A stretch of DNA of 64,000 nucleotides. It comes from Nitrospirota bacterium. GTDB lineage: Bacteria > Nitrospirota > Thermodesulfovibrionia > UBA6902 > DSMQ01. The stretch covers positions 12,914 to 76,913 of the forward strand of contig JACQXB010000004.1 of NCBI GenBank assembly GCA_016208965.1. The letters run 5' to 3'. Under the pieces are notes generated by a model. It was not told where the DNA came from, searched no databases, and saw only the letters and a list, made by a program, of their open reading frames with translations. The position numbers and the translations under genes are program-made. Positions 1 to 64,000 of the stretch are shown here, piece after piece (the stretch's first letter is position 1; the number at the start of each line of letters is the position of its first letter).

Positions 1-1912
1 TTCTTCAACTCAGCTGCTTCTTCTTGTTGTTTCAATTTAGCTGCTTCTTTTTCCTGTTTCAATCTGGCTGCTTCCTTTTCTATGGACAACTTATTACTGA
101 CGTCAGGGACTTTTTGTGCTTGCAATTGTTTAGATAATTCCAACGTGGTCGGAGCAGTAGTTGTCGGTTTCTTTCTAAAATGATTAAATGTAATCGCCAT
201 AGCAACTACCAAAACAACTGCTAAAAATATTGCCGCAGACATATATGCCCGGGATTTCTTTCCCCGCCTTTCTGCCTTATTAATAATCTCGTTCAAAGCT
301 GTTTGCCCTCTGTCCAATTGCAGTTCTTCATCTCTAAGTTTTCCGGGTTTCATATCAGGTGTTTGTTTAATTGCTATCTCTGCTCCCTCATCCTGTGCCG
401 CAGTTTTTATTTCTTCTGGTATTTCACCCTTAAAGATTTCTTCTCTACTCTCTGTCACAGCAGCTCCAATACCAACAGACATTTCTTTAGGTTCCTCAAT
501 ATACGGCTCTTCTTCGTCTTTTGAGACCACCTCTTCTATTGTCTCCTCTTCAGAAGGAGACACATCAGCTGCTATTTCTTTGACCTGCTCCACGGCTCTT
601 AGTGAAAGTGTCATGTCATACTCCGCCCTCTTTTCTGGATCGGACAGAACTTCATATGCCTTGGTAATATAAAAAAATACTTTGGTCAGTTTTTCCTTTA
701 GACCTTCGGATAGATCTTCAGAGGGCAGAGAAAATCGCCTGTCCGGGTGGAACTCTTTTGACGCCTTGTAGTACGCCTTCACAATCTCTTCTGCTGATGC
801 GTCTTTTTCAACCCTCAGCATCTCGTAATATCCAAGAGTTTCACATTTGTTAAATATATCTTCCATCTTCTCTATAAACTCAGTTGTTATCTCTTCCACA
901 GGTTCGCTAATAATCTCTTTAACCCGAAGCTCGGCAGGCGGCATGTCTTCTCTCTTTACTATAATCATTCCTATGTTGAGAAGGGCACAGATGCTCCTGA
1001 GGGTATCAGAATCAGAAAAAGGTAAAAGCGGCAATATCATTTTCAGTGAGCGCTTGCCATCTATACAGGAAAGAATTATCTTGTCAGGTTCATCAATGAC
1101 AACATCCTGAAAGATATTCAGCGGACTTGGGGAAAGAGCAAGCACAGCCTCCGGAGCAGGAGAGGCCTGTTTTATGCGTAGGACATTATTAATCCTCTTG
1201 ATGCCGCGATATATAATGTTTGCGGCGCTGATCTGCAGAGTTATCAATTCCTCTTGAGGGAGGGAACGTTCCATGAATTTAAAACTGCCGTCTTCAATAG
1301 CAAAAAGACTGAGGATGATCTCCTCTGTCTGTTGTCGTACCGCAAAGAAAAGTTCCTTTGGTTTTAAAATTCCAAGCTCTACAAAAATCTTTCCTAATTT
1401 CCCCCCGCTCTTTTTAAGTAAACTTTCTGTCTGATTATATTCTTCTTGGCTAATCTTCCCTTGCTTTAAAAGAAAATCCGAGAGCCTATCCTCTTTTTTA
1501 TTAGAGATAGCAAATATCATATCCCCATTCTTTATAAAGATCTCTTTGACTATTGAACCACTCTCTACCTTTAGTATCCCAGTTCTTGTGCTCCTTTGGA
1601 GACCGATAAGCACATCTGCCAGTGCAAAACTCTTTAGAGAGCCCTGAAGGCTGTCCAACCTTCTGAACCCTACCCAGACCTCATCACCTGACTTTTCCAC
1701 CCATACAACTTCACCTTTAAACTCCATTTCAGGATCAAAGACCTTTATATCCACCTGTTTGCCAAGGGCAAGTTGCGGGGCATTTTCAAAAACCGCACCG
1801 ATCCCGTCCGAATAGTTAACTATCCTGCCCTTATAAGTCTCTGTGCCTAACCTTACCTTACAATCAGACTGGACTTCATATCTCTTAAAATATCTTTTCT
1901 CTTCAGTATGCA
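1..1912 (-). CDS. PilZ / DUF4388-like / DnaJ J-domain protein with a TM helix and coiled-coil tail (3' end runs off the window)
   Basis: Absent from the ORF track because there is no stop in the window. Manual translation from the ATG at 1912-1910 gives [14 protein letters not shown].... PilZ-like RYFKR and DGIG motifs; DUF4388-like [22 protein letters not shown]; J-domain YYEMLRV...KEFHPDR (HPD); [19 protein letters not shown]; open frame continues to position 1. Confidence 0.75.
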
Positions 1913-2097
1913 TTGATATATTATACAATGAGGCTCTTGTAAAGGTCATAAAAAGAGAAGAGTTATCATTCCTGCCTACTTGAAAGGTGAGATAAGAATT
2001 GCTGTTTCTGCTCGCTGCTTATGAGGATTTCATTAGACACCTCAAGAAAGGAATAACATTCCGAAACCCATTTTACATAATAAGGGTGTATCGTGTT

Positions 2098-2172
2098 TTA
2101 AGGCTTTCTTACTTCAAGCCCTTCTATCATCTTAAAATCCTTTTCATTAAAGGTATAGACTAAATATATTTT
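2098..2172 (-). pseudogene. PIN-domain (VapC) C-terminal remnant
   Basis: Short frame KIYLVYTFNEKDFKMIEGLEVRKP* resembles the conserved VapC C-terminus (T.N.kDF..i.gl.v); no N-terminal part is present. Confidence 0.3.
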
Positions 2173-2583
2173 CTAATACTTCCCACTAAAATAATCTTCC
2201 AATATCTGTCTGTGATCAAAGGCTATGTCTTCTGGAAGGGTGTTTTTGGTGAAAATTTTTACTTTTTTTGCATCATCTCCTGCTTTTGGTTCGCCGTCTG
2301 CAGTGGCAATAAATATTGTTGATACAGTGTGATGCCTCGGGTCTCTTTTGGGGTTGGAGTATGTATGAAACTGCCTTATAAGTTTAATATCAAGCCCTGT
2401 CTCTTCTTTTGCCTCCCTTATTATTGCATCCTCAAGCGCCTCTCCGTAATCAACAAAACCGCCGGGTATTGCCCAGCCGTAAGGAGGATTTTTTCTTTTG
2501 ATGAGGATTATCCCTTCCTGAACTTCTATAATTACATCAACTGTAATAAATGGATTTCGTGGGATTTCTTTCATGACTACCAT
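2173..2583 (-). CDS. NUDIX hydrolase
   Basis: Complete Nudix box [23 protein letters not shown] (Gx5Ex7REUxEExGU). Confidence 0.85.
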
Positions 2584-3509
2584 AGCAGTTCTCTTAGAAT
2601 TTTAACATTATCCACCAGTTTTGCAAAAATCCCACCTGCATCCATAATCCCTGTTATATCCACCCAGTTTATATCAAGCTCCTTTTTAAACCATGTAAAT
2701 TGTCTCTTTGCATACATCTTGGTTCGTTTTTTAAGCAATCTTATAGCCTCATTTAGAGTAACAGTGCCATCAAGATAAAGGCTCATCTCTTTATATCCAA
2801 GAGCCTGCATTGCTGCCTTGTTTGGGTTCATTCTTAACAATTCCCTTATCTCATGAATAAGCCCTCTTTCAATCATACTGTCAACCCTTTGTTCAATTAA
2901 TTTATAAAGCTCTGTCCTTGCCCTCGTAAGACCTATTTTAATAAACTCGTAGGGTTCAGGTCTTGTATATAAGTGTTGAAGCTCTGATATTGCCTTTTTC
3001 TTTTTGACTGAAACCTCAATTGCCCTTATTAGCCTTCTTAAATCATTGGGGTTGATTTTATCTGCAGATTTTGGGTCAATTTTTTTTAGCTTCTCATGAA
3101 GATACCCTCCACCAAAGGTCTCTTCTTCTTTAATCAACTTCTCCCGCAACTGCCAGTCCGCTGATGGGGCTTCAAAAAGCCCTCTTGTAAGTGCCATTAT
3201 ATAAAGCCCAGTCCCGCCAACAATAACAGGAACTTTACCCCTGCTATGAAGGTCGTCTATGATTTTTGTAGCCGTATCCTTAAATAAGCCTGCACTAAAA
3301 GACTCAGAAGGAGACAGGATATTAATCAAATGATGTTTTACCTCTCTAAGTTCCTGTGAAGAGGGTTTGGCTGTCCCTATATCCATATGCTGATAGATCT
3401 GCATTGAGTCAGCACTGATTATCTCTGTATTTAACATCTTCGCAAGGAGCATTGAAACCCCTGTCTTCCCAACACATGTAGGACCAAGAAGGATAATAAC
3501 TTTATTCAT
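2577..3509 (-). CDS. miaA: tRNA dimethylallyltransferase
   Basis: N-terminal P-loop [32 protein letters not shown] and length typical of MiaA. Confidence 0.95.
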
Positions 3510-3565
3510 TTTGTTATTATACCCTTCATTGACTTGCTTTTAACTTATCTTTAAACTTATTACTT

Positions 3566-5227
3566 ATGAAACAAGAAGTTATTGATACTATTTCAAATGC
3601 GATTAAAGGGCTCCGGAAGCAATGGGGATTGAGTGACATACCCCGGATAGATGTAGAAATCCCTAAGAGTGAGGCACACGGTGACATTTTTACTACTCTG
3701 GCAATGAGTATTGCAAAAAGCCTTAAAAAGCCGCCAAGGAAAATAGCAGAAGAGCTTCTCGCTGAGATAAAAAAACAGGAAGGGCCCTTTGAAAAATTTG
3801 AGCTCGCAGGGGCTGGATTTATAAATTTCACATTCAAAAAAGAATATTTTTATCAAGCCCTTGAGAAATTATTAAATGAAGAACACTCCTACCTTAAAAC
3901 AGATATCGGGAAGGACAAAAAGATACAGATTGAATTTGTAAGCGCCAATCCTACAGGACCCCTTCATATTGGGCATGGAAGGGGGGCTGCAGTCGGCAAT
4001 GCCTTAAGTAATATCCTTGCATCAGCAGGGTATGATGTTGAGAGGGAATATTACATAAATGATGCAGGGGTGCAGGTAAAACTCTTGGGACAGTCTGTTT
4101 ATACAAGGTATCAGCAAATGCTTGGGAATAATATTCCTTTTCCTGAAGATGGTTACAAAGGAAGCTATATTGAAACTATTTCAGATGAAATAATCAAAAA
4201 AGCGGGCAATAAGTACTTCAATCAATCCTTTGAAGAGTGTGGAGATTTTTTTACTAACTATTCCTATAAAACAATGCTTGCTGATATCGCAAAAGACCTA
4301 AGAGATTTTGGCATTACCTTTGACAGATGGCAGAGTGAAATGGAGCTTTATGAAAAAGGTAAAGTAACGGATTCTTTAAACACCCTCCACGATAAAAAAT
4401 TTCTCTATGAAAGAGACAGCGCTCTTTGGTTCAGTTCAACCCGATTTGGAGATGATAAAGACAGAGTGGTGGTAAAGAAGGATGGTAAATATACATATTT
4501 TGCCTCTGACATTGCCTATCATAAAGATAAGCTGGATAGGGGGTTTGACACAATTATTGCTCTATGGGGTGCAGACCATCACGGCTATATTCCGAGAATC
4601 AACTCTGTGCTTGAGGCCTTTGATTTTCCAAAGGGAAAATTCAAAGTCATACTTATCCAAATGGTTACACTTCTTAGACACGGGAAACCTGTGCAAATGT
4701 CAAAGAGGGCAGGAGAATTTATAACCCTGCGTGAGGTTATTGATGAGGTTGGAGCTGACACCACAAAATTTATTTTTCTCACAAGACGGCCTGATAGTCA
4801 TCTTGAATTTGACATAGAGGTTGCAAAAGAACAGTCAGCAGAAAATCCTGTTTTCTATGTTCAGTACGCATTTGCAAGGATTTCCAGTATATTCAAGCAG
4901 GCAACGGAGAAGATGCAAGATGCAAGATGCAAGATACAAGAGGTTGACCTTTCAGTTTTAAAAGAACCTGACGAGCTTTCACTAATTAAAAAACTTTTTC
5001 AGTATCCAATGGTATTTGAGGGAACGGTGCTTTCTTTTGAGCCGCATAGGATAACTTATTATTTGCAGGAACTGGCAAAATTATTCCATTCTTATTACAA
5101 CAAGCACAGGGTAATATCTGACGACAAACCACTAACCACTGCGAGACTTTGTCTCTGCAAGGGTGTACAGATTGTCCTTGAAGAAGGATTAAAAATGCTC
5201 GGAGTCAGCGCCCCGGAAAGAATGTGA
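3566..5227 (+). CDS. argS: Arginine--tRNA ligase
   Basis: SANPTGPLHIGHGR (HIGH), MSKR (KMSKS-like), conserved ArgS C-terminal anticodon-binding domain ending in M. Confidence 0.97.
   Translation: MKQEVIDTISNAIKGLRKQWGLSDIPRIDVEIPKSEAHGDIFTTLAMSIAKSLKKPPRKIAEELLAEIKKQEGPFEKFELAGAGFINFTFKKEYFYQALEKLLNEEHSYLKTDIGKDKKIQIEFVSANPTGPLHIGHGRGAAVGNALSNILASAGYDVEREYYINDAGVQVKLLGQSVYTRYQQMLGNNIPFPEDGYKGSYIETISDEIIKKAGNKYFNQSFEECGDFFTNYSYKTMLADIAKDLRDFGITFDRWQSEMELYEKGKVTDSLNTLHDKKFLYERDSALWFSSTRFGDDKDRVVVKKDGKYTYFASDIAYHKDKLDRGFDTIIALWGADHHGYIPRINSVLEAFDFPKGKFKVILIQMVTLLRHGKPVQMSKRAGEFITLREVIDEVGADTTKFIFLTRRPDSHLEFDIEVAKEQSAENPVFYVQYAFARISSIFKQATEKMQDARCKIQEVDLSVLKEPDELSLIKKLFQYPMVFEGTVLSFEPHRITYYLQELAKLFHSYYNKHRVISDDKPLTTARLCLCKGVQIVLEEGLKMLGVSAPERM
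4912..4939. repeat. Heptanucleotide tandem repeat (GATGCAA x3 + GATACAA) inside argS
   Basis: Read directly; translated as MQDARCKIQ in the argS frame. Confidence 0.9.
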
Positions 5228-5259
5228 TTCGACAGGCTCATCATTAGGAGGCTCATTAT

Positions 5260-5721
5260 ATGTTATACATAATTTCTTTGATAATCCATGTTCTCTCAGT
5301 TGTTATATGGATTGGAGGGGTGGCATTTGTCACGATGATTACCTTCCCAATGATACAGAGGGGAAGCAGTTCACTGGAACAGGTTATGATGTTTCAGGGT
5401 ATAGAACACAGGTTCTCTAAAATCGCAAAGGTAATGGTAATATTGGCAGGGCTTTCGGGACTTTATCTGATTTATGAGAAATACGGATTTGATTTTAAAA
5501 ATTTAAACGTTGGCGTGTGGATAATGATTATTGTATGGGCTTTTTATGCATCGCTTTTATTCGGGCTCGAAAAAATCATTTTTAAAAAAATGTTTTCAAC
5601 ACCGACAGGAGAACAGGCAGACACCAAAAAAATCTTTAAAATACTTCAGGGATTTCACTGGGTTGTTCTGGCGCTGAGTTTTCTCGCAATTGCCGCGGGA
5701 ATATGGACAGGGCACTATTAG
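5260..5721 (+). CDS. Hypothetical 4-TM membrane protein (CopD/HemJ-like topology)
   Basis: Four hydrophobic helices; HVLSVVIWIGG motif in TM1; RBS AGGAGG upstream. Confidence 0.5.
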   Translation: MLYIISLIIHVLSVVIWIGGVAFVTMITFPMIQRGSSSLEQVMMFQGIEHRFSKIAKVMVILAGLSGLYLIYEKYGFDFKNLNVGVWIMIIVWAFYASLLFGLEKIIFKKMFSTPTGEQADTKKIFKILQGFHWVVLALSFLAIAAGIWTGHY

Positions 5722-6242
5722 TAAAGTTCATTGAACCTGCTTTTAACCACCCTGTTCAGGGCGTTCAATTTTTTCTCCTGTTTAAGCTCATCAATTATCT
5801 CTCCAATGGCATAGGCTGCGTTCCAGCGGACACCAGAATCCTCATCCCTCAGTAAATCAATCAATGACTCAACAGCCTTTTCTGATTTTATCTTTCCAAG
5901 TGCATTGGCTGCGTTCCTGCGGACATCAGGTTTTTTATGTTTTAAAAAATTAATACAGGGTTCAGGGTTATTAATTATCTTTGAGATATCAAGAAGCAGG
6001 CTGAGCCTGTCAAATTCCGCGCTTTCAGGCATGACATCAAACAGCCTGATGATTTGTTCCTGTATTTTTTCCGGGACAATGCTGAAGAATATCCTCAGAA
6101 TTTCATCCCATTTCTTATATCTGAAAAATGAATTAAAGGTCTCACAAAGCCTGTCTTTATCATCTTTAACAGCCTCTATAGCCCTTGTCATCCAAACTGC
6201 TGCAAAATACTCAAAAAAAGTCTGATGCCAGAAAAAAAGCAT
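5718..6242 (-). CDS. HEAT-repeat protein, probably the C-terminal remnant of a NACHT/STAND NTPase
   Basis: The N-terminus WHQTFFEYFAA resembles the end of NACHT modules. Two PBS-lyase HEAT repeats follow (DVRRNAANALGKIKSEKAVESLIDLL, DSGVRWNAAYAIGEI). No P-loop domain is present. Confidence 0.55.
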   Translation of the reverse strand: MLFFWHQTFFEYFAAVWMTRAIEAVKDDKDRLCETFNSFFRYKKWDEILRIFFSIVPEKIQEQIIRLFDVMPESAEFDRLSLLLDISKIINNPEPCINFLKHKKPDVRRNAANALGKIKSEKAVESLIDLLRDEDSGVRWNAAYAIGEIIDELKQEKKLNALNRVVKSRFNELY

Positions 6243-6283
6243 TAAGACATGAAGTTCTGCAATGCCGTGATAGGTGATTTCAA

Positions 6284-6604
6284 GTCAAGACAAAGGGGGT
6301 CAATTCTTTACTAAAGTCAAGACAAAGGGTCAAACAAAGGGGGCTGGTCAAACAAAGGGGGTCAACAAACAAAGGGGGTCAATCAACAAACAAAGGGGGT
6401 CAACAAACAAAGGGGGTCAATCAACAAACAAAGGGGGTCAATTCTTTACTAATGACAAAGCACATTTTAAATTTTAAAAACTATCAATATGAAAGAATTG
6501 ACCCCCTTTGTTTTTCCCCCCCCTTTGTTTTTCCCAATTGACCCCCATGTTTTTCCCACATGTTTTTCCCATGATTGACCCCCATGTTTTTCCCATGTTT
6601 TTAC
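6284..6604. repeat. Iteron-like array: about 8 direct ACAAAGGGGGTCAA units, an AT-rich spacer, then inverted TTGACCCCC(TTTG/ATG)TTTTTCCC units
   Basis: Units at about 6290, 6322, 6334, 6351, 6369, 6389, 6407 and 6427 with 18-20 bp spacing. AT-rich spacer 6450-6495. Inverted units at about 6497, 6537 and 6566. Confidence 0.85.
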
Positions 6605-7597
6605 CGATACGATGCCATTTACAGACTTAAAACAGCAGCACATCCAACAGGCAATCCTGCTGAGACTTTCAATTACGACTCTGTCGGCAACAGGACATCA
6701 AGCCATTTGTCTTCTTCATATACAACTGACGAGCTAAACAGATTAAAAGAGGATAATAGCTATCTTTATGGCTATGATGCAGACGGCAATATGATATCCA
6801 AAACCTCGACCTCAACCTCAACCTCAACCTTTTACTATTTTGATGCTGAAAATAAACTGATAGGTGTTGACAAATATGCCTCCTTAACCTTGACCTCAAC
6901 CTCGACCTATTCCTATGACGGATTTGGAAGGAGAGTAAAAAAGGATGTTAATGGGGCTGTAAAGTTTTATATTTATGATAATGAGGATATAAGGTTTGAG
7001 ACAGATAGTGTCGGCGCTATTACTGCTGAATACACACACGGCACCGGAATTGATGAGCCGTTGGCTATGAGAAAAGCCGGGCAGAATTATTATTACCATG
7101 TAAATGGTTTAGGCTCTGTAACTGCGTTAACAGATTCCTCTAAAGCTGTTGTACAGTCGTATGTATACGATAGTTTCGAGCAGATAATTTCACAAACAGG
7201 CACAATTACAAACCCTTATACTTTTACAGGTCGTGAATATGACTCTGAAACGGGCATGTATTACTACAGAGCAAGGTATTACAGCCCCGAGCTTCAGAGG
7301 TTCACAAGCGAGGATCCGATTGGGCTGGCGGGAGGAGTAAACCTTTATGTTTATGTCGGAAATAATCCCGTGAATTGGGTTGATCCTTTGGGACTAACAA
7401 CGCCAACAATTCCTGGATATTGGACATATATAAGGTGGGCAGTACCCAGATACTTTTGTAACCTGCTAAAACAAAGGATAGAAAAGGCGAAAGATGACAA
7501 CGAAGTTTGCAAAGAACTGGGAGAGGAACCTCTTTGGGAAATAGATCCCGATGCCTATACTTTTTTAGACTGGTGTTATAAATTAGGATACTTATAA
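6575..7597 (+). CDS. Rhs/YD-repeat core C-terminal fragment with a short polymorphic toxin tip (N-terminally truncated, orphan module)
   Basis: YD repeats (FNYDSVGNRTS, YGYDADGNMI, YSYDGFGRRV). Core end YDSETGMYYYRARYYSPELQRFTSEDPIGLAGGVNLYVYVGNNPVNWVDPLGL, followed by a 66-aa unique tail. The frame opens directly out of the repeat array. Confidence 0.85.
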   Translation: MTPMFFPCFYRYDAIYRLKTAAHPTGNPAETFNYDSVGNRTSSHLSSSYTTDELNRLKEDNSYLYGYDADGNMISKTSTSTSTSTFYYFDAENKLIGVDKYASLTLTSTSTYSYDGFGRRVKKDVNGAVKFYIYDNEDIRFETDSVGAITAEYTHGTGIDEPLAMRKAGQNYYYHVNGLGSVTALTDSSKAVVQSYVYDSFEQIISQTGTITNPYTFTGREYDSETGMYYYRARYYSPELQRFTSEDPIGLAGGVNLYVYVGNNPVNWVDPLGLTTPTIPGYWTYIRWAVPRYFCNLLKQRIEKAKDDNEVCKELGEEPLWEIDPDAYTFLDWCYKLGYL

Positions 7598-8073
7598 TGA
7601 AAGATAAATTTTTATTTTATCTCGGAGTAGCTTATGCTTTTGTATTTAGTATATTAGTTCTTTTAGCTATTATTTCTTTACATGCTAATATTAGAGCCAT
7701 TGTATTATTGATAACATTTATGTCTGTCTTAGTTACCCATGTAATTATTTCTCTAAATATAGATGCAAGCAAAACAAATAAAAAATTTTTCTATTTAAGT
7801 TGGTTGTGGGGAGTTAAATTTACTGTTTTTGTTATAAATGAAGGACTAAATTTTTTCTTTCTGAAAGAAATCTTAATTTTAGATTGGATTGATTTATTTT
7901 TATTGCATATCATTGCATTACTGGTGTCAGTATCTTTTTTAATGAAAAATCCATTTTGGTATATAAAGACCGAAAATAAAAGTTATATTATGGTAGGAGT
8001 GGCAGGATTAATATTTTCATGTTTGACAACCTTAATAGTAATTCTTGCATTAATTGATTATATAAAAGTATAA
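7597..8073 (+). CDS. Putative Rhs immunity protein (polytopic membrane protein)
   Basis: Start overlaps the Rhs stop (TAATG). About 5 TM helices, very AT-rich. Position is typical of cognate immunity genes. Confidence 0.5.
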   Translation: MKDKFLFYLGVAYAFVFSILVLLAIISLHANIRAIVLLITFMSVLVTHVIISLNIDASKTNKKFFYLSWLWGVKFTVFVINEGLNFFFLKEILILDWIDLFLLHIIALLVSVSFLMKNPFWYIKTENKSYIMVGVAGLIFSCLTTLIVILALIDYIKV

Positions 8074-8074
8074 T

Positions 8075-8205
8075 CACGATGCCAATGGCAACAGAACCAG
8101 CATAAGGGCGGTCTATCTTATAGTCGTGGTCTTGTGGGACCGACCGCTGGTGCGGGTGCAGGTTATATAGCCTGTCAAACTCACTACTTCTGTATCAATG
8201 ACTGA
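8075..8205 (+). pseudogene. Second Rhs remnant (HDANGNRTS) plus a Gly-rich C-terminal tip in another frame
   Basis: Frame 1 reads HDANGNRTS (YD repeat). From 8101 a second frame reads HKGGLSYSRGLVGPTAGAGAGYIACQTHYFCIND*. Confidence 0.4.
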
Positions 8206-8225
8206 ATGTAAAAAGTAGAGTTAGA

Positions 8226-8444
8226 ATGATAACTGCAAAAAAAATCTATCACTTTCTTCTAAGTGTCTTTATGATTTGTTTTTTATTAGCTGCAATCGGA
8301 TTTCTTCTTGCATATATTGGAAATAAGTCTTTAGGATGGATTATAGGATTTACGAGTGCTATTATCGGCACTCTGATGATTGTTATTTTTTGGGTCGTAA
8401 AAATTTTTGGTAAACACTTAAAGTTTATAAAATTTGATATGTAA
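8226..8444 (+). CDS. Small 2-TM membrane protein (candidate immunity for the adjacent toxin-tip remnant)
   Basis: 72 aa with two hydrophobic helices, immediately downstream of the toxin-tip remnant. Confidence 0.4.
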   Translation: MITAKKIYHFLLSVFMICFLLAAIGFLLAYIGNKSLGWIIGFTSAIIGTLMIVIFWVVKIFGKHLKFIKFDM

Positions 8445-8556
8445 ATCAAGGAAAAGGAAGAAATTACAGAAGTGCTGAAGGTCCCAAGATAAGTTATATT
8501 TCAAAAAAGAAGAAAAGAAAAAAATAAGAAAAGGGGTCAAGCCAATGGCTCGTAGA

Positions 8557-8628
8557 GGGTTCAAGTGTTAGAATTAATCTTATCTTCACTTGAACCCTTA
8601 AATCCTTGAATCCTCGAACCCTAAATAT
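8557..8628. repeat. 11-bp stem hairpin (GGGTTCAAGTG/CACTTGAACCC) overlapping five tandem octamers CTYRAAYC
   Basis: Read directly upstream of hisC; octamers at 8589, 8597, 8605, 8613 and 8621. Confidence 0.8.
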
Positions 8629-8630
8629 TT

Positions 8631-9713
8631 ATGATACAGGCGCCAGAACACATAAAGAGCATTAAGCAGTATATTCCGGGTAAGCCAATAGAGGAGCTGG
8701 AGAGGGAACTTGGCATTACAGGTTCTGTAAAACTTGCATCCAATGAGAACCCCCTCGGTCCATCTCCTCTTGCGCTTAAAGCTATACGAAAGGCTCTTCA
8801 GGGCATCAATAGATATCCTGATGGAACCTGTTATTATCTTAAAAACGCCTTATCTCAGAGATTGAATGTGAACCCAGATGAGATTTTGTTTGGGAATGGT
8901 TCCAACGAAATCATTGAATTAGCTGTGCGAACATTTCTTGGCCCGGCAGATGAGGCAATAATGGCTCATCCATCTTTTGCTGTCTATTCAATGATTGTTC
9001 AGGCAGGAGGCGGCAAAAACATAGTTGTTCCGCTTAAAGACTGGCGGCATGACCTTGGGGTTATGACGTCATGTATGACAGAAAAAACAAAGATTATATT
9101 TATAGCAAACCCCAATAATCCCACGGGCACAATTAATACAAGGGCAGAGATGGATGCCTTTATGAAAAGGGTTCCTCAGGATGTGCTTGTCATAGTTGAT
9201 GAGGCATATTATGAATATGTAACATCACCTGAATATCCTGAGAGTATGAGGTATTTTAGAGAGGGCAGAGATATATTGATTCTTCGGACATTTTCAAAGA
9301 TATACGGTCTTGCAGGATTAAGAATCGGGTATGGGATCGGAAGGGCAGATTTGATTACGGACATGAATAGGGTTCGTCAGCCATTTAATGTTAATTCAAT
9401 AGCTCAGCAGGCGGCACTTGCTGCACTTTCTGATGAAAAGCACATTGTAAAAGCAAAAAAGATTAATGAAAAGGGTAAGGCTTATATTTATAAAGGGTTA
9501 AAAGCTATGAAACTGAATTATATACCTACAGAGGCAAATTTTATATATATTGTTTTGGAAAATGGAAATGCCTTTGAGTTATATGAAAAACTTCTCAATC
9601 AAGGTGTTATTGTAAGACCTATGGGAGCGCAGGCGCTAAGGGTAACAATAGGACTGCCGAGAGAAAATAAAAGGTTTATAGAAACACTGAAACAAATTCA
9701 AAATGTAAAATGA
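8631..9713 (+). CDS. hisC: Histidinol-phosphate / aromatic aminotransferase
   Basis: LASNENPLGPSP, NPNNPTG, PLP lysine context RTFSKIYGLAGLRIGY. Confidence 0.93.
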   Translation: MIQAPEHIKSIKQYIPGKPIEELERELGITGSVKLASNENPLGPSPLALKAIRKALQGINRYPDGTCYYLKNALSQRLNVNPDEILFGNGSNEIIELAVRTFLGPADEAIMAHPSFAVYSMIVQAGGGKNIVVPLKDWRHDLGVMTSCMTEKTKIIFIANPNNPTGTINTRAEMDAFMKRVPQDVLVIVDEAYYEYVTSPEYPESMRYFREGRDILILRTFSKIYGLAGLRIGYGIGRADLITDMNRVRQPFNVNSIAQQAALAALSDEKHIVKAKKINEKGKAYIYKGLKAMKLNYIPTEANFIYIVLENGNAFELYEKLLNQGVIVRPMGAQALRVTIGLPRENKRFIETLKQIQNVK

Positions 9714-9794
9714 AAAATGCAAAATTAAGGAGAATTTTTTATTCAACAATTTTGAATTTTAATTTTTAAATTTTAAATTCTCAGGGGGGATGTT

Positions 9795-10820
9795 ATGGAC
9801 ATTATAGTGCTTAAGCAGGGGGCTACGGATAAGGAAATTAACCATATAGTCAGAAAACTTGACGTTAAGGGTTTTAAGGCAAATATTTCAAGGGGAACTG
9901 AACGAACAGTCATAGGAGTAATCGGGGATACATCAAAGATTACTGAGGAAGAAAGCAGTGCCTTTGAGGCGATGCCATGTGTTGAGAGTGTCCTTCGTAT
10001 TATCCAACCATTCAAGTTCGCAAGTAGGAGTTTTAAATCAGAGGATACAACGATTAAGATTGGTAAGCATATAATCGGCGGCAGGAAGATACATGTTATT
10101 GCCGGGCCATGTGCTGTGGAAAACAAGAACATGCTTCTTAAGATAGCACAAGAGGTTAAAAAGGCAGGCGCAACATTTATAAGAGGTGGTGCATTTAAAC
10201 CGCGGACTTCTCCATATACATTTCAGGGACTTGGTGAGGAAGGGCTGGAATATCTCGCAGATGTAAAGAAAAAAACAGGTATGCCAATTGTTACAGAGAT
10301 TATGGACCCGAGGGATATAGATATAATCCTCAGGTACACAGATATTATTCAGGTAGGGGCAAGAAATATGCAGAACTTCAGACTTCTTCAGGAGGTTGGC
10401 TCTTATGATAAGCCTGTACTCCTGAAGAGGGGGCTTTCTGCAACTATAAAGGAATTTCTAATGGCTGCTGAGTATATCATGTCAAGAGGTAACAACAAGG
10501 TCATATTATGTGAAAGGGGAATAAGGACATTTGAAACAGAGACGAGAAACACCCTTGACTTAAGCGCTGTTCCTGTTTTAAAAGAACTTTCACACCTGCC
10601 TGTTGTTGTTGACCCAAGTCATGGCGTTGGCAAATGGCGTTTTGTCCCATCTATGGCAAGGGCTGCTATTGCTGCTGGCGCTGATGGATTAATAATTGAG
10701 GTTCATACAAATCCTGAAGAGGCCCTCTCAGACGGTGAACAGTCTCTAAAACCAGCGAAGTTCAAGGTGCTTATGAAAGAGTTAAGAGCAGTTGCAAAGG
10801 CAGTGGAGAGGGAAATTTAA
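9795..10820 (+). CDS. aroF: 3-deoxy-7-phosphoheptulonate (DAHP) synthase, type I-beta, with an N-terminal ferredoxin-like regulatory domain
   Basis: [29 protein letters not shown]; about 70-aa N-terminal extension as in the Thermotoga-type enzyme. Confidence 0.92.
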
Positions 10821-10823
10821 CGA

Positions 10824-10848
10824 CAGTGAATAGTGAACAGTGAATAGT
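10824..10848. repeat. Heptamer tandem repeat YAGTGAA x3.5
   Basis: cagtgaa tagtgaa cagtgaa tagt, directly after the aroF stop. Confidence 0.85.
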
Positions 10849-11048
10849 CTAAAAACTAATATCCAAATTGAGCGATTCTTATACTTTGTCATTCCCCGAT
10901 TCAATCGGGGAATCCAGTCTTTTCGCCTTTCTGGATTCTCTGGTCAAGCCAGAGAATGACACTCGGTGGGTAGTTGCATTTTCTTCAAAATACTTTGATT
11001 AAATAAGATTTTTACTAAAAAATCGCTCAATTTAGCTAAAAACTAATA
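10849..11048. mobile_element. MITE-like insertion carrying a GTCATTC...GAATGAC cloverleaf unit (10888-10960)
   Basis: 13-bp direct repeats CTAAAAACTAATA at 10849-10861 and 11036-11048. 13-14 bp inverted repeats AAATTGAGCGATT at 10864-10877 and 11021-11034. Internal nested hairpins. Confidence 0.6.
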
Positions 11049-11049
11049 A

Positions 11050-11910
11050 ATGAATATGGATTTTAAACGGATTGCTATAATCGGAGTAGGACTTATCGGG
11101 GGTTCATTTGGCCTTGCACTTAAGAAATCTAGACTTTGTGAAAAAATAGTCGGGATTGGTAGAAATAAAGAGAATCTTATTAAGGCAAAAGAGAGAGGGA
11201 TTATTGATGAATATTTCACTGATGCTTCAAGGGGCGTAATAGATGCAGATTTAATATTGCTTTCAACACCAGTGGGGAAGTTTCAACGAATATTAGAAAG
11301 AATCAGGGGGAATATAAAAAAAGGTGCAATTGTTACTGATGTAGGGAGTGTTAAGTTAGAGGTGGTAAAGGGGCTTGAACCTTTAATCCCTGAAGGGGTG
11401 AGCTTTGTAGGCACTCATCCTATTGCAGGAAGGGAAAGCTCAGGCATAGCTGATGCCTCAGCCGAATTTTTTGCTGGCATAAGATGCATTGTTACACCAA
11501 CTTCAAATACTGATAAAAATGCCCTCGGGAAAATTATATCTCTATGGGAGGCAATCGGTTCTAAGATATCATTAATGACACCTGAGGAGCATGACAGAGT
11601 CTTTGCCATAGTAAGTCATATACCCCATGTAATAGCCTACACCCTTATAAATACCATTATGGATTTAGATGAGAATATTTTGCAGCACAGCGGCCCAAGC
11701 CTTAAGGACATGACAAGGATTGCGCTAAGCCCTACTGAACTATGGCGTGATATATGCTCCTACAATAGAGAGAACATAATCAAATCTCTTAACCATTTTA
11801 TCTCTCATATAACGGATATAAAAGCCCTAATTGAGAAATCAGACTGGGATGCCCTTGAAAAGGAATTCCAAAAGGCACAGGCAGGGAGAAAGAGTCTTGG
11901 ATGTCATTAA
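11050..11910 (+). CDS. tyrA: Prephenate dehydrogenase
   Basis: Rossmann IAIIGVGLIGGSFGLAL, GTHPIAG motif. Confidence 0.9.
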   Translation: MNMDFKRIAIIGVGLIGGSFGLALKKSRLCEKIVGIGRNKENLIKAKERGIIDEYFTDASRGVIDADLILLSTPVGKFQRILERIRGNIKKGAIVTDVGSVKLEVVKGLEPLIPEGVSFVGTHPIAGRESSGIADASAEFFAGIRCIVTPTSNTDKNALGKIISLWEAIGSKISLMTPEEHDRVFAIVSHIPHVIAYTLINTIMDLDENILQHSGPSLKDMTRIALSPTELWRDICSYNRENIIKSLNHFISHITDIKALIEKSDWDALEKEFQKAQAGRKSLGCH

Positions 11911-13240
11911 AGTCACACCAAAAGGTTCGCTCCGCGGTGAGATTGTCCCTCCACCAGATAAATCTATCTCCCATAGGGCAGTGATACTTGGCTCTCTTTC
12001 AGAGGGGGAAAGCACCATAAAAAACTTTCTCCGTGCTGAAGACCCCATTAGAACAATTAAGGCATTTCAACAAATGGGTATTGAGATAACAGAAGTCAAA
12101 AGTCAAAAGTCAAAAGTCAAAAGTCAGAACACAGATTTAATAATTAATGGCAAAGGACTAACAGGGTTAAGAACGCCTCAGGATATTATAGACTGTGGGA
12201 ATTCAGGGACAACTATGAGGCTTTTGTGTGGAGTGCTTGCAGGTCAACCATTCCGAGCTGCACTTACAGGAGATGCATCTTTAAGAATTAGACCCATGCA
12301 GAGGGTTATTACACCCCTTACAGAGATGGGAGCAAGAATTACATCAGAGGCAAAGAGCTATCCTCCCCTTACTATTCATGGCGGAAGTTTAAGACCTATA
12401 TATTACAAATCTCCTGTAGCAAGTGCGCAGGTAAAATCCGCAATCCTTCTTGCAGGGCTTTATTGTGATGGAGTTACAAAAATCAGAGAGCCTGATAAAT
12501 CCCGTGACCATACTGAAAGGATGCTTAGGGCTCAGGGCGCAGAGGTTGAAATAAAAGACCTTGAGGTTAGTATCAAAGGCACCCTGAACCAGGAGCGGTT
12601 CAGGGGCAGGGCACACCTTAAGCCCTTAGATATAACAATCCCCGGAGATTTTTCATCTGCAGCGTTTTTTATTGTTGCAGGCATTATTGTGCCAGGGTCA
12701 GAGATATCAATTAAAAATGTTGGTATAAACCCAACAAGAACAGGGCTTTTAGATATTCTAAAAACGATGGGTGCAGAGATAAAGATTGAAAATGAACATG
12801 AACAATCAGGAGAGCCTGCTGCAGATTTATATGTAAAATACTCGCAACTTAAAGGGATAGATATAGAAGGCGATTTAGCACTCAGGGCTATTGATGAGTT
12901 TCCTATTATTTGCGTTGCTGCATCAGTTGCCTCTGGCATAACAAAGATAACAGGCGCAGGGGAGTTAAGGGTTAAGGAGTCAGATAGAATTGCCTCAATG
13001 GCAAAGGAACTAAGAAAGATGGGTGTCACTGTTGAAGAACTAAAAGATGGCATTATTATTGAGGGAAAAGACAGATTAAATTCTGCAATTATCCAGAGTC
13101 ATGGCGACCACAGGGTTGCAATGTCTATGGCAGTAGCAGGACTTTTTGCTCAGGGCGAGACAATTATTGAGGATACAGAATGTGTGAATACATCATTTCC
13201 GGGGTTTATAGAGATGTTAAAGAAACTGCAGAGGGGTTAA
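11897..13240 (+). CDS. aroA: 3-phosphoshikimate 1-carboxyvinyltransferase (EPSP synthase)
   Basis: PPDKSISHRAVILGSL, GNSGTTMRLL, RVKESDR. The ORF opens at 11831, but homology starts near the TTG at 11897 (MDVIKVTPKG), overlapping the tyrA stop. Confidence 0.93.
   Translation: MDVIKVTPKGSLRGEIVPPPDKSISHRAVILGSLSEGESTIKNFLRAEDPIRTIKAFQQMGIEITEVKSQKSKVKSQNTDLIINGKGLTGLRTPQDIIDCGNSGTTMRLLCGVLAGQPFRAALTGDASLRIRPMQRVITPLTEMGARITSEAKSYPPLTIHGGSLRPIYYKSPVASAQVKSAILLAGLYCDGVTKIREPDKSRDHTERMLRAQGAEVEIKDLEVSIKGTLNQERFRGRAHLKPLDITIPGDFSSAAFFIVAGIIVPGSEISIKNVGINPTRTGLLDILKTMGAEIKIENEHEQSGEPAADLYVKYSQLKGIDIEGDLALRAIDEFPIICVAASVASGITKITGAGELRVKESDRIASMAKELRKMGVTVEELKDGIIIEGKDRLNSAIIQSHGDHRVAMSMAVAGLFAQGETIIEDTECVNTSFPGFIEMLKKLQRG
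12093..12127. repeat. Heptamer tandem repeat AAGTCAA x5 inside aroA
   Basis: Read directly; translated as KSQKSKVKSQ in the aroA frame. Confidence 0.9.
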
Positions 13241-13574
13241 AGAATCTATTCGCCTAACGTTACTGGTGCAAAAGAAGTCCCGATGTTTCGGGATTAGGCT
13301 TTAATCTTTTGCAATGTGTTAGCCGTCAATTGCAGGTAGCCTAAAAATAGAACTTCCCATTTTCTTTTTTCCTTTTTTGGAAAATGAATTTTGAAGGTTT
13401 TAATGAAAAATTTAAAGACGGTACATTACAAAAAGATACTTCTTCTTTCGAGGTTGAACAAGATTTTTGGCAATGGGAAGAAGCCGAAACACTGAAAAAA
13501 CATTACGAATCCCTTAAAAGAGAATGGACTTAACCCAGCATGTTGACAGGTATCTGTGGGAAAAGTAAGTATTT

Positions 13575-14816
13575 TTAAATCGCTCCTTTTCCTGTCAGGA
13601 CAATGCGGATTGTCCTAAGAAAGATCAGAATATCAAGCATGATACCTCTGTTCTTAATGTAATAAAAGTCATACTTTAATTTCTCTTTTGTATCATCCAC
13701 AGAATTGCCGTAGCGGTAATTAATCTGCGCCCACCCTGTTATCCCGGGCGTGACCATATGCCGTTCAGTGTAATAGGGAATCTTTTTCGCCAGCATCTCA
13801 ACATTACTTATTGTTTCGGGGCGAGGACCTATAAAGCTCATCTCGCCTTTTAAGATATTGAAAAATTGCGGAACCTCGTCAAGCCTTATCTTCCGCAAAA
13901 AACTGCCGACACGCGTAATTCTGCTGTCTTTCTCAGTTGTCCAGTACACGTTATTATTTTTGTTTGCACCAGCCACCATTGTCCGCAGTTTCCATACTCT
14001 AAATGGTTTACAGTCCCTTCCGATGCGCATCTGAGAATAAAAGACCGGGCCTTTTGAATCCAGCTTGATGATTAAAGCGATTATCGGCAAGAAAGGCAGT
14101 AATATGCAGATGCTCATCAGACTCAGGACTATGTCTGTAAATCTCTTTGAATACCAGAAATATTTCCTGTTCACTGTGCTCATCAGTTCAAGGATAAACC
14201 AGTTGGCATCAAGATACTCTACAGGGACTTTCCCCGCAATTTCCTCCACCACTTTTTTGAAATCCGTAACCTTGACCTTTTTCTGCATACAGCCAAGCAA
14301 CAATTTCATCAGCTCCTCATCAATCTTCTTGTAAGTGACAATTATCTGGTCAATATTTTCCTTTTCGGCAATTCTTGCAAGGTTTTCGTTTTTCCCCATA
14401 AAAACAAGACCAGAAGACGAGCCTGCGTCAGGGTCATCTGACAAATAACCAACGATACTGGAATGAAGATACTTCCTGCTATTGATAAGCAAAGCCATTT
14501 CTTCGCTGGCTTTCTTTTTTCCAACAATCAGTATCCTCCATGATATAAACGACTTGAAGAGCTTGTTATAAAAATAATGAAATGTGGCTATGAAATATAA
14601 CGCAAAAGGGAAGAAGGTAAGAAAGACAGCCCTTGGTATAGCAATCTTCCTGAAAAAAAAGAATATGAAGGTGCTGATAACAGCAACCAATAAAAGTCCC
14701 ATTCCCGCGCCAACCATCTGCCGCGAGAATCTATCAGGAATCTTATGCACGGAGTAAACATCGAGGATTATAAAGACAAGCACAACCAACGATATTAAAA
14801 CGAGGAAAGCCTTCAC
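13575..14816 (-). CDS. Priming polyprenyl-phosphate sugar phosphotransferase (WbaP/EpsB-type, Bac_transf domain)
   Basis: FRVWKLRTM, RLDEVPQFFNILKGEMSFIGPRPE, N-terminal TM and CoA-binding-like domain. Confidence 0.9.
   Translation of the reverse strand: MKAFLVLISLVVLVFIILDVYSVHKIPDRFSRQMVGAGMGLLLVAVISTFIFFFFRKIAIPRAVFLTFFPFALYFIATFHYFYNKLFKSFISWRILIVGKKKASEEMALLINSRKYLHSSIVGYLSDDPDAGSSSGLVFMGKNENLARIAEKENIDQIIVTYKKIDEELMKLLLGCMQKKVKVTDFKKVVEEIAGKVPVEYLDANWFILELMSTVNRKYFWYSKRFTDIVLSLMSICILLPFLPIIALIIKLDSKGPVFYSQMRIGRDCKPFRVWKLRTMVAGANKNNNVYWTTEKDSRITRVGSFLRKIRLDEVPQFFNILKGEMSFIGPRPETISNVEMLAKKIPYYTERHMVTPGITGWAQINYRYGNSVDDTKEKLKYDFYYIKNRGIMLDILIFLRTIRIVLTGKGAI
14653..14808. repeat. About 155-bp near-identical direct repeat, copy 1 (5' end of the priming transferase gene)
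   Basis: Matches 17266-17419 with one mismatch seen by eye. Confidence 0.9.
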
Positions 14817-14999
14817 TCATGATTCCATCAGTATTTTTTGATACATATTCGTAATAATGTCCCAGTCATAACGACTCATGACCAGATGCCTTGCCTTTGC
14901 TGACATATCTGCTCTATATGTTATATCCATATCCTCTACTGTAGTCAACAATGACGGAATGCCGCGCGTGCCCAGGATGGCTATTTTTTTATTCATCAT
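14817..14999 (-). pseudogene. Chimeric glycosyltransferase remnant: foreign GT N-terminus fused to a native GT1 C-terminus
   Basis: MMNKKIAILGTRGIP (DUF1972/GT4-type start, GC-rich codons) is joined directly to ARHLVMSRYDWDIITNMYQKIL (GT C-terminal end, AT-rich codons). Only 60 aa. Confidence 0.5.
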
Positions 15000-16129
15000 G
15001 CCGACAAACCCACAAGCCAGTTGGCTGCATCAGAAATTCTGATTCCGTTGCGAAATTCTTCCTGCCGCAGCCCATAGACTATCTGCACTGCCTCCGCATC
15101 AGGAAACTGCCCGACAAATCGCGACAAGCCGGGATGCGGCTTATTGTCACCCAGCTTGCATTCAATTAGGTGCGTCAGCCTGCCTTCCTCACCGAGGGCA
15201 AAATCAACTTCAACGCCATCCTTGGTACGAATGTAATGCAGGCCGGCAGATTTTCCCATGCTATCCTGAAGAAAATGCACATGTTTCAGCAGCATGCCCG
15301 CAACCGCATTCTCCAGGCGCACACCCTGGCCGCCTCTAACCATGCCCGTATCGAAAAAGTACACCTTCGGGGTTTGCAAAATAGCACGGGCAATATTGTG
15401 ATGCCACGGCTGAACCGTAAAAACAATAAACAACGCCTGCAAGATATCCAGATAGCGTTTCAATGTCGCGGGTGAAACCGCCAGATCCCTTGCTATGGAT
15501 GCCAATGATAGCGGGGTGCTGACACGCTCGCGCAACAACTCCACAAACAGGCGCATTGTGTTAATCTCATGCAGGCGTGAAAATTCAAGTACATCTTCAC
15601 GAATCAGGTCGTTGAAATACTGCATACGCCAGCGATCAGCCTGCACGGAATCATCAGCTAGGCACGGCTCGGGGAAGCCGCCTCTTTCCAACAAGTGATC
15701 CAACGCATCGGCTGGCTCCACATGCAGCTGTTCACACCACTCGCGCACCGAAAACGGATGCAAGCGAAAAGCAAAATAACGTCCCGCCAGCGAATCCCCA
15801 CCCTGCCGGAAAGTTTCCATACGGGCACTGCCTGTCACCAACAGAGCCTGCCCCGCAGACCGCCCATCAAACACCCCCTTCAGCCAGCCCTTCCAGCCGC
15901 GCATCTTGTGAATCTCATCCATGACCAGCAATTTTGCGCGCGGATTCCATGACTGCTGCTGCAAAACCGCCCGGTCAGCCAACACGTCCCAGTTCAGATA
16001 CTGGGCGCTGCTGAATGCCCCCATCAAATGACGACTGAGCGTGGTTTTGCCCACCTGACGCGGCCCGGTCAGCACCACCATTTTGGCGGACAAGTCGTTC
16101 AATATACGTTCATCAAGATAGCGTTTCAT
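14996..16129 (-). CDS. AAA+ ATPase with a DUF4143-type C-terminal domain
   Basis: Walker A LTGPRQVGKTTL, Walker B LLVMDEIH. Clearly higher GC than the flanks. Confidence 0.85.
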   Translation of the reverse strand: MKRYLDERILNDLSAKMVVLTGPRQVGKTTLSRHLMGAFSSAQYLNWDVLADRAVLQQQSWNPRAKLLVMDEIHKMRGWKGWLKGVFDGRSAGQALLVTGSARMETFRQGGDSLAGRYFAFRLHPFSVREWCEQLHVEPADALDHLLERGGFPEPCLADDSVQADRWRMQYFNDLIREDVLEFSRLHEINTMRLFVELLRERVSTPLSLASIARDLAVSPATLKRYLDILQALFIVFTVQPWHHNIARAILQTPKVYFFDTGMVRGGQGVRLENAVAGMLLKHVHFLQDSMGKSAGLHYIRTKDGVEVDFALGEEGRLTHLIECKLGDNKPHPGLSRFVGQFPDAEAVQIVYGLRQEEFRNGIRISDAANWLVGLSA

Positions 16130-16500
16130 TCGACTAAGTATACATCTTATTTAAGAAAGTCGCAACTTTATTGCATTGTGCTTTAACATAGTCGTCAAAT
16201 TATCATCTAAGCGCTTTATGTAAGACTTATAGGCGGGCATACGCAAAGGTTTCAAAGCCACCATATTGCGCAGGGATGCCGCGCGGAATATTTTATCATA
16301 TTCGCTCGCTAACCCCTCCACCTCAGGCGGACTGAGGCGCAGGGAATGCGCTCGCTATCCGTTTCAATTAAGTTGCCTGTGCCCTTTTTACTTTCAGGAA
16401 TATGGGAAGTGTCCCGTATTCTCCTCCCGTATTCTCCTTCCATGCAAGCACCTCTCTTACGTCATCTCTGTTAAATAGAACCGTCCCATTAAACCATTAA

Positions 16501-16839
16501 TTGATAAAAATCTGCAAACGGCCTTTAGGCTTCAAGCCCGCTGAGTCTCTGAGGTCTTATCTTGTCGGTCCCGAACAAAAACATCTCGTTACCTTCCTCA
16601 GACATCCTGGTGTGCAGCCCACAAACAATCATGCGGAACAGTCAATTCGTTTTCTGGTAATCTTTCGTAAAATCATGTTCGGAACTCGCTCGGAAAGTGG
16701 TCTTAAAACCCACAGCATCCTCCCCAGCCTGCTGCAAACAGCCCGAAGACAGAAAGTCCATCCAAGAGAATTTCTGCAAACTCTCCTTACTTCCGATACC
16801 GCTACTGCCCAAGCTAAACTGTATAATAATTCAAGCTGA
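16501..16839 (+). mobile_element. IS66-family transposase C-terminal fragment
   Basis: LRHPGVQPTNNHAEQSIRFLVIFRKIMFGTRSESG matches the remembered IS66 C-terminal TNNxAE...RK..G motif. No DDE core or terminal IR was seen. Confidence 0.6.
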
Positions 16840-16845
16840 GACGAT

Positions 16846-17400
16846 TTAATGCAAAAGAACTAAACTGTTACAATCAACAACCCTTATCTTTTCCTGCATA
16901 CATCCAAGCAACAGCCTCATCATGTCTTCGTCAATTTTCCTTGAAGCGACTATTATCCGGTCAATACTCTCTCTTTTAGCGACCCTCGCAAGGTTTTCAA
17001 TCTTCCCCATAAAAACGAAACCCGAAGACGAGCCTGGGGCAGCGTCGTCGGATAAATAACCGACAATGCGGGAATGAAGGAATTCCCTCCTGTTGATAAG
17101 CGATGCGATTTCTTCGCATATCTTCTTTTTCCCGACAAGCAGCAGCCTCCAGAACACGAACGACCTCAAAAACTTATTTAAAAAATAACGGAATACGAAC
17201 ATAAAAAAGAACGAAAATGCAAAGAAAGCAATAAAAACAAATTTTGGCACCGCAATCCTTTTGGAAAAAAAGAATATAAAGGTGCTGATAACAGCAACCA
17301 ATAAAAGTCCCATTCCCGCGCCAACCATCTGCCGCGAGAATCTATCAGGAATCTTATGCACGGAGTAAACATCGAGGATTATAAAGACAAGCACAACCAA
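16846..17400 (-). pseudogene. Truncated paralog of the priming sugar transferase (N-terminal domain only)
   Basis: The first 45 aa are identical to residues 10-55 of 13575..14816 and the rest diverges. The catalytic Bac_transf domain is missing. The frame ends at the junction with the GC-rich insert. Confidence 0.8.
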
Positions 17401-17419
17401 CGATATTAAAACGAGGAAA
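17266..17419. repeat. About 155-bp near-identical direct repeat, copy 2
   Basis: Matches 14653-14808. Confidence 0.9.
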
Positions 17420-17435
17420 ACTTGTTATAGCTTAT

Positions 17436-18587
17436 CTAAACAAAATTCCTATAATTCTTCACCCTGTTCCCCTTGAGAAAATTCAGTAGTCCTATAAAAA
17501 ATCCGGTGTTGGCAACGAGAAATGAAGAAATAAACCCGCTTAAAGGGACATCTATGCCTCTTAAAGAACCAAGGATACCCGCTAAGCCTATTATATATAC
17601 CATAGATTGCCCCCAAAACAATATCACATAAAATTCCCTTTCGCCTGTAGTATAAAGCCATAGATTGCTGCAAAACAAGGCAATAAGAAATACAGGACTG
17701 AGCCAGCGTAAAATTTTGTGTGACCAGATAGAAAAAGACATTTTCGGAAAAAGAAATGGGTTTAAAAGAGTTTTTCGTCTCATTATTCCAGTCAGATTTC
17801 GCAGGGTTATCCGCTGTCTGGCATTAACCTCGCCCTTTATGCTTGAAGGCATATAATCTGCCACAACAGCATCAAGGGAAATAACAGAGCGTTTTCCCCG
17901 TAATGCCATCTCAAGCGGCAGAATCATGTCATCGCCTGTATCAGAATCCAGAGGGACAAAATCAGATTTGCGAATGGCAAAACCCCATCCCGGAAGTGAA
18001 TGGAGCATTCCGAGATCAGATTCCGCCCGGCGAAGAAACTGTTCAATTTTCCAGTACAATCCATGGGCTTTATCAATATGTCCATCCTGTTTTCTTAATA
18101 ATGCATTGCCGCCGACGCACGCAATTTCAGTGTCAGCAAAATAGGGGATGAGATAGCGGAGAAAACTCCCGGCAAAGAGAGAATCTACATCTGTAAAAAC
18201 AATTATCTCGTTATTTGCATGTTCCACCCCAAAATTTTGAGCTGCACTCTTCCCCATGTTCTGCTTTAATTCATAAACAAAAACATTCCGAGCGCCAATG
18301 CTCTTTGCTCTCATAACTGTATCATCCGTGGAACCGTCTGACACAACAATTATTTCTATCATATTTGCCGGAAAGTCCAGTTCAATTATATTCTTCAGTT
18401 TATCAACTATTTTATCAGAAGCATTATAGGCAGGGATGACAACAGAGACCATATACGTTCCGTTTTCTAAAGGTTTATCCCTTTTAGTCCGGCTCAGTCC
18501 ATGCAAAAAAAACAGCAGAAGGGGATAATTCACCCATGAATGGAAAAGCATTGCCGCTGATAAGAAAAAAAATAATTCCACTAACAT
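17436..18587 (-). CDS. Family 2 glycosyltransferase with C-terminal TM helices
   Basis: VSVVIPAYNASDKI, VVSDGSTDDT, FTDVDS (DxD-like), C-terminal hydrophobic segments. Confidence 0.88.
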   Translation of the reverse strand: MLVELFFFLSAAMLFHSWVNYPLLLFFLHGLSRTKRDKPLENGTYMVSVVIPAYNASDKIVDKLKNIIELDFPANMIEIIVVSDGSTDDTVMRAKSIGARNVFVYELKQNMGKSAAQNFGVEHANNEIIVFTDVDSLFAGSFLRYLIPYFADTEIACVGGNALLRKQDGHIDKAHGLYWKIEQFLRRAESDLGMLHSLPGWGFAIRKSDFVPLDSDTGDDMILPLEMALRGKRSVISLDAVVADYMPSSIKGEVNARQRITLRNLTGIMRRKTLLNPFLFPKMSFSIWSHKILRWLSPVFLIALFCSNLWLYTTGEREFYVILFWGQSMVYIIGLAGILGSLRGIDVPLSGFISSFLVANTGFFIGLLNFLKGNRVKNYRNFV

Positions 18588-18733
18588 AGTTTTTTATTTT
18601 CTGTCATTAATTTTATCTTTTTTTCAAAACTACTCATCTTAAGCATCCTAAGAACAATACTGCAAATATCTGAATATCTTTTTCGCCTTCCCCAATTCTT
18701 CTAAAATGGCATATGAAATTTTAAGGGATTTTT

Positions 18734-19651
18734 TCAAGGAAACTTAAACTGCAAATCCATAAACTGCCTTATCAACCCTGAATCATCCTTTATTCCGGTA
18801 TTAGGGCTGAGTTTCCAGCCATAAAAACCGATACTCCGTGTAAGATTATTCTGTTTGAAAAAGAATTCATACTGCTGTCTGACAGCGTCAGAAGGGAGTT
18901 TAGGCCGATTCTGTCTGTTATGCACGCTGATTGTTATGAGAACAGGGTAAATACGGGTTCTGTGTCTCTTAAAGATTTCAATAAGATTCTTCTGGCGATG
19001 CCCCGGATAGTCGTTCACATATGCGTGAATATCCAGCATATCAAATGCTTTTTCAGAAAAAAAATTATAGTGCTCGTCAACGGTGCCATTCCACGAAATA
19101 AAAACCTGACCGGCAGGGTCAAGACTCTTTATATGCCGATATATTTCTTCCTGTAATGATACTGGGATTTTCTTGTTTGCACTGCTTGGTTCATCACAGA
19201 TATGCCAAGCAAAAATGGAAGGATGGTTTTTCCAGCGGTTTATGAATTCAGCAGCCTTCGTATAATTATACGACCATCCACTTGCTGTTCTGTTAAGAAT
19301 AGGAGCCTTATCTATGGACATGATTACGCCCATTCCGTTTTTTCCCATTCGATCAAGATAATTTTGAATCTCTTCTTCAGTCCACTTCAATATATTAAAA
19401 GACTGAACAAGATTTACGCCTTTTTCTTTCAAAAATTTTAGATCCTCATCACTAATGTCTTTCTGCACCTGCCACATAAGGACAAGCCTGTCGTTCAGAG
19501 AGGGCTTAGAAAAAGCTGAAGACGGCCCGAAAAATACGACTGCTGACAAAAACACAAGAATAAGCATGAGATTGAAATCAAATTTTGCATAGTTTATTTG
19601 ACTCCTGAAAGACATCTTTTGCATCAAGGTTTTCATATTCAAAAGTTTCAT
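18734..19651 (-). CDS. Secreted TIM-barrel glycoside hydrolase-like protein (GH5/GH42-like)
   Basis: Signal peptide. FAWHICDEPSS resembles the NEP acid/base motif. Sits within the EPS operon. Confidence 0.4.
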   Translation of the reverse strand: MKLLNMKTLMQKMSFRSQINYAKFDFNLMLILVFLSAVVFFGPSSAFSKPSLNDRLVLMWQVQKDISDEDLKFLKEKGVNLVQSFNILKWTEEEIQNYLDRMGKNGMGVIMSIDKAPILNRTASGWSYNYTKAAEFINRWKNHPSIFAWHICDEPSSANKKIPVSLQEEIYRHIKSLDPAGQVFISWNGTVDEHYNFFSEKAFDMLDIHAYVNDYPGHRQKNLIEIFKRHRTRIYPVLITISVHNRQNRPKLPSDAVRQQYEFFFKQNNLTRSIGFYGWKLSPNTGIKDDSGLIRQFMDLQFKFP

Positions 19652-19739
19652 GCCCTACACCTCTTTAATAATTTAAAAAGTTGAGCAATATGATTGTAAG
19701 ATGATAATGTGCAGCTAATAAGAAACCCGACTTTAAAAC

Positions 19740-20569
19740 TTACTTCTTCCATCCGCTTAGCTCCGCGCCAACAAGGTTTTCGAGTTTATCTATTTCAGGA
19801 AGAAAAACAGGATCAAGAATAGCTCTGGCTTTTTCCGTAATCAGATTTTCCTTCTTATAATCATATCCCTTGAAAAAAAGATTCTTAATCCTGTCTGAGC
19901 GCTTTGCATGGGTCAGAAAACCGTATAGATGCAAACTTCTCAATATTATGGCAGCGCCCTTGGTCAGCAGTGTAGCCAGCGGGAACCTCGGAATAATCGC
20001 AGTATTTACCTTTTTATCAATAACCGAGGGAATAAAATTCTCATCCACTCCAAGAAACCTGAAAAGGTTCTTGCATAGTTCAACCGGCCTGCTGACAAGG
20101 TCATCATAGAACAAAATAAATATATTATCCCGCGAAAACATATCATAATACGGTTTGCCCAGAGAATAATAACGATTCTCATATATGAGTTCCGGCATTT
20201 TTCCCAGTGCCTCTTCAAATGAGCAATTTAACGCCCCCCCCTTAATTTGAATGAATAAACGGACTGAATCCTCTCGTAGGGATTTCTCAGACAGATGATG
20301 ATCTTACAGTCAGGCACGGTTTTCCTGATCCTCTCGGGCACTGCCGGATCAAATATATAGCGGTTAGATATCTCCCCGACTGCCGAAGCCTTGCCGCAAT
20401 CCTCAAAAAACTTCTTATACCACCCGACACCTTTCTCATAATGAATATTAAAAAACTGGGTCTCTTTAATGTTTTTTGCAGTGCAGACTTCGCGGTGTTC
20501 CAACAAAACTTTATACAACCATGAAGTTCCGGCGCGGCCGGTTCCGATACAAATGAAATTAGGAAGCAT
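19740..20569 (-). pseudogene. Sulfotransferase split by a frameshift at a poly-G(8) tract
   Basis: N-terminal part 20228..20569 has the PAPS motifs GTGRAGTSWL and RNPYERIQS. C-terminal part 19740..20198 has FILFYDDL. The run of 8 C on the plus strand at 20234-20241 separates the two frames. Confidence 0.8.
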
Positions 20570-20613
20570 TCATCTTCTCCAGTTTAAAATGAACTGAATA
20601 TTTATAGATTCTG

Positions 20614-21523
20614 TCACAATGGCCTTGCCGTTATTAGCGAAGTTGCTGTTGCAAGATCTCTCAGCGACATTTTTTTAAAACGCCTCGGCAATCTGGCTGA
20701 TTTCAGATAATCAACACTCCTATCATCAACTGTCACATCCGTTCCCACTATCTTCATTCCTGATTCCCTGAAGAGTTCCAGCATCTCAGAAACACGCAGT
20801 CTGTTGAGATAAGCAAATTTATTGTCTGCTATTATTCTCCACAACCAGTCTGGGAATTTTAAGAAGTGCATAGAGCAAATCCGCGGATCAGATTTTGCCC
20901 AGTGATCGGTATGATCAATCAAATGGGCTGCAAGGCCAGTACGCTTAAGCAGTCTCCTCCCCTCCTTAAGAATAGTACTGATATCTTTCTTATTAATATG
21001 TTCCATTGTATTAATCGTGCATATGGCATCAAATGTTTCATCCGGCATGGCAACCTTTGATGCATCAGCAGAACAGTGATAAAAAATTTGGCAAGTATCA
21101 AGAACATCACTTAAATTCTTCGTGATACATATTCTTTCATACCGGTCTTCTTTAAACCACCTGCCATAGATACCCAGCAGGACATCCACGTTTTCCCGCA
21201 TCCATCCGACCATCTGTTCAATCAGAGCGTCGTCAAGCAAATTTGTTATATCAAATGTATCAGTCCGCTCAACCCCAAACCAGATAGAAACCCACCGGAG
21301 ATGTCGGGATACGTCCGGTACCTATTTCCATAATTCTCGCACTTGAAAATTTAAACCCTTTGGCCGCCAACGCCGATATTAGAAGAGCATTCCTCTGAAA
21401 CCTAGCCTTGAAATCCGGATTTTTCAGACCGCCTATCTTTTTCTGAAGCCATTGGTACGGTATCTCTCCATACGGGATGTTTCCAAACACTGCGTATCCA
21501 AGCATTTTTATCCTGTAATCCAT
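20614..21523 (-). pseudogene. Class I SAM-dependent methyltransferase interrupted by a 1-nt frameshift
   Basis: 21269..21523 carries motif I IMEIGTG. The frame of 20614..21240 stays open upstream (FGVERTDTFDITN) and overlaps the other frame near 21270-21300. Confidence 0.65.
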
Positions 21524-22867
21524 TTATCTCCTCTGACTAATAGAGTTTTTCACCTCGGCCGCCTTAATCTCTCGCCTTATAAAATCATGCACATAAGCAA
21601 GCATGACCCACGCAACAGGCATGGTTGTAGTTGAACGGAAGAAGATTATAAAGATAGCAGTTGAGAAGATAGACACTAACAAAGATTTTCTAAGTATTGT
21701 CTCTTGTCCCCAGTATTTCACTTTGTCGCGGCTCCTCCAGCAATGATAAACGATTAGAATAAGAAGTCCAAGTCCTATCACACCCATATCTAAGGTTATT
21801 ATTGCCCCGTATGCATTTGGTTTTTGTTCTTCTCCTGATGCGAATCTCTGGGAAATGGAATATCTATACCAATTCAGATTAAGAAGAGTGCTTAATTTGG
21901 AATACATGTCTTGGTATGATGCGATTCCATGACCCATCCCAAATCCATAATAAAGAGACGCGTAGCCCATCGCCACAGTTATAAATCGTCCGCCAGAAAG
22001 TGATGCGATACCTCCATACGAAAAAATTGATTCACTCTCTACCAAATTAATAAGTTTATTTAAGAGCGCAACAAATTTGACAGTATCCGTATAATAATTG
22101 AGCGTAATTATAGTAACTATAACAAATATTGGGACTATCGGCATCGTCATGAAGAACGCTTTTATTTTCTTAGCAAGTGAGCTATACCAGAATAACATGA
22201 ATAATAAAACCGAAAAGAAAATAAAGAGAAGCAAAAAAGTGGTACCTGATTTGTTCATGAACAACATAGTCAGTACAGCAATAGTAATCATGCTGAATAC
22301 TTTGCCTGATATTTTATTAATCATGTAGAAATATGCGCCAGTTGCCAACATCAGGGTGACAATGAAGCCTGCTCCGGAAGGCTCCTGGGCGAGAAACGAC
22401 ACGCCCCTTCCACCAAGGCCGAATGGTGATCCTGAAAAACGAGGAATTATAAGTTGTATATACGACTGCGCCCACACAAGAAGGCCAAAGGTTTGAAGTG
22501 TTCCCACAACGAAATATAATATGAAAGCGGTGTAAAATATTTTTGGGGAAAGCAAAGCTGTATTGTCCTTAAGAGCGAGAAAAATAAGCAATGGTAATAC
22601 ATAACTGCCCGCCGCCAAGATTACTGACCCTGGAGATCTTCCTAATAGAATAGAGGCTATTGAGAACATGAATAGAAACAAGAAGAAAAGTATAATTAAG
22701 AATGAAATCCTGTCTTTCTTGAATGAGAAAAGCATGATACTAATGAGTGCCACAAGAGCGCAGAACGGCTGGACCTCAGCCTCAATCCAAGGCACTATTT
22801 TAAAAAAAGGGAAAAATGAAAGAAATAAAACTATATTTAGAAGAGTGCTTTTCCTTATTGATCTCAT
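21524..22867 (-). CDS. Polytopic membrane protein, O-antigen/EPS polymerase (Wzy-like)
   Basis: About 11-12 TM helices with one large loop, located between the flippase and the modification genes. Confidence 0.55.
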   Translation of the reverse strand: MRSIRKSTLLNIVLFLSFFPFFKIVPWIEAEVQPFCALVALISIMLFSFKKDRISFLIILFFLFLFMFSIASILLGRSPGSVILAAGSYVLPLLIFLALKDNTALLSPKIFYTAFILYFVVGTLQTFGLLVWAQSYIQLIIPRFSGSPFGLGGRGVSFLAQEPSGAGFIVTLMLATGAYFYMINKISGKVFSMITIAVLTMLFMNKSGTTFLLLFIFFSVLLFMLFWYSSLAKKIKAFFMTMPIVPIFVIVTIITLNYYTDTVKFVALLNKLINLVESESIFSYGGIASLSGGRFITVAMGYASLYYGFGMGHGIASYQDMYSKLSTLLNLNWYRYSISQRFASGEEQKPNAYGAIITLDMGVIGLGLLILIVYHCWRSRDKVKYWGQETILRKSLLVSIFSTAIFIIFFRSTTTMPVAWVMLAYVHDFIRREIKAAEVKNSISQRR

Positions 22868-22910
22868 AATAGATAATATATTTTTTTAGATATATAATTT
22901 TCAGAATTCT

Positions 22911-24260
22911 TTATTTATTTATTTTTAAAAATGGCATATATACAGTATAGAAATTAAAATATTTCTTTATGCACAAAACAGCAGCTATGTTCCAAAATAT
23001 CATCGCAATCATATTTGATATAGCTGCTCCGGCAATTCCCAATTTTGGAATCAACAAATAGTCGAGCATGATATTCAGCATTACAGCGAATATCATTATA
23101 TATTGAAAGGCCTTCTCTTTCCCAGTCATCTGTAATATAAAACCTACAGAGCCAGAAACCGCATTTATGAACTGCCCTATGGTTAAATAAATCAAGGCAT
23201 AGCGGCCCTCTATAAAATCTTTCCCAAATATGCCCATAACAAAAGAGGGGAACGTCAGAAATATGCAAACCACCGGCAAAGAAACCCAAAATATCATTTT
23301 CGTAGAATGTTGGGCCATCTTGCCAAGCGATTTGATATCATTTTTCCCGAAGAATTCCGCAAATTTGGGAGCAGCAATACTGTTAACTGCAAAAAGAGGA
23401 ACACTAATAACAGTTGCAATTTTTGTAGCAATATTATAAATGCCAACATCTTTATCGGACATGAATATACCCAACATCACTGTGTCAGTCCACTGCATCA
23501 GATATAGCATTGAGCCGGATAATAACATCGGCAAGGAAATTCTCAGAATGTCAATGATTGCAAAACCGGGCTGAGAGATTTCACCCTCAACCCTGCGATT
23601 TATATTACGCCACCACCACTTAAAACTCAATAAAGCAGCAACGTATGTTCCACAGGTAAAAGCAATGATGGGCATTTTAGCATGCTTATCGGCTAATAAG
23701 AAACCCATTAAGATAAGACTGCCGAATGCAAACGGTGCAGCATACTGAAGAAATGTAAACTCCCTGATTTTCTTTATGCCTCTTAATGCCTGAGCATTTA
23801 TACTCATTACAGCCATAGGAATTATCGCCAAAGAAATAATTCTAAAATGTAGCATCAAGTACTCTTTGTTGAGGCTTCTAGCAATATGGGGCGCAAAGAC
23901 GAACGTAATAATGGTAACCAAAATGCTGAATGGCACTATTATCTTTAAAGCCTGACTATAAACGCGCCTAACCGAGTCCCACTTGTTTTGAGATGAATAC
24001 TCCGCCACAAAGCGAATCAAGAAAGTATCTGTCCCCAATTTGGACAGCATGGAAAATATCTGAAAAAAAGTAAAAGACAAAACAAATATGCCTGCAATCT
24101 CAGCACCATAATTCCTTGCGAGCAACAAGTAAAAAACATACGCCGCAGCTACGCCACCAATCGTAACTATTAAAGCAGTAGAACTGCCGCTTACCAGTTC
24201 ACGCAAATGGCTATCAAGTTTTTTATCAGTTAGGTAACTCAGCAGAGCAATCATTATCAA
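22911..24260 (-). CDS. wzx: Oligosaccharide flippase (MOP/Wzx family)
   Basis: 449 aa, about 12-14 TM helices. N-terminal SGSSTALIVTIGGVAAAYVFYLLLARNYG pattern typical of polysaccharide biosynthesis flippases. Confidence 0.8.
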   Translation of the reverse strand: MIMIALLSYLTDKKLDSHLRELVSGSSTALIVTIGGVAAAYVFYLLLARNYGAEIAGIFVLSFTFFQIFSMLSKLGTDTFLIRFVAEYSSQNKWDSVRRVYSQALKIIVPFSILVTIITFVFAPHIARSLNKEYLMLHFRIISLAIIPMAVMSINAQALRGIKKIREFTFLQYAAPFAFGSLILMGFLLADKHAKMPIIAFTCGTYVAALLSFKWWWRNINRRVEGEISQPGFAIIDILRISLPMLLSGSMLYLMQWTDTVMLGIFMSDKDVGIYNIATKIATVISVPLFAVNSIAAPKFAEFFGKNDIKSLGKMAQHSTKMIFWVSLPVVCIFLTFPSFVMGIFGKDFIEGRYALIYLTIGQFINAVSGSVGFILQMTGKEKAFQYIMIFAVMLNIMLDYLLIPKLGIAGAAISNMIAMIFWNIAAVLCIKKYFNFYTVYMPFLKINK

Positions 24261-24266
24261 TAAAAT

Positions 24267-25502
24267 CTATATATGAGTAATGTGATTTGGCCGGGCTTTA
24301 CTGGTCAAGATAGGTACCTTATCCGCCAAGTCGATCTCAGCACGCCACTTGGAACGGCAAGGGATCTTTGACATATCACACCTGTCCTTATATTTTTGTG
24401 CAATGGTAATCACTTCCTCCATAAGCCCCCCGCTCAGAGTTATAGGAGACAGCCCGAGTTCCATGAATTTTTTATTTGAGACCTTCAACGTATTTTCGTC
24501 TGCCTCTACACGGGGATTAACAAGGTATTGAATTTCCGCCCCGATCATTTTCGCAACCTTCCCTGCCAGCCATTTCACGGTATGCGTCTCTGTGGCCTGA
24601 TTGAAAATCTCGACACGGCTATGCTGTTCCGGAGGATTCTCAATTGCAAGCTTAATGCACTTCACAGTGTCACGAATGTGAATAAACGCCCGCGTTTGCC
24701 CTCCGCTACCATGAACCGTTAGCGGGTATCCAATGGCGGCCTGCATGAGGAAGCGGTTAAGGACAGTGCCATAGTCTCCATCGTAATCGAAACGGTTTAT
24801 CAACCTCTCGTCAAGCAAAGTTTCATCGGTATTCGTACCCCATACGATTCCCTGATGCAGATCGGTAATCCTCAGACGGTCGTTCTTGTTGTAATAGTAG
24901 AACATGAGCGCGTCCTGAGTCTTGGTCATATGGTAGACGCTTCCAGGGTTCGCCGGATAAAGTATTTCGAGATCTTTCTTCTCTCCATCAACATCAACCG
25001 CCACTTTAAGATAACCTTCAGGAATCTCCATGCCGGCCATCCCGTACCCATACACGCCCATGGTCCCAAGATGGACCACATGGATATCGAGGCCCGATTC
25101 CACGATCGCGCAGAGGATATTGTGGGTTGCATTTATATTGTTATTTACTGTGTAACGCTTGTGAAACGCAGATTTCATTGAGTACGGCGCGGCTCTTTGC
25201 TCGGCAAAATGAACAATCGCTCTGGGCTCGATCTCCTTTAACAGTGTCAAGAGCCTGTGATAATTCTCCGCAACATTGATATTGATGAATTTGATGTCTC
25301 TTCCTGTATGCTGCTTCCACGCTTTAATCCGTGTCCCCATCGGTTGTATCGGCGTCAGGGAATACGCCTCAAGTTCATTATCGATATTGCGCCTGCTTAA
25401 ATTGTCAACTATGGTCACATCATATCCATGCTGTGATAAAAATAGCGCTGTTGGCCAGCCACAGAAGCCGTCTCCTCCAAATATTACAACCTTTTCTTCC
25501 AT
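24267..25502 (-). CDS. sqdB: UDP-sulfoquinovose synthase (SQD1/SqdB family SDR)
   Basis: GGDGFCGWPTAL, VDNLSRR, SLTPI, HFAEQRAAPYSM, LGTMGVYG, SVYHMTKTQD, DLHQGIVWG, RFDYDGDYGTVLNRF, GGQTRAF.HIRDTV all track the remembered Arabidopsis SQD1 sequence. Start taken at MEEKVV with the AGGAGG RBS; the ORF-track start at 25592 is an upstream extension. Confidence 0.85.
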   Translation of the reverse strand: MEEKVVIFGGDGFCGWPTALFLSQHGYDVTIVDNLSRRNIDNELEAYSLTPIQPMGTRIKAWKQHTGRDIKFININVAENYHRLLTLLKEIEPRAIVHFAEQRAAPYSMKSAFHKRYTVNNNINATHNILCAIVESGLDIHVVHLGTMGVYGYGMAGMEIPEGYLKVAVDVDGEKKDLEILYPANPGSVYHMTKTQDALMFYYYNKNDRLRITDLHQGIVWGTNTDETLLDERLINRFDYDGDYGTVLNRFLMQAAIGYPLTVHGSGGQTRAFIHIRDTVKCIKLAIENPPEQHSRVEIFNQATETHTVKWLAGKVAKMIGAEIQYLVNPRVEADENTLKVSNKKFMELGLSPITLSGGLMEEVITIAQKYKDRCDMSKIPCRSKWRAEIDLADKVPILTSKARPNHITHI

Positions 25503-25705
25503 AACTCCTCTCCTCCTTGAAACTTTGCGGAATTCCCAGCTTTTTTGTGTCACATTCTTAATTCGGAGAATCTCCCTTTTATTATCAAACAAGCTGTCAT
25601 CCTTTCAAAGCTGAACCCCCGACTTCTGATTAAATGTAATGTTATTTTGCAAGATACTTGCCTCAATCAACTTCTTATCTTTTTTAGATACGCCTTTCCT
25701 TGTTT

Positions 25706-26107
25706 TTAACTTGTCAGCCAATTTTCAATCTTGAGTCCGGGAATCCTTTTAAAATGATTTTCGTTATTCGTCACAAGGACAGCATCGTGATTTTTCACAA
25801 TGCTCGCTATCAGAATGTCCGCATCATTAATCAGCGCCCCTGATTTCCTTAAGGAAGCATAGATTTCGCCGCCTATTCTTGACGACTCGTAGGTTTCGTC
25901 CATTAATATTGATGAGTTGACCAACGCACTGAGGAATCCCTCTTCTTCCAATTTACCACTATCAAATATTCCCTTAAAAAACTCATATACGCTGAGCCAT
26001 GATAATCCGATAGAGTCATCTTCCCGCAGATTTTCAATTCTGATTTTTATAGATTCATTTCCTCTGAAGTATTCTATTAGGATGTCGGTATCAAGACAGT
26101 AGATCAC
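25706..26107 (-). CDS. vapC: VapC PIN-domain toxin
   Basis: MIYCLDTDILIEY, DILIASI, LVTNNENHFKRIPGLKIENW. Confidence 0.88.
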   Translation of the reverse strand: MIYCLDTDILIEYFRGNESIKIRIENLREDDSIGLSWLSVYEFFKGIFDSGKLEEEGFLSALVNSSILMDETYESSRIGGEIYASLRKSGALINDADILIASIVKNHDAVLVTNNENHFKRIPGLKIENWLTS

Positions 26108-26358
26108 AGTTTGATATCGCCCCTGCCGAATTTTTTTCGGTCTTTAAAGATACCCCTAAAAATATTAATCTCATCTGCATTTTTCTGGTTCCATATACCA
26201 AATAAATCAAGAAACTCTGCCTTGTTAAACTTTGCTGTTTCAATTATTATGCGTATTTTTCTGCCCCTTTTAAGAGAGAGCTTGCTTGCTATTTCTTTAG
26301 GAATTGACAGGTGACCATCATTCAGATATTCTGCCATATACGCTGCTCTATTCCCCAT
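26104..26358 (-). CDS. vapB: AbrB/SpoVT-fold antitoxin (VapB)
   Basis: HLSIPKEIASKLSLKRGRKIRIIIE. Overlaps the vapC start. Start chosen at MGNRAAY with the AGGAGG RBS. Confidence 0.75.
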   Translation of the reverse strand: MGNRAAYMAEYLNDGHLSIPKEIASKLSLKRGRKIRIIIETAKFNKAEFLDLFGIWNQKNADEINIFRGIFKDRKKFGRGDIKL

Positions 26359-26380
26359 TTCTTTGTCCTCCTTTTTATGG

Positions 26381-26392
26381 TTAATTATACCA
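26381..26392 (-). promoter_or_regulatory. Extended -10 promoter element (TGGTATAAT) for vapBC
   Basis: The minus strand reads tatGGTATAATtaacc, about 26 nt upstream of the ATG at 26358. Confidence 0.4.
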
Positions 26393-26524
26393 TAGTTTTG
26401 CAATTAACCGAACCAAAGAGGGACACATCCTATTTTCTAAAAAATCTCCCTTTATAAGAAACCAAATATAAACACAAAAGGTGTCAGGCATTGAAATGTG
26501 AATTAACATTCCATGTTTTATATT

Positions 26525-26710
26525 TTACTTTTCTGAAAACGGATTAATGATTTTAAGTTTTTTCTCAATGACCTGCCCCTGCTGAAGGTCTTCAGTATAG
26601 AGAGCAGAGCAGTTACTCTCCAATGCTGAAGCTATGATAAGGCTGTCCCAATATGCGAAACCATCTATGTGCAGCGAGCTTATAGACCAAGACGGCACTG
26701 AATAAAACAA
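26525..26710 (-). pseudogene. PIN-domain remnant (C-terminal half only)
   Basis: DGFAYWDSLIIASALESNCSALYTEDLQQGQVIEKKLKIINPFS parallels the C-terminus of 27604..28020. Confidence 0.6.
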
Positions 26711-27052
26711 GGAACTCTGCTGAAAAAGTGACGATATAATCTTTCTTCATCTTTTGAATAATCTATGAAGCATTTTTATCATCTTGAATTGCCTTTACCA
26801 TGTTTTTAGCTGCATTGCCTTCTCCATAAAGTTTTATATTAAAATCAAACTGCCTGTCTTTCATCTTATAAAATGTATTTACAGAAAAGGGGACAGGCTA
26901 CTTTTTTCTGGTTTGTCTGGTCTATCTCAAATGTCATTGAGTCATAGCGTCGTTGCGTCATACAAATAGCTTACAAGCGAACAAGCCAACAAGCTGGGAA
27001 GCATGGAAAACGTGAGCCGTAAACAGCATGGAGCAAAGAGCAAGGCGTTCGG

Positions 27053-27265
27053 TTATGCCGCTACCAGAACGTCTTTCAGCTTCTCTTCCAGTGCCTTGAT
27101 CATATTCTGGATCGCCTCAACCTCTTTTTCCTCAAAGTATCTCTCCCCGCACTGTGAGCACACATAACCAGGGATTTTCTCAATGAAGAGATGATATCCA
27201 TTTCTGTCCACGGTGTATGAGACTGAGGCTTTTTCCATTTCCCCATTGCAGAACAGGCACTTCAT
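27053..27265 (-). CDS. YgiT/MqsA-type zinc-finger antitoxin
   Basis: CLFCNGEM...CSQCGERYF, two CxxC pairs. Overlaps the upstream DUF4258 gene. Confidence 0.8.
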   Translation of the reverse strand: MKCLFCNGEMEKASVSYTVDRNGYHLFIEKIPGYVCSQCGERYFEEKEVEAIQNMIKALEEKLKDVLVAA

Positions 27266-27579
27266 TTTTTTCTCCTTTTCTTAAAATCCTCTTGCCATTT
27301 TTCCAAAGACGGTATATATGCCGTTATTATAGCAAGATATTCCTCTTTTGGCGCGCATACTATATGGACGGGCCTTTTGGTATCAGGCATGGCGAACATC
27401 AGACAACTATGCCCCCTCTTGTCTTCTGGGTAATCCTCTATGATCTCGCCATTGAACACTACCTGCCTCACTTCTTCCACCGATATGAGCTCGTCCTCAG
27501 CGTTCATCTCATCAACTGCATGCGCAGTATAGATGATCCTCTTTGTTGCTGCTCGCCTTATTTGATCAACAAGATTCAT
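27262..27579 (-). CDS. DUF4258-family toxin-like protein
   Basis: IYTAHAVDEMNAEDELISVEEVRQVVFNGEIIEDYPEDKRG...PVHIVCA pattern. Confidence 0.7.
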   Translation of the reverse strand: MNLVDQIRRAATKRIIYTAHAVDEMNAEDELISVEEVRQVVFNGEIIEDYPEDKRGHSCLMFAMPDTKRPVHIVCAPKEEYLAIITAYIPSLEKWQEDFKKRRKK

Positions 27580-27603
27580 ACGTAAAGGGGACGGTTCTAT
27601 TTT

Positions 27604-28020
27604 TCATGAAAACGGATTAATGATCTTGAGTTTTTTTTCAATGATCTGGCCGTCCTGCATGTCTTCCGTATAAAGCGTTGAACAGTTATTTTCCAATGCA
27701 ACAGCCAATATTAAACTGTCCCAATATGCGAAACCATTGAGTATGCTGATATCCATAGCCTTTATAACCGATGAGGAAAGGACGTCAACTACATTAAAAT
27801 TTGAAGATATTTCCAACCCCATTTGTCTCGCTTCCTCTTTTTCCTTCAATCCTTTTTTGACCAGGACATGAAAGAATTCTCCAAGAACCTGTGTGCTGAT
27901 GATAATATCTTCAAAATATTTATCAACAAGGCTCTTTATTGTTTCTGTTTTTTCTTTGTTTGAATCGTCAGCATACAGGTATACCCAGAGATTTGTATCT
28001 ACGAAAACCCTATCGTTCAT
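27604..28020 (-). CDS. PIN-domain toxin
   Basis: VFVDTNLWVY, GFAYWDSLILAVA, LYTEDMQDGQ. Confidence 0.85.
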   Translation of the reverse strand: MNDRVFVDTNLWVYLYADDSNKEKTETIKSLVDKYFEDIIISTQVLGEFFHVLVKKGLKEKEEARQMGLEISSNFNVVDVLSSSVIKAMDISILNGFAYWDSLILAVALENNCSTLYTEDMQDGQIIEKKLKIINPFS

Positions 28021-28231
28021 GCAATTCTTCTCTATTGAACTTGTAGTCTTTGGGTAGGGTTATAGCATGTTTTTTGACAAATTCAAAAAAAACTTTTTTA
28101 TCATTTATGGGGCTCTTAAGTTTTAAGTTTTTTTTGCCATATTTTGTTAAAAGATACTCATAGAAATCGATTAACTCCTTTTTCACTTCCTTGGGCAGAA
28201 TATCAATATCTATCTCTTTTAGTCTTGCCAT
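28010..28231 (-). CDS. Putative antitoxin (DUF2281-like) of the downstream PIN toxin
   Basis: 73 aa; overlaps the PIN gene start; LPKEVKKELIDFYEYLLTKY motif. Confidence 0.5.
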   Translation of the reverse strand: MARLKEIDIDILPKEVKKELIDFYEYLLTKYGKKNLKLKSPINDKKVFFEFVKKHAITLPKDYKFNREELHER

Positions 28232-28391
28232 ATATTTCCTCCTTTACCTCTGCTATTTTTATTGCCATAAAACCCCCTCTTGCCTTATTTTAGCACAATC
28301 TCTCAGCAAACCTCACATGGATTTTGACATCCCCCATGGAAACAAACAAGGGCATAAATCTAAGAGTAAATCTAAGAGGGACACAGAGCCT

Positions 28392-28512
28392 GTCTAAAAA
28401 CTATAATTCCATCAGACTGTCATTCCCCGACTTGATCGGGGAATCCAGTTTTTTCAATAGGTTCTGGATTGTCCAGTCAAGCTGGACAATGACAAATACT
28501 GAGTTTTTAGAC
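28392..28512. mobile_element. 121-bp MITE with 11-bp perfect TIR (GTCTAAAAACT) and an internal GTCATTC...AATGAC cloverleaf unit (28419-28493)
   Basis: TIRs at 28392-28402 and 28502-28512. The internal hairpins match the copy at 10888-10960 with compensatory stem changes. Confidence 0.7.
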
Positions 28513-28623
28513 AAGCTCCACATCCCATATTCTAAAAAATCTCCCTTTATTATCAAACAAGCTGTCTCCCATCCAAACTGAAGGTGTAAAAGGGGACGCA
28601 ACCCTTTAACCCATCAGAAGTAT

Positions 28624-29022
28624 TCAGATTAACCAGTTTTCTAACTTCAAATCTTCTATCCGCTCAAAATGAAAAACATTATTTGTGATCAAAATGCAAT
28701 CGTTGGATACGGCTACCGAGGCTATCAGAATATCGAAATCTTCGATCACATTACCCCTTGCTCTGAGATCTGTCTTGATCTTTCCAAAGAGTCTTGCAGA
28801 TTCATCGCTCTCAGACAATATAGCCAGGTTTCTCTTGAAGGTTTCTATGCGGTGCAGATTTGCATCAACTTTTTTTGAATTATAGGCGCCGAAATATAGC
28901 TCAGCCAATACGCTATACGACAATGCTAATGAATAGGCCCCAACTTCTTGAACCTTCTTCATCAATTGTTGATTGCCGTTCAAAAGATAAATACATGTAT
29001 TAGTGTCCAAAAGATACTTCAA
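28624..29022 (-). CDS. vapC: VapC PIN-domain toxin
   Basis: MKYLLDTNTCIYLL, DILIASVAV, LITNNVFHFERIEDLKLENW. Confidence 0.88.
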   Translation of the reverse strand: MKYLLDTNTCIYLLNGNQQLMKKVQEVGAYSLALSYSVLAELYFGAYNSKKVDANLHRIETFKRNLAILSESDESARLFGKIKTDLRARGNVIEDFDILIASVAVSNDCILITNNVFHFERIEDLKLENWLI

Positions 29023-29276
29023 AATATCTTCTCTGCCCTGTTGGTAGATTTCCTACTTGAATAAATATCCCTTATCTGCTCTTCAACTGACCTGTCATCT
29101 TCCCATGTGCCACAGACTGAGAGGAATTCTTCGGTTGTTTTTTTCTCATCAAATTCAGAAAGCATGATCTCGCTTCTCATGAAATGGATTATCCTTGCCA
29201 GTTTTTCCTGCGCTGGTGCAGGTAATGCCTGCATTTCTCTAAGCACCTTTTCTTCATAGACCGTTTTCGTATGCAT
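29019..29276 (-). CDS. Putative antitoxin of the downstream VapC
   Basis: 85 aa; 4-nt overlap with vapC; the family was not recognised. Confidence 0.5.
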   Translation of the reverse strand: MHTKTVYEEKVLREMQALPAPAQEKLARIIHFMRSEIMLSEFDEKKTTEEFLSVCGTWEDDRSVEEQIRDIYSSRKSTNRAEKIF

Positions 29277-29831
29277 AAAACCTCCTTTATAAATTTCTGC
29301 GCTTCAGATATGGCAGTCCCGGCAGATGCACTATCCAATTTTCTTGCCCTCTATTATAACATTGTTCTCATTTTTTACCAGTTCTATTTTATCAAAACGG
29401 TAATGTCAAAACTTCTGTGTAAATTCATTTAAGGGTTTAATTCTCCATTAAAAGTTAGAAATAAATAAATAATAGGGACACTTCCCATATTATTATATTT
29501 GCTGATTAATTTTTTCATATTCTATGTATGGTTCAAACCTTCACAGAATTGGGGTCTTGAATCTTGAATTTTCCTTTCATCGTCCTCGCTATCCCTTTCC
29601 TCCGAATAACGTTCCCCATGGGGAATTTCTTACTTATTTCAACCAAAAAACCATTCATAATCATCATGGCTGCCGACCCAGAACCATGTCACTGCATGAA
29701 ACAGGGGGTCACATCTTCATATATCATTTAATATCTCCTCGACCTTTTTGAAAATCGGAACTATTTTAACTTTCCTTATATCCGAAACCTTTTGATTACT
29801 CCCGATTTTATGCCTTTCGGTAAACTCTATT

Positions 29832-30263
29832 TTACCAAGCCATTCGTTTTATAAATTCACTGGCTGTATTAATATCAATCCCTGCATAAGTCTTCAGGTT
29901 TAATAGATGACTATCACCTGAAACAATAACAGTTGCCTGTGCCGATATAGCACATTCCAATACCCGATTATCGTCAGGGTCTTCTTTTATCACATTAATC
30001 GTATGCCCCGCTTCTACTAAAGTGACGAACAATGCAATCTTTGCAACTGCCTTTTCAACAGCGTATTCTTTGCCTTCAAGCTTTTTAGAGAACTTCTCCC
30101 TTTTTAAAACTCCCTCTAACTTGTTCAATATTTCCATTGATACAAAAAGATGAATTTCTTTTCTCTCAGATTTCTCAAGAATCCTGGCTTCATTACCGTT
30201 CCACAAAAGTCCTGAAATAAGGGTATTCGTATCAAGAACGACCTTTTTCAAAATTACCGTCAT
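29832..30263 (-). CDS. PIN-family toxin (TIGR00305-like)
   Basis: VVLDTNTLISGLLW start; D-rich C-terminal VSGDSHLL. Confidence 0.78.
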   Translation of the reverse strand: MTVILKKVVLDTNTLISGLLWNGNEARILEKSERKEIHLFVSMEILNKLEGVLKREKFSKKLEGKEYAVEKAVAKIALFVTLVEAGHTINVIKEDPDDNRVLECAISAQATVIVSGDSHLLNLKTYAGIDINTASEFIKRMAW

Positions 30264-30517
30264 CCTTTCTTCCTATATTTTTTTATCTCCTCAGCGACAT
30301 CATCGATCTTTAACTTTTCTTTTTTAGCCATCTTCCTGAATGGACCGGCAACTTCACTAAACGTCATATCTTTAAGAGACTTATAAACTCTCTTAAGGTA
30401 TATCGTCTCCGAATCAAAAAAAAGGTCAAATTCCATACCCTTTTTAAGTTTGAACTTATCGCAAACATTCTTAGGAAATTCAATCATACCGCTATCCATC
30501 AGTTTGACTTTTTCCAT
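30260..30517 (-). CDS. AbrB/MazE/SpoVT-fold antitoxin
   Basis: IEFPKNVCDKFKLKKGMEFDLFFD; overlaps the PIN gene start. Confidence 0.72.
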   Translation of the reverse strand: MEKVKLMDSGMIEFPKNVCDKFKLKKGMEFDLFFDSETIYLKRVYKSLKDMTFSEVAGPFRKMAKKEKLKIDDVAEEIKKYRKKG

Positions 30518-30540
30518 ATCTCTCCCTCCGCAATTTTTAG

Positions 30541-30572
30541 GGATGAAAAGGGACTCAACCCTTTTTCATCCT
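30541..30572. terminator. Strong 12-bp hairpin GGATGAAAAGGG/CCCTTTTTCATCC between two TA modules
   Basis: Read directly; lies between the MNT module and the abrB-PIN module. Confidence 0.4.
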
Positions 30573-30622
30573 CTAAACCAAGTTTTTCTCCGACACAAAA
30601 ACTTTTGTCTTATCAATAACCT

Positions 30623-30709
30623 CTACGAGTATCTCAACATCTCAACTGCCCGGTCCAGTCTGTTAAAGTCTTCTTTTAGCTCTCTTATCATTAAGGCTTC
30701 GGATTTCAT
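30623..30709 (-). pseudogene. Possible truncated HEPN partner of the MNT gene (28 codons)
   Basis: ATGA overlap with the MNT stop. MKSEALMIRELKEDFNRLDRAVEMLRYS*, then a stop. Assignment rests on position and a weak N-terminal resemblance. Confidence 0.3.
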
Positions 30710-30993
30710 AGTCTTACTCCTTCATGCAGCGCTATCTGCTTAAAAGTGTCTTCTTCTTTAAAGGTAGAGGAAATTATATCAAGCTTCTGTTCACCAAACT
30801 TTTCAAAATAATGCCATCTTATTGTGGCCTTTTCCTTCCAGCGTATTTTTCTATTCGATAGAACCATAATATCTATGTCTCCGCCCCTTTTTTTGTCATC
30901 TGCCCGTGAACCAAAGAGATAAACTACTGCGTCCGGTACAATAGCCAAAATCTCATTTTTCAGAAAATCTATTTGTTCACGTGAAATTCTCAT
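30706..30993 (-). CDS. Minimal nucleotidyltransferase (MNT, type VII TA antitoxin-like)
   Basis: LFGSRADDKKRGGDIDIMV (GS...DxD). Confidence 0.85.
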   Translation of the reverse strand: MRISREQIDFLKNEILAIVPDAVVYLFGSRADDKKRGGDIDIMVLSNRKIRWKEKATIRWHYFEKFGEQKLDIISSTFKEEDTFKQIALHEGVRL

Positions 30994-31278
30994 TTTTATT
31001 CAAGCCCTTTCCATTCCATGAACAAAGCCGCGACCTCCCGTGCTTTGCCGTTTATCCCCACCGCAAAAGACATTGTCATTAAAAGCCGTTGTAAACTATG
31101 CCCATCCACCCTTTTATTTTATCAAAATGACATGGGGAATGGACAGCAGTAATTGATTCTATAAAGCAAGGTTCCTTTTCACATATACGTCATGCCATAC
31201 AACGTGGTTTTTTTTCATGTCTTATAAAAATTGAACGCTGAACGCAGAGAGCATGGAGCAAAGCGTTTTAAATCTCAC

Positions 31279-31313
31279 TGCTCATTGCTCATTGCTTTTG
31301 CCTCATTGCTATT
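31279..31313. repeat. GCTCATT-type heptamer array (i)
   Basis: tgctcat tgctcat tgctttt gcctcat tgctatt, overlapping the stop of the TPR gene. Confidence 0.8.
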
Positions 31314-32187
31314 CCTCTATCCCCTTCCATTCAAAGAATAACTGCACTGCCATTTCCGCATCAGGGTTATCAGGCGCAATGCCTTTTATCACTTTCTTAT
31401 CCTTTGATATCCGCCAAGCTATCTCAAGCGCGGCAAAAAGATAGCTATTATAAAGCCGGGATAAGTTTGTGGGATGCATTGTCTCTGACATAATCTTTTT
31501 CCTGATATTTTCAGGAGAGGTCTGGTAGCTGTCGTCTATTTTTGCAAGTATCCTTGCCTGCTCAAGCGCCTCTCCTTTTCTGCCTGTAAGGAGGTAGTGC
31601 ATTGCAATCGCATACCTCATGGGCGCATTTACAGGAGCTGCGGCAACAGCCTTTGCAAATTCTTTTTCTGCAAGCCGGGCATTACTGATATTTCTGTCAT
31701 AAAGCTTTCCGAGCGCCAGATGATAATCAGGATTCGCAGGCTCAAGATAAACCGCTTTTTTAAGGTATCTCGCTGAGTTTTCAAAAGCCTCTTTGGCTGA
31801 TACGGCTCCGGCAGGAAGGGGTTCAGCAACAGCGTCCATGCTTTCTGCCCATCTTCCGAGCATTGAATATATATCAGACAGTCCCTTATGATAGATAGAC
31901 TTTGACGGAACAAGAGCGGATGCTTTTTTCAGGGATAAGAGGGCGTCATTGTAATCAGATATTGTATCACCTGAGATACCCTTCATATCAAAATATTCTG
32001 TGGATTTATCATCAAGGATATAAGCCACCCTGCTATGATAATAGTCTGCAATAAGCATTCTGACGGGAAACGAGAGCAGAACGGCAATAAACAAAGCAAT
32101 GAGCAATGAGTTAAAAGATAGCAATGAGGTTAAAGGCAGCCTCGTTGCTCGTTGCTCGTTGCTCGTTGCTCGTTGCTCATTGCTCAT
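31309..32187 (-). CDS. TPR-repeat protein with an N-terminal TM anchor
   Basis: TM LLIALFIAVLL; several TPR-like helices (YLEPANPDYHLALGKLY and others). The N-terminus MSNEQRATSNEQRAT is encoded by heptamer repeats. Confidence 0.7.
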   Translation of the reverse strand: MSNEQRATSNEQRATRLPLTSLLSFNSLLIALFIAVLLSFPVRMLIADYYHSRVAYILDDKSTEYFDMKGISGDTISDYNDALLSLKKASALVPSKSIYHKGLSDIYSMLGRWAESMDAVAEPLPAGAVSAKEAFENSARYLKKAVYLEPANPDYHLALGKLYDRNISNARLAEKEFAKAVAAAPVNAPMRYAIAMHYLLTGRKGEALEQARILAKIDDSYQTSPENIRKKIMSETMHPTNLSRLYNSYLFAALEIAWRISKDKKVIKGIAPDNPDAEMAVQLFFEWKGIEE

Positions 32188-32230
32188 TGCTCATTGCTCA
32201 TTGCTCATTGCTCGTTGCTCATTGCTCATT
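32096..32230. repeat. GAGCAAT/GCTCRTT heptamer array (ii): short forward part, then about 13 inverted-orientation units
   Basis: agcaatgagcaatgag at 32096-32111; ctcgttg/ctcattg units at 32141-32230. Confidence 0.9.
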
Positions 32231-32635
32231 TTACGCTTGATCACGTTGTTTCCTAATGGCTATTTTGAGACCACCTATTATCCGGGAGACCTCAATCGCC
32301 AGGTCGCTTATATCCTTAAACTCTTCTGATGTAATATATCCAACATCAAGGGCTGCATAAAGTTGCGAACGGAGTTCAGCGCAAGATGCCTTTGCAATAA
32401 CAATGAATTGATGAAATTCTGCTCTACTACCACGCTCAAAGCCTTCAGCAAGATTTGACATGATTGATACAGCGGCTCTTTGAATTTGTTCGCGCAGTCC
32501 AAAATCCCTTGAGAATGCTCCCTTTCCAGTCATATGGTAAACATGTTTTGTTAATTTTCTGGCCTTTTGCCATGCAACAAGATCCTCAAACTTTTCAACT
32601 TTCATTTTTCTTCCTACTCGTTGCTCATTGCTCAT
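32231..32635 (-). CDS. Four-helix-bundle protein (23S rRNA intervening-sequence protein / Avd-like family)
   Basis: [13 protein letters not shown]...[42 protein letters not shown]. The likely true start is MKVEKF at 32605; the first 10 codons are heptamer-repeat sequence. Confidence 0.85.
32607..32634. repeat. GCTCRTT heptamer array (iii)
   Basis: ctcgttg ctcattg ctcattg cttgccc. Confidence 0.8.
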
Positions 32636-34190
32636 TGCTTGCCCGCCGGTCTCTTGGAGGGCTCATTACTCTTTGCTCTATGTTCAAGGTTGCATATGTT
32701 AACGCTGCTATTACAGTCAGGAGCAAAGCATTTGCCGGAATTCGCATGTTGAAATCCGTAAAACTGTGAACTGCTATTGCTACGCATGAGGCAAGCCCGG
32801 ATGCAGCCATGCACTTCACAAAATTATTATGCCTCTGACGCCATGCCTTTATAATCTTATAGAAAAAAAAGAAGAGCATCGTAATGACAATCATAAACCC
32901 TGCGATGCCTGTATCAGTAAAAATCTCTATATAGTCATTATGCGCATGCTCGTACAAGAATCGCGAGCGTCCAGTTTGATACTGAAGGTATATGTTCTCA
33001 AATGTACCGAGACCTGTCCCGAATACAGGGAAGTCCCTGACCATGTTAATTGTATCTTTCCAGATATCCGTCCGAGCTATTTTGCCTTCTTCTCCTATCT
33101 CTTCAAATCTGTCTTCTATTCTGTCCCAGCCTGCAATTAAAACCACTGATAATATCAGAATTCCTGCCATAGCAATAACGCCTGTTTTTTTTCTTAATGT
33201 TCTTCTGGTGCGGATTAGCAATGTGAAAAAGAGCATAGATGCTGTAAACCCTATTATCCCTCCCCTTGAAAGGCTTATGAACAAGACACCAGTCATTCCC
33301 ATAACAGCAAGAGACAGAAGGGTAATCGGCATAAGACTGCCGCTGACTGAGAGATTGGCAATCCTCTTGCTTAATGATAGATCAGGCAGTTCCTTTATTG
33401 TTGATGTCTTATAAAGGAGAAGCCCAATCGCCAGCGGTATTGCCATCTCCATGTATCCTGCAAAATGAGCGTGGCCTATATAGGGCCCCCAGATGTGACC
33501 CATATTTGAATTCAGACCTTCGCTCACAGGGTAAAACCAGAAAAGCCTGCCGTTCCATGTCATCTTCTGAACCACTGCAAAAACCGCAAGAAAACAACCC
33601 ATGTAAACTATGGCACGGGCAAGGCTGTTTACCTGCGGCTTTGTTTTATAGTGGTTAATTATCACCAGAAAAATTACAGTGTAAGCAGTGAGCTTGAAGA
33701 TATCATCTATTGTTGCAGACTGATAAATGCTTATGGTGCGCCATGTGCCTGCCATATCACCCGCAAATGTCTTATATAGCCTGCTTGTGGAAGGTGATAA
33801 CAGAGAGAGCAGATAGTCAGGCAAGGGGATAATCTGAAAGACTGCAATTAATATAAGGGCAGCAGGAAAAATGAGAATGCTCATTGCTCGTTGCTCATTG
33901 CTCATTGCTCGTTGCTCATTGCTCGTTGTTGCTCTTTGCTCATTGCTCTTTGCTCGTTGTATCAGCCATGCGCCGAATATTATGAATGCCATTATCTCCA
34001 TAACGGCTATTGACCAGTCTTGAACAGTTCCAAAAGCAAGAGGGGTGAATATCAAAAGCAGGACAATGCCCTTCTCTATCACAGCATTAAAAAATCCCCC
34101 CTCACCCCCCTTTAGTAAAGGGGGGATGGGGGGATTTTCTTTAAAGAGATTATTACTCTTCTTTAAAAAATTCATACTCTCTGAAGCCAT
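32625..34190 (-). CDS. O-antigen ligase-like (Wzy_C) membrane protein
   Basis: [20 protein letters not shown] motif and about 11 TM helices. The start is uncertain because a palindromic element lies in the first 35 codons. An internal SNEQRA repeat stretch is present. Confidence 0.75.
33879..33960. repeat. GCTCRTT heptamer array (iv), about 11 units, inside the ligase-like ORF
   Basis: Translated as [24 protein letters not shown] between TM helices. Confidence 0.9.
34089..34138. repeat. Palindromic AAAATCCCCC...GGGGGATTTT element
   Basis: aaaaatcccccctcacccccctttagtaaaggggggatggggggatttt. Confidence 0.9.
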
Positions 34191-34948
34191 CTCTTTTTTT
34201 GCCCGACAGGCTCAATGAGTTCAGGCAGGGAAACATGCCTGCCTTCTATGATTGCGGCAGGTATGGATGTAACAAGGGCATATGCCCTTTCCTTTCCTAT
34301 AACATCGCCTGCCATTCGCACTGCATGAGACAGCAGCGGCTGCCTGTATGTGGCAGAATGCGCATCACTGGCGATCACATGAGCAAGATTATGTTTAAGA
34401 AGGTATATGCTGAATTTCTGTATATCCTCACCCAGATCACCGGTTATGCTCATTGCCGTAACCTGCACCATAACGCCTTTTTTTACAACATCATACAGCG
34501 AATTAGGGTGTTCCAGAAACCACAAATTTCTCTCAGGATGGGTGATTACAGGAATTGTCCCTGAATTCAAAATAGAGAGCAGGAACATATCCCATCCGGG
34601 CGGCGCTGACGCAGCCGGAAACTCTGCGAGGAAGTATCTGCCTGTTCTGTTTATTGTCAGGTATTCTTCTTTTTTCAGATAAGCCGGCAGTTCAGGCGTA
34701 ACACTTACATCAGCGCCGGGCAGTATCCTGACATCAATGCCCCTTTCTTTTGCTTTAGCGCCAAGCTCATCTATAAGCCTGAAAACTTTTTCAGAACTGT
34801 TTTCATAGGTGCCGGGATTGAAATGAGGGGTTGCGACTATGGTCTTTATGCCGTCTGCCGAAGCAATGCGGCACATATCAACTGCCTCATCTATTGTCTC
34901 AGGCCCGTCATCAATGCCGGGGAGGATATGGCAGTGGAGGTCTATCAT
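34172..34948 (-). CDS. cpsB: PHP-family protein-tyrosine phosphatase (CpsB/YwqE type)
   Basis: MIDLHCHILPGIDDGP, ATPH, HPER, ASDAH metal-binding motifs. Confidence 0.9.
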   Translation of the reverse strand: MIDLHCHILPGIDDGPETIDEAVDMCRIASADGIKTIVATPHFNPGTYENSSEKVFRLIDELGAKAKERGIDVRILPGADVSVTPELPAYLKKEEYLTINRTGRYFLAEFPAASAPPGWDMFLLSILNSGTIPVITHPERNLWFLEHPNSLYDVVKKGVMVQVTAMSITGDLGEDIQKFSIYLLKHNLAHVIASDAHSATYRQPLLSHAVRMAGDVIGKERAYALVTSIPAAIIEGRHVSLPELIEPVGQKKRWLQRV

Positions 34949-37149
34949 GCCTTTTTCTTCTTACTGTCCTTTTCGCCTGTATAATAATCATGGTCATAGT
35001 AAGGGTAATAATATGAGCTGCTTTTTGTCATGGCAACCTTGTTAAGCACAACACCAAGCACCTTTGCATTTGCGCCTGTCAGAGATTGGCATGCCTTCGC
35101 TATTATGTCCCTGCCGGTAACCCCTCCCCACACAACCACAATGACGCCGTCTGCAAGTTTTGACAATATAAGCGAGTCTGAAAAAACCATCATTGGCGGA
35201 GAATCAATTATAATGCGGTCGTATTTCCCCCGCAGCAGAGTCAGCAGTTCTTTCATCTTGTTGGAGCCAAGCAGGTCTGACGGATTCGGTGCCACTGTCC
35301 CGCCTGTAATTATATCTAAATTGGGGAATCCATCCACTGTCTTGATTGCAGTAGAAAGGCTCTCATTCCTTGCTATTATATCGGTGAGTCCTGTTGTGTT
35401 GTCAGAGTTGAATAGTTTATGGAGATTGTGCCTTCTCATATCACCGTCTATAAGAATCGCTTTCTCGCCCATCTGCGCCATTGCAATGGCAATATTGGCA
35501 GCTGTTGTTGTCTTGCCTTCATCAATAACCGTGCTTGTGACAAGGATGACCTGTGGAGGTTTTTCCGCTGTAGAGAGCATTATGCCTGTGCGTACTGTCC
35601 TATATGACTCAGCCACTGCTGATTTTGGGTCTAATGATATATACAGGGGGCCCTTTTCCTTTGCCAGAGGCACAAGACCCAAAAAAGGCAGTCCGAGCGC
35701 CTTATCAATATCCTCTGTTGTCTTTATGGAGTCATCCATATATTCTATGAAGAACGCCGCAAGGATACCTCCAAAAAACCCGACTATTCCTGATAGAAGC
35801 AGATTCAGCAGCTTTTTAGGTTTTACAGGTGATTTAGGTATAACAGCACCGTCAACTATCTGGGAATTTGATACATTGATTCCGCTTGAGAGAGACGCTT
35901 CCTGAAGTTTCCTGAGAAGAAGCTCATAAAACTGTTTATTGCTGCCTGATTCTCCGGCAAGCACATTAAACTCTATTGCCTTGCGGTTCAGGTCAAGAAC
36001 TTCAAGCTTCTGCTCCTCTATGGTTCTCCTCAGCGATGTCTCCCTGTTCATGGCAATCTCATAATCAGTATTTGCCGCGCTCAGCATCTTCTTTGCCTCT
36101 GCAATTATGTTCTTCTGCACCATCTCAAGCTCGGATGCTGATTTTACTATGCTGGGATGTTTGGGTCCGTATCTGTCTGACGACTCGGAAATCTTCTTCT
36201 TTAATGTGAGTTCCTCATTCCTTAAACCCTGAATCACCATGTTATTCATAATATCCGGAACGGTTGTAAGCAGTTCAGGCATGTCAATAACAGACTTTAT
36301 CTGTTTATATTTTACCTCTGCCTCCTGCCTCTTTGTCTCTGCCTGAACAAGCTGGGAAACAAGTTCCTGAAGTTTCTGCGTGATTACATTCTCCTTGGAC
36401 TCAAATGATACTATGCCTTTGCCTTCCCTGTATTTCTGGAGTTCTTTTTCGGTTTCTTCCACCTTTGCCTTTGATTCATTCACCCTTGAGGAAAGCCACT
36501 CAACAGAGGCCATGAAAGGCTCTATGCGTATATCCAGATTATGCTCTATGTAAGCGCCTGCCGCGCCTGTAGCCATAACTGCGGCTACCACAGGGTTTTC
36601 AGAATTATAGTTAATCTTCATAATGTTATCCGCCTTGCCGACCTCAACCTCTATCTCCTCAAGAATTATATCTGTGAGATCAGGGTCAAGCTCCTGCTGA
36701 ATTGCAATATTAGGGAATGGAGACTGCGATTTTTCCCCGGGGAATAAAGTTTCTATGGCGCCTTTAATCTTCCTGCCCAGAAGAGGTATAAGGCTGTTAA
36801 TCCTCTTATCCTTTTTTTCGAGATAAAAGGGGTTCTTGTCAATCTGCATCTTCCTTACAACCCTGTCTGCAAATGCCCTGCTGGCTAATATCTCCTTCTG
36901 GGTATTGTAGTATTCTGTAGGGTCCTTCATACGGATGAATGCCCCCCCGCCTTCTGTAAAGGTCATGGTCTGATTGCTCTCAAGGTCAACCAGCAACCGT
37001 GCTGTGCCCTTAAATATAGGGGTTGCCGTGAATGAATATAGGGCAACAATGCCGACTACAACAGCGAAGAATGTTATCGCAATGCGCCTACGTTTTAAAA
37101 GCACCCGCCAGTAGTCCCGCAGATGTATCTCATCGTCTATTGCCTTCAT
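34945..37149 (-). CDS. wzc: Polysaccharide co-polymerase fused to a BY-tyrosine kinase (Wzc/GumC-EpsG type)
   Basis: N-terminal Wzz domain with TM, long coiled coil, second TM, Walker A VIDEGKTTTAANIA, DGDMRR, tyrosine-rich tail SSSYYYPYYDHDYYTGE. Confidence 0.9.
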   Translation of the reverse strand: MKAIDDEIHLRDYWRVLLKRRRIAITFFAVVVGIVALYSFTATPIFKGTARLLVDLESNQTMTFTEGGGAFIRMKDPTEYYNTQKEILASRAFADRVVRKMQIDKNPFYLEKKDKRINSLIPLLGRKIKGAIETLFPGEKSQSPFPNIAIQQELDPDLTDIILEEIEVEVGKADNIMKINYNSENPVVAAVMATGAAGAYIEHNLDIRIEPFMASVEWLSSRVNESKAKVEETEKELQKYREGKGIVSFESKENVITQKLQELVSQLVQAETKRQEAEVKYKQIKSVIDMPELLTTVPDIMNNMVIQGLRNEELTLKKKISESSDRYGPKHPSIVKSASELEMVQKNIIAEAKKMLSAANTDYEIAMNRETSLRRTIEEQKLEVLDLNRKAIEFNVLAGESGSNKQFYELLLRKLQEASLSSGINVSNSQIVDGAVIPKSPVKPKKLLNLLLSGIVGFFGGILAAFFIEYMDDSIKTTEDIDKALGLPFLGLVPLAKEKGPLYISLDPKSAVAESYRTVRTGIMLSTAEKPPQVILVTSTVIDEGKTTTAANIAIAMAQMGEKAILIDGDMRRHNLHKLFNSDNTTGLTDIIARNESLSTAIKTVDGFPNLDIITGGTVAPNPSDLLGSNKMKELLTLLRGKYDRIIIDSPPMMVFSDSLILSKLADGVIVVVWGGVTGRDIIAKACQSLTGANAKVLGVVLNKVAMTKSSSYYYPYYDHDYYTGEKDSKKKKA

Positions 37150-37161
37150 TTATATTCCTCC

Positions 37162-37944
37162 TTAGAAAAAACTCTCCGGCACAAATACAATGTCATCCGG
37201 CATTACAAGGTCGTCCATCTTAGTCCTGATTTCAACCTCGCCCTTTTCTGTCTTGCGTATAATCTTTGTCCTGCCCTGCCATGCCTTCGGCGTAAAACCG
37301 CCTGCAAGCGTTATTGCTCTTAAAACAGTAAGGCCCTTTGTTATCTTGTAAGCCCCGGCGGTCTTTACCTCGCCGTTTACATATACAAATGCAGCCCTTG
37401 GCAGATAGATGCTGTCGCCGTCAAACACAGCCACATTAGCGGTCACATCCCCTTTTTCAACCAGTCTTGTCAGCTCAACAGTTATTGTAACATCTTCCTT
37501 GCTGCTGCTTTCGGGCTTTAAAATCTTCCTCTGGATATAAAGCATCTCGCCTGCATTTACTGTAATGCCGCCTGCGCCTGATATAACTTCCATCAGAGTT
37601 GAACTACCCCTGAGCTCTACAAGTCCGGGCTTGGCGAACTCACCGAGCACTGTTACCTTTTTGCTCTTATACTCTGCTATAAAAACAGCTACCTGGGGCC
37701 TCTTTATATAACCATCCTGAAGGAGTTTGGCTATTCTCTTTTCCACATCTATTGCGGTTAACCCGTTTACCTCAACCTCGCCGATAAGCGGGAATGTAAT
37801 CTTGCCGTCTCCGCTGACCCTTGCATCTGTAGCAAGATCAGGATTGTCGTATACTGTTATTCTCAGCAGATCTCCCTCGCCTATCATATATTCCTGAGCA
37901 TTTAAAGTAAAAGGGATAAGAGAAAACAAAAATATAAAAACCAT
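37162..37944 (-). CDS. wza: Polysaccharide export protein (Wza-like, Poly_export + SLBB)
   Basis: YMIGEGDLLRITVYDNPDL...GKITFPLIGEVEVNGLT. Start taken at MVFIFLFSLIPFTLNA (signal peptide). The ORF-track extension to 38166 translates palindromic repeats. Confidence 0.85.
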   Translation of the reverse strand: MVFIFLFSLIPFTLNAQEYMIGEGDLLRITVYDNPDLATDARVSGDGKITFPLIGEVEVNGLTAIDVEKRIAKLLQDGYIKRPQVAVFIAEYKSKKVTVLGEFAKPGLVELRGSSTLMEVISGAGGITVNAGEMLYIQRKILKPESSSKEDVTITVELTRLVEKGDVTANVAVFDGDSIYLPRAAFVYVNGEVKTAGAYKITKGLTVLRAITLAGGFTPKAWQGRTKIIRKTEKGEVEIRTKMDDLVMPDDIVFVPESFF

Positions 37945-37967
37945 CTGTAGAAATATGGTGTTCACCT

Positions 37968-38079
37968 TAAAATCTCCCCTAACCCCTCTTTGCCAAAGAG
38001 GGGAATATACACCCCTAAATCCCCTCTTAATAGAGGGGAAAAGTCCCCCTTTTACAAAGGGGGATGGAGGGGGATTTTT
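37968..38079. repeat. Cluster of three palindromes of the GGGG/CCCC family between the FecR-like gene and wza
   Basis: cccctctttgccaaagagggg, cccctcttaatagagggg, cccccttttacaaaggggg, with outer aaaatctcccc...gggggatttt. Confidence 0.9.
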
Positions 38080-38149
38080 ATTAATCCGTTGTGTCTCTTT
38101 GAGACATGTGTGTTTCATTGTTCCGGACATTATAGATATTCCCATTCTG

Positions 38150-38833
38150 TCAAAAGTTGTGCACATCTTTGATGTAAGCCCTCCTTTGCTGCAACGTAAT
38201 CACAGAAGGTTGTGAAGGCGGGGTCTTCTCTTTTACAATTGTTTTCTGATTTACGCTAAGCCTGATTACCCCCACTGTCAGGAAAGAGATGTTCTTGACG
38301 CTCACTCCGCTGTCAAGCACAGCCACTTCTGTTTCAGCAGGCAAAACCGCAACCACAAAATCAGCGATATTAGCCGTTACCAGAGCCTTATCAGTTTCCA
38401 CCGTAAAACCTGAACCTCTGCTTCTGTATTTATGGATAACAAACCTTGTCTTCCCCTTCAGAACCTTTACAACAGCCTTCCTCCTGTTACTCACAGAATC
38501 ATATACATATTGATTCACCCTTAAACCTGCCTCTGATGACATATTAATAACTGAATCATCTGTAAACACAATCTGCGCCCTTGAATCCTTTCCTGTCTGC
38601 AATATATCGGTCACGGAAATATCGTCTCCTTCTTTTGCGGCAACGGCTTTCTCAAGTCCAGTTCTTTTTATAGTAACGGTTCCGTCTATAAGAATAAGTT
38701 TACCAACTAATGCATCCGCCGCCAAATTGCTCACAGGCAGCAATAGGATAGAGAAAATCACCAGAGAGGGATAAATCCTCTTCCTGAGTCCTAACCAAAA
38801 AAGATAAAACCGGTCAATATACTTACATCGCAA
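38150..38833 (-). CDS. FecR-domain protein
   Basis: GKLILIDGTVTIKR...GDDISVTDILQTGKDSRAQIVFTDDSVINMSSEAGLRV fits the FecR pattern; signal/TM at the N-terminus. Confidence 0.6.
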   Translation of the reverse strand: MRCKYIDRFYLFWLGLRKRIYPSLVIFSILLLPVSNLAADALVGKLILIDGTVTIKRTGLEKAVAAKEGDDISVTDILQTGKDSRAQIVFTDDSVINMSSEAGLRVNQYVYDSVSNRRKAVVKVLKGKTRFVIHKYRSRGSGFTVETDKALVTANIADFVVAVLPAETEVAVLDSGVSVKNISFLTVGVIRLSVNQKTIVKEKTPPSQPSVITLQQRRAYIKDVHNF

Positions 38834-40001
38834 AGTTTATAGCAAACATATAGGAATTCTCTTTATAATCATTTGTGTCTATATTAGAATTCCTCTCCCT
38901 GTGATTATAATCTATGGCAAACTCCAGCCAATCCCTCATCTGATACTTCAGACCTGCGCCTGCGGCAGTTGTAATATCATTTCTGACCTTTGTCTCAGGG
39001 GCAATAGCATCTGAAAACTTATCCTCTCCGTAAGAGCCTCTGACAACACCGGCTATTTTATAGGTAAACTTGTGCATGAATTCACCATACATTCCTGTAG
39101 TTGCAATGTATCTGGCGCCCTGAAGGGTTGTCTCATTCACTACCCTCTGCCCTACCATCTTGAGAGATGTGTAATCTGAAAATTCGTGGTTCAGATCAAT
39201 TGATGCAGCCCATGTTCTAAAGTCCTTAAGAGTCGACGATTCAAAGTTCTTCCACGTATAGCCGCCTTTCACTGTTCCCTTTGATTTTTCAGTAATCTCC
39301 CATGTCGCTCCCAAAAGTACGCTGTTCACTTTATTATCCAGCGTAATTGTAGACTGGTCAAAATCAACCTGCTTATGGTCATATTCAACAAAGGCAGATG
39401 TCTTTGGAAGAATCCTGTAGTACAGATAGGTTGAGATTAAATCCTCTCCCCTGTCCCTGAACTGGCTTGATTTAAATTTCCATGTGGTCTTTGAATAATC
39501 CATTTTAACTTTAGATACATCCACAAGTTTATATGATGCAGAGGCAGAGGCTGTGTTTGCAGTATATTTCTCTATAAGTCCTGTAGTTGATGAACTTCTC
39601 GGCTCATGCCTCTTTGCATACACATCCTGCAGGGTTAAGCCCAGCCTGCGTCCAAACCTAAAATCCATAAAACCATTGGCATTCTCGTCCGTGCTGTTTT
39701 CATCATGATACTTTTCATATTTGGTAAAGACCTTGTTATATTCAGCGCCTATCTTGTGCTCCCTGAACGGGAACAGCAGCTTCAGACCCGGCATTATTGT
39801 TGTTATATAATCATGCGTTTTATCGGTGGCAGCAGAATATATATTGTCGCTGTATGTTTCATTGGCTGATATATAAGGATGAATCTCCAGTGAACCGATG
39901 TGCAGATTTCGCTCTCCTACAGATAGAGCCGGCACAGACAGGACCGCTAAAAACAACAGCAGCGATAATAAGCGTTTAAAGCACCACAACCGCCTCTTCA
40001 C
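38823..40001 (-). CDS. Outer-membrane beta-barrel protein (EPS-locus associated)
   Basis: Signal peptide, alternating amphipathic strands rich in Y/G/T, operon position next to the export genes. Confidence 0.55.
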   Translation of the reverse strand: MKRRLWCFKRLLSLLLFLAVLSVPALSVGERNLHIGSLEIHPYISANETYSDNIYSAATDKTHDYITTIMPGLKLLFPFREHKIGAEYNKVFTKYEKYHDENSTDENANGFMDFRFGRRLGLTLQDVYAKRHEPRSSSTTGLIEKYTANTASASASYKLVDVSKVKMDYSKTTWKFKSSQFRDRGEDLISTYLYYRILPKTSAFVEYDHKQVDFDQSTITLDNKVNSVLLGATWEITEKSKGTVKGGYTWKNFESSTLKDFRTWAASIDLNHEFSDYTSLKMVGQRVVNETTLQGARYIATTGMYGEFMHKFTYKIAGVVRGSYGEDKFSDAIAPETKVRNDITTAAGAGLKYQMRDWLEFAIDYNHRERNSNIDTNDYKENSYMFAINFAM

Positions 40002-40015
40002 TTCCGCTCACACTA

Positions 40016-40642
40016 TCACTTAGGCTTGCACTTGCAATTGCACTTGGGCTTGGGCTTATGCTTAGTCGTGGGACGAGTACAATCACAGTCTATGCCGCAG
40101 CCTTTGCCGCCTGTAAGAATAGGAGCTGGCGTATAGCTTGCAGTAGACGTTATAGTTATAGTTCTCTCTGCCGACGACGTGTAACCGAATACAGGCGCCG
40201 GTGACGAAGTAGCTAAAGCAACAGCGGTTGCTACCGCTGAAGGAGACACTCCCGCATTCACTGCAGCTTTGGCTACTGCATTTTCAGAAGCGCCTGCTTT
40301 TATAGCGGCATTAACAACGGCATCCAGAGACGCTCCTGATTTTATAGCGCCAGCCACAACTCCATTCACTGAATAGCCTTCTTCAATATTTGCTGTATAG
40401 ACTATAAGCACCGGATCAGCGCCAGCCTTTATAGCAGTGGTTACAGCGCCTTCTATGCTCTCCCCTGAATCTACTGCCTTCTTAAGCAATTTCCTTGTCT
40501 CTGTCTTTGCTGCTACATCTGCCTTAATCTTAGCAGTCTTTGTATCCTCTGCCACAGCATGTAAAGGAAACACCATGCTGAATAAGAATAAAAATAAAAT
40601 AGATAATAACCCCAGAGATCCTTTGGATAAAAACTTTGTCAT
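40016..40642 (-). CDS. Secreted Ala-rich repeat protein with a Cys/Lys-rich C-terminal tail
   Basis: Signal peptide. Repeated AIK(A/S)GA(D/S) helical motif. Tail GGKGCGIDCDCTRPTTKHKPKPKCNCKCKPK. No family recognised. Confidence 0.5.
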   Translation of the reverse strand: MTKFLSKGSLGLLSILFLFLFSMVFPLHAVAEDTKTAKIKADVAAKTETRKLLKKAVDSGESIEGAVTTAIKAGADPVLIVYTANIEEGYSVNGVVAGAIKSGASLDAVVNAAIKAGASENAVAKAAVNAGVSPSAVATAVALATSSPAPVFGYTSSAERTITITSTASYTPAPILTGGKGCGIDCDCTRPTTKHKPKPKCNCKCKPK

Positions 40643-40941
40643 AAGCTTACCTCCTCATATTATTCGCATTTGTACAATCTGTATGTTGTCCCTTCCTTTA
40701 GTTGCCAATGGCTCGTAGAGAAGCATGAAAGACTCTCTACGAAATATTAAGCTACAAACTCCTTTTTGTCAACCCCTAAATTCCATTTCTAAGAGAGGTC
40801 AAGACTTTTCAGTCTGTTGAAAAAGCCCTCAACAGCCTTGATTACACCGATTAGGGAACATGAATGATAGAAGTGTATAAATTAACTCTAATACTTCTTG
40901 TCTTGATGCTAAATTTTGTGATACACTTGATAAGTAAAAAC

Positions 40942-41454
40942 ATGAAAAATGGAAAAAAATATATTCTCCTGGGGGTTATAATAATCGCTTCGGGAGTGTA
41001 TCTGACGCAAGAAAAGGGTGACCGTTTGGATTATAATCTGCCAAGAATTTCAAGGATTAACACTGAGGATTTAACCATGATCATGATTACAAAGATAGAC
41101 TCAACCATAACACTGGAAAGAAATAATGACCATTGGCTCATATTGCCTGATGGCTATGTTGCCGATAAGAAAAAGGTAGATGAAATAATCAGGGCTATTG
41201 TAGAGTTGAATATCGTTATGCTAATCTCTGATACTAATGATTATGTAGTTTATGGTCTTGATGATAGAAATAAAATTACTGTTACAGCGTATGGTGGTGG
41301 TACTGTTTTGAGAGAGTTTGAAATAGGCAATACAGGACCTTCCCGCTTACACACTTTTGTAAAGTTAACAAATGACAAAAGGATTTATTATGCAAAAAAC
41401 ACCTTCCGTAGTAATTTTGACCTTACGACTGCTGAACTAGGAACTGACCATTAA
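40942..41454 (+). CDS. Hypothetical N-terminally anchored protein (DUF4340-like)
   Basis: Start chosen at MKNGKKYILLGVIIIASGVYL; the ORF opens at 40864. The weak resemblance to DUF4340 is from memory only. Confidence 0.4.
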   Translation: MKNGKKYILLGVIIIASGVYLTQEKGDRLDYNLPRISRINTEDLTMIMITKIDSTITLERNNDHWLILPDGYVADKKKVDEIIRAIVELNIVMLISDTNDYVVYGLDDRNKITVTAYGGGTVLREFEIGNTGPSRLHTFVKLTNDKRIYYAKNTFRSNFDLTTAELGTDH

Positions 41455-41515
41455 CCCCATTAAACTCATAAAACATTTTCACGGAGGCTCATAAATCAAT
41501 GTATAAACCCTTTAT

Positions 41516-42352
41516 TTGATAATCAGTCGGAGAATACATCATTTGAAAGCCACTATTTTTTCATTAACCATTTTCTTGATTATTTTTTTTGTTGACTGTG
41601 TTAATGCGGTAGATTTTGGTATTGGTATACATAGTGGTTACGGCATAATAAAATATAAGGAGCAGACTTCTGCCTTTGGAACCAACATTGAGTCAGAATC
41701 TAAACAGAATGTAGTTCTCTTTGGAGTATCAGGGGAATATTCTTTAAAAAAACCCGGAAACTTTTATATCGGTATTGTCACTGATTGGGCATCTGGTTTA
41801 AAGGATGAAGAAAGATGGCGTGAAAACGACATTCAAATTCAGACAAACGATGTAAAGTTTTTTGGCGAATTCTATGACTTTAGATTTGGCTACAAAAATA
41901 CATCTGATAATTTGTATTACAGGGTTCATATATCAGGGGGTTGGGATGGCTTGCATTTCAAAGGAGACAATATTATTCAAGAGGGGATTTCTGTATCAGG
42001 TAGTATTAAAAAGGACATTAGTCTGTGGAGAATAGGCGCAGGATTTGGAGCGGGGTATAGGCTCGGGAAATGGGCACTTGATGGAAGGCTTATGTATAAC
42101 TATTATCCAAAAGGCGAAGTAGAGAATAGCTTATATCCAGGCATTACATTTGATACCAATGGAACATGTTTTGATGGGGGGCTGGGAATAGGCAGGCAGA
42201 TTACTCGGAATCTGAGTTTTTACACAGGACTGAGCTATACATTAATAAAACTTAAAGAAGATATAAAAAGAAGTGGTTCTCAGTTAGTAGTTTTCCCTGA
42301 TAGCAAGACTGAGATGGTTCTTGGAATGGTAAATATAACTTATGCATTTTAG
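41516..42352 (+). CDS. Outer-membrane beta-barrel protein
   Basis: Signal peptide ...FFVDCVNA, Gly/Tyr-rich alternating strands, C-terminal YAF. Start is TTG at 41516 or 41543. Confidence 0.55.
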   Translation: MIISRRIHHLKATIFSLTIFLIIFFVDCVNAVDFGIGIHSGYGIIKYKEQTSAFGTNIESESKQNVVLFGVSGEYSLKKPGNFYIGIVTDWASGLKDEERWRENDIQIQTNDVKFFGEFYDFRFGYKNTSDNLYYRVHISGGWDGLHFKGDNIIQEGISVSGSIKKDISLWRIGAGFGAGYRLGKWALDGRLMYNYYPKGEVENSLYPGITFDTNGTCFDGGLGIGRQITRNLSFYTGLSYTLIKLKEDIKRSGSQLVVFPDSKTEMVLGMVNITYAF

Positions 42353-42464
42353 TGAATTTCGGAAGATAAGCCACTTCTTCCATCCACAGTAATAACAGGA
42401 AATGCAGGACAAATAGAATAATATTTCTATAGAGGATACAGTTCAGTTAAACTAACGGATTAAG

Positions 42465-43217
42465 ATGGAAAGACTCTACAGGCAATATAAAAATCTCATA
42501 GATGATGAAGTAAGGATGCTGGCCTTGCAACGGAAGATAATCGACGTAAAGCCAATCCTGCAATCTATGTATAAAAGTTTTTATTCAGAGATAGAGAGAT
42601 TCATTCCAGAGGATGGTTTAAATGTTGAGTTCGGCACAGGGCATGGATATACCAAAACATATTTTAAGAATTTGACCCAAACAGACAGATTACTTACACC
42701 GAATATTGCTCTATGCCATGATGCACATGACCTACCTTATAAAGACAATACACTGGATACAATATTGTTATTAGGCGTTTTGCACCATATGAGTGACCCT
42801 CAGAAATTCTTTAATGAATCAAAAAGGGTTTTAAAAAAGGGGGGGAAGATTTTGATGGTTGAACCTTATATAAGTCTATTTTCATACCCTGTATATAAGC
42901 TCACACATCCCCACGAAAAGGTTGACCTGCATTCTATAACACACAACTCAAAAAAATACCACCTCCTTGAGGCTAACCTTGGCATACCCACAATCTTTTT
43001 TAAAAAGGAGAAGGAATTCGAAAAAAGTCATCCTGGCCTGAGAATTATTTATAAAAGCTATCACACAATTTTCTTGTTCTTTTTATCCGGTGGGTATAGC
43101 TATCCAAACTTTCTGCCGAAGTTCTTACTGCCTCTGCTTTTATGGATTGAAGGGATACTGGGTCCGCTGGGGAAGTGGCTCGGTTCAATGATGACAATAG
43201 TTATCCAGAAAGATTAA
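42465..43217 (+). CDS. Class I SAM-dependent methyltransferase
   Basis: LDTILLLGVLHHMSDPQKFFNESKRVLKKGGKILMVEP (Methyltransf_11-like). Confidence 0.78.
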   Translation: MERLYRQYKNLIDDEVRMLALQRKIIDVKPILQSMYKSFYSEIERFIPEDGLNVEFGTGHGYTKTYFKNLTQTDRLLTPNIALCHDAHDLPYKDNTLDTILLLGVLHHMSDPQKFFNESKRVLKKGGKILMVEPYISLFSYPVYKLTHPHEKVDLHSITHNSKKYHLLEANLGIPTIFFKKEKEFEKSHPGLRIIYKSYHTIFLFFLSGGYSYPNFLPKFLLPLLLWIEGILGPLGKWLGSMMTIVIQKD

Positions 43218-43234
43218 TATTCCTTCATTCCTTT

Positions 43235-45343
43235 CTATTCTATGAACCTTAATATCTTATAGTTTTCATCAAAATATACAACCTTAAATCTCTCTTTATG
43301 GCCAATCCAGTAGAAACTGAGTAGAACTTTTTTTTCTTTCTCTATCCACTTGTTTTCTACTGAATTTGTTTTGATTAAGACATACGAAACCTTACTCTCT
43401 CTTAATCTTTTTATCCAGTCATTGTATGTATCAGATACAATATATACAATCTTGTTTGAAAATTCCCTATTCCACAAGGGTGAAAGAAACAGCGGTTCAA
43501 AGGTAAAGGCAAGTACATCTCCCTTTGTAATGTTTTTACTTATCCATATCCAGTATCCGTATTCCTTACGTACATGTAAATCTATATTAAAAGGTGCATG
43601 TCTTGCTATTGTTCGTTCCTTCGCTGGCAGATGAAAAAATTCTTTAATCTTTACAGGCATAATGGCTGGTGAATTTGCAGAAAGAAAGGTATATACTACA
43701 AGCAACAATGCAATAATTTTCAATTCCCTTCCTCTTTTATCAAAACACTCAAGCATAAGCCCAAAAGATACAGCACCCAGACCTATGATAAAAATAACAT
43801 ATCTCGTATTCCAGCTACGGGGATATATAAGAAAGGTAACAATAAGAATTAAACTCACAAATAAAAAGCCCTTTCTTTTTACGGCGTAAAAAAAGGCAGT
43901 CACTATGCTCGGCAGGAACAAGATAAACCATATAGGTCCAAATCCACTAAGTCTTGAATCATAAAGATAATATTCCACCCTTTCCATCCATACATAGAAT
44001 AATTTTCCCAGTGGTGATAAATTACTTATAACATCATGGACTGGTTCTATTATCCCTTTGAACTGTCCTTTAAAGACAATTATATTAAGATATGAGATGT
44101 CTATGGGGTATAAGGGGTTATTATAAATAACCCAATTCTTCATATACCAGTAACCCCCTGTTAAAAACACAGGGACGATAAAATAAACTGCATATGTCAT
44201 AAAAGTTTCTTTCACCCCGTTAGAAACTCTATTTCTAACGGGGTTCACTATATATTCTTTATATCCTGAAGAAATAATGTTAATTGGTTTTTTGCACTTT
44301 ATAAATTCTTGGATTATGACCATGAGTGATAGAACCACGACAAATAACAGACCCGATCCCTTTGAGCCCAGTAAAATTCCGGCTGATAATCCAGCTAAAA
44401 GAATGGGTATTCTGTCATTCCGAGCCCTTTGCTTTCTGTCATTCTGATGCCTCCCGATGCTTCGGGACGGCAGAAAAATCTCGCTTGAGATTGCTTCGTC
44501 CCGAAATGTCGGGACTCGCAATGACAGGTGAGAGACAAGAAAGTTTATAGCAATGAGAAATAGCACTGCTACAGCAACATCCGCATAGTTTGTTGTAGAT
44601 TGCAAAATTATTATGGGGGTAAAGAAAAACAGCAGTGAAGAGTAAATCGCATATTTTTCTTTTATCCCTGCCTTTATGGCAATGCTGTAAATCGTAAGAA
44701 CCCCTACAATGGTAAAAGGCAGCTGGCTTAAATCTACTATAACGTCATTTCTTAAAAATATAACATTCCATAAAAAAAATAATTCTATATTCTTAGGCAG
44801 GGCATTTAGAACCACATCAATAAATAAGAAGGGAGGGCTATCTTGTATTGCACCGCTCTGTATAATGCGCCCCATTGACGGAAGGTGATACCATAGGGCA
44901 TCCCATGTATATGAAGGGAAGAGATAGCCCAGAAAAATTAACCAGAGTATAGATATTAAAAAAAGTCCAAAGAGAAATAATAGTATTCCATCGCCCCTAA
45001 TTATGCTCAGAAACCGATTTAACTCATTTTTAACCTCTTTAAGAATATCCCTTAAAAGGACAAAGGGCTGTCCACTTTGTATAAAGACAAAAATCAACAC
45101 AAGTGATGACACGGAAATATTTAATATAAAAAGAGGCATTGCATATAGCCCTTTGAACAAAATACCTAAGAGCATTTCTGTTACCACTATCTGCGTTAGC
45201 CCCAAAATAAATGCGCCTATTAGTCTGTCGATAAAAGATAAGAAATGTCTTTTGTTAAAAAGGAATATATACCACGAAGAAAACAAAAGGATATTTATAA
45301 GCAGATAAATAGCAACATTAAAAGGTTTCATTTCACCATACAA
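43235..45343 (-). CDS. Large polytopic membrane protein, GT-C (ArnT/PMT-like) glycosyltransferase candidate
   Basis: 702 aa with more than 12 TM helices and a soluble C-terminal domain. Contains an in-frame repeat-element insert (see 44414-44525). Confidence 0.45.
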   Translation of the reverse strand: MYGEMKPFNVAIYLLINILLFSSWYIFLFNKRHFLSFIDRLIGAFILGLTQIVVTEMLLGILFKGLYAMPLFILNISVSSLVLIFVFIQSGQPFVLLRDILKEVKNELNRFLSIIRGDGILLFLFGLFLISILWLIFLGYLFPSYTWDALWYHLPSMGRIIQSGAIQDSPPFLFIDVVLNALPKNIELFFLWNVIFLRNDVIVDLSQLPFTIVGVLTIYSIAIKAGIKEKYAIYSSLLFFFTPIIILQSTTNYADVAVAVLFLIAINFLVSHLSLRVPTFRDEAISSEIFLPSRSIGRHQNDRKQRARNDRIPILLAGLSAGILLGSKGSGLLFVVVLSLMVIIQEFIKCKKPINIISSGYKEYIVNPVRNRVSNGVKETFMTYAVYFIVPVFLTGGYWYMKNWVIYNNPLYPIDISYLNIIVFKGQFKGIIEPVHDVISNLSPLGKLFYVWMERVEYYLYDSRLSGFGPIWFILFLPSIVTAFFYAVKRKGFLFVSLILIVTFLIYPRSWNTRYVIFIIGLGAVSFGLMLECFDKRGRELKIIALLLVVYTFLSANSPAIMPVKIKEFFHLPAKERTIARHAPFNIDLHVRKEYGYWIWISKNITKGDVLAFTFEPLFLSPLWNREFSNKIVYIVSDTYNDWIKRLRESKVSYVLIKTNSVENKWIEKEKKVLLSFYWIGHKERFKVVYFDENYKILRFIE
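44414..44525. repeat. GTCATTC...AATGAC element (three hairpins) inside ORF 43235..45343
   Basis: tcccgatgcttcggga, aatctcgcttgagatt and gtcccgaaatgtcgggac, enclosed by gtcatt/aatgac. Translated as RVPTFRDEAISSEIFLPSRSIGRHQNDRKQRARND. Confidence 0.85.
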
Positions 45344-46268
45344 TACTCACAGCATCTTTTACTACATCAATCTTTACAGGTAATGTCCCAAAATAGTCTC
45401 CGTCTATCTGGACATGGACATTGCCCTTAGAGGATATTTCAAGCTCTGAGAATTTTCCATAGAAGACATCTTTAAAATTTAAATGCCTTTTCATAATAAC
45501 GCCAAACACAAATCTGAGCAGGTCCATCCTCGTACTGCCTTTAAAAAGGCAGAGGTCAAGCGTTGGCTCTGTAAGGGATGCCCGTGGGGTTACTTTAAAA
45601 TAACCACCATAACAGCTTGCCTTACTAACAACTGCTGTATATCCTGTAGCTACACCCTCTGGAACCTTAATTTCAATTAAAGGCGGATTATATTTTATCA
45701 GGCTATTAACCCCTGAAATGATATGCGCACCCTTGCCTGATATTCTCTTGATATTCTCATTTAACCTAAAAACTGCTTCGCCATCAAACCCTATGCCCGC
45801 CATTAAACAGAAGTGACGAGTGACGAGTGACGAGCGACGAGTAATAACTATCCTTCCGAGTGATACCTTCCGTGGTGTGCCTGTTAATGCCGCATTAACT
45901 GCCTTTTCAATACGCTCTGGAATGCCGAGTTCTTTGGCTAAGACATTTGTTATTCCAACAGGAAGTAAGGCAAGCGGGATGTCCTTCCCTTTCTGGGCAT
46001 ATCCTTCTGATGAGAGTACGCCGTTTATGACTTCATTGAAAGTACCGTCTCCTCCTGCAACAATAATGAGGTCGGTCTTTGTTCCCCTATGAATTGCCTC
46101 AACTGATTCCTTTGCAAACCGGGTTGCGTCACCTTTTTTTTGTGTGATGAATGTTGAAAGCGTGACCTTATCTTTTAATAATTTCTGAGCCTTCTCTATT
46201 GACCTTAGCGCCCCGCCTCCTGCAATAGGGTTTGCAATAAGCCTGACCTTCACGGAGCAAAAATTCAT
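45333..46268 (-). CDS. Diacylglycerol/lipid kinase family protein (YegS/BmrU-like)
   Basis: IIVAGGDGTFNEVINGV, LPVGITN motifs. Confidence 0.85.
   Translation of the reverse strand: MNFCSVKVRLIANPIAGGGALRSIEKAQKLLKDKVTLSTFITQKKGDATRFAKESVEAIHRGTKTDLIIVAGGDGTFNEVINGVLSSEGYAQKGKDIPLALLPVGITNVLAKELGIPERIEKAVNAALTGTPRKVSLGRIVITRRSSLVTRHFCLMAGIGFDGEAVFRLNENIKRISGKGAHIISGVNSLIKYNPPLIEIKVPEGVATGYTAVVSKASCYGGYFKVTPRASLTEPTLDLCLFKGSTRMDLLRFVFGVIMKRHLNFKDVFYGKFSELEISSKGNVHVQIDGDYFGTLPVKIDVVKDAVSIVW
45813..45840. repeat. Heptamer tandem repeat GTGACGA x3 + GCGACGA inside the lipid kinase gene
   Basis: Read directly; translated as RRSSLVTRH on the minus strand. Confidence 0.9.
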
Positions 46269-47053
46269 TTTATGTCTTTAAGGATATCCTTTATATTCAT
46301 AACGGCTCTACAAGGACGGATCCTGTTAATTATAACAGGTGTTCTCTGGAGGTATTCAATTAATTCTTTAAGTTCCCCACCTTTAATAAAAAATGCCCTG
46401 CCGCCGTAAGGGATGCCTCGTTTTTTAATATGCGGCAATCTTATGTAACCGTATGCACTACTCGCGACATATCCTGTCGTATAGTTAGGGTCATCAGATA
46501 TGCAAAGCTCTCCAAGAACCATTGGATAATGATGTACCTTACTGGCTAAAACCAGTGCCTCTTTAACTGTATCATTATTAATGTTGAGTGGTCTCAATAT
46601 TCTTGAGATTACAGTGCTTGCCTTCTCGCTTATTCCCATCCTTGTGACCCTTACGCCCCTCAGTAGATCAGGTTCAAGCCTCACCCCTTCTATATCTATT
46701 AGCATTGCACCTCTCATTGTGATACCAATACTTAATGCCTTAAATGCCTCTTCAACTGCCCTCTTTGAAATACCAACTGCTTGCAATATCTTGGCAGCTG
46801 ATTTTTTTGCAGATTTGAGGTTGCGGGTATTTAGGGTGCAAAGCGGTAAAGAGGATATTTTTTTAGGACTCTCTTTGAGAGTCTCGATTGTTAGGAGTAT
46901 CTCATCAGGTTTCCCCTTCGCATGGGAAATCGCCCTCTCTGTATATTCCTTAACTATGTTAATTATATCCTTCTCGCTGTATATCCCCTCAGCTCCTGAG
47001 ATGTGGAATCCTTCTCTGGATGCGCGCATCCTTATACTAAAAGATCTTCTCAT
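46265..47053 (-). CDS. bioW: 6-carboxyhexanoate--CoA ligase (pimeloyl-CoA synthetase)
   Basis: SIRMRAS, HISGAE, GVRVTRMG, KEALVLASKV, ELCISDDPNYTTGYVAS and GGRAFFI track the remembered B. subtilis BioW. Confidence 0.88.
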   Translation of the reverse strand: MRRSFSIRMRASREGFHISGAEGIYSEKDIINIVKEYTERAISHAKGKPDEILLTIETLKESPKKISSLPLCTLNTRNLKSAKKSAAKILQAVGISKRAVEEAFKALSIGITMRGAMLIDIEGVRLEPDLLRGVRVTRMGISEKASTVISRILRPLNINNDTVKEALVLASKVHHYPMVLGELCISDDPNYTTGYVASSAYGYIRLPHIKKRGIPYGGRAFFIKGGELKELIEYLQRTPVIINRIRPCRAVMNIKDILKDIK

Positions 47054-48024
47054 AACTCAAGCCCCATGTCTTTAATCATCTGTAAGTCATCCCGGGGGTT
47101 TCTGCCTGGTGTTGTAAGATAATTTCCAATGAGTAAACTATCAGCTCCAGCTATAAAAACATAAGAATGTAATTCCCTTAATGTTGCTGCTCTTCCACCG
47201 CATATCCTTATTTCACATTGAGGGAGGATAAGCCTGTATATTGCAATTATTTTTAGTGCCTCAAGCGGATTTAGTAAATTCTTATCTCCTAATGGCGTTC
47301 CGCGGATAGGTGTAAAAAAATTAATAGGAATAGAATCAACCCCAATCTCACGGAGGGCAAATGCCATATCAATGCGGTCTTCCCATGACTCACCAAGGCC
47401 AAATATCCCACCACTGCAAATAGAAAGCCCGAGGGATTTTGCTGAATTGATTGTCTTTATCTTCTCCCTGTAGGTATGCGTTGTGCATATTTCTCTAAAG
47501 AATGCCTCTGATGTCTCAAGGTTGTGATGATACCTATGTAAACCTGCGTCTCTTAGCTGTTTAAGAACCTTATTATCAAGCAGTCCAAGTGTTGCGCAGG
47601 GAAAAAGTCCTAACTTGCTTATATCAGAAATAAAATTACATATATCGCTTATCTCTGCATCAAAAGGTTTCTTTCCGCTTGTCACTACACAGAAGCGCTT
47701 TGCACCATTTTCTTTTGCGGATTCAGCAGCGCCTAATATTTTATCCTTATCAAGCAAAGGATATATCTCTGTCTCAGTAGAGCTATATACAGATTGGGCA
47801 CAAAAGGAACAGTCCTCAGGGCACGCGCCTGATTTGGCATTTACAATTGAGCATAAATCAACCTTATTACCCCTGAAATCCGTTCTTATCCTGTTTGACA
47901 GTGCAAAAAGTTCAAAGACTTGAGAGTTGCTCAGTCCTGCAAGGTATAAGGCAGACTCCTTATCTATGTTGTTAATCTTTGTCCCAAAGCGTTGGGATTG
48001 AATATTAAACTCTGTGAGATGCAT
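47050..48024 (-). CDS. bioB: Biotin synthase
   Basis: Radical SAM CPEDCSFCAQS, YHHNLETS, GGIFGLGE. Confidence 0.95.
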   Translation of the reverse strand: MHLTEFNIQSQRFGTKINNIDKESALYLAGLSNSQVFELFALSNRIRTDFRGNKVDLCSIVNAKSGACPEDCSFCAQSVYSSTETEIYPLLDKDKILGAAESAKENGAKRFCVVTSGKKPFDAEISDICNFISDISKLGLFPCATLGLLDNKVLKQLRDAGLHRYHHNLETSEAFFREICTTHTYREKIKTINSAKSLGLSICSGGIFGLGESWEDRIDMAFALREIGVDSIPINFFTPIRGTPLGDKNLLNPLEALKIIAIYRLILPQCEIRICGGRAATLRELHSYVFIAGADSLLIGNYLTTPGRNPRDDLQMIKDMGLEL

Positions 48025-48030
48025 AATTAT

Positions 48031-48318
48031 TTATATTCTTCCATATCTTATTTCAAAACCCTCAAACTCCCCTGTATATTCAAGCCAATTTTCTTCTACC
48101 TCTTTAACCATGGCACCAGATGGCCCCTTATGACACCATCTCACAGCCTCTCTAAGTAAATCCCTCTGACCTTCAAAAACCACATCAACACTTCCATCAG
48201 AGAGGTTCCTAACCCATCCTGTTAATCCAAGACCTTGAGCCATATCCCTTATGCTTGCCCTGAAAAACACCCCCTGCACCCACCCCTTAATTATTAAATG
48301 AACCCTACCTTTATCCAT
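48031..48318 (-). CDS. acyP: Acylphosphatase
   Basis: VHLIIKGWVQGVFFR...GLTGWVRNLSDGSVDVVFEG. Confidence 0.9.
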   Translation of the reverse strand: MDKGRVHLIIKGWVQGVFFRASIRDMAQGLGLTGWVRNLSDGSVDVVFEGQRDLLREAVRWCHKGPSGAMVKEVEENWLEYTGEFEGFEIRYGRI

Positions 48319-48375
48319 AACGGTCTATTATAACAATAACCCCTGCTTAAGTTTAATAAATTTATAAAAAAACTC

Positions 48376-48408
48376 TTGACAAGAATAATTCTAATGTTAT
48401 AATAATTA
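48376..48408 (+). promoter_or_regulatory. Sigma70-type promoter (TTGACA-16 nt-TATAAT) overlapping a PerR/Fur-box-like palindrome TTATAATAATTA
   Basis: TTGACA at 48376-48381, TATAAT at 48398-48403, TTATAATAATTA at 48397-48408, about 35 nt upstream of the perR start. Confidence 0.5.
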
Positions 48409-48438
48409 CTAAGAAATAATACTTATAAAGATAAACCT

Positions 48439-48843
48439 ATGGAAAAATATAAGCAATTTGGCTTTAAGCTGACACCTCAACGGCTTGCAATACTAAATTA
48501 TTTTAATGGTAATAAAGAACACCCATCAGCAGATGATATTTACAGGGCGGTATCAAAGAGCTTTCCCACAATGTCTTTTGCAACAGTCTATAACACCCTT
48601 GAAGCCTTAAGAAATAAAGGCAATGTCCTTGAGCTAACAATAGACCCAAATAAAAAAAGGTATGACCCTAATACCATGCCTCACCACCACCTTATATGTG
48701 TAAAATGTAAAAGGATTATTGATATACACAAGGAGTTCAGTGTTAGCGTCTCAGAAGACATGACACAGGGTTTTGATTTAATAGGCAATCATATTGAGTT
48801 TTACGGGGTATGCCCGAAATGCAAGAGCATAGCTCTTAGCTGA
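48439..48843 (+). CDS. perR: Fur-family regulator, PerR-like
   Basis: HPSADDIY, HHHLICVKCKRIIDI, CPKC. Heads an oxidative-stress operon. Confidence 0.85.
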   Translation: MEKYKQFGFKLTPQRLAILNYFNGNKEHPSADDIYRAVSKSFPTMSFATVYNTLEALRNKGNVLELTIDPNKKRYDPNTMPHHHLICVKCKRIIDIHKEFSVSVSEDMTQGFDLIGNHIEFYGVCPKCKSIALS

Positions 48844-48923
48844 TATGATAGCAGTTACTATGAGCTATGAACTAAGCAAAGCAATTGACAATGTCAGGTT
48901 TATTGAATACGATATAAATCACT

Positions 48924-50138
48924 ATGAAAGCGGTTGAGATAAAACCAAATATATTTTGTGTTGGTGCGATAGACGAGGCAGTAAGGGACTTTCATGGGTA
49001 TGTTACGCCAAATGGGACTACATACAATAACTACCTGATCCTTGATAAACAGGTTACACTTATTGATACAGTAAAGCATGGTTTTGCCAGAATAACCATC
49101 AATAACATAAGTAGTCTCATTGAGCCCTCAAAGATAGTTAATGTAATAATAAATCATATTGAGCCTGACCATGCAGGTAGTATTGACAGGATTATGGCAC
49201 TTACACCACAGGCAACCATTTATATCACCGAACGGGGCAAAAAAGGACTTGATAGGCATTTTGATACTTCAAGGTGGAAGTTTAAAATTGTAAAGACAGG
49301 TGATACACTGAATATAGGTAAATATACGCTTCTCTTTATAGAAACACCAATGCTGCACTGGCCTGACTCTATGATGACTTATGTTAAAGAGGCAAAACTT
49401 CTAATATCACAGGATGCCTTTGGACAGCATTATGCCACTTCGGCAAGGTTTGATGATGAGTTTGTAACCTGCGAGTCTATGGCACAGCTTGAAGATTCGG
49501 TTATTGATTATTATGCTAATATCCTCATGCCCTTTGGGCAGCTAATCAAGGCAAAGATATCAGAGATACAAAAACTCGGTCTTGAGATTGATATGATTGC
49601 CCCTGACCACGGGATCGTCTGGAGACAGAATTCTCAAAAGGTATTAAATATGTATCTTGATATGGCAAACGGCAAGGCAGAGCTGAGAATAGTAATTATT
49701 TACGATACCATGTGGCATAGCACAGAACGGATGACCATTCCAATAACAGATGGAATAAGGGATGAAGGGGTTGATTGTAAGATAATTAAATTGAGGGCAA
49801 CTCCTATGAGTGTGGCAATCAAAGAGTTCTGGAAATCAAGGGCTTGCCTTATCGGAAGCCCTACCCTGAATAATGTAATGTTTCCATCTGTGGCTGAGTT
49901 TCTCACTCATCTCGGGGGATTAAGACCAAAGAACAGGCTTGTTGGTGCATTTGGAAGCTATGGATGGGGTGGCGGCGCGGTGAAAGAGGCTTATGAAGAG
50001 TTCAAAAAAATGGGACTAGAGATTTTTGAGCCGGGCTTACAGGTTATGTATAGACCATCATCAGAGGATGAGACAAAATGTTATGAATTCGGGAAAGAGT
50101 TCGCTAAAAAGGTTAAAGAATATCATCAGAGGTTTTAA
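48924..50138 (+). CDS. fprA: Flavodiiron protein (rubredoxin:oxygen/NO oxidoreductase, FprA/ROO)
   Basis: Metallo-beta-lactamase-like HIEPDHAGS plus a C-terminal flavodoxin domain. Confidence 0.9.
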   Translation: MKAVEIKPNIFCVGAIDEAVRDFHGYVTPNGTTYNNYLILDKQVTLIDTVKHGFARITINNISSLIEPSKIVNVIINHIEPDHAGSIDRIMALTPQATIYITERGKKGLDRHFDTSRWKFKIVKTGDTLNIGKYTLLFIETPMLHWPDSMMTYVKEAKLLISQDAFGQHYATSARFDDEFVTCESMAQLEDSVIDYYANILMPFGQLIKAKISEIQKLGLEIDMIAPDHGIVWRQNSQKVLNMYLDMANGKAELRIVIIYDTMWHSTERMTIPITDGIRDEGVDCKIIKLRATPMSVAIKEFWKSRACLIGSPTLNNVMFPSVAEFLTHLGGLRPKNRLVGAFGSYGWGGGAVKEAYEEFKKMGLEIFEPGLQVMYRPSSEDETKCYEFGKEFAKKVKEYHQRF

Positions 50139-50152
50139 GGAGGTTATAAACA

Positions 50153-50284
50153 ATGTGGAAATGCTCTGTTTGTGGTTATGAATATGATGAGGCAGTAGAA
50201 GGCACACCATTTGAGCAACTTCCTGATGACTGGAAATGCCCTGTATGCAACGCACCAAAGGACGCGTTTGTAAGGGTCTGGTAA
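50153..50284 (+). CDS. rub: Rubredoxin (43 aa; below the ORF-track size cutoff)
   Basis: Manual translation [43 protein letters not shown] with CxxCG and CPxC motifs. RBS AAGGAGG lies 8 nt upstream. Confidence 0.88.
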
Positions 50285-50399
50285 TTCTTGGCTAAGTATC
50301 AGAAAGAAGAAATAAGGATTCTATTAAAAAAGAGAAAAAATATGGCAAGATAGTTTCTAAAGCTATAGGAAAACTTAAAAAATTTAGAGGGAGGAAAAT

Positions 50400-50984
50400 A
50401 TGCAAAAGACAATTGAAAATTTAACAAAGGCTTTTATTGGCGAGAGTCAGGCGAGAAATCGCTATACTTTTTATTCAAAGATTGCACTGAATGAAGGATA
50501 TGACCAAATCTCAGAGGTATTCCTTATAACAGCAGACAATGAAAGAGAGCATGCCAAATGGCTCTTCAGGCTGATTAATGAGTTAAAACAGAAAAGCAGT
50601 GAAAAACTTGATGAGATAACTGTTGAGGCATCTGCACCAACAACGCTCGGAAACACCATTGAAAATCTAAAGGCTTCAATTGCAGGAGAGAATTATGAAT
50701 ATACAGAGATGTATCCTGAATTTGCAGATACTGCCACAAAGGAGGGACTGCATGAAATTGCAAAACGTCTGATGGCAATTGCAAAGGCAGAAGAACATCA
50801 CGAAGAAAGATACAAAAAGATATTAAAAGAACTTGAGAAAAACGTTGTATTTAAAAAAGAAAGAAGTGTTCAATGGGTCTGTAGGAAATGTGGATACACG
50901 CATGAAGGAAAAGAACCGCCAGAAAAGTGTCCTTCATGCAACCACGAGGCAAACTATTTTCAGGTCAAGTGTGAAGAATACTAA
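50400..50984 (+). CDS. rbr: Rubrerythrin
   Basis: Diiron ESQARNRY / EREHAKW / EEHHEERY, with a C-terminal rubredoxin-like CRKCG...CPSC. Confidence 0.93.
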
Positions 50985-51041
50985 AAACTTGACTATATTC
51001 CCCATAACATAACAAAATATTTGTAAAGACGGTATCCTTTT

Positions 51042-51926
51042 ATGGACCTGAATCTTTATCTCAAAAGAAAACAAAACATCATAAACTGCTTTTTTAAAGA
51101 CTATCTTTTATCAATAAAGGATAGTTCCTGTCCAAAACATTTATATAAGTCAATCGCATATTCATTAACAGCAGGGGGAAAAAGGATAAGGCCTATTCTT
51201 GCAATTGCAAGCTATGAGGCTTTAAGCGAGAAGTCAAAAAGTATCCTGCCTGTTGCATCAGCTATTGAGTTGATACACACCTATTCCCTGATACATGATG
51301 ACCTGCCTGCAATGGATAATGACGACTTCAGGAGAAATAAACCGACAAACCACAGGGTTTTTGGTGAGGCCACTGCAATACTTGCAGGCGACGCCCTTCT
51401 TACAGATGCCTTTGGTATAATTTCAAATACACCCACAAGACCTAATACCCTTAATAGTGTAATCAGGGAGATAACACATGCATGCGGTCCCCATGGCATG
51501 GTTGGCGGTCAGATGACTGATATAATGCTTGAAGGTAAAAAGGCTAAAAAAAGTGATATTATTTATATTCACACACACAAAACAGGAGCCCTCATTCGTG
51601 CAGCTGTGCGCATCGGGGCAATAATGGCAGGGGCTACCATTAATAAACTCAACTCTCTAACAAGGTATGGGGAAGATATAGGGCTTGCCTTCCAGATTAT
51701 TGATGATATACTTGATGTAACAGGTAATCATGAAGAGCTCGGCAAATCCATCGGCACAGATATTGCAAGGGGCAAAAACACATACCCATCGGTGCTTGGC
51801 ATGGAAGAATCAAGGAAAAATGCAGAATTGCTCATAAAGAGCGCCCTTACGGCAATTAAGGATTTTGACAGTAATGCTGAGCCGTTAAGGGAGATAGCGA
51901 AATATATCCTTACAAGGCGAAGTTAA
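51042..51926 (+). CDS. ispA: (2E,6E)-farnesyl/geranylgeranyl diphosphate synthase
   Basis: LIHDDLPAMDNDDFRR and FQIIDDILD aspartate-rich motifs. Confidence 0.9.
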   Translation: MDLNLYLKRKQNIINCFFKDYLLSIKDSSCPKHLYKSIAYSLTAGGKRIRPILAIASYEALSEKSKSILPVASAIELIHTYSLIHDDLPAMDNDDFRRNKPTNHRVFGEATAILAGDALLTDAFGIISNTPTRPNTLNSVIREITHACGPHGMVGGQMTDIMLEGKKAKKSDIIYIHTHKTGALIRAAVRIGAIMAGATINKLNSLTRYGEDIGLAFQIIDDILDVTGNHEELGKSIGTDIARGKNTYPSVLGMEESRKNAELLIKSALTAIKDFDSNAEPLREIAKYILTRRS

Positions 51927-51929
51927 ATT

Positions 51930-53840
51930 ATGCTTTTAGAAAAAATTAATGACCCAAAAGATTTAAAGAAACTTTCAATTAATGAACTTAAGGAACTTGC
52001 AGGGGAATTAAGAGAGGTAATTGTTGAAAGGGTTGCTGTTAATGGTGGTCACCTCGCATCAAACCTCGGGGTTATTGAGCTGACAATTGCACTACATTAT
52101 GTCTTTAATTCCCCACATGACAAAATAATATGGGATGTCGGGCATCAATCCTATGCCCATAAGCTCCTTACAGGAAGATCGGGGTTATTCCAGACCCTCA
52201 GGCAATGTGGCGGCATCTCCGGTTTTCCGAGGATTGATGAAAACCCGCATGATGCCTTCGGCACAGGGCACAGTTCTACTTCTATATCTGCTGCATTGGG
52301 AATCTTAGAGGCAAGAGACCAGAACAGAGAAGACTTCAAAGTTATAGCCCTTATAGGAGATGGCGCCATGACTTCAGGGCTTGCCTTTGAAGGGTTAAAC
52401 CATGCAGGGCATTTACAGAAAAACCTGATAGTCATACTGAATGACAATGAGATGTCAATATCTCCTAATGTAGGGGCGCTCTCTGCGTATCTTCAGAAGA
52501 TAATGACAGGTGAGTTGTATACAAAGTTTAAAAAAGAGACAAGGTCTATCATTGGCCGCATACCAAAAGTAGGAGAGCCCATGCTTAGAATAGCTGAGAA
52601 GGCAGAGGAGACAGTAAAGGGTTTTTTTGTCCCTGGAATGCTGTTTGAGGAATTCGGGTTTGAATATGTAGGCCCAATTGACGGACATAAAATTGAAACC
52701 ATTATAGAGACCTTGCAACGTTTTAAAGACTTCTCAAGACCTGTTCTTATACATGCAATAACAAAAAAAGGAAAAGGCTATGCACTGGCAGAGAAAAATC
52801 CATGCCTTTTTCACGGAGTTGGCCCATTTGATATTGAGACAGGCTGTCAGCCTGAGTCTTCAGCCCCAACATATAGCGAGATATTCGGCAATTGCCTTGT
52901 AAGACTTGCGAGAGAAGACAAACGGATAATCGCAATAACTGCAGCAATGACAGAGGGTACGGGACTTACAAACTTTGCAAAGGCATTTCCAAAGAGGTTT
53001 TATGATGTAGGCATCGCTGAATCCCACGCAGTAACATTTGCAGCAGGGCTTGCAACTCAGGGACTTAAACCGGTTGTATCAATATATTCTACATTCCTCC
53101 AGAGGGCATACGACGAGATTGTGCATGATGTATGTATTCAGAAACTCCCTGTGGTATTCGCTATTGACAGGGCAGGCATTGTGGGAGAAGATGGCGCAAC
53201 ACATAACGGCGCATTTGATATATCTTATCTCAGGCACATACCGAATATAGTTATCATGGCGCCAAAGGATGAAAACGAGCTTCAGGATATGCTTAAAACA
53301 GCCATATATCATAATGGTCCATGTGCAATAAGATATCCGAGGAGACGAGCATCCAAGACTCCTGACAGCAGGGAGCTGATAAAAATCCCAATAGGCGCTT
53401 CAGAGGTTCTAAGGGAAGGAGGGAAGGATATATTAATCATTGCAATAGGCAGCTCAGTCAAGCATTCTATGGATGCATCCCATATCCTTGAGGGCCTGGG
53501 TATCAGTGCCTGTGTAGTAAATGCAAGATTTGCAAAACCACTTGATATTAATCTAATAGGAAAGCTTGCGAATGAAATAAAACATGTCCTTACAGTAGAA
53601 GAAAACACAATTGAAGGAGGCTTTGGAAGTGCGGTGTTAGAATTCCTCTCAGAATTAAATATAACAGGCTTAAAGATAAAACGACTTGGACTACCCGATA
53701 GGTTCATAGAGCATGGTTCACAGGGCATACTTAGAAAAAATCTCGGCTTAGATGCAGAGGGTATAGTAAAAGAGTCATTAGCTTTAATACAAAAAGCAGG
53801 GCATCTCTACGAGCCATCCGCAGGTTACCTAATGCCCTGA
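51930..53840 (+). CDS. dxs: 1-deoxy-D-xylulose-5-phosphate synthase
   Basis: GGHLASNLG, GHQSYAHKLLTGR, GDGAMTSG, DRAGIVGEDGATH. Confidence 0.96.
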   Translation: MLLEKINDPKDLKKLSINELKELAGELREVIVERVAVNGGHLASNLGVIELTIALHYVFNSPHDKIIWDVGHQSYAHKLLTGRSGLFQTLRQCGGISGFPRIDENPHDAFGTGHSSTSISAALGILEARDQNREDFKVIALIGDGAMTSGLAFEGLNHAGHLQKNLIVILNDNEMSISPNVGALSAYLQKIMTGELYTKFKKETRSIIGRIPKVGEPMLRIAEKAEETVKGFFVPGMLFEEFGFEYVGPIDGHKIETIIETLQRFKDFSRPVLIHAITKKGKGYALAEKNPCLFHGVGPFDIETGCQPESSAPTYSEIFGNCLVRLAREDKRIIAITAAMTEGTGLTNFAKAFPKRFYDVGIAESHAVTFAAGLATQGLKPVVSIYSTFLQRAYDEIVHDVCIQKLPVVFAIDRAGIVGEDGATHNGAFDISYLRHIPNIVIMAPKDENELQDMLKTAIYHNGPCAIRYPRRRASKTPDSRELIKIPIGASEVLREGGKDILIIAIGSSVKHSMDASHILEGLGISACVVNARFAKPLDINLIGKLANEIKHVLTVEENTIEGGFGSAVLEFLSELNITGLKIKRLGLPDRFIEHGSQGILRKNLGLDAEGIVKESLALIQKAGHLYEPSAGYLMP

Positions 53841-53856
53841 TATACTCTGTCGAAAA

Positions 53857-54582
53857 ATGATAGTAATACCCGCAATAGACATCAAAGATGGTAAATGCGT
53901 AAGACTTCTTCAGGGTAGAAAGGAAGAAGTCACAGTTTATTCTGAAGACCCTGTATTTATAGCAAAACAATGGGTAAACCTTGGCGCAGAGTTACTTCAT
54001 GTTGTAGACCTTGATGGAGCATTTACAGGCAAACAGAAAAACTCTGAGGTAATTACGGCAATGAGAAAGGCAATCAATATCCCCATTCAGGTCGGGGGCG
54101 GTATAAGGAATTTAGAGGGGATTGAGCGTCTTATAGCTTCTGGTATTGACAGAGTAATACTCAGCACTGTAACTATTGAGAATCCAGAGGTTGTAAAAGA
54201 GGCATGCAAAAAGTACCCAGGGCAGATACTGGTTAGTATTGATGCCAAAGGTGGTCTCGCTGCTGTAAAAGGCTGGGTTGAGGTCACTGGAGTTGACGCA
54301 AAGGGGCTTGCCTTAAAAATGCAGGAATATGGTATAGCAGGAATAATCTATACTGATATTTCAAAAGATGGAATGCTTACAGGGCCTAATATAGAAGCAA
54401 TAAGGGAAATGGTTGAAAATCTGAAAATCCCTGTTATTGCATCAGGTGGCGTATCATCAATTAAGGACATAAAAAGACTTGCAGAGATTAAGAGAATCTG
54501 GGGTGTGATAACAGGAAAAGCATTGTATGAAGGAACTTTGGACTTAAAAGAAGCAATAAAAATCACGATGCAGGATGCATGA
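53857..54582 (+). CDS. hisA: ProFAR isomerase
   Basis: IPAIDIKDGKCVRL, VGGGIR, ASGGVSS. The last codons (TMQDA) are heptamer-repeat sequence. Confidence 0.93.
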   Translation: MIVIPAIDIKDGKCVRLLQGRKEEVTVYSEDPVFIAKQWVNLGAELLHVVDLDGAFTGKQKNSEVITAMRKAINIPIQVGGGIRNLEGIERLIASGIDRVILSTVTIENPEVVKEACKKYPGQILVSIDAKGGLAAVKGWVEVTGVDAKGLALKMQEYGIAGIIYTDISKDGMLTGPNIEAIREMVENLKIPVIASGGVSSIKDIKRLAEIKRIWGVITGKALYEGTLDLKEAIKITMQDA

Positions 54583-54657
54583 TACAAGATTGAAAACAAA
54601 TCACAATCATAATGAATTTTAAAATTAGATATCATGTATCGTGTATCGTGTATCATG
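54567..54657. repeat. Two heptamer arrays (GATGCAG GATGCAT GATACAA GATTGAA; TATCATG TATCGTG TATCGTG TATCATG) at the hisA 3' end and in the hisA-hisF spacer
   Basis: Arrays at 54567-54594 and 54630-57, in opposite orientation to each other. Confidence 0.85.
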
Positions 54658-54665
54658 GAGGTTAA

Positions 54666-55541
54666 ATTTTAGCTAAGCGTATTATCCCATGTCTTGATGT
54701 AAAGGATGGCCGTGTTGTAAAAGGAGTGAGCTTTCTTAATCTCAGGGATGCAGGCGACCCTGTTGAGAATGCAAAATTCTATGATGAACATGGCGCTGAT
54801 GAGCTTGTGTTTCTTGATATTACTGCCTCTCATGAAAAGAGAAAGATTATACTTGATGTAGTGGAAAGAACCGCAACCGATGTATTCATGCCTCTTACTG
54901 TTGGCGGAGGCATAAGGACACTTGATGATATCAGGGACCTTCTTAATTCAGGATGCGATAAGGTCTCAATAAATACCACCGCTGTCCATGATCCGTATTT
55001 TATAAAAAGGGCATCTGAGAGATTTGGTAGCCAGTGTATTGTTGTTGCCATTGATGCGAAGAGGATAAGAGGAGGAATGACCTACGAACCTGAGGAACAG
55101 TGGTTTAGTGATGCCTTTCTGAAAGAGGTAAAGCTTGAATATCCTGATAAAATCCCCCTTATTCCCCCTTTGACAAAGGGGGGCGAGGGGGGATTTTGGG
55201 CAATCTCAACCCATGGCGGAAGAAAAATGAGGCTCATTGACGCGGTGAAATGGGCTAAGAAAATGGAAGAGCTCGACGCAGGTGAAATTCTCCTTACGAG
55301 TATGGATAAGGATGGAACAAAGGATGGCTATGACATTGAGCTCACAAGAACTATCGCTGAAACTGTTTCAATTCCTGTGATTGCATCAGGCGGGGTAGGA
55401 ACGTTGGAGCATTTACGCGAAGGACTTGTTGAAGGCAAGGCAGATGCCGCGCTTGCTGCATCAATCTTTCACTACAGGGAATACACGATAAGAGAGGCAA
55501 AGGAATACCTCAAGGCAAAAGGGGTTGCGGTAAGGTTGTAA
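54666..55541 (+). CDS. hisF: Imidazole glycerol phosphate synthase cyclase subunit
   Basis: (I)[54 protein letters not shown]. The conserved N-terminus begins right after the TAA at 54663-65, so the only in-frame start is ATT at 54666, with GGAGG 4-5 nt upstream. Confidence 0.9.
55149..55197. repeat. Palindromic AAAATCCCCC...GGGGGATTTT element in frame inside hisF
   Basis: aaaatcccccttattccccctttgacaaaggggggcgaggggggatttt, translated as [17 protein letters not shown]. Confidence 0.9.
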
Positions 55542-55589
55542 TGACAAGCTAACCTGCGGGGCTATGTCCCATCCGAGTTGAGCGTGTTG

Positions 55590-55889
55590 TTATGCTTTTT
55601 TTATTCTCTTTTTCCAATAGTCAGGTTCTCTGTTTAGTTGCATAACTGCGATTATGATGATTCCTTCTTCAATAATTTGATAAATCACACCAAATGGGAA
55701 ACGATTGGTTAAACACCTTCTCGTGTTTTCCGAAAATTTAGACCATGCCGAGGGAAAATGGATCATCCGCTGAATTGTTGAGAAAACTTCCTTGGAGAAT
55801 TCCAAGCCAAGTCCTGATCGACATTCTTCAAAATAATTTATCGCTTTAAGAAACTCTTCCTTTGCTTCGGGATGGAAAGAGTATTTCAT
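55590..55889 (-). CDS. RelE/ParE-family toxin
   Basis: 99 aa; FPFGVIYQIIEEGIIIIAVMQLNREPDYW is typical of the ParE/RelE fold; overlaps the antitoxin gene. Confidence 0.82.
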   Translation of the reverse strand: MKYSFHPEAKEEFLKAINYFEECRSGLGLEFSKEVFSTIQRMIHFPSAWSKFSENTRRCLTNRFPFGVIYQIIEEGIIIIAVMQLNREPDYWKKRIKKA

Positions 55890-56116
55890 ATATAAAATTT
55901 TTCCTGAATTTCCTTAAAAACCTTATTACCGGGTATGGTTTTGACTTTGCCGGTTTTAATTTCATCAACCCTTCTTTCAGCTTCCCTTGCCCATAATGCA
56001 TCTATTTCTTTTTGAGATGGATGCAAGCTATCGAGAATCTTTTCAAGTAATGTAGTTTTTATGTCTACCGGTAAAGACTCGACCATTAAGATTAGCTCGT
56101 TTGTTTTTGTAGTCAT
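55886..56116 (-). CDS. Addiction-module antitoxin (TIGR02574-like)
   Basis: IDALWAREAERRVDEIKTGKVKTIPGNKVFKEI motif. Confidence 0.72.
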   Translation of the reverse strand: MTTKTNELILMVESLPVDIKTTLLEKILDSLHPSQKEIDALWAREAERRVDEIKTGKVKTIPGNKVFKEIQEKFYI

Positions 56117-56224
56117 AAGGTTATTTCTCCTTTTTTATATATTTTAGCATAACGCCCAAAATGGTGACGGCTATCAGCCATCCGCTGACATGTACCGTAC
56201 GGTACATACCGCTGGATTTTTTTG

Positions 56225-56449
56225 TTAGGCACTTTTTAGAATCAGTTTATTATCAAGTTCAAGTTCGTAGGAGAGGATTGTTTTAATATTCATCTTCTTG
56301 GAAGCTTTAAGAATTTCTATTCCTACTATCTTATTTTCAGATGTTGTATCTAAATTCACACCTTCTGAAATCTCAACAACCCCTTCAGGCTTTTGGTTTC
56401 CTAACTTAATATATAGGGCATCAACCTCATTATCATAATGTACTCTCAT
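56225..56449 (-). CDS. DUF2283-domain protein (antitoxin-like partner)
   Basis: MRVHYDNEVDALYIKL...KIVGIEIL. Confidence 0.72.
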   Translation of the reverse strand: MRVHYDNEVDALYIKLGNQKPEGVVEISEGVNLDTTSENKIVGIEILKASKKMNIKTILSYELELDNKLILKSA

Positions 56450-56673
56450 TTCTTCCTCCCTTTCTTCAGTGGATAGTTTGTTATTACTTTTATTAAATTT
56501 TCTTCGATAGAGATAACTATCTTCAATGGATAACTAAATCCTGGAACATCTCTTATAATTTCATGTTCACCTTGATGCAAATTCATGTCCCTTAAAATGT
56601 CTATCACTATTGATTCTGAAATTCCGTAAAGTTTTGCCCGCCTTTTAGCATGACGCGAAAATTTTATCTCCAC
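56446..56673 (-). CDS. DUF4258-domain protein (toxin-like)
   Basis: FSRHAKRRAKLYGISESIVIDIL...KVITNYP; overlaps the DUF2283 gene. Confidence 0.72.
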   Translation of the reverse strand: MEIKFSRHAKRRAKLYGISESIVIDILRDMNLHQGEHEIIRDVPGFSYPLKIVISIEENLIKVITNYPLKKGRKK

Positions 56674-56807
56674 TATGTATCACCCTTTATATATTATATA
56701 ATAATTTTTACCTAAAGGTAGTGATTTGTTACACCCTCTGCCTTTCTCATTTGTAAAAAATGTCAATAGTCAACGGACTGTTGAAAAACTCTAAAATAAC
56801 CGTAAGT

Positions 56808-56996
56808 GTCATTCCCGCATGCTTTTAGCAGGAATCTGTCCCCCCTTAGTAAGGGGGGATTTAAGGGGGGTCTGGATTCCTGCTTTCGCAGGAATCGACA
56901 TGAGCCATTGGCTCACAAAGGAACACGAAAATATCCTCCCCCCTTTGTAAAATCCCCCTCTATTCCCCCTTTACTAAAGGGGGATGAAGGGGGATA
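56808..56996. repeat. Composite intergenic repeat: GTCATTCCCGC-type unit, GGATTCCTGC/GCAGGAATC palindrome, GAGCCATTGGCTC palindrome and an AAAATCCCCC...GGGGGAT element
   Basis: Read directly. ORF 56806..56997 is just its translation (SPLSKGGFKGG...IPPLLKGDEGG). Confidence 0.85.
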
Positions 56997-57050
56997 AGGT
57001 TTTGCCTGAATTTCAGAAATTCCTTCTTGATCGTGGCATTGTTCCACCTA

Positions 57051-58085
57051 CTACTTAACCGCTACGGTCAGCTCTTTCCTCTCAACCCTGTACATCTCTA
57101 AGATTTCATCCCCGACGCTTCGGGGCTGGGCACTGAGGTAATATCGTTCATCTTTGTTTGATACTGCTACATCTACCTCAGGCAGTTTTTTAGCATCTGA
57201 ATACCTTGCGCATATAGAGGCAGCTAATTCAAGGGCACTTTCTGAAGGATTACCACAGAGTATTGTTAAAGGGCTCCCGAACCCTTCAACCTGTAACAGG
57301 TAATCTGTATTTTCAGATAAAGACCGAATAACATCGTTTTCCTCTTTATTTCTTCCAACTACTATCTTCCAACCATCTGATATTCTGAAATGACGCCCGA
57401 CCCTTAGGAGATTTATATCCTTTAGAGATGGAGCAGGATTATATTTAAGAAGCTCTTTGAGTCTGTAAGAATATACCGGGTCTGTCAGAAGACAGCCTCC
57501 AGAAGGAGCTGGATAATCTGTTAAGCCAAACTCCCTTGCAAGCGCCATTTGAGGCTTTCTTGTCCTGCCACAAAAATTGCAGAGTTTCTCTCTATCTACG
57601 ATTCCCAACTGCTCAGGGATAGTTGGTTTTAGCAGCTTTGTGCTGAGAGGTCTTAATACATAACCTTCAAGTCCTGCCTCTCTGTCTATTCTTGGAAATG
57701 TATCCCTCCTCTGACTCATAGGTCTCTGCCCGAGCACCTCTCCTGTTATTATAAAATCTGCACTGAATATTTCCATAAGCTCTTTAGCCTCTTTTAACAT
57801 CAGTATCCTGCAGTCAATACATGGGTTCATGTTTTTACCATATCCGAACTTTGGATTCTTCACAATCTCTATGAACTTATCAGCGAGGTGGCAGAGTTTT
57901 ACTTTAAACCCGAATTTCTCAGCAGCAGAAAACGGGTCTTTGGAGCATGAAGACCTGTCTGAGATATCACACCCAAAATGTGTAAGAAAAGTGACGGCAA
58001 TAACCTCTATCCCCTGTCTCATGGCAGTAAGGATAGCGAGTGTGCTGTCAAGGCCCCCTGAGAAAAGCGCAATCGCCTTTGGCAT
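57051..58085 (-). CDS. ThiI-like PP-loop ATP pyrophosphatase (tRNA sulfurtransferase family, no THUMP domain)
   Basis: LFSGGLDSTLA PP-loop, NPCIDCRILML, ITGEVLGQRPMSQ. Confidence 0.7.
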   Translation of the reverse strand: MPKAIALFSGGLDSTLAILTAMRQGIEVIAVTFLTHFGCDISDRSSCSKDPFSAAEKFGFKVKLCHLADKFIEIVKNPKFGYGKNMNPCIDCRILMLKEAKELMEIFSADFIITGEVLGQRPMSQRRDTFPRIDREAGLEGYVLRPLSTKLLKPTIPEQLGIVDREKLCNFCGRTRKPQMALAREFGLTDYPAPSGGCLLTDPVYSYRLKELLKYNPAPSLKDINLLRVGRHFRISDGWKIVVGRNKEENDVIRSLSENTDYLLQVEGFGSPLTILCGNPSESALELAASICARYSDAKKLPEVDVAVSNKDERYYLSAQPRSVGDEILEMYRVERKELTVAVK

Positions 58086-58104
58086 GTATTAATTCTAACT
58101 TAAA

Positions 58105-58377
58105 TTAACCTGAATCCTGCGTCATTGCATAAGATATGATAACACAAAGTTCAAAAAATGCTACTAACCATGCAGTTTTTTGGTATAATGAACACTATTT
58201 AAAGGTTATTGTAAAAACCTACTTTTTAATTAGGTTTCTGCGATACATGAAATACGGTACTAAAAATCTAAGAAGAGATGATGGAATATGCATTAAAGCA
58301 GATAGAAAAAGAACTGGATGCCCGATTAAAAACTTCGGGCATGACATTTATTTGGTTTCACGCAGGATTCAGGTTAA
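58105..58377. repeat. 273-bp unit bounded by perfect 18-bp inverted repeats TTAACCTGAATCCTGCGT
   Basis: IR-L at 58105-58122, IR-R at 58360-58377. The interior carries TGGTATAAT (58181-58189) and the hairpin ATGCCCGA/TCGGGCAT (58318-58342). Confidence 0.8.
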
Positions 58378-58402
58378 CTATTTTGAGAAGACATTCAATG
58401 TT

Positions 58403-58891
58403 TCATTCTAAATCAATAAATTCCGTTTCTTTGGTTTTTGTATCAATTATCAAAACTGTTGCCTTTTCCCAGAATCCATGTGCTGTCCCCGGGTTAAGGA
58501 CTAAAGTATTCCCTACTTTTTTATTTTCACATTCATGCGTATGCCCATAAATAACAATATCATATCTCCCACATTCAATCAGTGCGTCCCTGAGTTGCGG
58601 TTCAGTTCCGTGATAACATGCGAATTTCAGGCTGTCTTTTTCGAACTCATGAAAATCCCCTTTAATCTCTCCGCCTATTTCATTAAAGGTATTAATAAGT
58701 CTGAATTTATCTCCATCATTATTACCAAATATACCAATAAGTTTTATACCCTGAAATGCCTTAACCGATGCAGGATTTACATAATCTCCAAGATGGAGGA
58801 TAAAATCTACATTTCTGGATTTAAATACCTGTAAGCTCTTTTTAATGTTCTCTATATGGTCATGTGAATCTGAGATTATGCCAATCTTCAT
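58403..58891 (-). CDS. YfcE/MJ0936-family metallophosphoesterase
   Basis: IGIISDSHD, HLGD, GNND, GHTH motifs. Confidence 0.88.
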   Translation of the reverse strand: MKIGIISDSHDHIENIKKSLQVFKSRNVDFILHLGDYVNPASVKAFQGIKLIGIFGNNDGDKFRLINTFNEIGGEIKGDFHEFEKDSLKFACYHGTEPQLRDALIECGRYDIVIYGHTHECENKKVGNTLVLNPGTAHGFWEKATVLIIDTKTKETEFIDLE

Positions 58892-60651
58892 ACATCCCCG
58901 ACGTTTCGGGACTCCGCACCCTTTGATGGTCTGAGCCCGCTCAGGCTCAGCTGTATAGTCTTATTGCCATTCCACTCATTTATTATAGGTATAAATGCGG
59001 CATCTACAAATCGTGAATCGTCTTGTTCTAATAAATCACCCATATTAAATCCAATCGTATCCATGCTTATATTTTTTTGTCTTAACCTCATCTTCAGGTG
59101 ATTATTACCAACAACCCTCGGTTCAATAACCTCTATGCCCTTAATGCCCATTACAGGCTCTTCGTTTGAATTGCCAAACGGCTCAAGCAGATTTAATTCC
59201 TTAACAAGATTGAAGTTTACCTCAGAAAGGTCAACACATGCATCTATTTCAAGCATCGGGGTAAGGGCATCATTCGTGAGGTCTCTTTCAACTATCCGGT
59301 CTACTTGACTCTTAAAAGCAACAAGATTCTCCTCGCGAAGTTTAATGCCTGCTGCATAGGTATGCCCGCCAAAGCTAAGAAGCAGGCCTGCGCATTCTGC
59401 AATACATTTATAAAGATCAAATGCCGGAATGCTCCTTGCTGAACCCTTTGCAATAGTCCCGATATTCGTCGGGATAATTGAGAAAAGAAATGCCGGTCTG
59501 TAAAACTCCTCTGCAAGACGTGAGGCAACAATGCCAATTACCCCTTCATGCCACTCGGGTGAATATAATATTATGGCTTTGTCAATGTTGTTGCTTCCTA
59601 TCATCTCAAGTGCAGAGTTATATACCACTCCTTCAATTCTCTGCCTCTTTATGTTCTGTTCTTCAAGGAAGCCTGCTATACCTTTTGCTCGTGCCTCATC
59701 ATGAGTTAAAAAAAGCTCTACAACCTCACTTGCATCCCCGAGTCTGCCTGCTGCATTAATTCGGGGTACTACTGTATAAGAAAGTAACACTGATTTGACC
59801 TCTCTATTGTTCAAGCCAGCCACCTCTTTTAATGCCTGTATCCCGACACTGCATGTGTTGTTTAGTTTTTTAAGCCCGTATGCTGCAAGGATTCTATTTT
59901 CTCCTGTAAGCGGAACAGAATCCGCAATTGTCCCTATGGCAACCAAATCAAGTAGATTCTCTGATTCTGCATCCTGTATCCTGCATCCTGTATCCTGTAG
60001 TAATGCCTGTGCCAATTTATAGGCAACACCAACGCCTGCAAGATACTTAAACGGATAATTTGAATCATTCCTGCGTGGATTTATAACAGCTATAGCCTGT
60101 GGTAATTTTTGATTTAATAGTGTTCCGTTAACTAACGGCGGCTCGTGATGGTCAGTAATAATAACATCTATACCATGAGAGCGGGCTTCTAATACTTCTT
60201 TTTCAGAACTTATTCCACAATCTACTGTAATAAGAAGGCTTGCACCACAGTCTTTTGCCTTTTGTATTCCTTTTTGGCTTACCCCGTAACCATCTGTAAG
60301 CCTGTTAGGAATATGATAATAGGTCTTTAAACCTAATCCCCTTAATACAGAAACTAAGAGTGCTGTAGATGTAACGCCGTCTGCATCGTAATCACCATGA
60401 ACAAGTATGCTCTCATTTCTGTCTAAAGCAACCTTTATCCTCTCAACAGCAATTTTCATATCAGGCATTAGAAAAGGGTCATGAAGGCTTTCAGGGGATG
60501 GAGAAAGAAAGGTTTTTATTGACTCAGGGTCTTTAATCCCCCTGTTTACAAGGATCTGAGCAAATGCTGGAGAAATAGATGCCTTGCGCGAAAAATACTC
60601 TAAAAATTCTTTATTGGTTCTATTAACTAACCATCGTCTGTGCACTGTCAA
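58888..60651 (-). CDS. recJ: Single-stranded-DNA-specific exonuclease RecJ
   Basis: VHGDYDADGVTS, ITVDCG, ITDHH, GGH...AG. The 3' end overlaps the next gene (ATGA). Confidence 0.93.
   Translation of the reverse strand: MTVHRRWLVNRTNKEFLEYFSRKASISPAFAQILVNRGIKDPESIKTFLSPSPESLHDPFLMPDMKIAVERIKVALDRNESILVHGDYDADGVTSTALLVSVLRGLGLKTYYHIPNRLTDGYGVSQKGIQKAKDCGASLLITVDCGISSEKEVLEARSHGIDVIITDHHEPPLVNGTLLNQKLPQAIAVINPRRNDSNYPFKYLAGVGVAYKLAQALLQDTGCRIQDAESENLLDLVAIGTIADSVPLTGENRILAAYGLKKLNNTCSVGIQALKEVAGLNNREVKSVLLSYTVVPRINAAGRLGDASEVVELFLTHDEARAKGIAGFLEEQNIKRQRIEGVVYNSALEMIGSNNIDKAIILYSPEWHEGVIGIVASRLAEEFYRPAFLFSIIPTNIGTIAKGSARSIPAFDLYKCIAECAGLLLSFGGHTYAAGIKLREENLVAFKSQVDRIVERDLTNDALTPMLEIDACVDLSEVNFNLVKELNLLEPFGNSNEEPVMGIKGIEVIEPRVVGNNHLKMRLRQKNISMDTIGFNMGDLLEQDDSRFVDAAFIPIINEWNGNKTIQLSLSGLRPSKGAESRNVGDV
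59964..59998. repeat. Heptamer tandem repeat ATYCTGY x5 inside recJ
   Basis: attctgc atcctgt atcctgc atcctgt atcctgt, translated as LQDTGCRIQDAES. Confidence 0.9.
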
Positions 60652-60664
60652 TTAAAAATAGCAC

Positions 60665-60737
60665 GATTCATGATACACGATACATGATTCATGATTCATG
60701 ATGAAAATTTTCCTATCCTGTATCTTGTATCATGCAT
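60665..60737. repeat. Two opposed heptamer arrays (GATWCAY x6, then TATCNTG x3) between secF and recJ
   Basis: Arrays at 60665-60706 and 60714-60734. Confidence 0.85.
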
Positions 60738-60758
60738 CAGTTGATTTACTCTGGTTTT

Positions 60759-61670
60759 TCATTTTTTCGTAAAGGGCCTTTCACCGCCCCACATAAGCAC
60801 AATAGGACTTGCAACAAATATGGAAGAATAAGTCCCTGCCACTATCCCTATGATAATCGCAAGTGCAAAGTCATGGATGACTTCACCACCAAAAAAGAAA
60901 ATGGCTATCACAGCAAATAGTGTTGTAAGAGAAGTGATTATGGTTCTCGAGAGCACTTCGTTAATGCTCCGGTTTATTACTACCTCTACAGGTTCCTTAA
61001 ACCCTACCTTTAGGTTCTCCCTGATTCTATCAAAGATAACCACTGTATCTGTAAGGGAATAGCCAGCTATAGCAAGAATGGCAGATACAATGATAAGGTT
61101 TATCTCGCGATCCATAATATAAAATAGCCCCAAAACCGCAAAGACATCGTGCAATGCAGCTATAGTGGCACCAACGCTAAATCTAAACTGGAACCTCCAC
61201 GTTATATAGATAAGTAGTCCCACGGTTGCAGCAAGGATTGCCCATAGGGCATTTGTCTTTAGCCTCGCGCCTATCTTTGGCCCTATCTCTGTTGTGGAAT
61301 CAATGGTGAGTTTCTGGTCAGAGAATCTCTTAGAGAGGATTGATATTATTTTTTCTGATGACCCGCCGATGATCTCTTCTCCTCCTTTAATCCTTATCAG
61401 GAGTTTTCTTTCCACGGGCATATCCTGAAGGTCAAAGTCTTTAAGCCCGCCTTCACTCAAGACAGTTCTCGCATCTGAAAGAGAAAATGGTTTTTCAAAT
61501 TTTATCTGCACAGATGTGCCACCAGTGAAATCTATCCCGAGATTGGCTTTACCCCTGTATATCTGGATAATTACAACAATCCCCAATAAAAAGATTATGC
61601 CAGAGATGACAAAGGCATGATATCTCTTGCCCATAAAGTCTATATTTGTATTTTTCAGAAACTCTATCAT
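60759..61670 (-). CDS. secF: Protein translocase subunit SecF
   Basis: IDFTGGT; six TM helices; overlaps the secD stop. Confidence 0.93.
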
Positions 61671-63301
61671 ATGCTTAAGGCTATAACTTTCCTCTTACTT
61701 AAGAGAATGTCAAAGATGGTCTTTGTTCCAATAAGTGCTGTAAACAGGTTTATAGCAACACCAATGCTTAATGTAACTGCAAAGCCTTTTATAGGTCCTG
61801 TGCCGAACTGAAATAGCACCACTGCCGTTATTAATGTTGTTACATGGGAATCAAAGATTGTCCAGAATGCCTTGCTGTATCCCGAATCAACTGCTGCAAT
61901 TGTGGTTTTCCCGAGCCTTAACTCATCTCTTATCCTTTCAAACATAAGAACATTACTGTCAACAGCCATTCCTATAGCAAGGATTATCCCTGCTATGCCC
62001 GGAAGTGTAAGGGTAGCATTAAACATTGAAAGGGCACCGAGCAGCATAATGATATTAAGGATAAGTGCAAAATCAGCTATTACACCGGAAAGCCTGTAAT
62101 AAAATATCATAAACACAATAACAAGAATTGCACCAATAATACCTGCCTTAATACCTGCATTTATAGAATCCCTTCCAAGAGAAGGTCCTACTGTCACATT
62201 CTGCAGCATCTTCATAGGTGCCGGAAGAGAACCTGACCTTAGCACAATAGCAAGGTCTTTGGCTTCGTCCATGCCAAAATTGCCTGTTATCTGGGCATTC
62301 CCACCAGCGATTCTCTCCTGTATTACCGGTGCTGAATAGACATTTTTATCAAGGATGATAGAGAGACGTTTTTTGACGTTTGCAGATGTAATCTGTTCAA
62401 AGAGCTTTGCACCGGCAGGGTTAAAAGATATTGATACATATGGTTCGTTAAATCTCGTATCAATATTTACCCTTGCCTCTGTAAGAAAATCTCCTGTTAT
62501 AATCGTTTGCCTCTTAACAAGATAAACCCTCTTTGTTATCTTCCCTGTCTCTTTATCTGTGACCTTCTCAAAGAGTATCTCATCATCAGGCGGAAGCTTA
62601 GGGCTAAATTCCTGCATTAATTTCTCCTCTTCACCCGGTAAAATATTCCCGGGAAGTTGTGCGGCCAGAGGGTTTTCGTCATCTAAAAGCTTAAACTCAA
62701 GAATAGCGGTTTTACCCACAATATCAACTGCCCTCTTGGTATCTTTAACACCCGGAAGCTGAACAACTATTTCATTAACCCCCTGTCTCTGTATGGTTGG
62801 CTCTGCAACACCAAACTGGTCTATCCTGTTACGTATGGTCTCAAGTGCCTGGTCTACAGCAGAGTCTTTTATCCTCTGGGCTTCTCTATCTGAAAGTTTA
62901 TATATAACTTTTCCATCTGAACTATCAGATAATTTAAGGGCTGGATAATTATCTTCAATAACCTTTCTTATGCTTATATCAGCAGGAGATACCATAATGC
63001 CCGAGACGTCTTTTTTGATATCAACCTTATCCCGAAGGTTCGGGATTTTATCAAGGATGTCTTTAAGGCTTCCTGCTATCCTCTCTGTCGTTATATCAAC
63101 AGCCTTATCACCCTCTACCTCAAAGACAAGATGCAGCCCCCCCTGAAGATCAAGCCCAAGGGTTATACCCTTGTCAGGCATTATGTCTTTCCACCACTTG
63201 GGCATTGATGAGAACAAAGGAGTGGATGGAAGAAAAAAGACAATGGATAATATTGTTGTTGCGGCGATTAATAAAATCCGCCAGAAAAAATTTTTTTTCA
63301 T
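61667..63301 (-). CDS. secD: Protein translocase subunit SecD
   Basis: LGLDLQGG; large periplasmic domain; C-terminal six TM helices with [21 protein letters not shown]. Confidence 0.94.
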
Positions 63302-63340
63302 TTATCTCCTACCCATGTCTGTCCAAGTTTGTTCAGGGTG

Positions 63341-63676
63341 CTATTCGCCTGTCCTTAAACCTGCAATAGAACTACGACTTATCTTTACCTTCACATTCTC
63401 TGCTATCTTTATAGTTGCAGTAGTCGGGTCAATATCGTCTATAACGCCGTAGATACCGCCCGAGGTAATAATCTTATCTCCCTTCTTAAGATTCTCAAGC
63501 ATTGTTCTATGTTCTTTAGCCTTCTTAGACTGCGGCCTTATGAGAAGGAAGTAGAATATAACGAAGATCAGTATGAGCGGGAAGAATGATGAAAAAAAGG
63601 CATCTGTCCCACCGGCGGGGCCACCGCCAGCATCCTTTGGTGCCTGTCCCATAGCATAAACAATATCTGTAAACAT
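63341..63676 (-). CDS. yajC: Preprotein translocase subunit YajC
   Basis: FYFLLIRPQSKKAKEH...GDKIITSGGIYG. Confidence 0.9.
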   Translation of the reverse strand: MFTDIVYAMGQAPKDAGGGPAGGTDAFFSSFFPLILIFVIFYFLLIRPQSKKAKEHRTMLENLKKGDKIITSGGIYGVIDDIDPTTATIKIAENVKVKISRSSIAGLRTGE

Positions 63677-63760
63677 AATTCGCCTCCTGAATAGTGATTT
63701 TGAAAATCTGAATAATATACCCTTTCGGCAATTGTTTAATCAAGACTTGGAGATATTCTA

Positions 63761-64000
63761 TTAAGCTAACTCTTTCTTTATTGCCCCCATAACCCTGAAT
63801 TTTCTGTATCTCTCTTCAAGAACCGTATCTATAGAATTTTCCATCAATTCAGAAAGGTGTCTCCTGACCGTTTTTTTAACATCTGAGGCTGTATCCTTTG
63901 GTGCCCTATGCGCACCTCCAACAGGTTCAGGGATTATCTCATCAATTACTCCCATCTCAAACAAATCCTGAGCTGTAAGTTTCAATGACTCAGAAGCCTT
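63761..64000 (-). CDS. accA: Acetyl-CoA carboxylase carboxyltransferase alpha subunit, C-terminal part (5' end outside the window)
   Basis: LTAQDLFEMGVIDEIIPEPVGGAHRAP...RYRKFRVMG. The frame stays open to position 64000. Confidence 0.85.
   Translation of the reverse strand, partial: KASESLKLTAQDLFEMGVIDEIIPEPVGGAHRAPKDTASDVKKTVRRHLSELMENSIDTVLEERYRKFRVMGAIKKELA

Follow-up and report, generated by a model that had tools for sequence, protein, structure and literature searches.

Two elements of 73–75 nt (copy 1 and copy 2; Table 1) in the 64,000-nucleotide stretch of DNA analysed here (the window) can each be drawn as a closing stem that encloses three hairpins. The question is whether such elements are selected for their fold as RNA, are miniature transposons, or belong to some other class of repeat. 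A preliminary description of the window had compared their shape with that of a tRNA and had suggested that copy 2 may be a MITE. The sequences of the closing stem and of the three hairpins are indeed present in both copies, and hairpin 3 differs between them by three substitutions in one arm, all of which are compensated in the opposite arm. We conclude that each element is probably a DNA-level repeat composed of two inverted hairpins of the Ssn-related motif (SRM) type, and that it represents the gene-less form of a Nitrospirota cassette carrying a GIY-YIG nuclease gene.

Identity of the hairpin motif

SsnA of Neisseria is a 94-aa single-domain GIY-YIG protein (CDD family cd10448) that binds and cuts the hairpin of NTS, a 28-nt repeat (CGTCATTCCCGCGMAVGCGGGAATCYRG) that extends the dRS3 repeat; it does so only with ssDNA, neither with dsDNA nor with RNA, and the cut falls a few nucleotides upstream (PMC11893778, Nat Commun 2025). 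Binding depends critically on the C located 3′ of the palindrome, and cleavage on the 3 nt located 5′ of it; activity of the Neisseria enzyme was abolished when the sequence of the palindrome was altered with its structure preserved (PMC11893778). Binding and cleavage of ssDNA have been demonstrated only for the enzymes of Neisseria, N. elongata, N. wadsworthii and Wolbachia (PMC11893778). The same study generalised NTS to ‘Ssn-related motifs’ with the degenerate pattern HGTCWY-N0-2-YYVSBRH-N0-5-WNVSBRG-N0-2-RNCYNB, imperfect palindromes that can fold into a hairpin as ssDNA and typically lie on both sides of a small ssnA-type gene, and raised the hypothesis that NTS-ssnA-NTS is an insertion-sequence-like unit (PMC11893778).

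The SRM pattern occurs three times in the window (10887–10917, 28418–28448 and 56807–56839), compared with 0.07 matches expected from 100 dinucleotide shuffles. Arm B of both copies (CTCTGG and GTCCAG) falls outside the strict pattern; its GTCATT/AATCCAG flanks and CTTGA loop are as in arm A. Judged by sequence, the halves of an element are single GTCATT-palindrome-AATCCAG hairpins on opposite strands, each with the predicted form GTC, a 9-bp palindrome (ATT-N6 / N6′-AAT) and CCAG. In arm A of copy 2, for example, the 9-bp palindrome ATTCCCCGA/TCGGGGAAT has GTC on its 5′ side and C on its 3′ side. Because one asymmetric motif (GTCATT-hairpin-AATCCAG) is present twice in an element, in opposite orientations, the closing stem and hairpin 2 of the element pair by construction. 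The skeleton GTCATT-N15-25-AATCCAG-N8-25-CTGGATT was matched four times in the window, at two loci on both strands, compared with 0.00 times in shuffled sequence.

Table 1. Coordinates of the repeat features in the window
Feature	Position	Strand	Remarks
Outer-repeat-like sequence AGTCTAAAAACT, upstream of copy 1	10846–10857	+	Resembles the left outer repeat; without an inverted partner on the right
Copy 1, inverted SRM doublet with 13-nt spacer	10888–10960	both	aroF-tyrA intergenic region; + strand reads GTCATT CCCCGA ttcaa TCGGGG AATCCAG-N13-CTGGATT CTCTGG tcaag CCAGAG AATGAC
Copy 1 arm A, GTCATT-CCCCGA-ttcaa-TCGGGG-AATCCAG	10888–10917	+	Fits the published SRM pattern
Copy 1 arm B, GTCATT-CTCTGG-cttga-CCAGAG-AATCCAG	10931–10960	−	Same arm in loci L180, L181 and L224
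Full composite repeat holding copy 2	28374–28532		89% identity over 162 bp to locus L152; weaker matches to about 40 loci
Left outer inverted repeat GAGCCTGTCTAAAAACT	28386–28402	+	16–18 nt from the core; position fixed in homologous copies
Copy 2, inverted doublet of SRM/NTS-like hairpins with 15-nt spacer	28419–28493	both	+ strand reads GTCATT CCCCGA cttga TCGGGG AATCCAG-N15-CTGGATT GTCCAG tcaag CTGGAC AATGAC
Copy 2 arm A, GTCATT-CCCCGA-cttga-TCGGGG-AATCCAG	28419–28448	+	Fits the published SRM pattern exactly
Copy 2 arm B, GTCATT-GTCCAG-cttga-CTGGAC-AATCCAG	28464–28493	−	Flanks and loop as in arm A, stem different
Right outer inverted repeat, AGTTTTTAGACAAGCTC on + (GAGCTTGTCTAAAAACT on −)	28502–28518	−	One mismatch to the left repeat
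Second-subtype doublet GTCATTGCGAG...CGAAGCAATC	44414–44525	−	In-frame insertion in a membrane-protein ORF
Diverged doublet GTCATT-CCCGC..GCAGG-AATCTGT ... CTGGATT-CCTGC-tttc-GCAGG-AATCGAC	56808–56899	both	Covariance-model match marginal
Solitary NTS-like hairpin GTCATGCCCGA-agttttta-ATCGGGCATCCAG	58314–58345	−	

Like the repeats of the Ssn/NTS system, the window arms combine (C/T)GTCATT, a palindrome and AATCCAG, with GTC on the 5′ side and C on the 3′ side of the palindrome; their CCCCGA versions fit the SRM pattern, many copies are scattered through intergenic DNA and, in related genomes, a small single-domain GIY-YIG gene is found between the arms, in an NTS-ssnA-NTS layout. They differ from the Neisseria NTS in carrying CCCCGA-N5-TCGGGG, with 11 nt and not 8 between ATTCCC and GGGAAT. 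No window arm matches the strict NTS (CGTCATTCCCGCGMAVGCGGGAATCYRG, at most one mismatch): the arms read (T)GTCATTCCCCGActtgaTCGGGGAATCCAG and are 31 nt long, not 28, with another stem and loop. The dRS3 repeat, defined as ATTCCC-N8-GGGAAT (PMC11893778), shares the ATTCCC...GGGAAT palindrome core with arm A, which nevertheless reads ATTCCC-N11-GGGAAT, whereas arm B begins ATTGTC or ATTCTC. The window doublets also depart from the Ssn/NTS system in being tight, inverted and gene-less, and one of them lies within a composite of about 135 bp that has a covarying outer repeat. Inverted bracketing is likewise the arrangement of NIMEs (Neisseria intergenic mosaic elements), in which repeat units are bracketed by inverted copies and build mosaic intergenic arrays, but only 13–15 nt lie between the window arms compared with RS units of 50–150 bp. 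Nitrospirota are not mentioned in PMC11893778, and a text search of that paper found neither tight gene-less doublets nor the outer-repeat composite described. An existing repeat family that fully accounts for the unit would, by the preliminary description, speak against its reading, and the SRM/NTS family (PMC11893778) largely does account for it.

Further repeats in the window vary this arrangement. The spacer of the diverged doublet (Table 1) holds a nested G/C-rich palindrome. The second-subtype doublet had been described as a unit related to copies 1 and 2; it belongs to a different subtype (GTCATTGCGAG...) and lies inside an ORF, where it lengthens a variable loop by about 39 residues. 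Rickettsia palindromic elements are similarly inserted in frame in coding genes, although the organism and the sequence family differ. The CCCGA-N4-TCGGG hairpins that had been pointed out elsewhere in the window are real and non-random, with six present (13279, 44453, 44500, 57111, 58897 and 63031) compared with 0.03 expected; the isolated ones at 13279, 57111 and 58897 are without the GTCATT and AATCC flanks. As a side effect on gene calling, the elements yield spurious small ORFs (peptides such as SFPDLIGESS or FARNDR) and can lengthen real genes.

The exact CCCCGA arm was found in at least 117 genome stretches, with one genome per species scanned. Among the matches listed, its hosts are mostly Nitrospirota/Thermodesulfovibrionia, with some Thermodesulfobacteriota, Omnitrophota and Alphaproteobacteria, and 47–52 of the 126 CCCCGA arms belong to inverted doublets like those of the window. 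A protein match at 100% assigns the window to an NCBI ‘Nitrospirae bacterium’ MAG with HY752 locus tags, and genes of the closest sampled genome are about 75% identical at the nucleotide level. When viral contigs were scanned with the skeleton, 114 IMG/VR contigs were returned, mostly matched on both strands, and the element therefore belongs to a very large family. Together, these results establish the identity of the motif, the doublet architecture and the dispersal of the repeat across genomes.

Folding, covariation and strand symmetry

With RNA parameters, the minimum free energy fold of both copies on both strands is the closing stem plus three hairpins (z −4.6 to −5.5, 0/200 shuffles as stable), and the 121-nt unit that includes the outer repeat reaches z −6.8 and −7.0. 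With DNA parameters, three serial hairpins are preferred over the four-way junction, the arms reach 9 bp (ATT...AAT) and z is about −5.

The compensatory changes in hairpin 3 had been taken to imply selection for pairing, a conclusion that a wider sample upholds. The partner arm was left unconstrained by the search pattern, and covariation was scored on 13 distinct gap-free partner arms. Pairing was kept in 96.6% of cells, five of the six variable stem pairs had changed on both sides, and 0/500 shuffles reached the observed values, compared with pairing at 29–45% in slid controls. The partner stems are diverse (GTCCGG, ATCCGG, CTCTGG, GTCCAG, CCGGG, CCGCA, CCCGC, ACCCGC and others among the matches listed), and in the same set the arms usually share the CTTGA loop and CC always comes next. 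This demonstrates covariation of the stem, which DNA and RNA hairpins would explain equally well.

Helices 1–3, the closing stem and hairpin 2 among them, are invariant in the sample and were partly fixed by the search pattern. Where arms differ at the ATT/AAT positions, within-arm pairing is retained in 18/18, so that the cross-arm pairs of the junction are necessarily broken. Covariance-model scores are 98 bits on the + strand and 77 bits on the − strand for copy 2, and 84 and 71 bits, respectively, for copy 1. Among the 52 doublets in the matches listed, 20 are co-oriented with the upstream neighbour ORF and 20 are opposed to it, six are located within ORFs and a single one separates convergent genes. 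The near-equal strand scores and the absent orientation bias suit a DNA-level element, not a strand-specific RNA or a terminator.

Two transcript-level explanations have to be weighed against these data. According to one, the element is a structured non-coding RNA with a tRNA-like four-way junction, selected for its RNA fold, and this was the shape that the preliminary description had in mind, although it already noted that T-loop and anticodon features were absent. The very stable predicted folds, the compensatory changes in hairpin 3 and the position of copy 1 within the aroF-tyrA operon, where it would be transcribed, are all compatible with such an RNA. We nevertheless consider it highly improbable, because the invariant closing stem and hairpin 2 give it no covariation support, variation at ATT/AAT spares the within-arm pairs at the expense of the junction, and neither the scores of the two strands nor the orientation of neighbouring genes singles out one strand. 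G-U pairs are scarce in the partner arms (2/117 cells), some doublets lie within ORFs as counted above, and SsnA does not bind the RNA form (PMC11893778). An ARAGORN scan for tRNA and tmRNA was empty, and Rfam gave 0 matches at gathering score across the whole window. In addition, the same arms lie about 300 nt apart around a protein gene in other genomes, where no junction could form. Sub-threshold Rfam matches near the element (generic hairpin and miRNA families, and Wolbachia WsnRNA46 at 18 bits against a 65-bit cut-off) were taken as noise.

The other explanation, that an intrinsic terminator or an mRNA-stabilising hairpin is the selected function, draws on arm A of copy 2, which together with the following CCAGTTTTTT gave the one consensus terminator-like call, on the + strand, and on the family spacer, which is T-rich after arm A. 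The neighbour genes of copy 2, however, are on the − strand, the 20-to-20 orientation count and the single doublet between convergent genes show no such placement, and some copies lie inside ORFs or have a gene between their arms. We therefore regard a terminator or stabiliser role as very improbable.

GIY-YIG genes between the same arms

In related genomes, the arms seen in the window bracket a protein gene. At locus L204, from a Nitrospiraceae MAG, a GIY-YIG ORF (Pfam PF01541, E 9e-14) lies exactly between a left arm reading GTCATT-CCCCGG-cttga-CCGGGG-AATCCAG and a right arm reading CTGGATT-CCCCGA-tcaag-TCGGGG-AATGAC, and the same MAG also contains gene-less doublets (L149 and L153). At L313, from a Nitrospirae MAG (GCA_016195565.1), a GIY-YIG gene lies between CTCCGG and CCCCGA arms; this MAG and the only read set found to contain the DAHP synthase of the window come from one sequencing project. 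A metagenome scan for close homologues of the GIY-YIG protein yielded 78 usable loci, and stretches taken from the same loci served as controls. Of the 78 loci, 42 had a perfect GTC-hairpin directly upstream of the gene and 46 had one downstream, on the opposite strand; 27 had hairpins at both positions. The background rate was 15 in 871 control stretches (1.7%). These counts demonstrate a genetic link between the hairpins and the GIY-YIG gene. The flanking arms at the GIY-YIG loci include CCCCGA, GTCCGG, CCCTGG and GCCCGA, and the stem class of arm B of copy 2 (GTCCGG, CTCCGG, CCCTGG) is found beside GIY-YIG genes at other loci. More distant homologues carry the exact Neisseria-type CCCGC-gcag-GCGGG, and some 70%-identical homologues bear exact Neisseria-type NTS flanks (L264).

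The protein family comprises 6471 matches; in MAGs of Nitrospirae and Thermodesulfovibrionia its members are annotated as ‘GIY-YIG nuclease family protein’. The protein is about 96–105 aa long, with Pfam GIY-YIG as its sole domain, and homologues are usually predicted as proteins of 105 aa, since the ORF continues into the right arm. The GIY-Tyr / YIG-Tyr / Glu spacing is 8/19/66 in the Nitrospirota protein compared with 6/17/64 in SsnA. The nearest solved structures are those of UPF0213 single-domain GIY-YIG proteins, the PDB contains no Ssn structure, and NCBIfam returned solely a sub-threshold match to a group I intron endonuclease. From its size, domain, catalytic-residue spacing and shared flanking motifs, the Nitrospirota GIY-YIG protein appears to be homologous to Neisseria SsnA.

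No GIY-YIG ORF was detected in the 64-kb window by regular-expression search, phmmer or a profile of 80 homologues. The same arms bracket a GIY-YIG gene where the window has a spacer of 13–15 nt, which makes the window elements gene-less doublets. By analogy, a window doublet would stand to the cassette as a MITE stands to an insertion sequence, or as a REPIN stands to a RAYT.

The analogy with REPINs is drawn in the Ssn paper too (PMC11893778). The elements share with the REP/REPIN–RAYT systems and BIMEs of Gammaproteobacteria a logic of short hairpin repeats, inverted doublets, mosaic intergenic clusters and ssDNA recognition, together with a single small nuclease gene that is flanked by repeats. 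To take the likeness literally, as a REP/REPIN-type repeat mobilised by a RAYT (an IS200/IS605-like HUH Y1 transposase), is very unlikely to be correct: the gene nested between the arms encodes a GIY-YIG hydrolase and not an HUH Y1 transposase, and the motif is GTC-ATT..., not the GTAG-type head of REP sequences.

The outer repeat of copy 2 and the question of mobility

The preliminary description had also reported perfect 11-bp terminal inverted repeats around copy 2 (GTCTAAAAACT at 28392–28402, inverted at 28502–28512). These are real and extend to 17 bp with one mismatch. They bound a composite with a regular layout of outer repeat, 16–18-nt left spacer, doublet, 8–10-nt right spacer and inverted outer repeat, and its best match, L152, is a non-homologous locus with unrelated neighbour genes in a Thermodesulfovibrio-like MAG. 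Variants of the outer repeat compensate between genomes (GAGCYTGTCTAAAAACT / GAGTCTGTCCATAAACT / GTATCTGTGTATAAACT), and the flanks within one copy match each other far better than they match the flanks of other copies. Among the matches listed, the outer repeat accompanies 11–14 of 47 doublets at fixed distances from the core, and the interior of the composite has a constant length of 101 nt. All outer-repeat pairs found enclose an SRM doublet, in some cases with additional palindromic units inside the spacer; outer repeat and doublet are thus not independent of each other. The 17-bp outer repeat places copy 2 in a composite subfamily of about 135 bp that is restricted to Nitrospirota.

Some further flanking sequences bear on the boundaries of the elements. 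CACA is present on both sides in three of the four copies of the window subtype (the window, L152 and L196, not L173), and could be either a target duplication or a part of the element. Copy 1 lies within another inverted repeat, of 13 bp, which in turn lies between 13-bp direct repeats. At 42227 on the − strand, a single outer-repeat-like motif without a partner lies in coding sequence, and was judged to be a chance match.

These features agree in part with a MITE, and could be explained if a DDE-type transposase moved the unit of about 135 bp by its 17-bp outer terminal inverted repeats, with the SRM doublet as cargo or founding site. The fixed distance of the outer repeats from the core, their compensation between genomes, the constant interior, the CACA flanks and the nested repeats around copy 1 would all agree with movement of this kind. 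We consider it unlikely, however. Across 826 kb of related loci, outer repeats enclose no gene-sized segment, the largest interior being 382 nt, and the outer repeat is missing from about 70% of doublets and from all GIY-YIG cassettes examined, so that it cannot explain the doublet itself. Of the earlier MITE proposal, a dispersed family of about 135 bp with covarying terminal inverted repeats stands; the cognate transposase with matching ends that it called for was not found between the outer repeats of those loci, and the only gene-bearing relative that was found is related through the inner SRM arms and not through the outer repeats. The elements resemble MITEs in being small (75–135 bp), non-coding and multi-copy, with terminal inverted repeats and kinship to a unit that carries a gene between the same ends, but the ends of the window elements are strand-specific hairpins and not plain inverted repeats for protein binding.

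The reading that we prefer, a doublet of SRM hairpins derived from an Ssn-type cassette, allows us to propose how the repeat may be acted upon. We suggest, by analogy with N. meningitidis SsnA, that each arm would fold into a hairpin when the DNA becomes single-stranded during replication, repair or uptake, and that an Ssn encoded in trans would bind the palindrome together with the C just 3′ of it and make its cut a few nucleotides away on the 5′ side of GTC. The two cuts made in a doublet would then land at the outer edges, on opposite strands. Such cutting probably underlies the spread of the repeat, in a homing-like or MITE-like manner, and could also modulate ssDNA recombination at repeat loci. 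Given that the Neisseria enzyme does not tolerate a changed palindrome sequence, one enzyme may not recognise both arm types. GIY-YIG nucleases hydrolyse DNA, and we know of no strand transfer by them. We infer that this genome may have an ssn gene, that a Nitrospirota Ssn would cleave the arms and that the repeats would be mobilised in this way. It is possible, and is put forward tentatively, that both the composite and the bare doublets are mobile but not autonomous, and depend for their propagation on an Ssn-type GIY-YIG single-strand nuclease that acts in trans.

The element is selfish or mosaic repeat DNA and not a new structured RNA. This removes a tempting false lead, in that a seemingly tRNA-like RNA turns out to be two copies of a repeat type that was explained in 2025. 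The advance is a modest one of lineage and arrangement (tight gene-less doublets and the outer-repeat composite) within a system first characterised in that year: the Ssn system is extended to Nitrospirota/Thermodesulfovibrionia, where the gene-bearing cassette and gene-less doublets are found side by side, and the composite with covarying outer repeats, nested insertions and an in-frame gene insertion are seen as well. These are marks of an actively spreading selfish element, and they support the insertion-sequence-like nature of NTS-ssnA-NTS hypothesised in the Ssn paper; for SRM-ssn-SRM cassettes behaving as mobile elements, the support is circumstantial. If they do so, these cassettes would represent an unrecognised class of mobile element with MITE-like derivatives, one that uses cleavage of ssDNA hairpins instead of a transposase.

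A doublet within a membrane-protein gene

A doublet (two inverted Ssn-related motif, SRM, hairpins, one per strand) of a second SRM-like subtype lies within a 702-aa membrane-protein gene, the reading frame of which is kept through the element; TCCCGA hairpins form its internal part. The doublet is translated into ~39 residues (SHLSLRVPTFRDEAISSEIFLPSRSIGRHQNDRKQRARNDR), which fall within a variable loop, and this segment is missing in all 39 aligned homologues. In this respect, it resembles Rickettsia palindromic elements that have inserted in frame. CCCGA-N4-TCGGG hairpins occur six times in the window versus 0.03 expected; two of the six are the inner hairpins of this doublet, and those at 13279, 57111 and 58897 were without GTCATT and AATCC flanks.

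Surroundings of the two window doublets

Copy 1, the doublet between aroF and tyrA, is enclosed by a perfect inverted repeat that is itself flanked by a direct repeat, with the tyrA start codon shortly after the end of the latter. The terminus around copy 1, CCTAAATTGAGCGATT, is also present at three loci of one other Thermodesulfovibrionales MAG (L139, L195 and L218), and is followed by another SRM doublet at one of them. Together, the repeats at 10849-11048 appear to form a second family of the MITE kind, including a repeat that resembles a target duplication.

Around copy 2, the second such doublet, small toxin-antitoxin-like gene pairs (PIN/VapC-like ORFs) are densely packed on the minus strand (~26500-30500), and copy 2 itself falls between two such modules. 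The window also holds other repeat families, including tandem TGCTC(A/G)T heptamers and arrays of a 17-nt CAAACAAAGGGGGTCAA type.

Repeat and hairpin features of the window and of compared loci
Feature	Position	Strand	Remarks
Second-subtype doublet, GTCATTGCGAG...CGAAGCAATC	44414-44525		within ORF 43235-45343 (-)
CCCGA-N4-TCGGG hairpins	13279, 44453, 44500, 57111, 58897, 63031
Diverged doublet	56808-56899		intergenic; CCCCCC..GGGGGG palindrome nested in spacer
Solitary NTS-like hairpin, GTCATGCCCGA...TCGGGCATCCAG	58314-58345	minus	intergenic
Inverted repeat AAATTGAGCGATT (13 bp, perfect)	10865-10877 and 11021-11033		encloses copy 1
13-bp direct repeat, CTAAAAACTAATA	10849-10861 and 11036-11048		flanks inverted repeat
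Paralogous segments, toxin-antitoxin-like run	26529-26664 / 27602-27737
Repeated downstream sequences, toxin-antitoxin-like run	25551, 26424, 28519
Further repeat families (including heptamers, 17-nt arrays)	32132-32252, 32587-32651, 33864-33973; 6318-6441
Palindromic units, AAAATCCCCC...GGGGGGAT	34091, 37969, 38030, 55149, 56950		five sites
Nested insertions	L124:3747, L142:7630, L191:954, L172:2593		other Nitrospirota genomes
Frameshifted GIY-YIG gene	L017:10530-10990		IMG/VR contig

Mosaic arrays and other arm types

In other Nitrospirota genomes, further GTCA-palindrome units (GTCACCCTGAGC..., GTCATGGTGAGC...) are nested in the doublet spacer, or one SRM has inserted within another, which gives mosaic arrays that recall BIMEs and NIMEs. 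Last, the frameshifted GIY-YIG nuclease gene of L017 is flanked by hairpins of a different type (GTCAGCCCGGG-cttga-CCCGGGCC), so the gene-hairpin association extends to other arm sequences.

What the first reader, a model, noticed from the sequence alone, without database searches (positions are those of the whole stretch)
31279..33960. GAGCAAY heptamer arrays (SNEQRAT peptide) bracket a four-helix-bundle gene and a TPR gene and interrupt the O-antigen-ligase-like gene
Four arrays of the same 7-mer lie within 2.7 kb, all in one orientation apart from a short inverted segment at 32096-32130. They are at 31279-31313, 32096-32230 (about 13 units), 32607-32634 and 33879-33960 (about 11 units). They flank the TPR gene and the 23S-IVS/Avd-like four-helix-bundle gene exactly. 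They provide the annotated ATG and first codons (MSNEQRAT...) of both genes and the last codons of the ligase-like gene (RRASNEQ*). They also form an in-frame [23 protein letters not shown] loop inside the ligase-like gene. Units of the ATGAGCA type carry an ATG every 7 nt, so starts occur in all three frames. The T versus C variant decides whether a TGA follows. Copy-number change could therefore switch start-codon usage or N-terminal length, and homologous recombination between arrays could excise or invert the bracketed genes.
Basis: partly seen in the sequence, partly recalled or inferred. Interest (0 to 1): 0.7.

Follow-up and report, generated by a model that had tools for sequence, protein, structure and literature searches.

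The report
Heptamer-repeat arms around a four-helix-bundle gene
The 7-base repeat arrays are real and mark the insertion of a small four-helix-bundle gene, of the kind first found inside 23S rRNA intervening sequences, between the two halves of a polysaccharide polymerase/ligase gene; across many bacterial phyla relatives of this gene sit between such repeat arrays in inverted orientation, a link I found described only for the Coxiella rRNA intervening sequence.

Summary
GAGCAAY heptamers (read on the minus, coding strand) form five arrays between 31274 and 33960: 25 two-unit hits against 0.11 expected.

- The TPR gene is not a passenger. It is the ancestral C-terminal half of the Wzy_C "ligase"; many homologues are one 750-840 aa fusion.
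- The variable element is the four-helix-bundle (4HB, PF05635) gene. It is absent from that junction in five related operons, and in one of them lies at a different junction, after the TPR gene.
- In 81 4HB genes from more than 10 phyla, tandem NNNTGAG heptamers lie upstream in 65% and the reverse-complement CTCANNN array downstream in 54%. The opposite polarity is almost never seen. The unit sequence differs between loci but matches between the two arms.
- This is the layout of the Coxiella 23S rRNA intervening sequence: heptamer repeats, a terminal stem, an RNase III cut.
- The window copy is atypical: array, 4HB gene, 13-unit direct array, then an inverted arm inside the TPR coding sequence, giving a -50 kcal/mol hairpin over the TPR start.
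- The ligase loop array is a hypervariable in-frame site shared with relatives.

Phase variation is unsupported. Similar in-frame arrays sit in the ArgRS, AroA and RecJ genes.

The parts
33876..33960 (-). In-frame GAGCAA(Y/A) heptamer array (about 11 units plus one 3-nt irregularity). It encodes the [24 protein letters not shown] loop that follows the second hydrophobic (putative transmembrane) segment of the Wzy_C protein.
   Evidence: The homologous site in P0002-P0007 is filled with other heptamer-derived peptides, about 10 to 95 aa long.
32625..34190 (-). Wzy_C / O-antigen-ligase-family gene (521 aa as the longest ORF). It corresponds to the N-terminal half of an ancestrally fused Wzy_C-TPR protein.
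   Evidence: Pfam PF04932, E 4.8e-26. Homologues of 750-840 aa carry Wzy_C plus TPR.
32615..32691 (-). Upstream array of the 4HB gene. It has 3.3 clean GAGCAAY units (32615-32640), an embedded 26-mer (32636-32661) and degenerate units (32662-32691). It supplies the ligase tail ...[12 protein letters not shown] and the ligase stop codon (TGA within an ATGA).
   Evidence: The 26-mer also occurs in the ligase loop of L088.
32231..32605 (-). Four-helix-bundle gene (23S rRNA intervening-sequence protein family). The probable start is ATG 32605 (MKVEKF...), preceded by AGGAAG. The longest ORF extends to 32635, inside the array.
   Evidence: Pfam PF05635, E 6e-36. PDB 2GSC XCC0516, E 2e-14. Most tblastn alignments to homologues begin at query residues 10-12.
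32141..32230 (-). Direct array of 12.9 GAGCAAY units, starting 2 nt after the 4HB stop codon. The last T unit supplies the TPR ATG (32187). The five C units that follow keep the TPR frame open (MSNEQRATSNEQRAT).
32094..32130 (-). Inverted arm (CTCATTG-type units on the coding strand), lying inside the TPR coding sequence that encodes the N-terminal hydrophobic (putative transmembrane) segment (LTSLLSFNSLLIA).
   Evidence: It has a 17-nt exact complement to the array upstream of the 4HB gene.
32088..32234 (-). Predicted RNA hairpin formed by the 13-unit array and the inverted arm. It encloses the TPR start codon.
   Evidence: MFE -49.9 kcal/mol, z -4.56, 0 of 200 shuffles as stable. The same pairing appears in the 601-nt fold.
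31309..32187 (-). TPR gene (292 aa). It corresponds to the C-terminal half (hydrophobic segment plus TPR) of the ancestral Wzy_C-TPR protein.
   Evidence: Weak Pfam TPR hits. 57% identity to P0035 residues 502-763, E 7e-101.
31240..31313 (-). Degenerate GAGCAAT-type array directly after the TPR stop codon, a loop (GAGATTTAAAACGC) and a weak inverted partner.
   Evidence: The fold is not better than shuffles (z -0.42). The homologous element is present in L210 and flipped in L087.

Best explanation
The GAGCAAY arrays are the repeat arms of a cassette that resembles a 23S rRNA intervening sequence (IVS) and carries a four-helix-bundle (PF05635) gene. The cassette has landed in an exopolysaccharide operon (wzc-cpsB-Wzy_C-TPR), at the junction between the Wzy_C 'ligase' and its TPR partner, two genes that were ancestrally one. 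The same heptamer family also fills two nearby repeat-tolerant sites: the ligase loop and the spacer after the TPR gene.

Shown here:
1. The 4HB gene is the variable part of the locus. It is absent from the ligase-TPR junction in L087, L088, L006 and L210, present after the TPR gene in L006, and absent altogether in L088.
2. Across phyla, close relatives of this 4HB gene are flanked upstream by tandem NNNTGAG heptamers and downstream by the reverse-complement array. The polarity is strict, and the unit sequence co-varies between the two arms.
3. The unit type follows the lineage of the 4HB gene across host phyla.
4. In the window, the 13-unit direct array and the inverted arm form a very stable predicted hairpin over the TPR start codon.

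Inferred:
- On the polycistronic mRNA the arrays act as they do in the Coxiella IVS, forming double-stranded stems that are RNase III or processing/stability sites.
- Because each T unit carries ATGA, the array stops any incoming reading frame within three units and offers a restart codon in every frame. This would make the insertion tolerable: the ligase gains only ...SNEQ*, and the TPR protein restarts as MSNEQRAT....
- The arrays change length by slippage and exchange sequence by recombination or gene conversion. Inside coding sequence only frame-preserving states survive.
- The window's unusual direct-direct-inverted order is what a single crossover of an array-bearing 4HB segment into the 5' arm of an existing ORF-less array hairpin would produce.
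For: - Synteny.
- Fused homologues: and the alignment.
- Period-7 score of 10 or more in 55% of upstream and 44% of downstream 150-nt flanks of 77 4HB genes. The figure is 1.7% for random windows and 11% for other intergenic gaps in the same loci.
- An exact inverted match of at least 10 nt between the flanks occurs in 49% of loci, against 2% of random pairs, 12% of permuted loci and 7% for direct matches.
- Polarity: tandem NNNTGAG upstream in 53 of 81 and CTCANNN downstream in 44 of 81; the reverse arrangement occurs in 2 and 1.
- The commonest unit is identical between the arms in 20 of 35 loci, against 5.2 +/- 1.9 under permutation.
- In whole-cassette MFE folds the two flanks pair with a median of 33 bp, against 11 in the control, p 6e-8.
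- The CAATGAG unit occurs in 6 of 13 loci whose 4HB is at least 67% identical to the window's, against 2 of 64 for more distant ones, p 1.7e-4.
- Window hairpin: -49.9 kcal/mol, z -4.6.
- Precedent: the Coxiella 23S IVS has 2-3 strain-variable tandem heptamers (GACAGAT) in front of the S23p ORF, a 28-bp terminal stem, and an RNase III cut at the first repeat (PMC4990558).
- 4HB genes inserted between cas genes (PMC3936711) and strain-unique 4HB genes in Arthrospira whose best hits are in Chloroflexi (PMC8700078) fit an accessory, transferable gene.
Against: - The window copy does not show the typical enclosure. No base pairs join its upstream and downstream flanks in the MFE fold, and the array directly downstream is direct, not inverted.
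- The reverse association is weak. Of 120 metagenome contigs with at least 4 perfect GAGCAAT units, only 3-4 carry a 4HB gene. Arrays are a much broader phenomenon than the cassette, and 4HB genes may simply insert into, or be retained in, pre-existing arrays.
- GAGCA-type arrays occupy the ligase loop in relatives that lack a nearby GAGCAAT-flanked 4HB gene (L087, L088, L089). The local arrays therefore need not derive from the cassette.
- Complementary arms could reflect DNA-level terminal repeats rather than RNA function.
- I have no transcript, RNase III or translation data.
- Many of the 81 loci are orthologous within families (Pyrinomonadaceae, Nitrospira), so they are not independent.
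Confidence: 0.55

Rival explanations
1. The arrays are selectively neutral, slippage-prone microsatellites of the STRR (cyanobacterial short tandemly repeated repetitive sequences) or TAACTGA kind. This lineage generates them everywhere. The arrays near the 4HB gene have no function, and 4HB genes are found in arrays only because both accumulate in dispensable spacers.
For: - Period-7 arrays with many different units occur across the window, including in-frame copies in the ArgRS, EPSP synthase and RecJ genes.
- 11% of other intergenic gaps in 4HB-bearing genomes also carry arrays.
- GAGCAAT arrays are abundant in metagenomes without 4HB genes.
- Unit number and unit sequence drift freely between relatives.
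Against: - Neutral slippage does not explain the strict polarity (NNNTGAG upstream, CTCANNN downstream; 53 and 44 against 2 and 1).
- It does not explain why the unit matches between the two arms (20 of 35 against 5.2 expected).
- It does not explain the 4- to 5-fold enrichment over other intergenic gaps.
- It does not explain why the unit type follows the 4HB lineage across phyla.
Confidence: 0.22
2. This is a purely DNA-level mobile cassette. The inverted heptamer arrays are terminal repeats, or homology pads, used for insertion, excision and inversion by recombination. RNA structure and translational stop/restart are by-products.
For: - The 4HB gene shows presence/absence and positional differences between orthologous operons.
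- The TPR-downstream hairpin is flipped in L087.
- A 26-mer is shared between different array sites in different genomes.
- 4HB identity of 70-78% across phyla, with the same unit type.
- In the window, direct repeats flank the 4HB gene, as after a single-crossover integration (direct match 23 nt).
Against: - No recombinase or transposase lies in or beside the cassette.
- I did not look for target-site duplications.
- The arms differ in length and sequence between close 4HB relatives, which is unlike protein-recognised terminal repeats.
- In the one studied case, Coxiella, the heptamer region is an RNase III site on RNA.
Confidence: 0.15
3. This is the first reader's model: a contingency (phase-variation) locus. 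Gain or loss of heptamer units switches start-codon use or frame of the ligase, 4HB and TPR genes, and so switches surface polysaccharide.
For: - A 7-nt unit is not a multiple of 3, and the arrays lie in and between genes for a surface polysaccharide.
- T units give ATG and TGA in all three frames.
- Unit number differs between related genomes.
Against: - The tracts are interrupted by T, C and A variants and by a 3-nt irregularity.
- Every orthologue found is in frame.
- The same kind of in-frame array sits in essential genes of the window.
- No variant copy numbers were visible in four independent runs, although those contigs are uninformative inside the arrays.
Confidence: 0.06
4. Assembly artefact: the repeats caused a chimeric join, and the 4HB gene is not really between the ligase and TPR genes.
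For: - The window appears to come from a metagenome-assembled genome.
- All independent short-read contigs end inside the arrays.
Against: - Logan contigs from four runs join the ligase body, its tail, the upstream array, the whole 4HB gene and the first units of the downstream array in one piece.
- The array-to-TPR join is in frame, with the TPR hydrophobic segment continuing.
- L211 (68% relative) also ends its ligase in a GAGCAAT array.
Confidence: 0.02

Closest known systems
23S rRNA intervening sequences carrying an S23p / four-helix-bundle ORF (Coxiella burnetii, Leptospira; PMC4990558)
   Same: - The protein family is the same (PF05635).
- Tandem heptamer repeats lie directly upstream of the ORF, and their number varies between strains.
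- Complementary terminal sequences are present.
- The element is regarded as selfish and horizontally acquired.
- In the 81 related loci the arms pair across the ORF, as an IVS stem does.
   Different: - This element is not in an rRNA gene. Rfam reports no rRNA, or any other family, in the whole 64-kb window at gathering thresholds. It lies between protein-coding genes of a polysaccharide operon.
- The arms are long multi-unit arrays.
- In the window the ORF is not enclosed by the stem; it is followed by a local hairpin.
- RNase III processing is untested here.
TAACTGA heptamer direct repeats of Beggiatoaceae, cyanobacteria and Bacteroidetes (MacGregor 2015, PMC4679880)
   Same: - Tandem 7-nt units of NNNNTGA type.
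- Mostly intergenic, in forward orientation just upstream of start codons.
- Stop codons occur in all frames in the forward orientation, and the reverse orientation is translatable.
- The phylogenetic distribution is patchy and suggests transfer.
- They are often mixed with other heptamers.
   Different: - The unit sequence differs (GCAATGA here).
- The terms 'intervening sequence', 'IVS', 'S23' and 'four helix' do not occur in that paper's main text.
- Here the arrays also lie in frame inside coding sequences.
Cyanobacterial STRR heptamer repeats (from my own knowledge: Mazel et al. 1990, J Bacteriol; not read here)
   Same: Families of tandem heptamers, dispersed across the genome, with different units within one genome and no known function.
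   Different: The taxon differs (a Nitrospirae metagenome-assembled genome) and so do the units. I know of no documented link between STRR and 4HB genes.
Phase-variable simple-sequence contingency loci (Haemophilus, Neisseria, Campylobacter; from my own knowledge)
   Same: Non-triplet tandem repeats in or beside surface-polysaccharide genes, which could in principle shift the reading frame.
   Different: - The tracts here are imperfect.
- All orthologues are in frame.
- The same kind of array occurs in essential housekeeping genes.
- No on/off variants were observed.
REP/BIME-type intergenic palindromic elements (from my own knowledge)
   Same: ORF-less hairpins lie between co-transcribed genes in the window (hisA/hisF, RecJ/SecF). 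This is the position where REP elements affect mRNA stability.
   Different: - These stems are built from tandem heptamers whose unit sequence differs between the loci examined, rather than from one conserved palindrome.
- No REP-associated transposase (RAYT) was found among the neighbouring genes I scanned.
Avd, the accessory protein of diversity-generating retroelements (DGRs)
   Same: Same four-helix-bundle superfamily, with a weak bAvd Pfam hit.
   Different: - The bAvd score is 23.4, below the cut-off of 40.
- None of the eight neighbouring ORFs scanned between 29.8 and 37.1 kb matches a reverse transcriptase; template and variable repeats were not searched for.

Membership tests
23S rRNA IVS element with S23p ORF | Encodes a PF05635 four-helix-bundle protein | tested here: met
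   PF05635 E 6e-36, 123 bits against a cut-off of 33.8. PDB 2GSC E 2e-14. The sequence contains [13 protein letters not shown], which fits the family motif RxxxSxxxNxxE quoted in PMC3936711.
23S rRNA IVS element with S23p ORF | Inserted in a helix of the 23S rRNA gene | tested here: not met
   No Rfam family reaches its gathering score anywhere in the 64-kb window. The flanking genes are Wzy_C and TPR.
23S rRNA IVS element with S23p ORF | Complementary termini that form a stem enclosing the ORF | tested here: inconclusive
   - An inverted arm with a 17-nt exact complement to the upstream array exists at 32094-32130.
- In the MFE fold it pairs with the adjacent 13-unit array instead, and 0 pairs join the two flanks.
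- In 66 of 81 related loci at least 15 pairs join the flanks.
23S rRNA IVS element with S23p ORF | Tandem heptamer repeats directly upstream of the ORF (Coxiella) | tested here: met
   3.3 GAGCAAY units end 11 nt before ATG 32605. The Coxiella description is in PMC4990558.
23S rRNA IVS element with S23p ORF | Excision from the precursor RNA by RNase III | not testable with these tools
   This needs transcript mapping or an in vitro cleavage assay.
NNNNTGA-type heptamer direct repeats (TAACTGA / STRR class) | Tandem 7-nt units at several loci of a genome, mostly intergenic, in forward orientation upstream of ORFs, with stops in all forward frames | tested here: met
   T units give a TGA every 7 nt. 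The arrays precede the 4HB and TPR starts. GAGCAAT arrays are found in at least 120 metagenome contigs, mostly between genes.
NNNNTGA-type heptamer direct repeats (TAACTGA / STRR class) | Same unit sequence as a described family (TAACTGA, CCCCAGT, and so on) | tested here: not met
   The unit is GAGCAAY, equivalent to GCAATGA.
Phase-variable contingency locus | Uninterrupted repeat tract whose length varies within a population and toggles the frame or promoter | tested here: inconclusive
   - The tracts are interrupted (80-96% matches).
- Length varies between genomes, but every copy is in frame.
- Variation within a population cannot be seen in contigs that break at the arrays.
DGR accessory protein Avd | Adjacent reverse transcriptase and a template/variable repeat pair; bAvd profile above its cut-off | tested here: not met
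   bAvd scores 23.4 bits, below the cut-off of 40. The neighbours are Wzy_C, TPR, CpsB, Wzc, a nucleotidyltransferase and a PIN-domain gene. Template and variable repeats were not searched for.
Wzy_C-TPR fusion protein (for the ligase and TPR genes) | A Wzy_C domain followed by a hydrophobic segment and a TPR domain in one polypeptide | tested here: not met
   The gene is split here (521 aa plus 292 aa) and in all close Nitrospirae relatives examined. Both halves are clearly homologous to the fused forms.

The most novel reading that the evidence does not exclude
Four-helix-bundle (PF05635) genes with their polar, inverted heptamer arrays may form a single, widely transferred class of IVS-type cassette that colonises operons as well as rRNA genes across more than 10 phyla. 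In this reading the 4HB protein, a pentameric toroid in PDB 2GSC, recognises its own heptamer arms on RNA or DNA, to promote its spread or to control processing. The far more numerous ORF-less heptamer arrays and hairpins, including in-frame ones in coding sequences, would be its landing pads or footprints. This would give a function to the long-enigmatic IVS proteins and to STRR/TAACTGA-type heptamer repeats together.
Probability: 0.15. Interest if true: 0.85.

Novelty: new variant of a known kind. Interest (0 to 1): 0.6.

Why it matters
Three long-known oddities have no accepted function: 23S rRNA intervening sequences, the 'S23p/four-helix-bundle' proteins they encode, and bacterial heptamer tandem repeats (STRR, TAACTGA).

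This locus and the 81 related loci link the three. The same protein family sits between polar, mutually complementary heptamer arrays inside ordinary operons in many phyla. The one experimentally studied IVS (Coxiella) has the same heptamers at its RNase III site.

If the link holds, IVSs are a special case of a general hairpin-bounded cassette, and the question becomes testable by RNase III mapping, reporter fusions and binding of the protein to the repeats.

There is also a practical point. The arrays explain why annotated start and stop codons here (MSNEQ..., ...SNEQ*) are repeat-derived, and why assemblies of these genomes break at such sites.

Tried and rejected
- Rfam. The E-value mode on 30900-34300 gave only a sub-threshold Yfr10 hit (26 bits against 43) on the G/C palindrome at 34079-34165. 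The gathering mode found nothing in the whole window.
- The promoter and terminator scan found no more than chance near the arrays.
- RNA duplex energies between flanks did not discriminate: all controls were about -40 to -50 kcal/mol (an earlier run timed out). I replaced them with exact inverted-match lengths, unit matching and whole-cassette folds.
- Exact-protein look-up of the 521-aa ligase ORF found nothing, because the deposited protein starts five residues later (P0001).
- Logan contigs from four runs all break inside the arrays, so they give no copy-number information.
- A metagenome scan for the 26-mer shared between array sites found nothing.
- The reverse test, starting from GAGCAAT arrays and looking for 4HB genes, found only 3-4 of 120 contigs with a 4HB gene. 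I therefore rejected the idea that the arrays are in general cassette-derived.
- I rejected the view that the TPR gene is a cassette passenger (and the synteny calls).
- I rejected the view that the 4HB insertion split the fused gene. Relatives without the insertion are already split at the same linker.
- Literature searches for a described link between PF05635 genes outside rRNA and heptamer arrays returned nothing beyond the Coxiella IVS paper. The library searched is open-access only.


Full report

Yes. Read on the minus strand, which is the coding strand of every gene in this region, the unit GAGCAAY forms tandem arrays at five places:
- 31274-31313: degenerate, directly after the TPR stop codon.
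- 32141-32230: 12.9 units, 96% matches.
- 32615-32640: 3.3 units.
- 33876-33960: 11.3 units.
- 32094-32130: a short block in the opposite orientation.

A two-unit pattern with at most one mismatch hits 25 times against 0.11 expected from shuffles.

The window has 40% G+C. Period-7 runs are the most numerous of all periods from 4 to 12 (25 runs, 615 matched positions), and their unit sequences differ from place to place. The GAGCAAY unit itself occurs only in this 2.7-kb stretch of the window.

**2. The genes**

Pfam identifies, all on the minus strand:
- Wzc-type tyrosine kinase, 34945-37149.
- CpsB phosphatase, 34172-34948.
- Wzy_C / O-antigen-ligase-family protein, 32625-34190.
- 23S rRNA intervening-sequence (IVS) protein, a four-helix bundle (4HB), 32231-32635 as the longest ORF. 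PF05635, E 6e-36. It also matches PDB 2GSC XCC0516 at E 2e-14.
- TPR protein, 31309-32187.

An NCBI contig labelled 'MAG: Nitrospirae bacterium' encodes the same ligase, minus five N-terminal residues (P0001).

The conserved 4HB protein starts at ATG 32605 (MKVEKF...), with AGGAAG about 5 nt upstream. Most tblastn alignments to homologues begin there. The [10 protein letters not shown] extension of the longest ORF is therefore probably untranslated array.

For the TPR gene, the only ATG ahead of its N-terminal hydrophobic (putative transmembrane) segment is the one made by the last T-type unit (32187). The five units after it are all C-type, which contain neither ATG nor TGA.

**3. The TPR gene is not a passenger; the 4HB gene is**

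Many homologues of the ligase are 750-840 aa proteins with Wzy_C followed by TPR repeats (for example P0023, P0026, P0035, P0076). The window's TPR protein aligns to residues 502-763 of P0035 at 57% identity, E 7e-101. Ligase and TPR are therefore two halves of an ancestrally single gene.

| Locus | Ligase identity | Ligase-TPR junction | After the TPR gene |
|---|---|---|---|
| L087 | 79% | TPR follows directly (ATGA overlap) | ORF-less heptamer hairpin, then APS kinase |
| L210 | 77% | a short degenerate GAGAGCA array ends the ligase, then TAATG starts TPR | hairpin, then APS kinase |
| L088 | 67% | overlapping | APS kinase overlaps TPR; no 4HB gene on the contig |
| L006 | 64% | overlapping | a 4HB gene between GTTATTA-type arrays, then APS kinase |
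| L211 | 68% | contig ends in a GAGCAAT array at the ligase stop | not reached |
| L089 | 58% | contig ends in a long G(A/C)GCAKR array | not reached |

Two conclusions follow. The split of ligase and TPR predates the 4HB insertion. And the 4HB gene is present, absent or differently placed in otherwise collinear operons.

**4. The ligase loop**

The site after the second hydrophobic segment is filled with heptamer-derived peptide in every close homologue:
- window: SNEQRAT...
- P0002: AEGREPKAESRERRAE.
- P0003: NGEQKAEGREQRAK.
- P0006: GAKRIEQGAEGREQGAK.
- P0005: a 37-aa version.
- P0007: about 95 aa, encoded by about 250 nt of G(A/C)GCAKR units.

All are in frame. The window's array reads as three SNEQRA(T/M) cycles plus one 3-nt irregularity. 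This is a tolerated, hypervariable, repeat-filled loop shared by the clade, not a disruption.

A 26-mer embedded in the arrays (CCCTCCAAGAGACCGGCGGGCAAGCA) lies in the ligase tail in the window (32636-32661) and in the ligase loop in L088. The whole hairpin downstream of the TPR gene is reverse-complemented in L087 relative to the window and L210. Array sites therefore exchange and flip sequence.

**5. The wider pattern**

I scanned one genome per species for close relatives of the 124-aa 4HB protein. The query excluded the array-encoded extension, so the arrays could not bias the selection. The scan returned 80 loci at 50-78% identity from Desulfobacterota, Nitrospirota, Nitrospinota, Acidobacteriota, Chloroflexota, Planctomycetota, Deinococcota, Proteobacteria, Verrucomicrobiota and others.

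Their flanks are strikingly uniform. Upstream are tandem heptamers of the form NNNTGAG: GAGCAAT, GAGGACT, GAGTGAT, GAGTGCT, GAGCGAT and so on. Downstream is the reverse complement: CTCATTG, AGTCCTC, CTCATCA, AGCACTC.

| Measure | 4HB flanks | Controls |
|---|---|---|
| Period-7 score of 10 or more, 150-nt flank | 55% upstream, 44% downstream (77 genes) | 1.7% random windows; 11% other intergenic gaps in the same loci |
| Exact inverted match of 10 nt or more between the two 100-nt flanks | 49% | 2% random pairs; 12% permuted loci; 7% direct matches |
| Polarity | NNNTGAG upstream 53 of 81; CTCANNN downstream 44 of 81 | reverse polarity 2 and 1 |
| Commonest unit identical between arms | 20 of 35 | 5.2 +/- 1.9 under permutation (maximum 13 in 2000) |
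| Base pairs between flanks in the whole-cassette MFE fold | median 33 | median 11 with the downstream flank reverse-complemented; p 6e-8 |
| CAATGAG unit present | 6 of 13 loci with 4HB at least 67% identical to the window's | 2 of 64 more distant loci; p 1.7e-4 |

A few loci use units without TGAG (GTTYAAG, AAGTCCATA, GGCGAGA), yet their arms still match. The six loci that share the CAATGAG unit come from several different host lineages (at least three phyla), so the unit travels with the gene.

Many of the loci are orthologous within families, so these counts overstate the number of independent events.

**6. The reverse association is weak**

At least 120 metagenome contigs carry four or more perfect GAGCAAT units. 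Most arrays lie between genes, often joined to arrays of other heptamers. Only 3-4 contigs have a 4HB gene beside the array, although the profile used detects even the divergent L006 protein at E 6e-13. The three clear cases all obey the polarity rule.

Heptamer arrays are therefore a much broader phenomenon, and 4HB genes are a minority occupant that is very faithful to them.

In the window itself:
- ORF-less heptamer hairpins lie between hisA and hisF (z -5.5) and between RecJ and SecF (z -4.3).
- In-frame arrays lie in the ArgRS, EPSP synthase, YegS-like kinase and RecJ genes.

**7. The window copy is atypical**

Its order is: three upstream units, the 4HB gene, a 13-unit array in the same orientation, a 12-nt loop, then an inverted arm that is part of the TPR coding sequence.

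The 13-unit array and the inverted arm fold into a hairpin of -49.9 kcal/mol (z -4.6) that contains the TPR start codon. No pairs join the upstream and downstream flanks.

This direct-direct-inverted order is what a single crossover between an array-bearing 4HB segment and the 5' arm of a pre-existing array hairpin would produce. That is an inference. In 1 of every 3 registers, a crossover between the two direct arrays that leaves only C units downstream would fuse ligase and TPR in frame (...RRASNEQRAT...RLPL...). This follows directly from reading the sequence.

**8. Comparison with what is known**

- **Coxiella 23S rRNA IVS.** This is the closest precedent. Its S23p (PF05635) ORF is preceded by two or three strain-variable tandem heptamers (GACAGAT). 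Its termini form a 28-bp stem. RNase III cuts at the first repeat (PMC4990558).
- **TAACTGA repeats** (PMC4679880). They share the NNNNTGA form, the forward orientation upstream of ORFs and a patchy distribution. The terms for intervening sequences and four-helix-bundle proteins do not occur in that paper.
- **4HB genes outside rRNA.** PF05635 genes are known to sit between cas genes (PMC3936711) and to be strain-specific with cross-phylum best hits (PMC8700078).
- **The general link.** I found no paper that describes inverted heptamer arrays around PF05635 genes outside rRNA. The library searched is open-access only, so this is absence of evidence.

**9. Mechanism**

Best supported (confidence 0.55): this is an IVS-like 4HB cassette whose heptamer arms
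- (a) stop incoming translation in any frame and offer ATGA restart codons, which makes insertion between coupled genes tolerable;
- (b) form double-stranded RNA that is processed or stabilises the message; and
- (c) drift by slippage and exchange sequence by recombination.

Steps (a) and (b) are inferred from the sequence and from the Coxiella precedent. The comparative data show only (c), together with the variable presence of the 4HB gene and the arm-to-arm co-variation.

The main rivals are a neutral microsatellite with coincidental co-location (0.22), a purely DNA-level cassette (0.15), phase variation (0.06) and misassembly (0.02).

**10. Verdict**

The arrays are real and not chance. 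The switching idea has no support.

The finding is a new variant of a known kind: an IVS-type four-helix-bundle element outside rRNA. Its value is the cross-phylum rule it exposed.

Noticed in passing
window 4910-4941, 12090-12129, 45812-45841, 59964-59999: Tandem heptamer arrays with other units (AAGATGC, AAGTCAA, AGTGACG, CTGYATC on the + strand) lie inside ORFs whose reading frame stays open through them. The ORFs are arginyl-tRNA synthetase, EPSP synthase, a YegS/diacylglycerol-kinase-like protein and RecJ. The Pfam alignments are consistent with extra residues in each. So frame-preserving heptamer insertions occur in essential genes of this genome.
   Followed up: partly
window 54560-54662 and 60658-60742 (also 9696-9786, weak): ORF-less hairpins whose two arms are heptamer arrays in opposite orientation. 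One lies between hisA and hisF (-31.2 kcal/mol, z -5.5) and one between RecJ and SecF (z -4.3). They look like empty versions of the 4HB cassette.
   Followed up: partly
window 34096-34124 (minus strand), inside the 5' end of the ligase coding sequence: A terminator-like G/C-run palindrome (CCCCCTTTACTAAAGGGGGGTGAGGGGGG followed by a T run) encodes [13 protein letters not shown]. The independent Logan contig L001 ends exactly here. Some relatives lack the segment (P0003). There is a weak, sub-threshold Rfam Yfr10 hit over it.
   Followed up: no
window 6331-6602: A dense block of 17-, 21- and 38-nt tandem repeats (CAAACAAAGGGGGTCAA...) is followed by their inverted copies (CCCCCTTTGTTTTT...), just upstream of the ORF at 6575-7597. 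This is a different repeat family, again in a direct-plus-inverted arrangement.
   Followed up: no
window 32636-32661; L088 3487-3512: An identical 26-mer (CCCTCCAAGAGACCGGCGGGCAAGCA, encoding SPPRDRRAS) is embedded in heptamer arrays at two different sites of the ligase gene in two genomes: the C-terminal tail here and the loop in L088. The proteins are only 67% identical. It was absent from the metagenome collection scanned.
   Followed up: partly
window 31240-31313; L087 5255-5325; L210 2465-2520: The small array hairpin after the TPR stop codon is conserved in relatives, but the whole element is reverse-complemented in L087. The loop reads GTTTTAAAT there and ATTTAAAAC in the window and L210.
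   Followed up: partly
window 27604-30993: Downstream of the TPR gene, relatives have APS kinase. The window instead has a run of small toxin-antitoxin-like genes: three PIN-domain ORFs (27604-28020, 28624-29022, 29832-30263), an 85-aa ORF with no Pfam match (30260-30517) that abuts the third PIN ORF and may be its partner, and a minimal nucleotidyltransferase (30706-30993).
   Followed up: no
L089 (GCA_030595105.1) 2440-2590, 2745-3000, 4225-4351: A relative carries very long G(A/C)GCAKR heptamer arrays at three positions of the same gene: upstream, in the loop (about 250 nt, about 95 aa in frame) and at the C-terminus, where the contig ends.
   Followed up: partly
L090-L209 (metagenome contigs): Perfect GAGCAAT arrays occur in at least 120 contigs of varied G+C content. 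They usually lie right before a start codon or right after a stop codon, and are often concatenated with arrays of other heptamers (GAACAAT, GAGTATT, TTAGCAA, TACCAAT, GGGCTAT). Many contigs end in the arrays.
   Followed up: partly
L006 8096-8127; L088 6220-6345: Further GTTATTA/TAATAAC-type and CTCATTG/CGCTMTG-type arrays fill the spacers after the APS kinase gene in relatives. Several unit families can therefore coexist in one operon.
   Followed up: no

Follow-up and report, generated by a model that had tools for sequence, protein, structure and literature searches.

A very small dispersed hairpin repeat, probably selfish and tolerated in frame within the hisF gene of a Nitrospirota bacterium

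The hisF gene of a Nitrospirota bacterium holds, within an otherwise intact reading frame, a 49-bp palindromic segment which is probably a tolerated copy of a very small, selfish, dispersed hairpin repeat. The mobility of this repeat we infer from its distribution, both in the window and beyond it. The window is the whole stretch of DNA that was analysed, 64,000 nucleotides of assembly GCA_016208965.1 (JACQXB010000004.1:12914-76913), and positions are counted from its first letter. An earlier note, made from the sequence alone, had likened the segment to the Rickettsia palindromic elements (RPEs) that persist in frame within genes. That likening is borne out by the occurrence of the repeat in many unrelated genes, by the existence of orthologues with a shorter loop and by the presence of the same copy in the nearest relatives. 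The features of the window that are needed for the argument are the following.

54666-55541, plus strand: hisF (imidazole glycerol phosphate synthase cyclase subunit), unbroken translation of 291 aa
55065-55148, plus strand: beta5-alpha5 loop extension shared across the class (about residues 134-161), not derived from the element, in 78 of 78 readable loci
55149-55197, no strand assigned: palindromic two-stem element in hisF, in-frame reading K162-F177 (16 residues)
34091-34138, no strand assigned: full element copy, with a minus-strand in-frame reading (15 residues) in the N-terminal tail of an O-antigen-ligase-family gene (32625-34175, minus strand)
37969-38079, no strand assigned: three related hairpins (variant 37969-38005, mini hairpin 38017-38037, partial copy 38040-38079)
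56840-56870, no strand assigned: partial copy (inner hairpin and right outer arm), intergenic
56949-56995, no strand assigned: full element copy, intergenic, downstream of the convergent gene 57051-58085

As had been proposed, the copy at 55149-55197 lies within an intact hisF, with a continuous ORF of 291 aa running through it and neither stop codon nor frameshift. The probable start is an ATT codon at 54666, with GGAGG (54657-54661) four bases before it and a stop codon upstream of the N-terminus; the frame extends 5' of the first GTG given by the ORF finder and the canonical N-terminus is found at the ATT. The protein is identical across all 291 aa to the NCBI MAG protein P0001. It belongs to the His_biosynth (beta/alpha)8 barrel family (PF00977), and phmmer searches of PDB gave E = 7.5e-102 to HisF-LUCA and about 1e-80 to the HisF of T. 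maritima. An AF2 model has a mean pLDDT of 82 and a pTM of 0.85 with a complete barrel, and in Foldseek this model reached a target-normalised TM of about 0.9 against HisF structures. The catalytic residues D11 and D130 (T. maritima numbering) do not vary in the homologue alignment. Both the barrel and the catalytic Asp residues of HisF are intact.

When aligned with solved structures, residues 1-137 of this HisF correspond to residues 1-137 and residues 175-291 to residues 135-251, leaving about 38 residues extra, which sit directly after the catalytic Asp130. The insertion point presumably lies on the catalytic side of the barrel, at the tip of the beta5'-beta5'' hairpin that forms part of the beta5-alpha5 loop; the placement of this loop reportedly goes back to the description of the HisF fold by Lang et al. 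in 2000. Between the AIDAKR and THGGRK blocks there are 48 residues and not the 45 that were originally counted. Close homologues (79-90% identity, from Nitrospirota/Thermodesulfovibrionales MAGs) are 280-318 aa long, canonical HisF being about 252 aa.

The extra residues were found to have two parts of different origin. A scan of species-representative genomes gave 80 hisF loci, nearly all labelled Nitrospirota/Thermodesulfovibrionia, in which the loop was measured as the distance from IDAK to STHGG, readable in 78 of the 80. A loop extension of about 27 residues, missing from solved HisF structures, is present in all 78 of these readable loci, the minimal loops among them being 111-123 nt; it has the consensus RxRxxMxYEPEExWFxDxxLKxVxL, which the alignment of close homologues gives as RVRxxMxYEPEEPWFxDxxLKxVxL, with E144, W146 and L152 invariant in the alignment, and is modelled by AF2 as two short helices with a pLDDT of 80-86. 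The variable segment of HisF falls between this block and the invariant W178-AISTHGGR. The DNA of the extension has no hairpin signal (z = +0.25), for which reason its derivation from an ancient element copy was rejected, and the element accounts for just 16-17 of the approximately 38 extra residues (K162-F177). Thus the earlier tying of the extra HisF loop to the element stands for these 16-17 residues, while the remaining 27 or so are older, a feature of the protein that the whole sampled class shares.

It could be argued that the Pro/Gly-rich segment is itself a native HisF loop under selection at the protein level, its likeness to intergenic repeats being secondary. The surrounding extension is indeed a truly conserved protein feature of the class, and the peptide of the segment is kept in the nearest relatives. 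Against this, the same 45-49 nt of DNA with both stems is found in intergenic DNA of the window, in unrelated genes and in other phyla, and orthologues at 80-85% identity either lack the element or have heptamer repeats in its place. Comparison with orthologues, as the earlier note had suggested, gave an IDAK-STHGG distance of 111-126 nt in those without the element against 156 nt in the hisF of the window. The suggested mapping onto a structure model placed the element-coded residues 158-177 in a low-confidence coil (pLDDT about 62) beside an intact barrel. A near-perfect DNA palindrome is also not what selection at the protein level would be expected to produce, and we consider a native loop very improbable.

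The hisF copy has the layout AAAATCCCCC-TTATT-CCCCCTTT-GAC-AAAGGGGGG-CGA-GGGGGGATTTT and a predicted fold of -33.2 kcal/mol (z = -3.9), with none of 200 shuffles as stable. Copies at the identical site and in frame occur in L081 (P0002, 90% identity) and L082 (P0003, 88%), both from independent JGI metagenomes; that of L082 has an additional 21-nt mini-hairpin within it, translated as SDRLDSE. Altogether the same HisF loop is found in the proteins of five other assemblies (P0002-P0006, from JGI, ENA and Logan), of which two were also read as DNA, with the copy in frame. This bears on two doubts, that the segment arose during assembly and that hisF is a pseudogene. Short-read assemblies are prone to error at G/C homopolymer runs and at repeats, and the ATT start codon is unusual, but the recurrence of the copy in independent metagenome assemblies shows that it is not an assembly artefact, and the full-length ORF, the invariant family residues and the complete barrel model speak against a pseudogene; either explanation is hardly credible.

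To count related sequences in the window, the core pattern CCCCCTT-N(2-12)-AAGGGGG was scanned, with 100 dinucleotide-preserving shuffles as a control. Cores were found at 34106, 38045, 55164, 56841 and 56965, five in the 64-kb window against a shuffle mean of 0.00, which confirms the palindromic family described in the earlier note, with extents refined to 34091-34138, 38040-38079 and 56840-56870. Three copies, at 34091-34138, 55149-55197 and 56949-56995, have the full two-stem form AAAATCCCCC..CCCCCTTT-NNN-AAAGGGGG..GGGGGATTTT. A relaxed census added variant hairpins at 37983 and 38021, giving seven cores in 64 kb of 40.3% GC. Rfam gave no match at the gathering score in the whole window, and near the element it gave only generic hairpins far below threshold.

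The copies at 34089 and 56949 had been said to yield the same peptide as that in hisF. This holds for the first, which is read on the minus strand within an annotated gene: the O-antigen-ligase-family protein P0121 (516 aa, NCBI annotation) includes the element peptide. Among orthologues the site is polymorphic, the copy being decayed in P0122 (77% identical) and absent from P0123 and P0124. For the copy at 56949 (-29.4 kcal/mol, z = -3.2) the sole ORF across it is one of 63 codons, which looks spurious. The cluster at 37969-38079 lies between a gene ending at 38150 and the point where the polysaccharide-export gene probably starts; since a signal-peptide-like MVFIFLFSLIPFTLNA is found downstream of these hairpins, they are most likely untranslated. 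The partial copy at 56840-56870 is enclosed by a different inverted repeat, GCAGGAATC / GGATTCCTGC, and folds weakly (z = -0.5).

The strict two-stem pattern was also scanned on metagenome contigs, where it was found on at least 120 contigs, with 123 copies among the matches listed; the contigs bearing these listed matches range in GC from 0.37 to 0.71. The element is 41-47 nt long between sharp ends, [A/T]AATCCCCC ... GGGGGATT[T/A], and is built from two C5-7/G5-7 stems, with an internal bulge that varies and an apical loop of 3 nt. Across 120 copies conservation ceases one base outside the AATC...GATT termini, so that the element has terminal inverted repeats (AATCCCCC / GGGGGATT) of the kind found in MITEs. 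In the same 120 copies flanking direct repeats of 2-5 nt were at or below chance and no target motif was seen. Position +1 after GATT alone is T-biased in the flanks, and with just this one conserved T there is no U-tract such as the run of at least five T of terminator-like or SPRITE-like repeats. Complementarity between the two sides of the bulge is not put forward here as covariation, as perfectly complementary spacers numbered 14 of 126, and shuffles gave 5.9 and reached 15 at most.

A copy was taken as ORF-embedded where at least 40 open codons were present on each side of it. Among the matches listed this was the case for 35 of the 123 copies (28%), compared with 68% of random 45-nt windows from the same contigs, and the element is therefore depleted from coding sequence, yet far from excluded from it. 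Pfam domains were found in 18 of the 20 longest element-bearing ORFs among the matches listed. In most of these 18 the domain flanks the element on both sides or spans it, the exceptions being the DNA methylase and the first GAF protein. The hosts identified through Pfam are as follows.

Nucleic-acid enzymes: UvrD/AddA-type helicase-nuclease, RecG, RNA 3'-phosphate cyclase (RtcA), TatD, DNA methylase
Translation and cell wall: MnmE, CysRS, MurD-like ligase
Metabolism, first group: MetH-like pterin/B12 methyltransferase, molybdopterin oxidoreductase, GH57 branching enzyme
Metabolism, second group: SAICAR synthetase (PurC), another HisF, chorismate synthase (AroC), YegS-type kinase
Signalling: three GAF-domain proteins, one with HD and one with GGDEF

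Solved structures of AroC and TatD homologues lack anything that matches the element peptide, which identifies it as an insertion in both. In-frame copies were also found in the YbeY of L031 and in a 282-aa ORF of L023, both Thermodesulfovibrionia. These results show that most copies of the element are intergenic and that a substantial minority lie in frame within ORFs, mostly bona fide genes where checked. With regard to range, a high-GC contig (L137) carries, adjoining the element, a LarC that is 81-85% identical to proteins of Methylomirabilales/NC10, its best named relatives. The family is thus present in Nitrospirota (Thermodesulfovibrionia) and in at least one other phylum, Methylomirabilota. 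It was also found on 14 IMG/VR viral stretches; a blastn search of PLSDB plasmids with the 48-nt copy gave no match, a result in which the low-complexity filter may have masked the query.

The earlier note had suggested a preferred coding frame for the element. Frames with PP[LF]xKGG are indeed used in 32 of the 35 ORF-embedded copies among the matches listed, but this is largely forced by the sequence of the palindrome, which pairs codons with their reverse complements, namely CCC/GGG (Pro/Gly), AAA/TTT (Lys/Phe) and AAT/ATT (Asn/Ile). On each strand a C5TTT/AAAG5 palindrome has two stop-free frames, four of six overall, that read [N/K]PPxPP[LF]xKGGxGG[FIL], and the third frame (PLxxRG) is often closed by a TAG or TAA in the AT-rich apical loop. 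A "preferred frame" consequently arises from this codon pairing and these stops with no selection for a particular peptide. Codon usage was considered as evidence for a DNA-level origin and found to be uninformative, as neither CCC, at 18% among the codons for Pro, nor GGG, at 23% among those for Gly, is rare enough. Multiples of three are not over-represented among the lengths of ORF-embedded copies, so that simple insertion and survival would require a later repair of the frame or a loss of target bases.

The loop of HisF was then compared across the class. The IDAK-STHGG distance ranges from 111 to 276 nt in the 78 readable loci, 120-123 nt being the basal state. One to three C/G hairpin units, some of them nested, stand at the same spot of the loop in about 25 of the 80 species, and in many species the spot is empty. 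Intact units are seen in L006, L008 and L037 and decayed ones in L002, L017, L022 and L026. The most elaborate case is L043, in which an outer unit holds two complete two-stem units in its apical loop and the whole is predicted to fold at -103.5 kcal/mol; parts of this composite structure recur in L066 and L046, together with another small hairpin. In L027, L051, L031 and L078 one pair of outer arms encloses two inner hairpins. At least three types of outer stem occur at this loop, AAAATCCCCC/GGGGGATT, CACCCCCCC/GGGGGGGTTA and that of L023. A different content is found in L001, L003, L004, L005 and L007, which instead have about three copies of a heptamer at the spot, adding 21-24 nt with the frame kept.

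On a neighbour-joining tree of HisF with the loop removed, filled and empty sites are intermixed: the filled ones include L006, with L034 as its empty counterpart, and L021 and L031, with L065 and L067 as theirs. The tree is built on 255 residues and is weakly resolved; the interleaving of states on it requires several gains and/or losses. The loop spot has been occupied, emptied and re-occupied across the class, and no one-off insertion can describe it. Hairpin cores are approximately 300 times denser in the hisF loop than around it, with 18 in about 4 kb of loop against 7 in about 480 kb of flanks. Filled sites are just 33-36 nt longer than empty ones, and the latter hold a GGATTA that resembles the end of the element; no clean insertion junction was seen when filled and empty hisF pairs were compared.

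The copies in the window, L081 and L082 are of further interest for their conservation. The element has changed at 2 of 48 nt, each of them an unpaired position of the bulge, compared with about 18% of sites over the remainder of hisF, and synonymous codon changes number 1-2 of 15-16 in the element against about 40% elsewhere in the gene (Fisher p = 0.006-0.03); the comparison is one of three genes, a single small phylogeny and 48 nt. Such figures would fit a hairpin that has been domesticated and acts as nucleic acid, whether RNA or DNA, for example by signalling a pause or attenuation or by affecting mRNA stability, the more so as a very stable hairpin (-33 kcal/mol) and Pro-Pro codons occur midway in hisF, the last gene of a hisA-hisF pair. 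On the other hand, many species of the same class are without the element and the stems have decayed in the four species named above, the three comparisons share one phylogeny, and a recent origin or gene conversion with other copies could equally conserve the stems. A U-tract is absent across the 120 copies, and the hisF copy is not terminator-like: it was not listed by the terminator scan, in which the copy at 34091, on the minus strand, was the only one of the element. Domestication is on balance unlikely. The unchanged stems of these three closest hisF genes are nevertheless suggestive of gene conversion or of constraint on the nucleic acid itself, not of pure neutrality.

The reading that we favour, a tolerated copy of a selfish repeat, can be set out as a series of putative steps. 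The element would spread as selfish DNA, and copies landing in genes would persist only where a Pro/Gly-rich coil is harmless, their survival there being favoured by a design that is free of stops in four frames. Slippage in the C/G runs could restore the reading frame. Copies enclosed by another hairpin numbered 4 of 118 and the opposite arrangement 0, and the nested inserts of hisF are alike in this; new copies thus appear to prefer the apical loops of resident ones. Repeated entry of new copies into the apical loop of a resident copy would turn the HisF loop into a growing landing pad. As to the mode of movement, a single-strand hairpin process (HUH/RAYT-like) or template switching would be a guess compatible with the hairpin form and the missing target-site duplications.

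A broader proposal, which we put forward tentatively and regard as possible rather than likely, is that an element of about 45 bp has spread across bacterial phyla of anoxic sediments and groundwater and serves core enzymes as a general supply of loop insertions, four of its six frames being readable. It would prefer the apical loops of residents and so build nested, growing inserts at landing pads such as the beta5-alpha5 loop of HisF, and some of its in-gene copies would be under nucleic-acid-level constraint. If the last part is true, these copies may have a secondary role, for example in translational or transcriptional pausing through the -33 kcal/mol hairpin and the Pro-Pro codons. If the spread across phyla as a loop-insertion element is true, the mobilising machinery would be either new or one so far unlinked to such small elements.

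Selfish palindromes in frame within housekeeping genes have so far been treated as a peculiarity of Rickettsia. The same phenomenon is now seen in free-living Nitrospirota and at least one other phylum, with an element one third the size and many host genes. The HisF loop provides a natural series over about 80 species, with empty, single, decayed, nested and heptamer-replaced states, which makes it testable how much foreign sequence a catalytic-face loop tolerates and whether inserts seed new protein features. There are also practical consequences, as intergenic copies will prompt spurious calls of small ORFs in annotation pipelines, core-gene alignments from element-bearing lineages will hold non-homologous inserts, and the C/G homopolymer runs of the element are likely hot spots of sequencing and assembly error. 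No published description of this hairpin family was found in the literature searched, the coverage of which was incomplete, and an earlier description elsewhere is possible.

The element was compared with a number of known systems. REPs and REPINs with their RAYT are short, GC-rich imperfect palindromes that are mostly extragenic (PMC3116915; REP criteria in PMC12306157). The hisF-type element resembles them in its high copy number, its mostly extragenic location, its lack of target-site duplications and its role as a target for more insertions. REPs, however, seldom overlap coding regions, while about a quarter of hisF-type copies lie in ORFs (35 of the 123 among the matches listed), which departs from the almost exclusively extragenic location of REP/REPIN sequences. 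Furthermore, the sequences read for the hisF-type element do not have the conserved GTAG-type head of REPs, and its unit is a single two-stem hairpin and not the inverted REP pair of a REPIN.

MITEs and terminator-like repeats were represented in the comparison by Correia, ERIC, BOX, RUP and SPRITE (PMC10969869). MITEs and the hisF-type element share terminal inverted repeats, in-frame fusions to host ORFs (occasional in MITEs) and a hairpin with A/T ends. The hisF-type element is shorter than nearly all MITEs, is without the target-site duplication by which they are defined and has no known parent IS, and its ends carry ATT(T) only, in contrast to the U-tract of terminator-like repeats.

In its behaviour the hisF-type element has points in common with the SDRs of cyanobacteria, both being hairpin repeats well under 100 nt with mobile behaviour and nesting. 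SDRs form hairpins, are mobile-like with no known enzyme and are nested in one another; they are reportedly 21-27 nt long and were described from Nostocales by Elhai et al. in 2008 (Genome Res 18:1484, a reference listed in PMC3116915). Their sequences are not known to be related to that of the hisF-type element, and frequent survival in frame within housekeeping genes is not a defining feature of SDRs.

The closest functional parallel of the hisF-type element is found in the Rickettsia palindromic elements. In the accounts of Ogata et al. (2000, 2002), as summed up in a MITE review (PMC10969869), RPEs are about 150 bp long, with 44 integrations in unrelated genes of R. conorii, nearly half of them in frame. 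Both are dispersed palindromes of which a large share lies in frame in unrelated housekeeping genes that remain unbroken, and both add a peptide where the fold tolerates it and have no known mobilising enzyme. As a many-copy dispersed palindrome which is in frame in unrelated conserved genes and absent from their orthologues, the hisF-type element is RPE-like in the functional sense; at 41-49 bp and in the MAG of a Nitrospirota host it falls outside the families RPE-1 to RPE-10. RPEs are about 100-150 bp in size and confined to Rickettsia and relatives, whereas the 41-49 bp element occurs in at least Nitrospirota (Thermodesulfovibrionia) and Methylomirabilota, and the contigs that bear it have a GC of 37-71%. 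Its consensus also differs, with C5/G5 stems coding for a Pro/Gly coil, a distinction drawn by length and composition only, and the nesting of copies in each other's apical loops is a trait that further sets it apart from RPEs. The hisF-type element is therefore new within the RPE-like in-frame palindromic selfish repeats, and unusual among them in being tiny, cross-phylum and self-nesting, with a recurrent hot spot in HisF.

At the HisF loop spot, the site in the beta5-alpha5 loop that is filled by a palindrome in some species and empty in others, the palindrome is absent from five loci of Thermodesulfovibrionia species-representative genomes (L001, L003, L004, L005, and L007) and approximately three heptamer copies are found instead. 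These inserts of 21–24 nt preserve the reading frame in all five species. The replacement of the palindrome by heptamers indicates that two unrelated repeat families share one permissive site. In L082 (10385–10561), a near relative with 88% identity, the palindromic element of hisF itself carries a 21-nt imperfect mini-hairpin, TCGGATCGACTCGATTCCGAG, which is translated as SDRLDSE. This mini-hairpin was added there and is a case of nesting on a small scale.

At the upstream end of hisF (54657–54668), GGAGG is followed by four bases and then by ATT at 54666, which appears to be the start codon of the gene. The orthologs of the nearest relatives, L081 and L082, have ATG at this position, and the 291-aa extent of HisF is also that of the NCBI protein from the same MAG.

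Repeats and small ORFs were also identified outside hisF, as follows:

6316–6602, dense direct-repeat array with 17–21-nt units, CAAACAAAGGGGGTCAA
55590–56673, minus strand, four back-to-back small ORFs of 99, 76, 74, and 75 aa
56806–56900, second hairpin family, GTCATTCCCGCATGC..GCAGGAATC / GGATTCCTGCTTTCGCAGGAATCGAC

The small ORFs separate hisF from the repeat-rich spacer and, judged by their layout, look like two putative toxin-antitoxin pairs. In the spacer, the second hairpin family encloses the partial C/G hairpin, an incomplete copy of the dispersed palindromic element. Spurious ORFs running through this family yield strings that look like peptides, among them SFPHAFSRNL and IPAFAGI. 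The direct repeats of the first array are followed by inverted copies, TTGACCCCCTTTGTTT, and by 11–13-nt repeats, CCCATGTTTTT. Downstream lies an ORF (6575–7597) that, from a reading of its sequence, looks like the end of an RHS/YD-repeat protein.

Period-7 tandem arrays of heptanucleotides are numerous in the window, each site having its own sequence:

4910–4941, 9748, 10825, 12093, 31274, 32141–32230, 33878–33960, 45812, 54630, 59967, and 60665, tandem arrays
54631–54657 and 60662–60695, inverted pair of arrays, GTATCGT/ATCATGT, 93% complementary over 27 nt
32132–32250 and 33864–33973, AATGAGC/AACGAGC array, in minus-strand ORFs 31309–32187 and 32625–34190

One array of the inverted pair is located just 5' of hisF. 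Several arrays fall within coding sequence, including that at 4910 in the arginyl-tRNA synthetase ORF, which is translated as QDARCKIQ. The AATGAGC/AACGAGC array is translated in frame into SNEQRA(M/T) repeats. In the O-antigen-ligase-family protein these repeats occupy a loop and the C-terminus, and the next ORF has them at its N-terminus. In orthologs of the ligase-family protein the same loop holds other heptamer-coded peptides, which vary greatly in length, or holds none. The heptanucleotide arrays of the window are reminiscent of the short tandemly repeated heptamers known from cyanobacteria.
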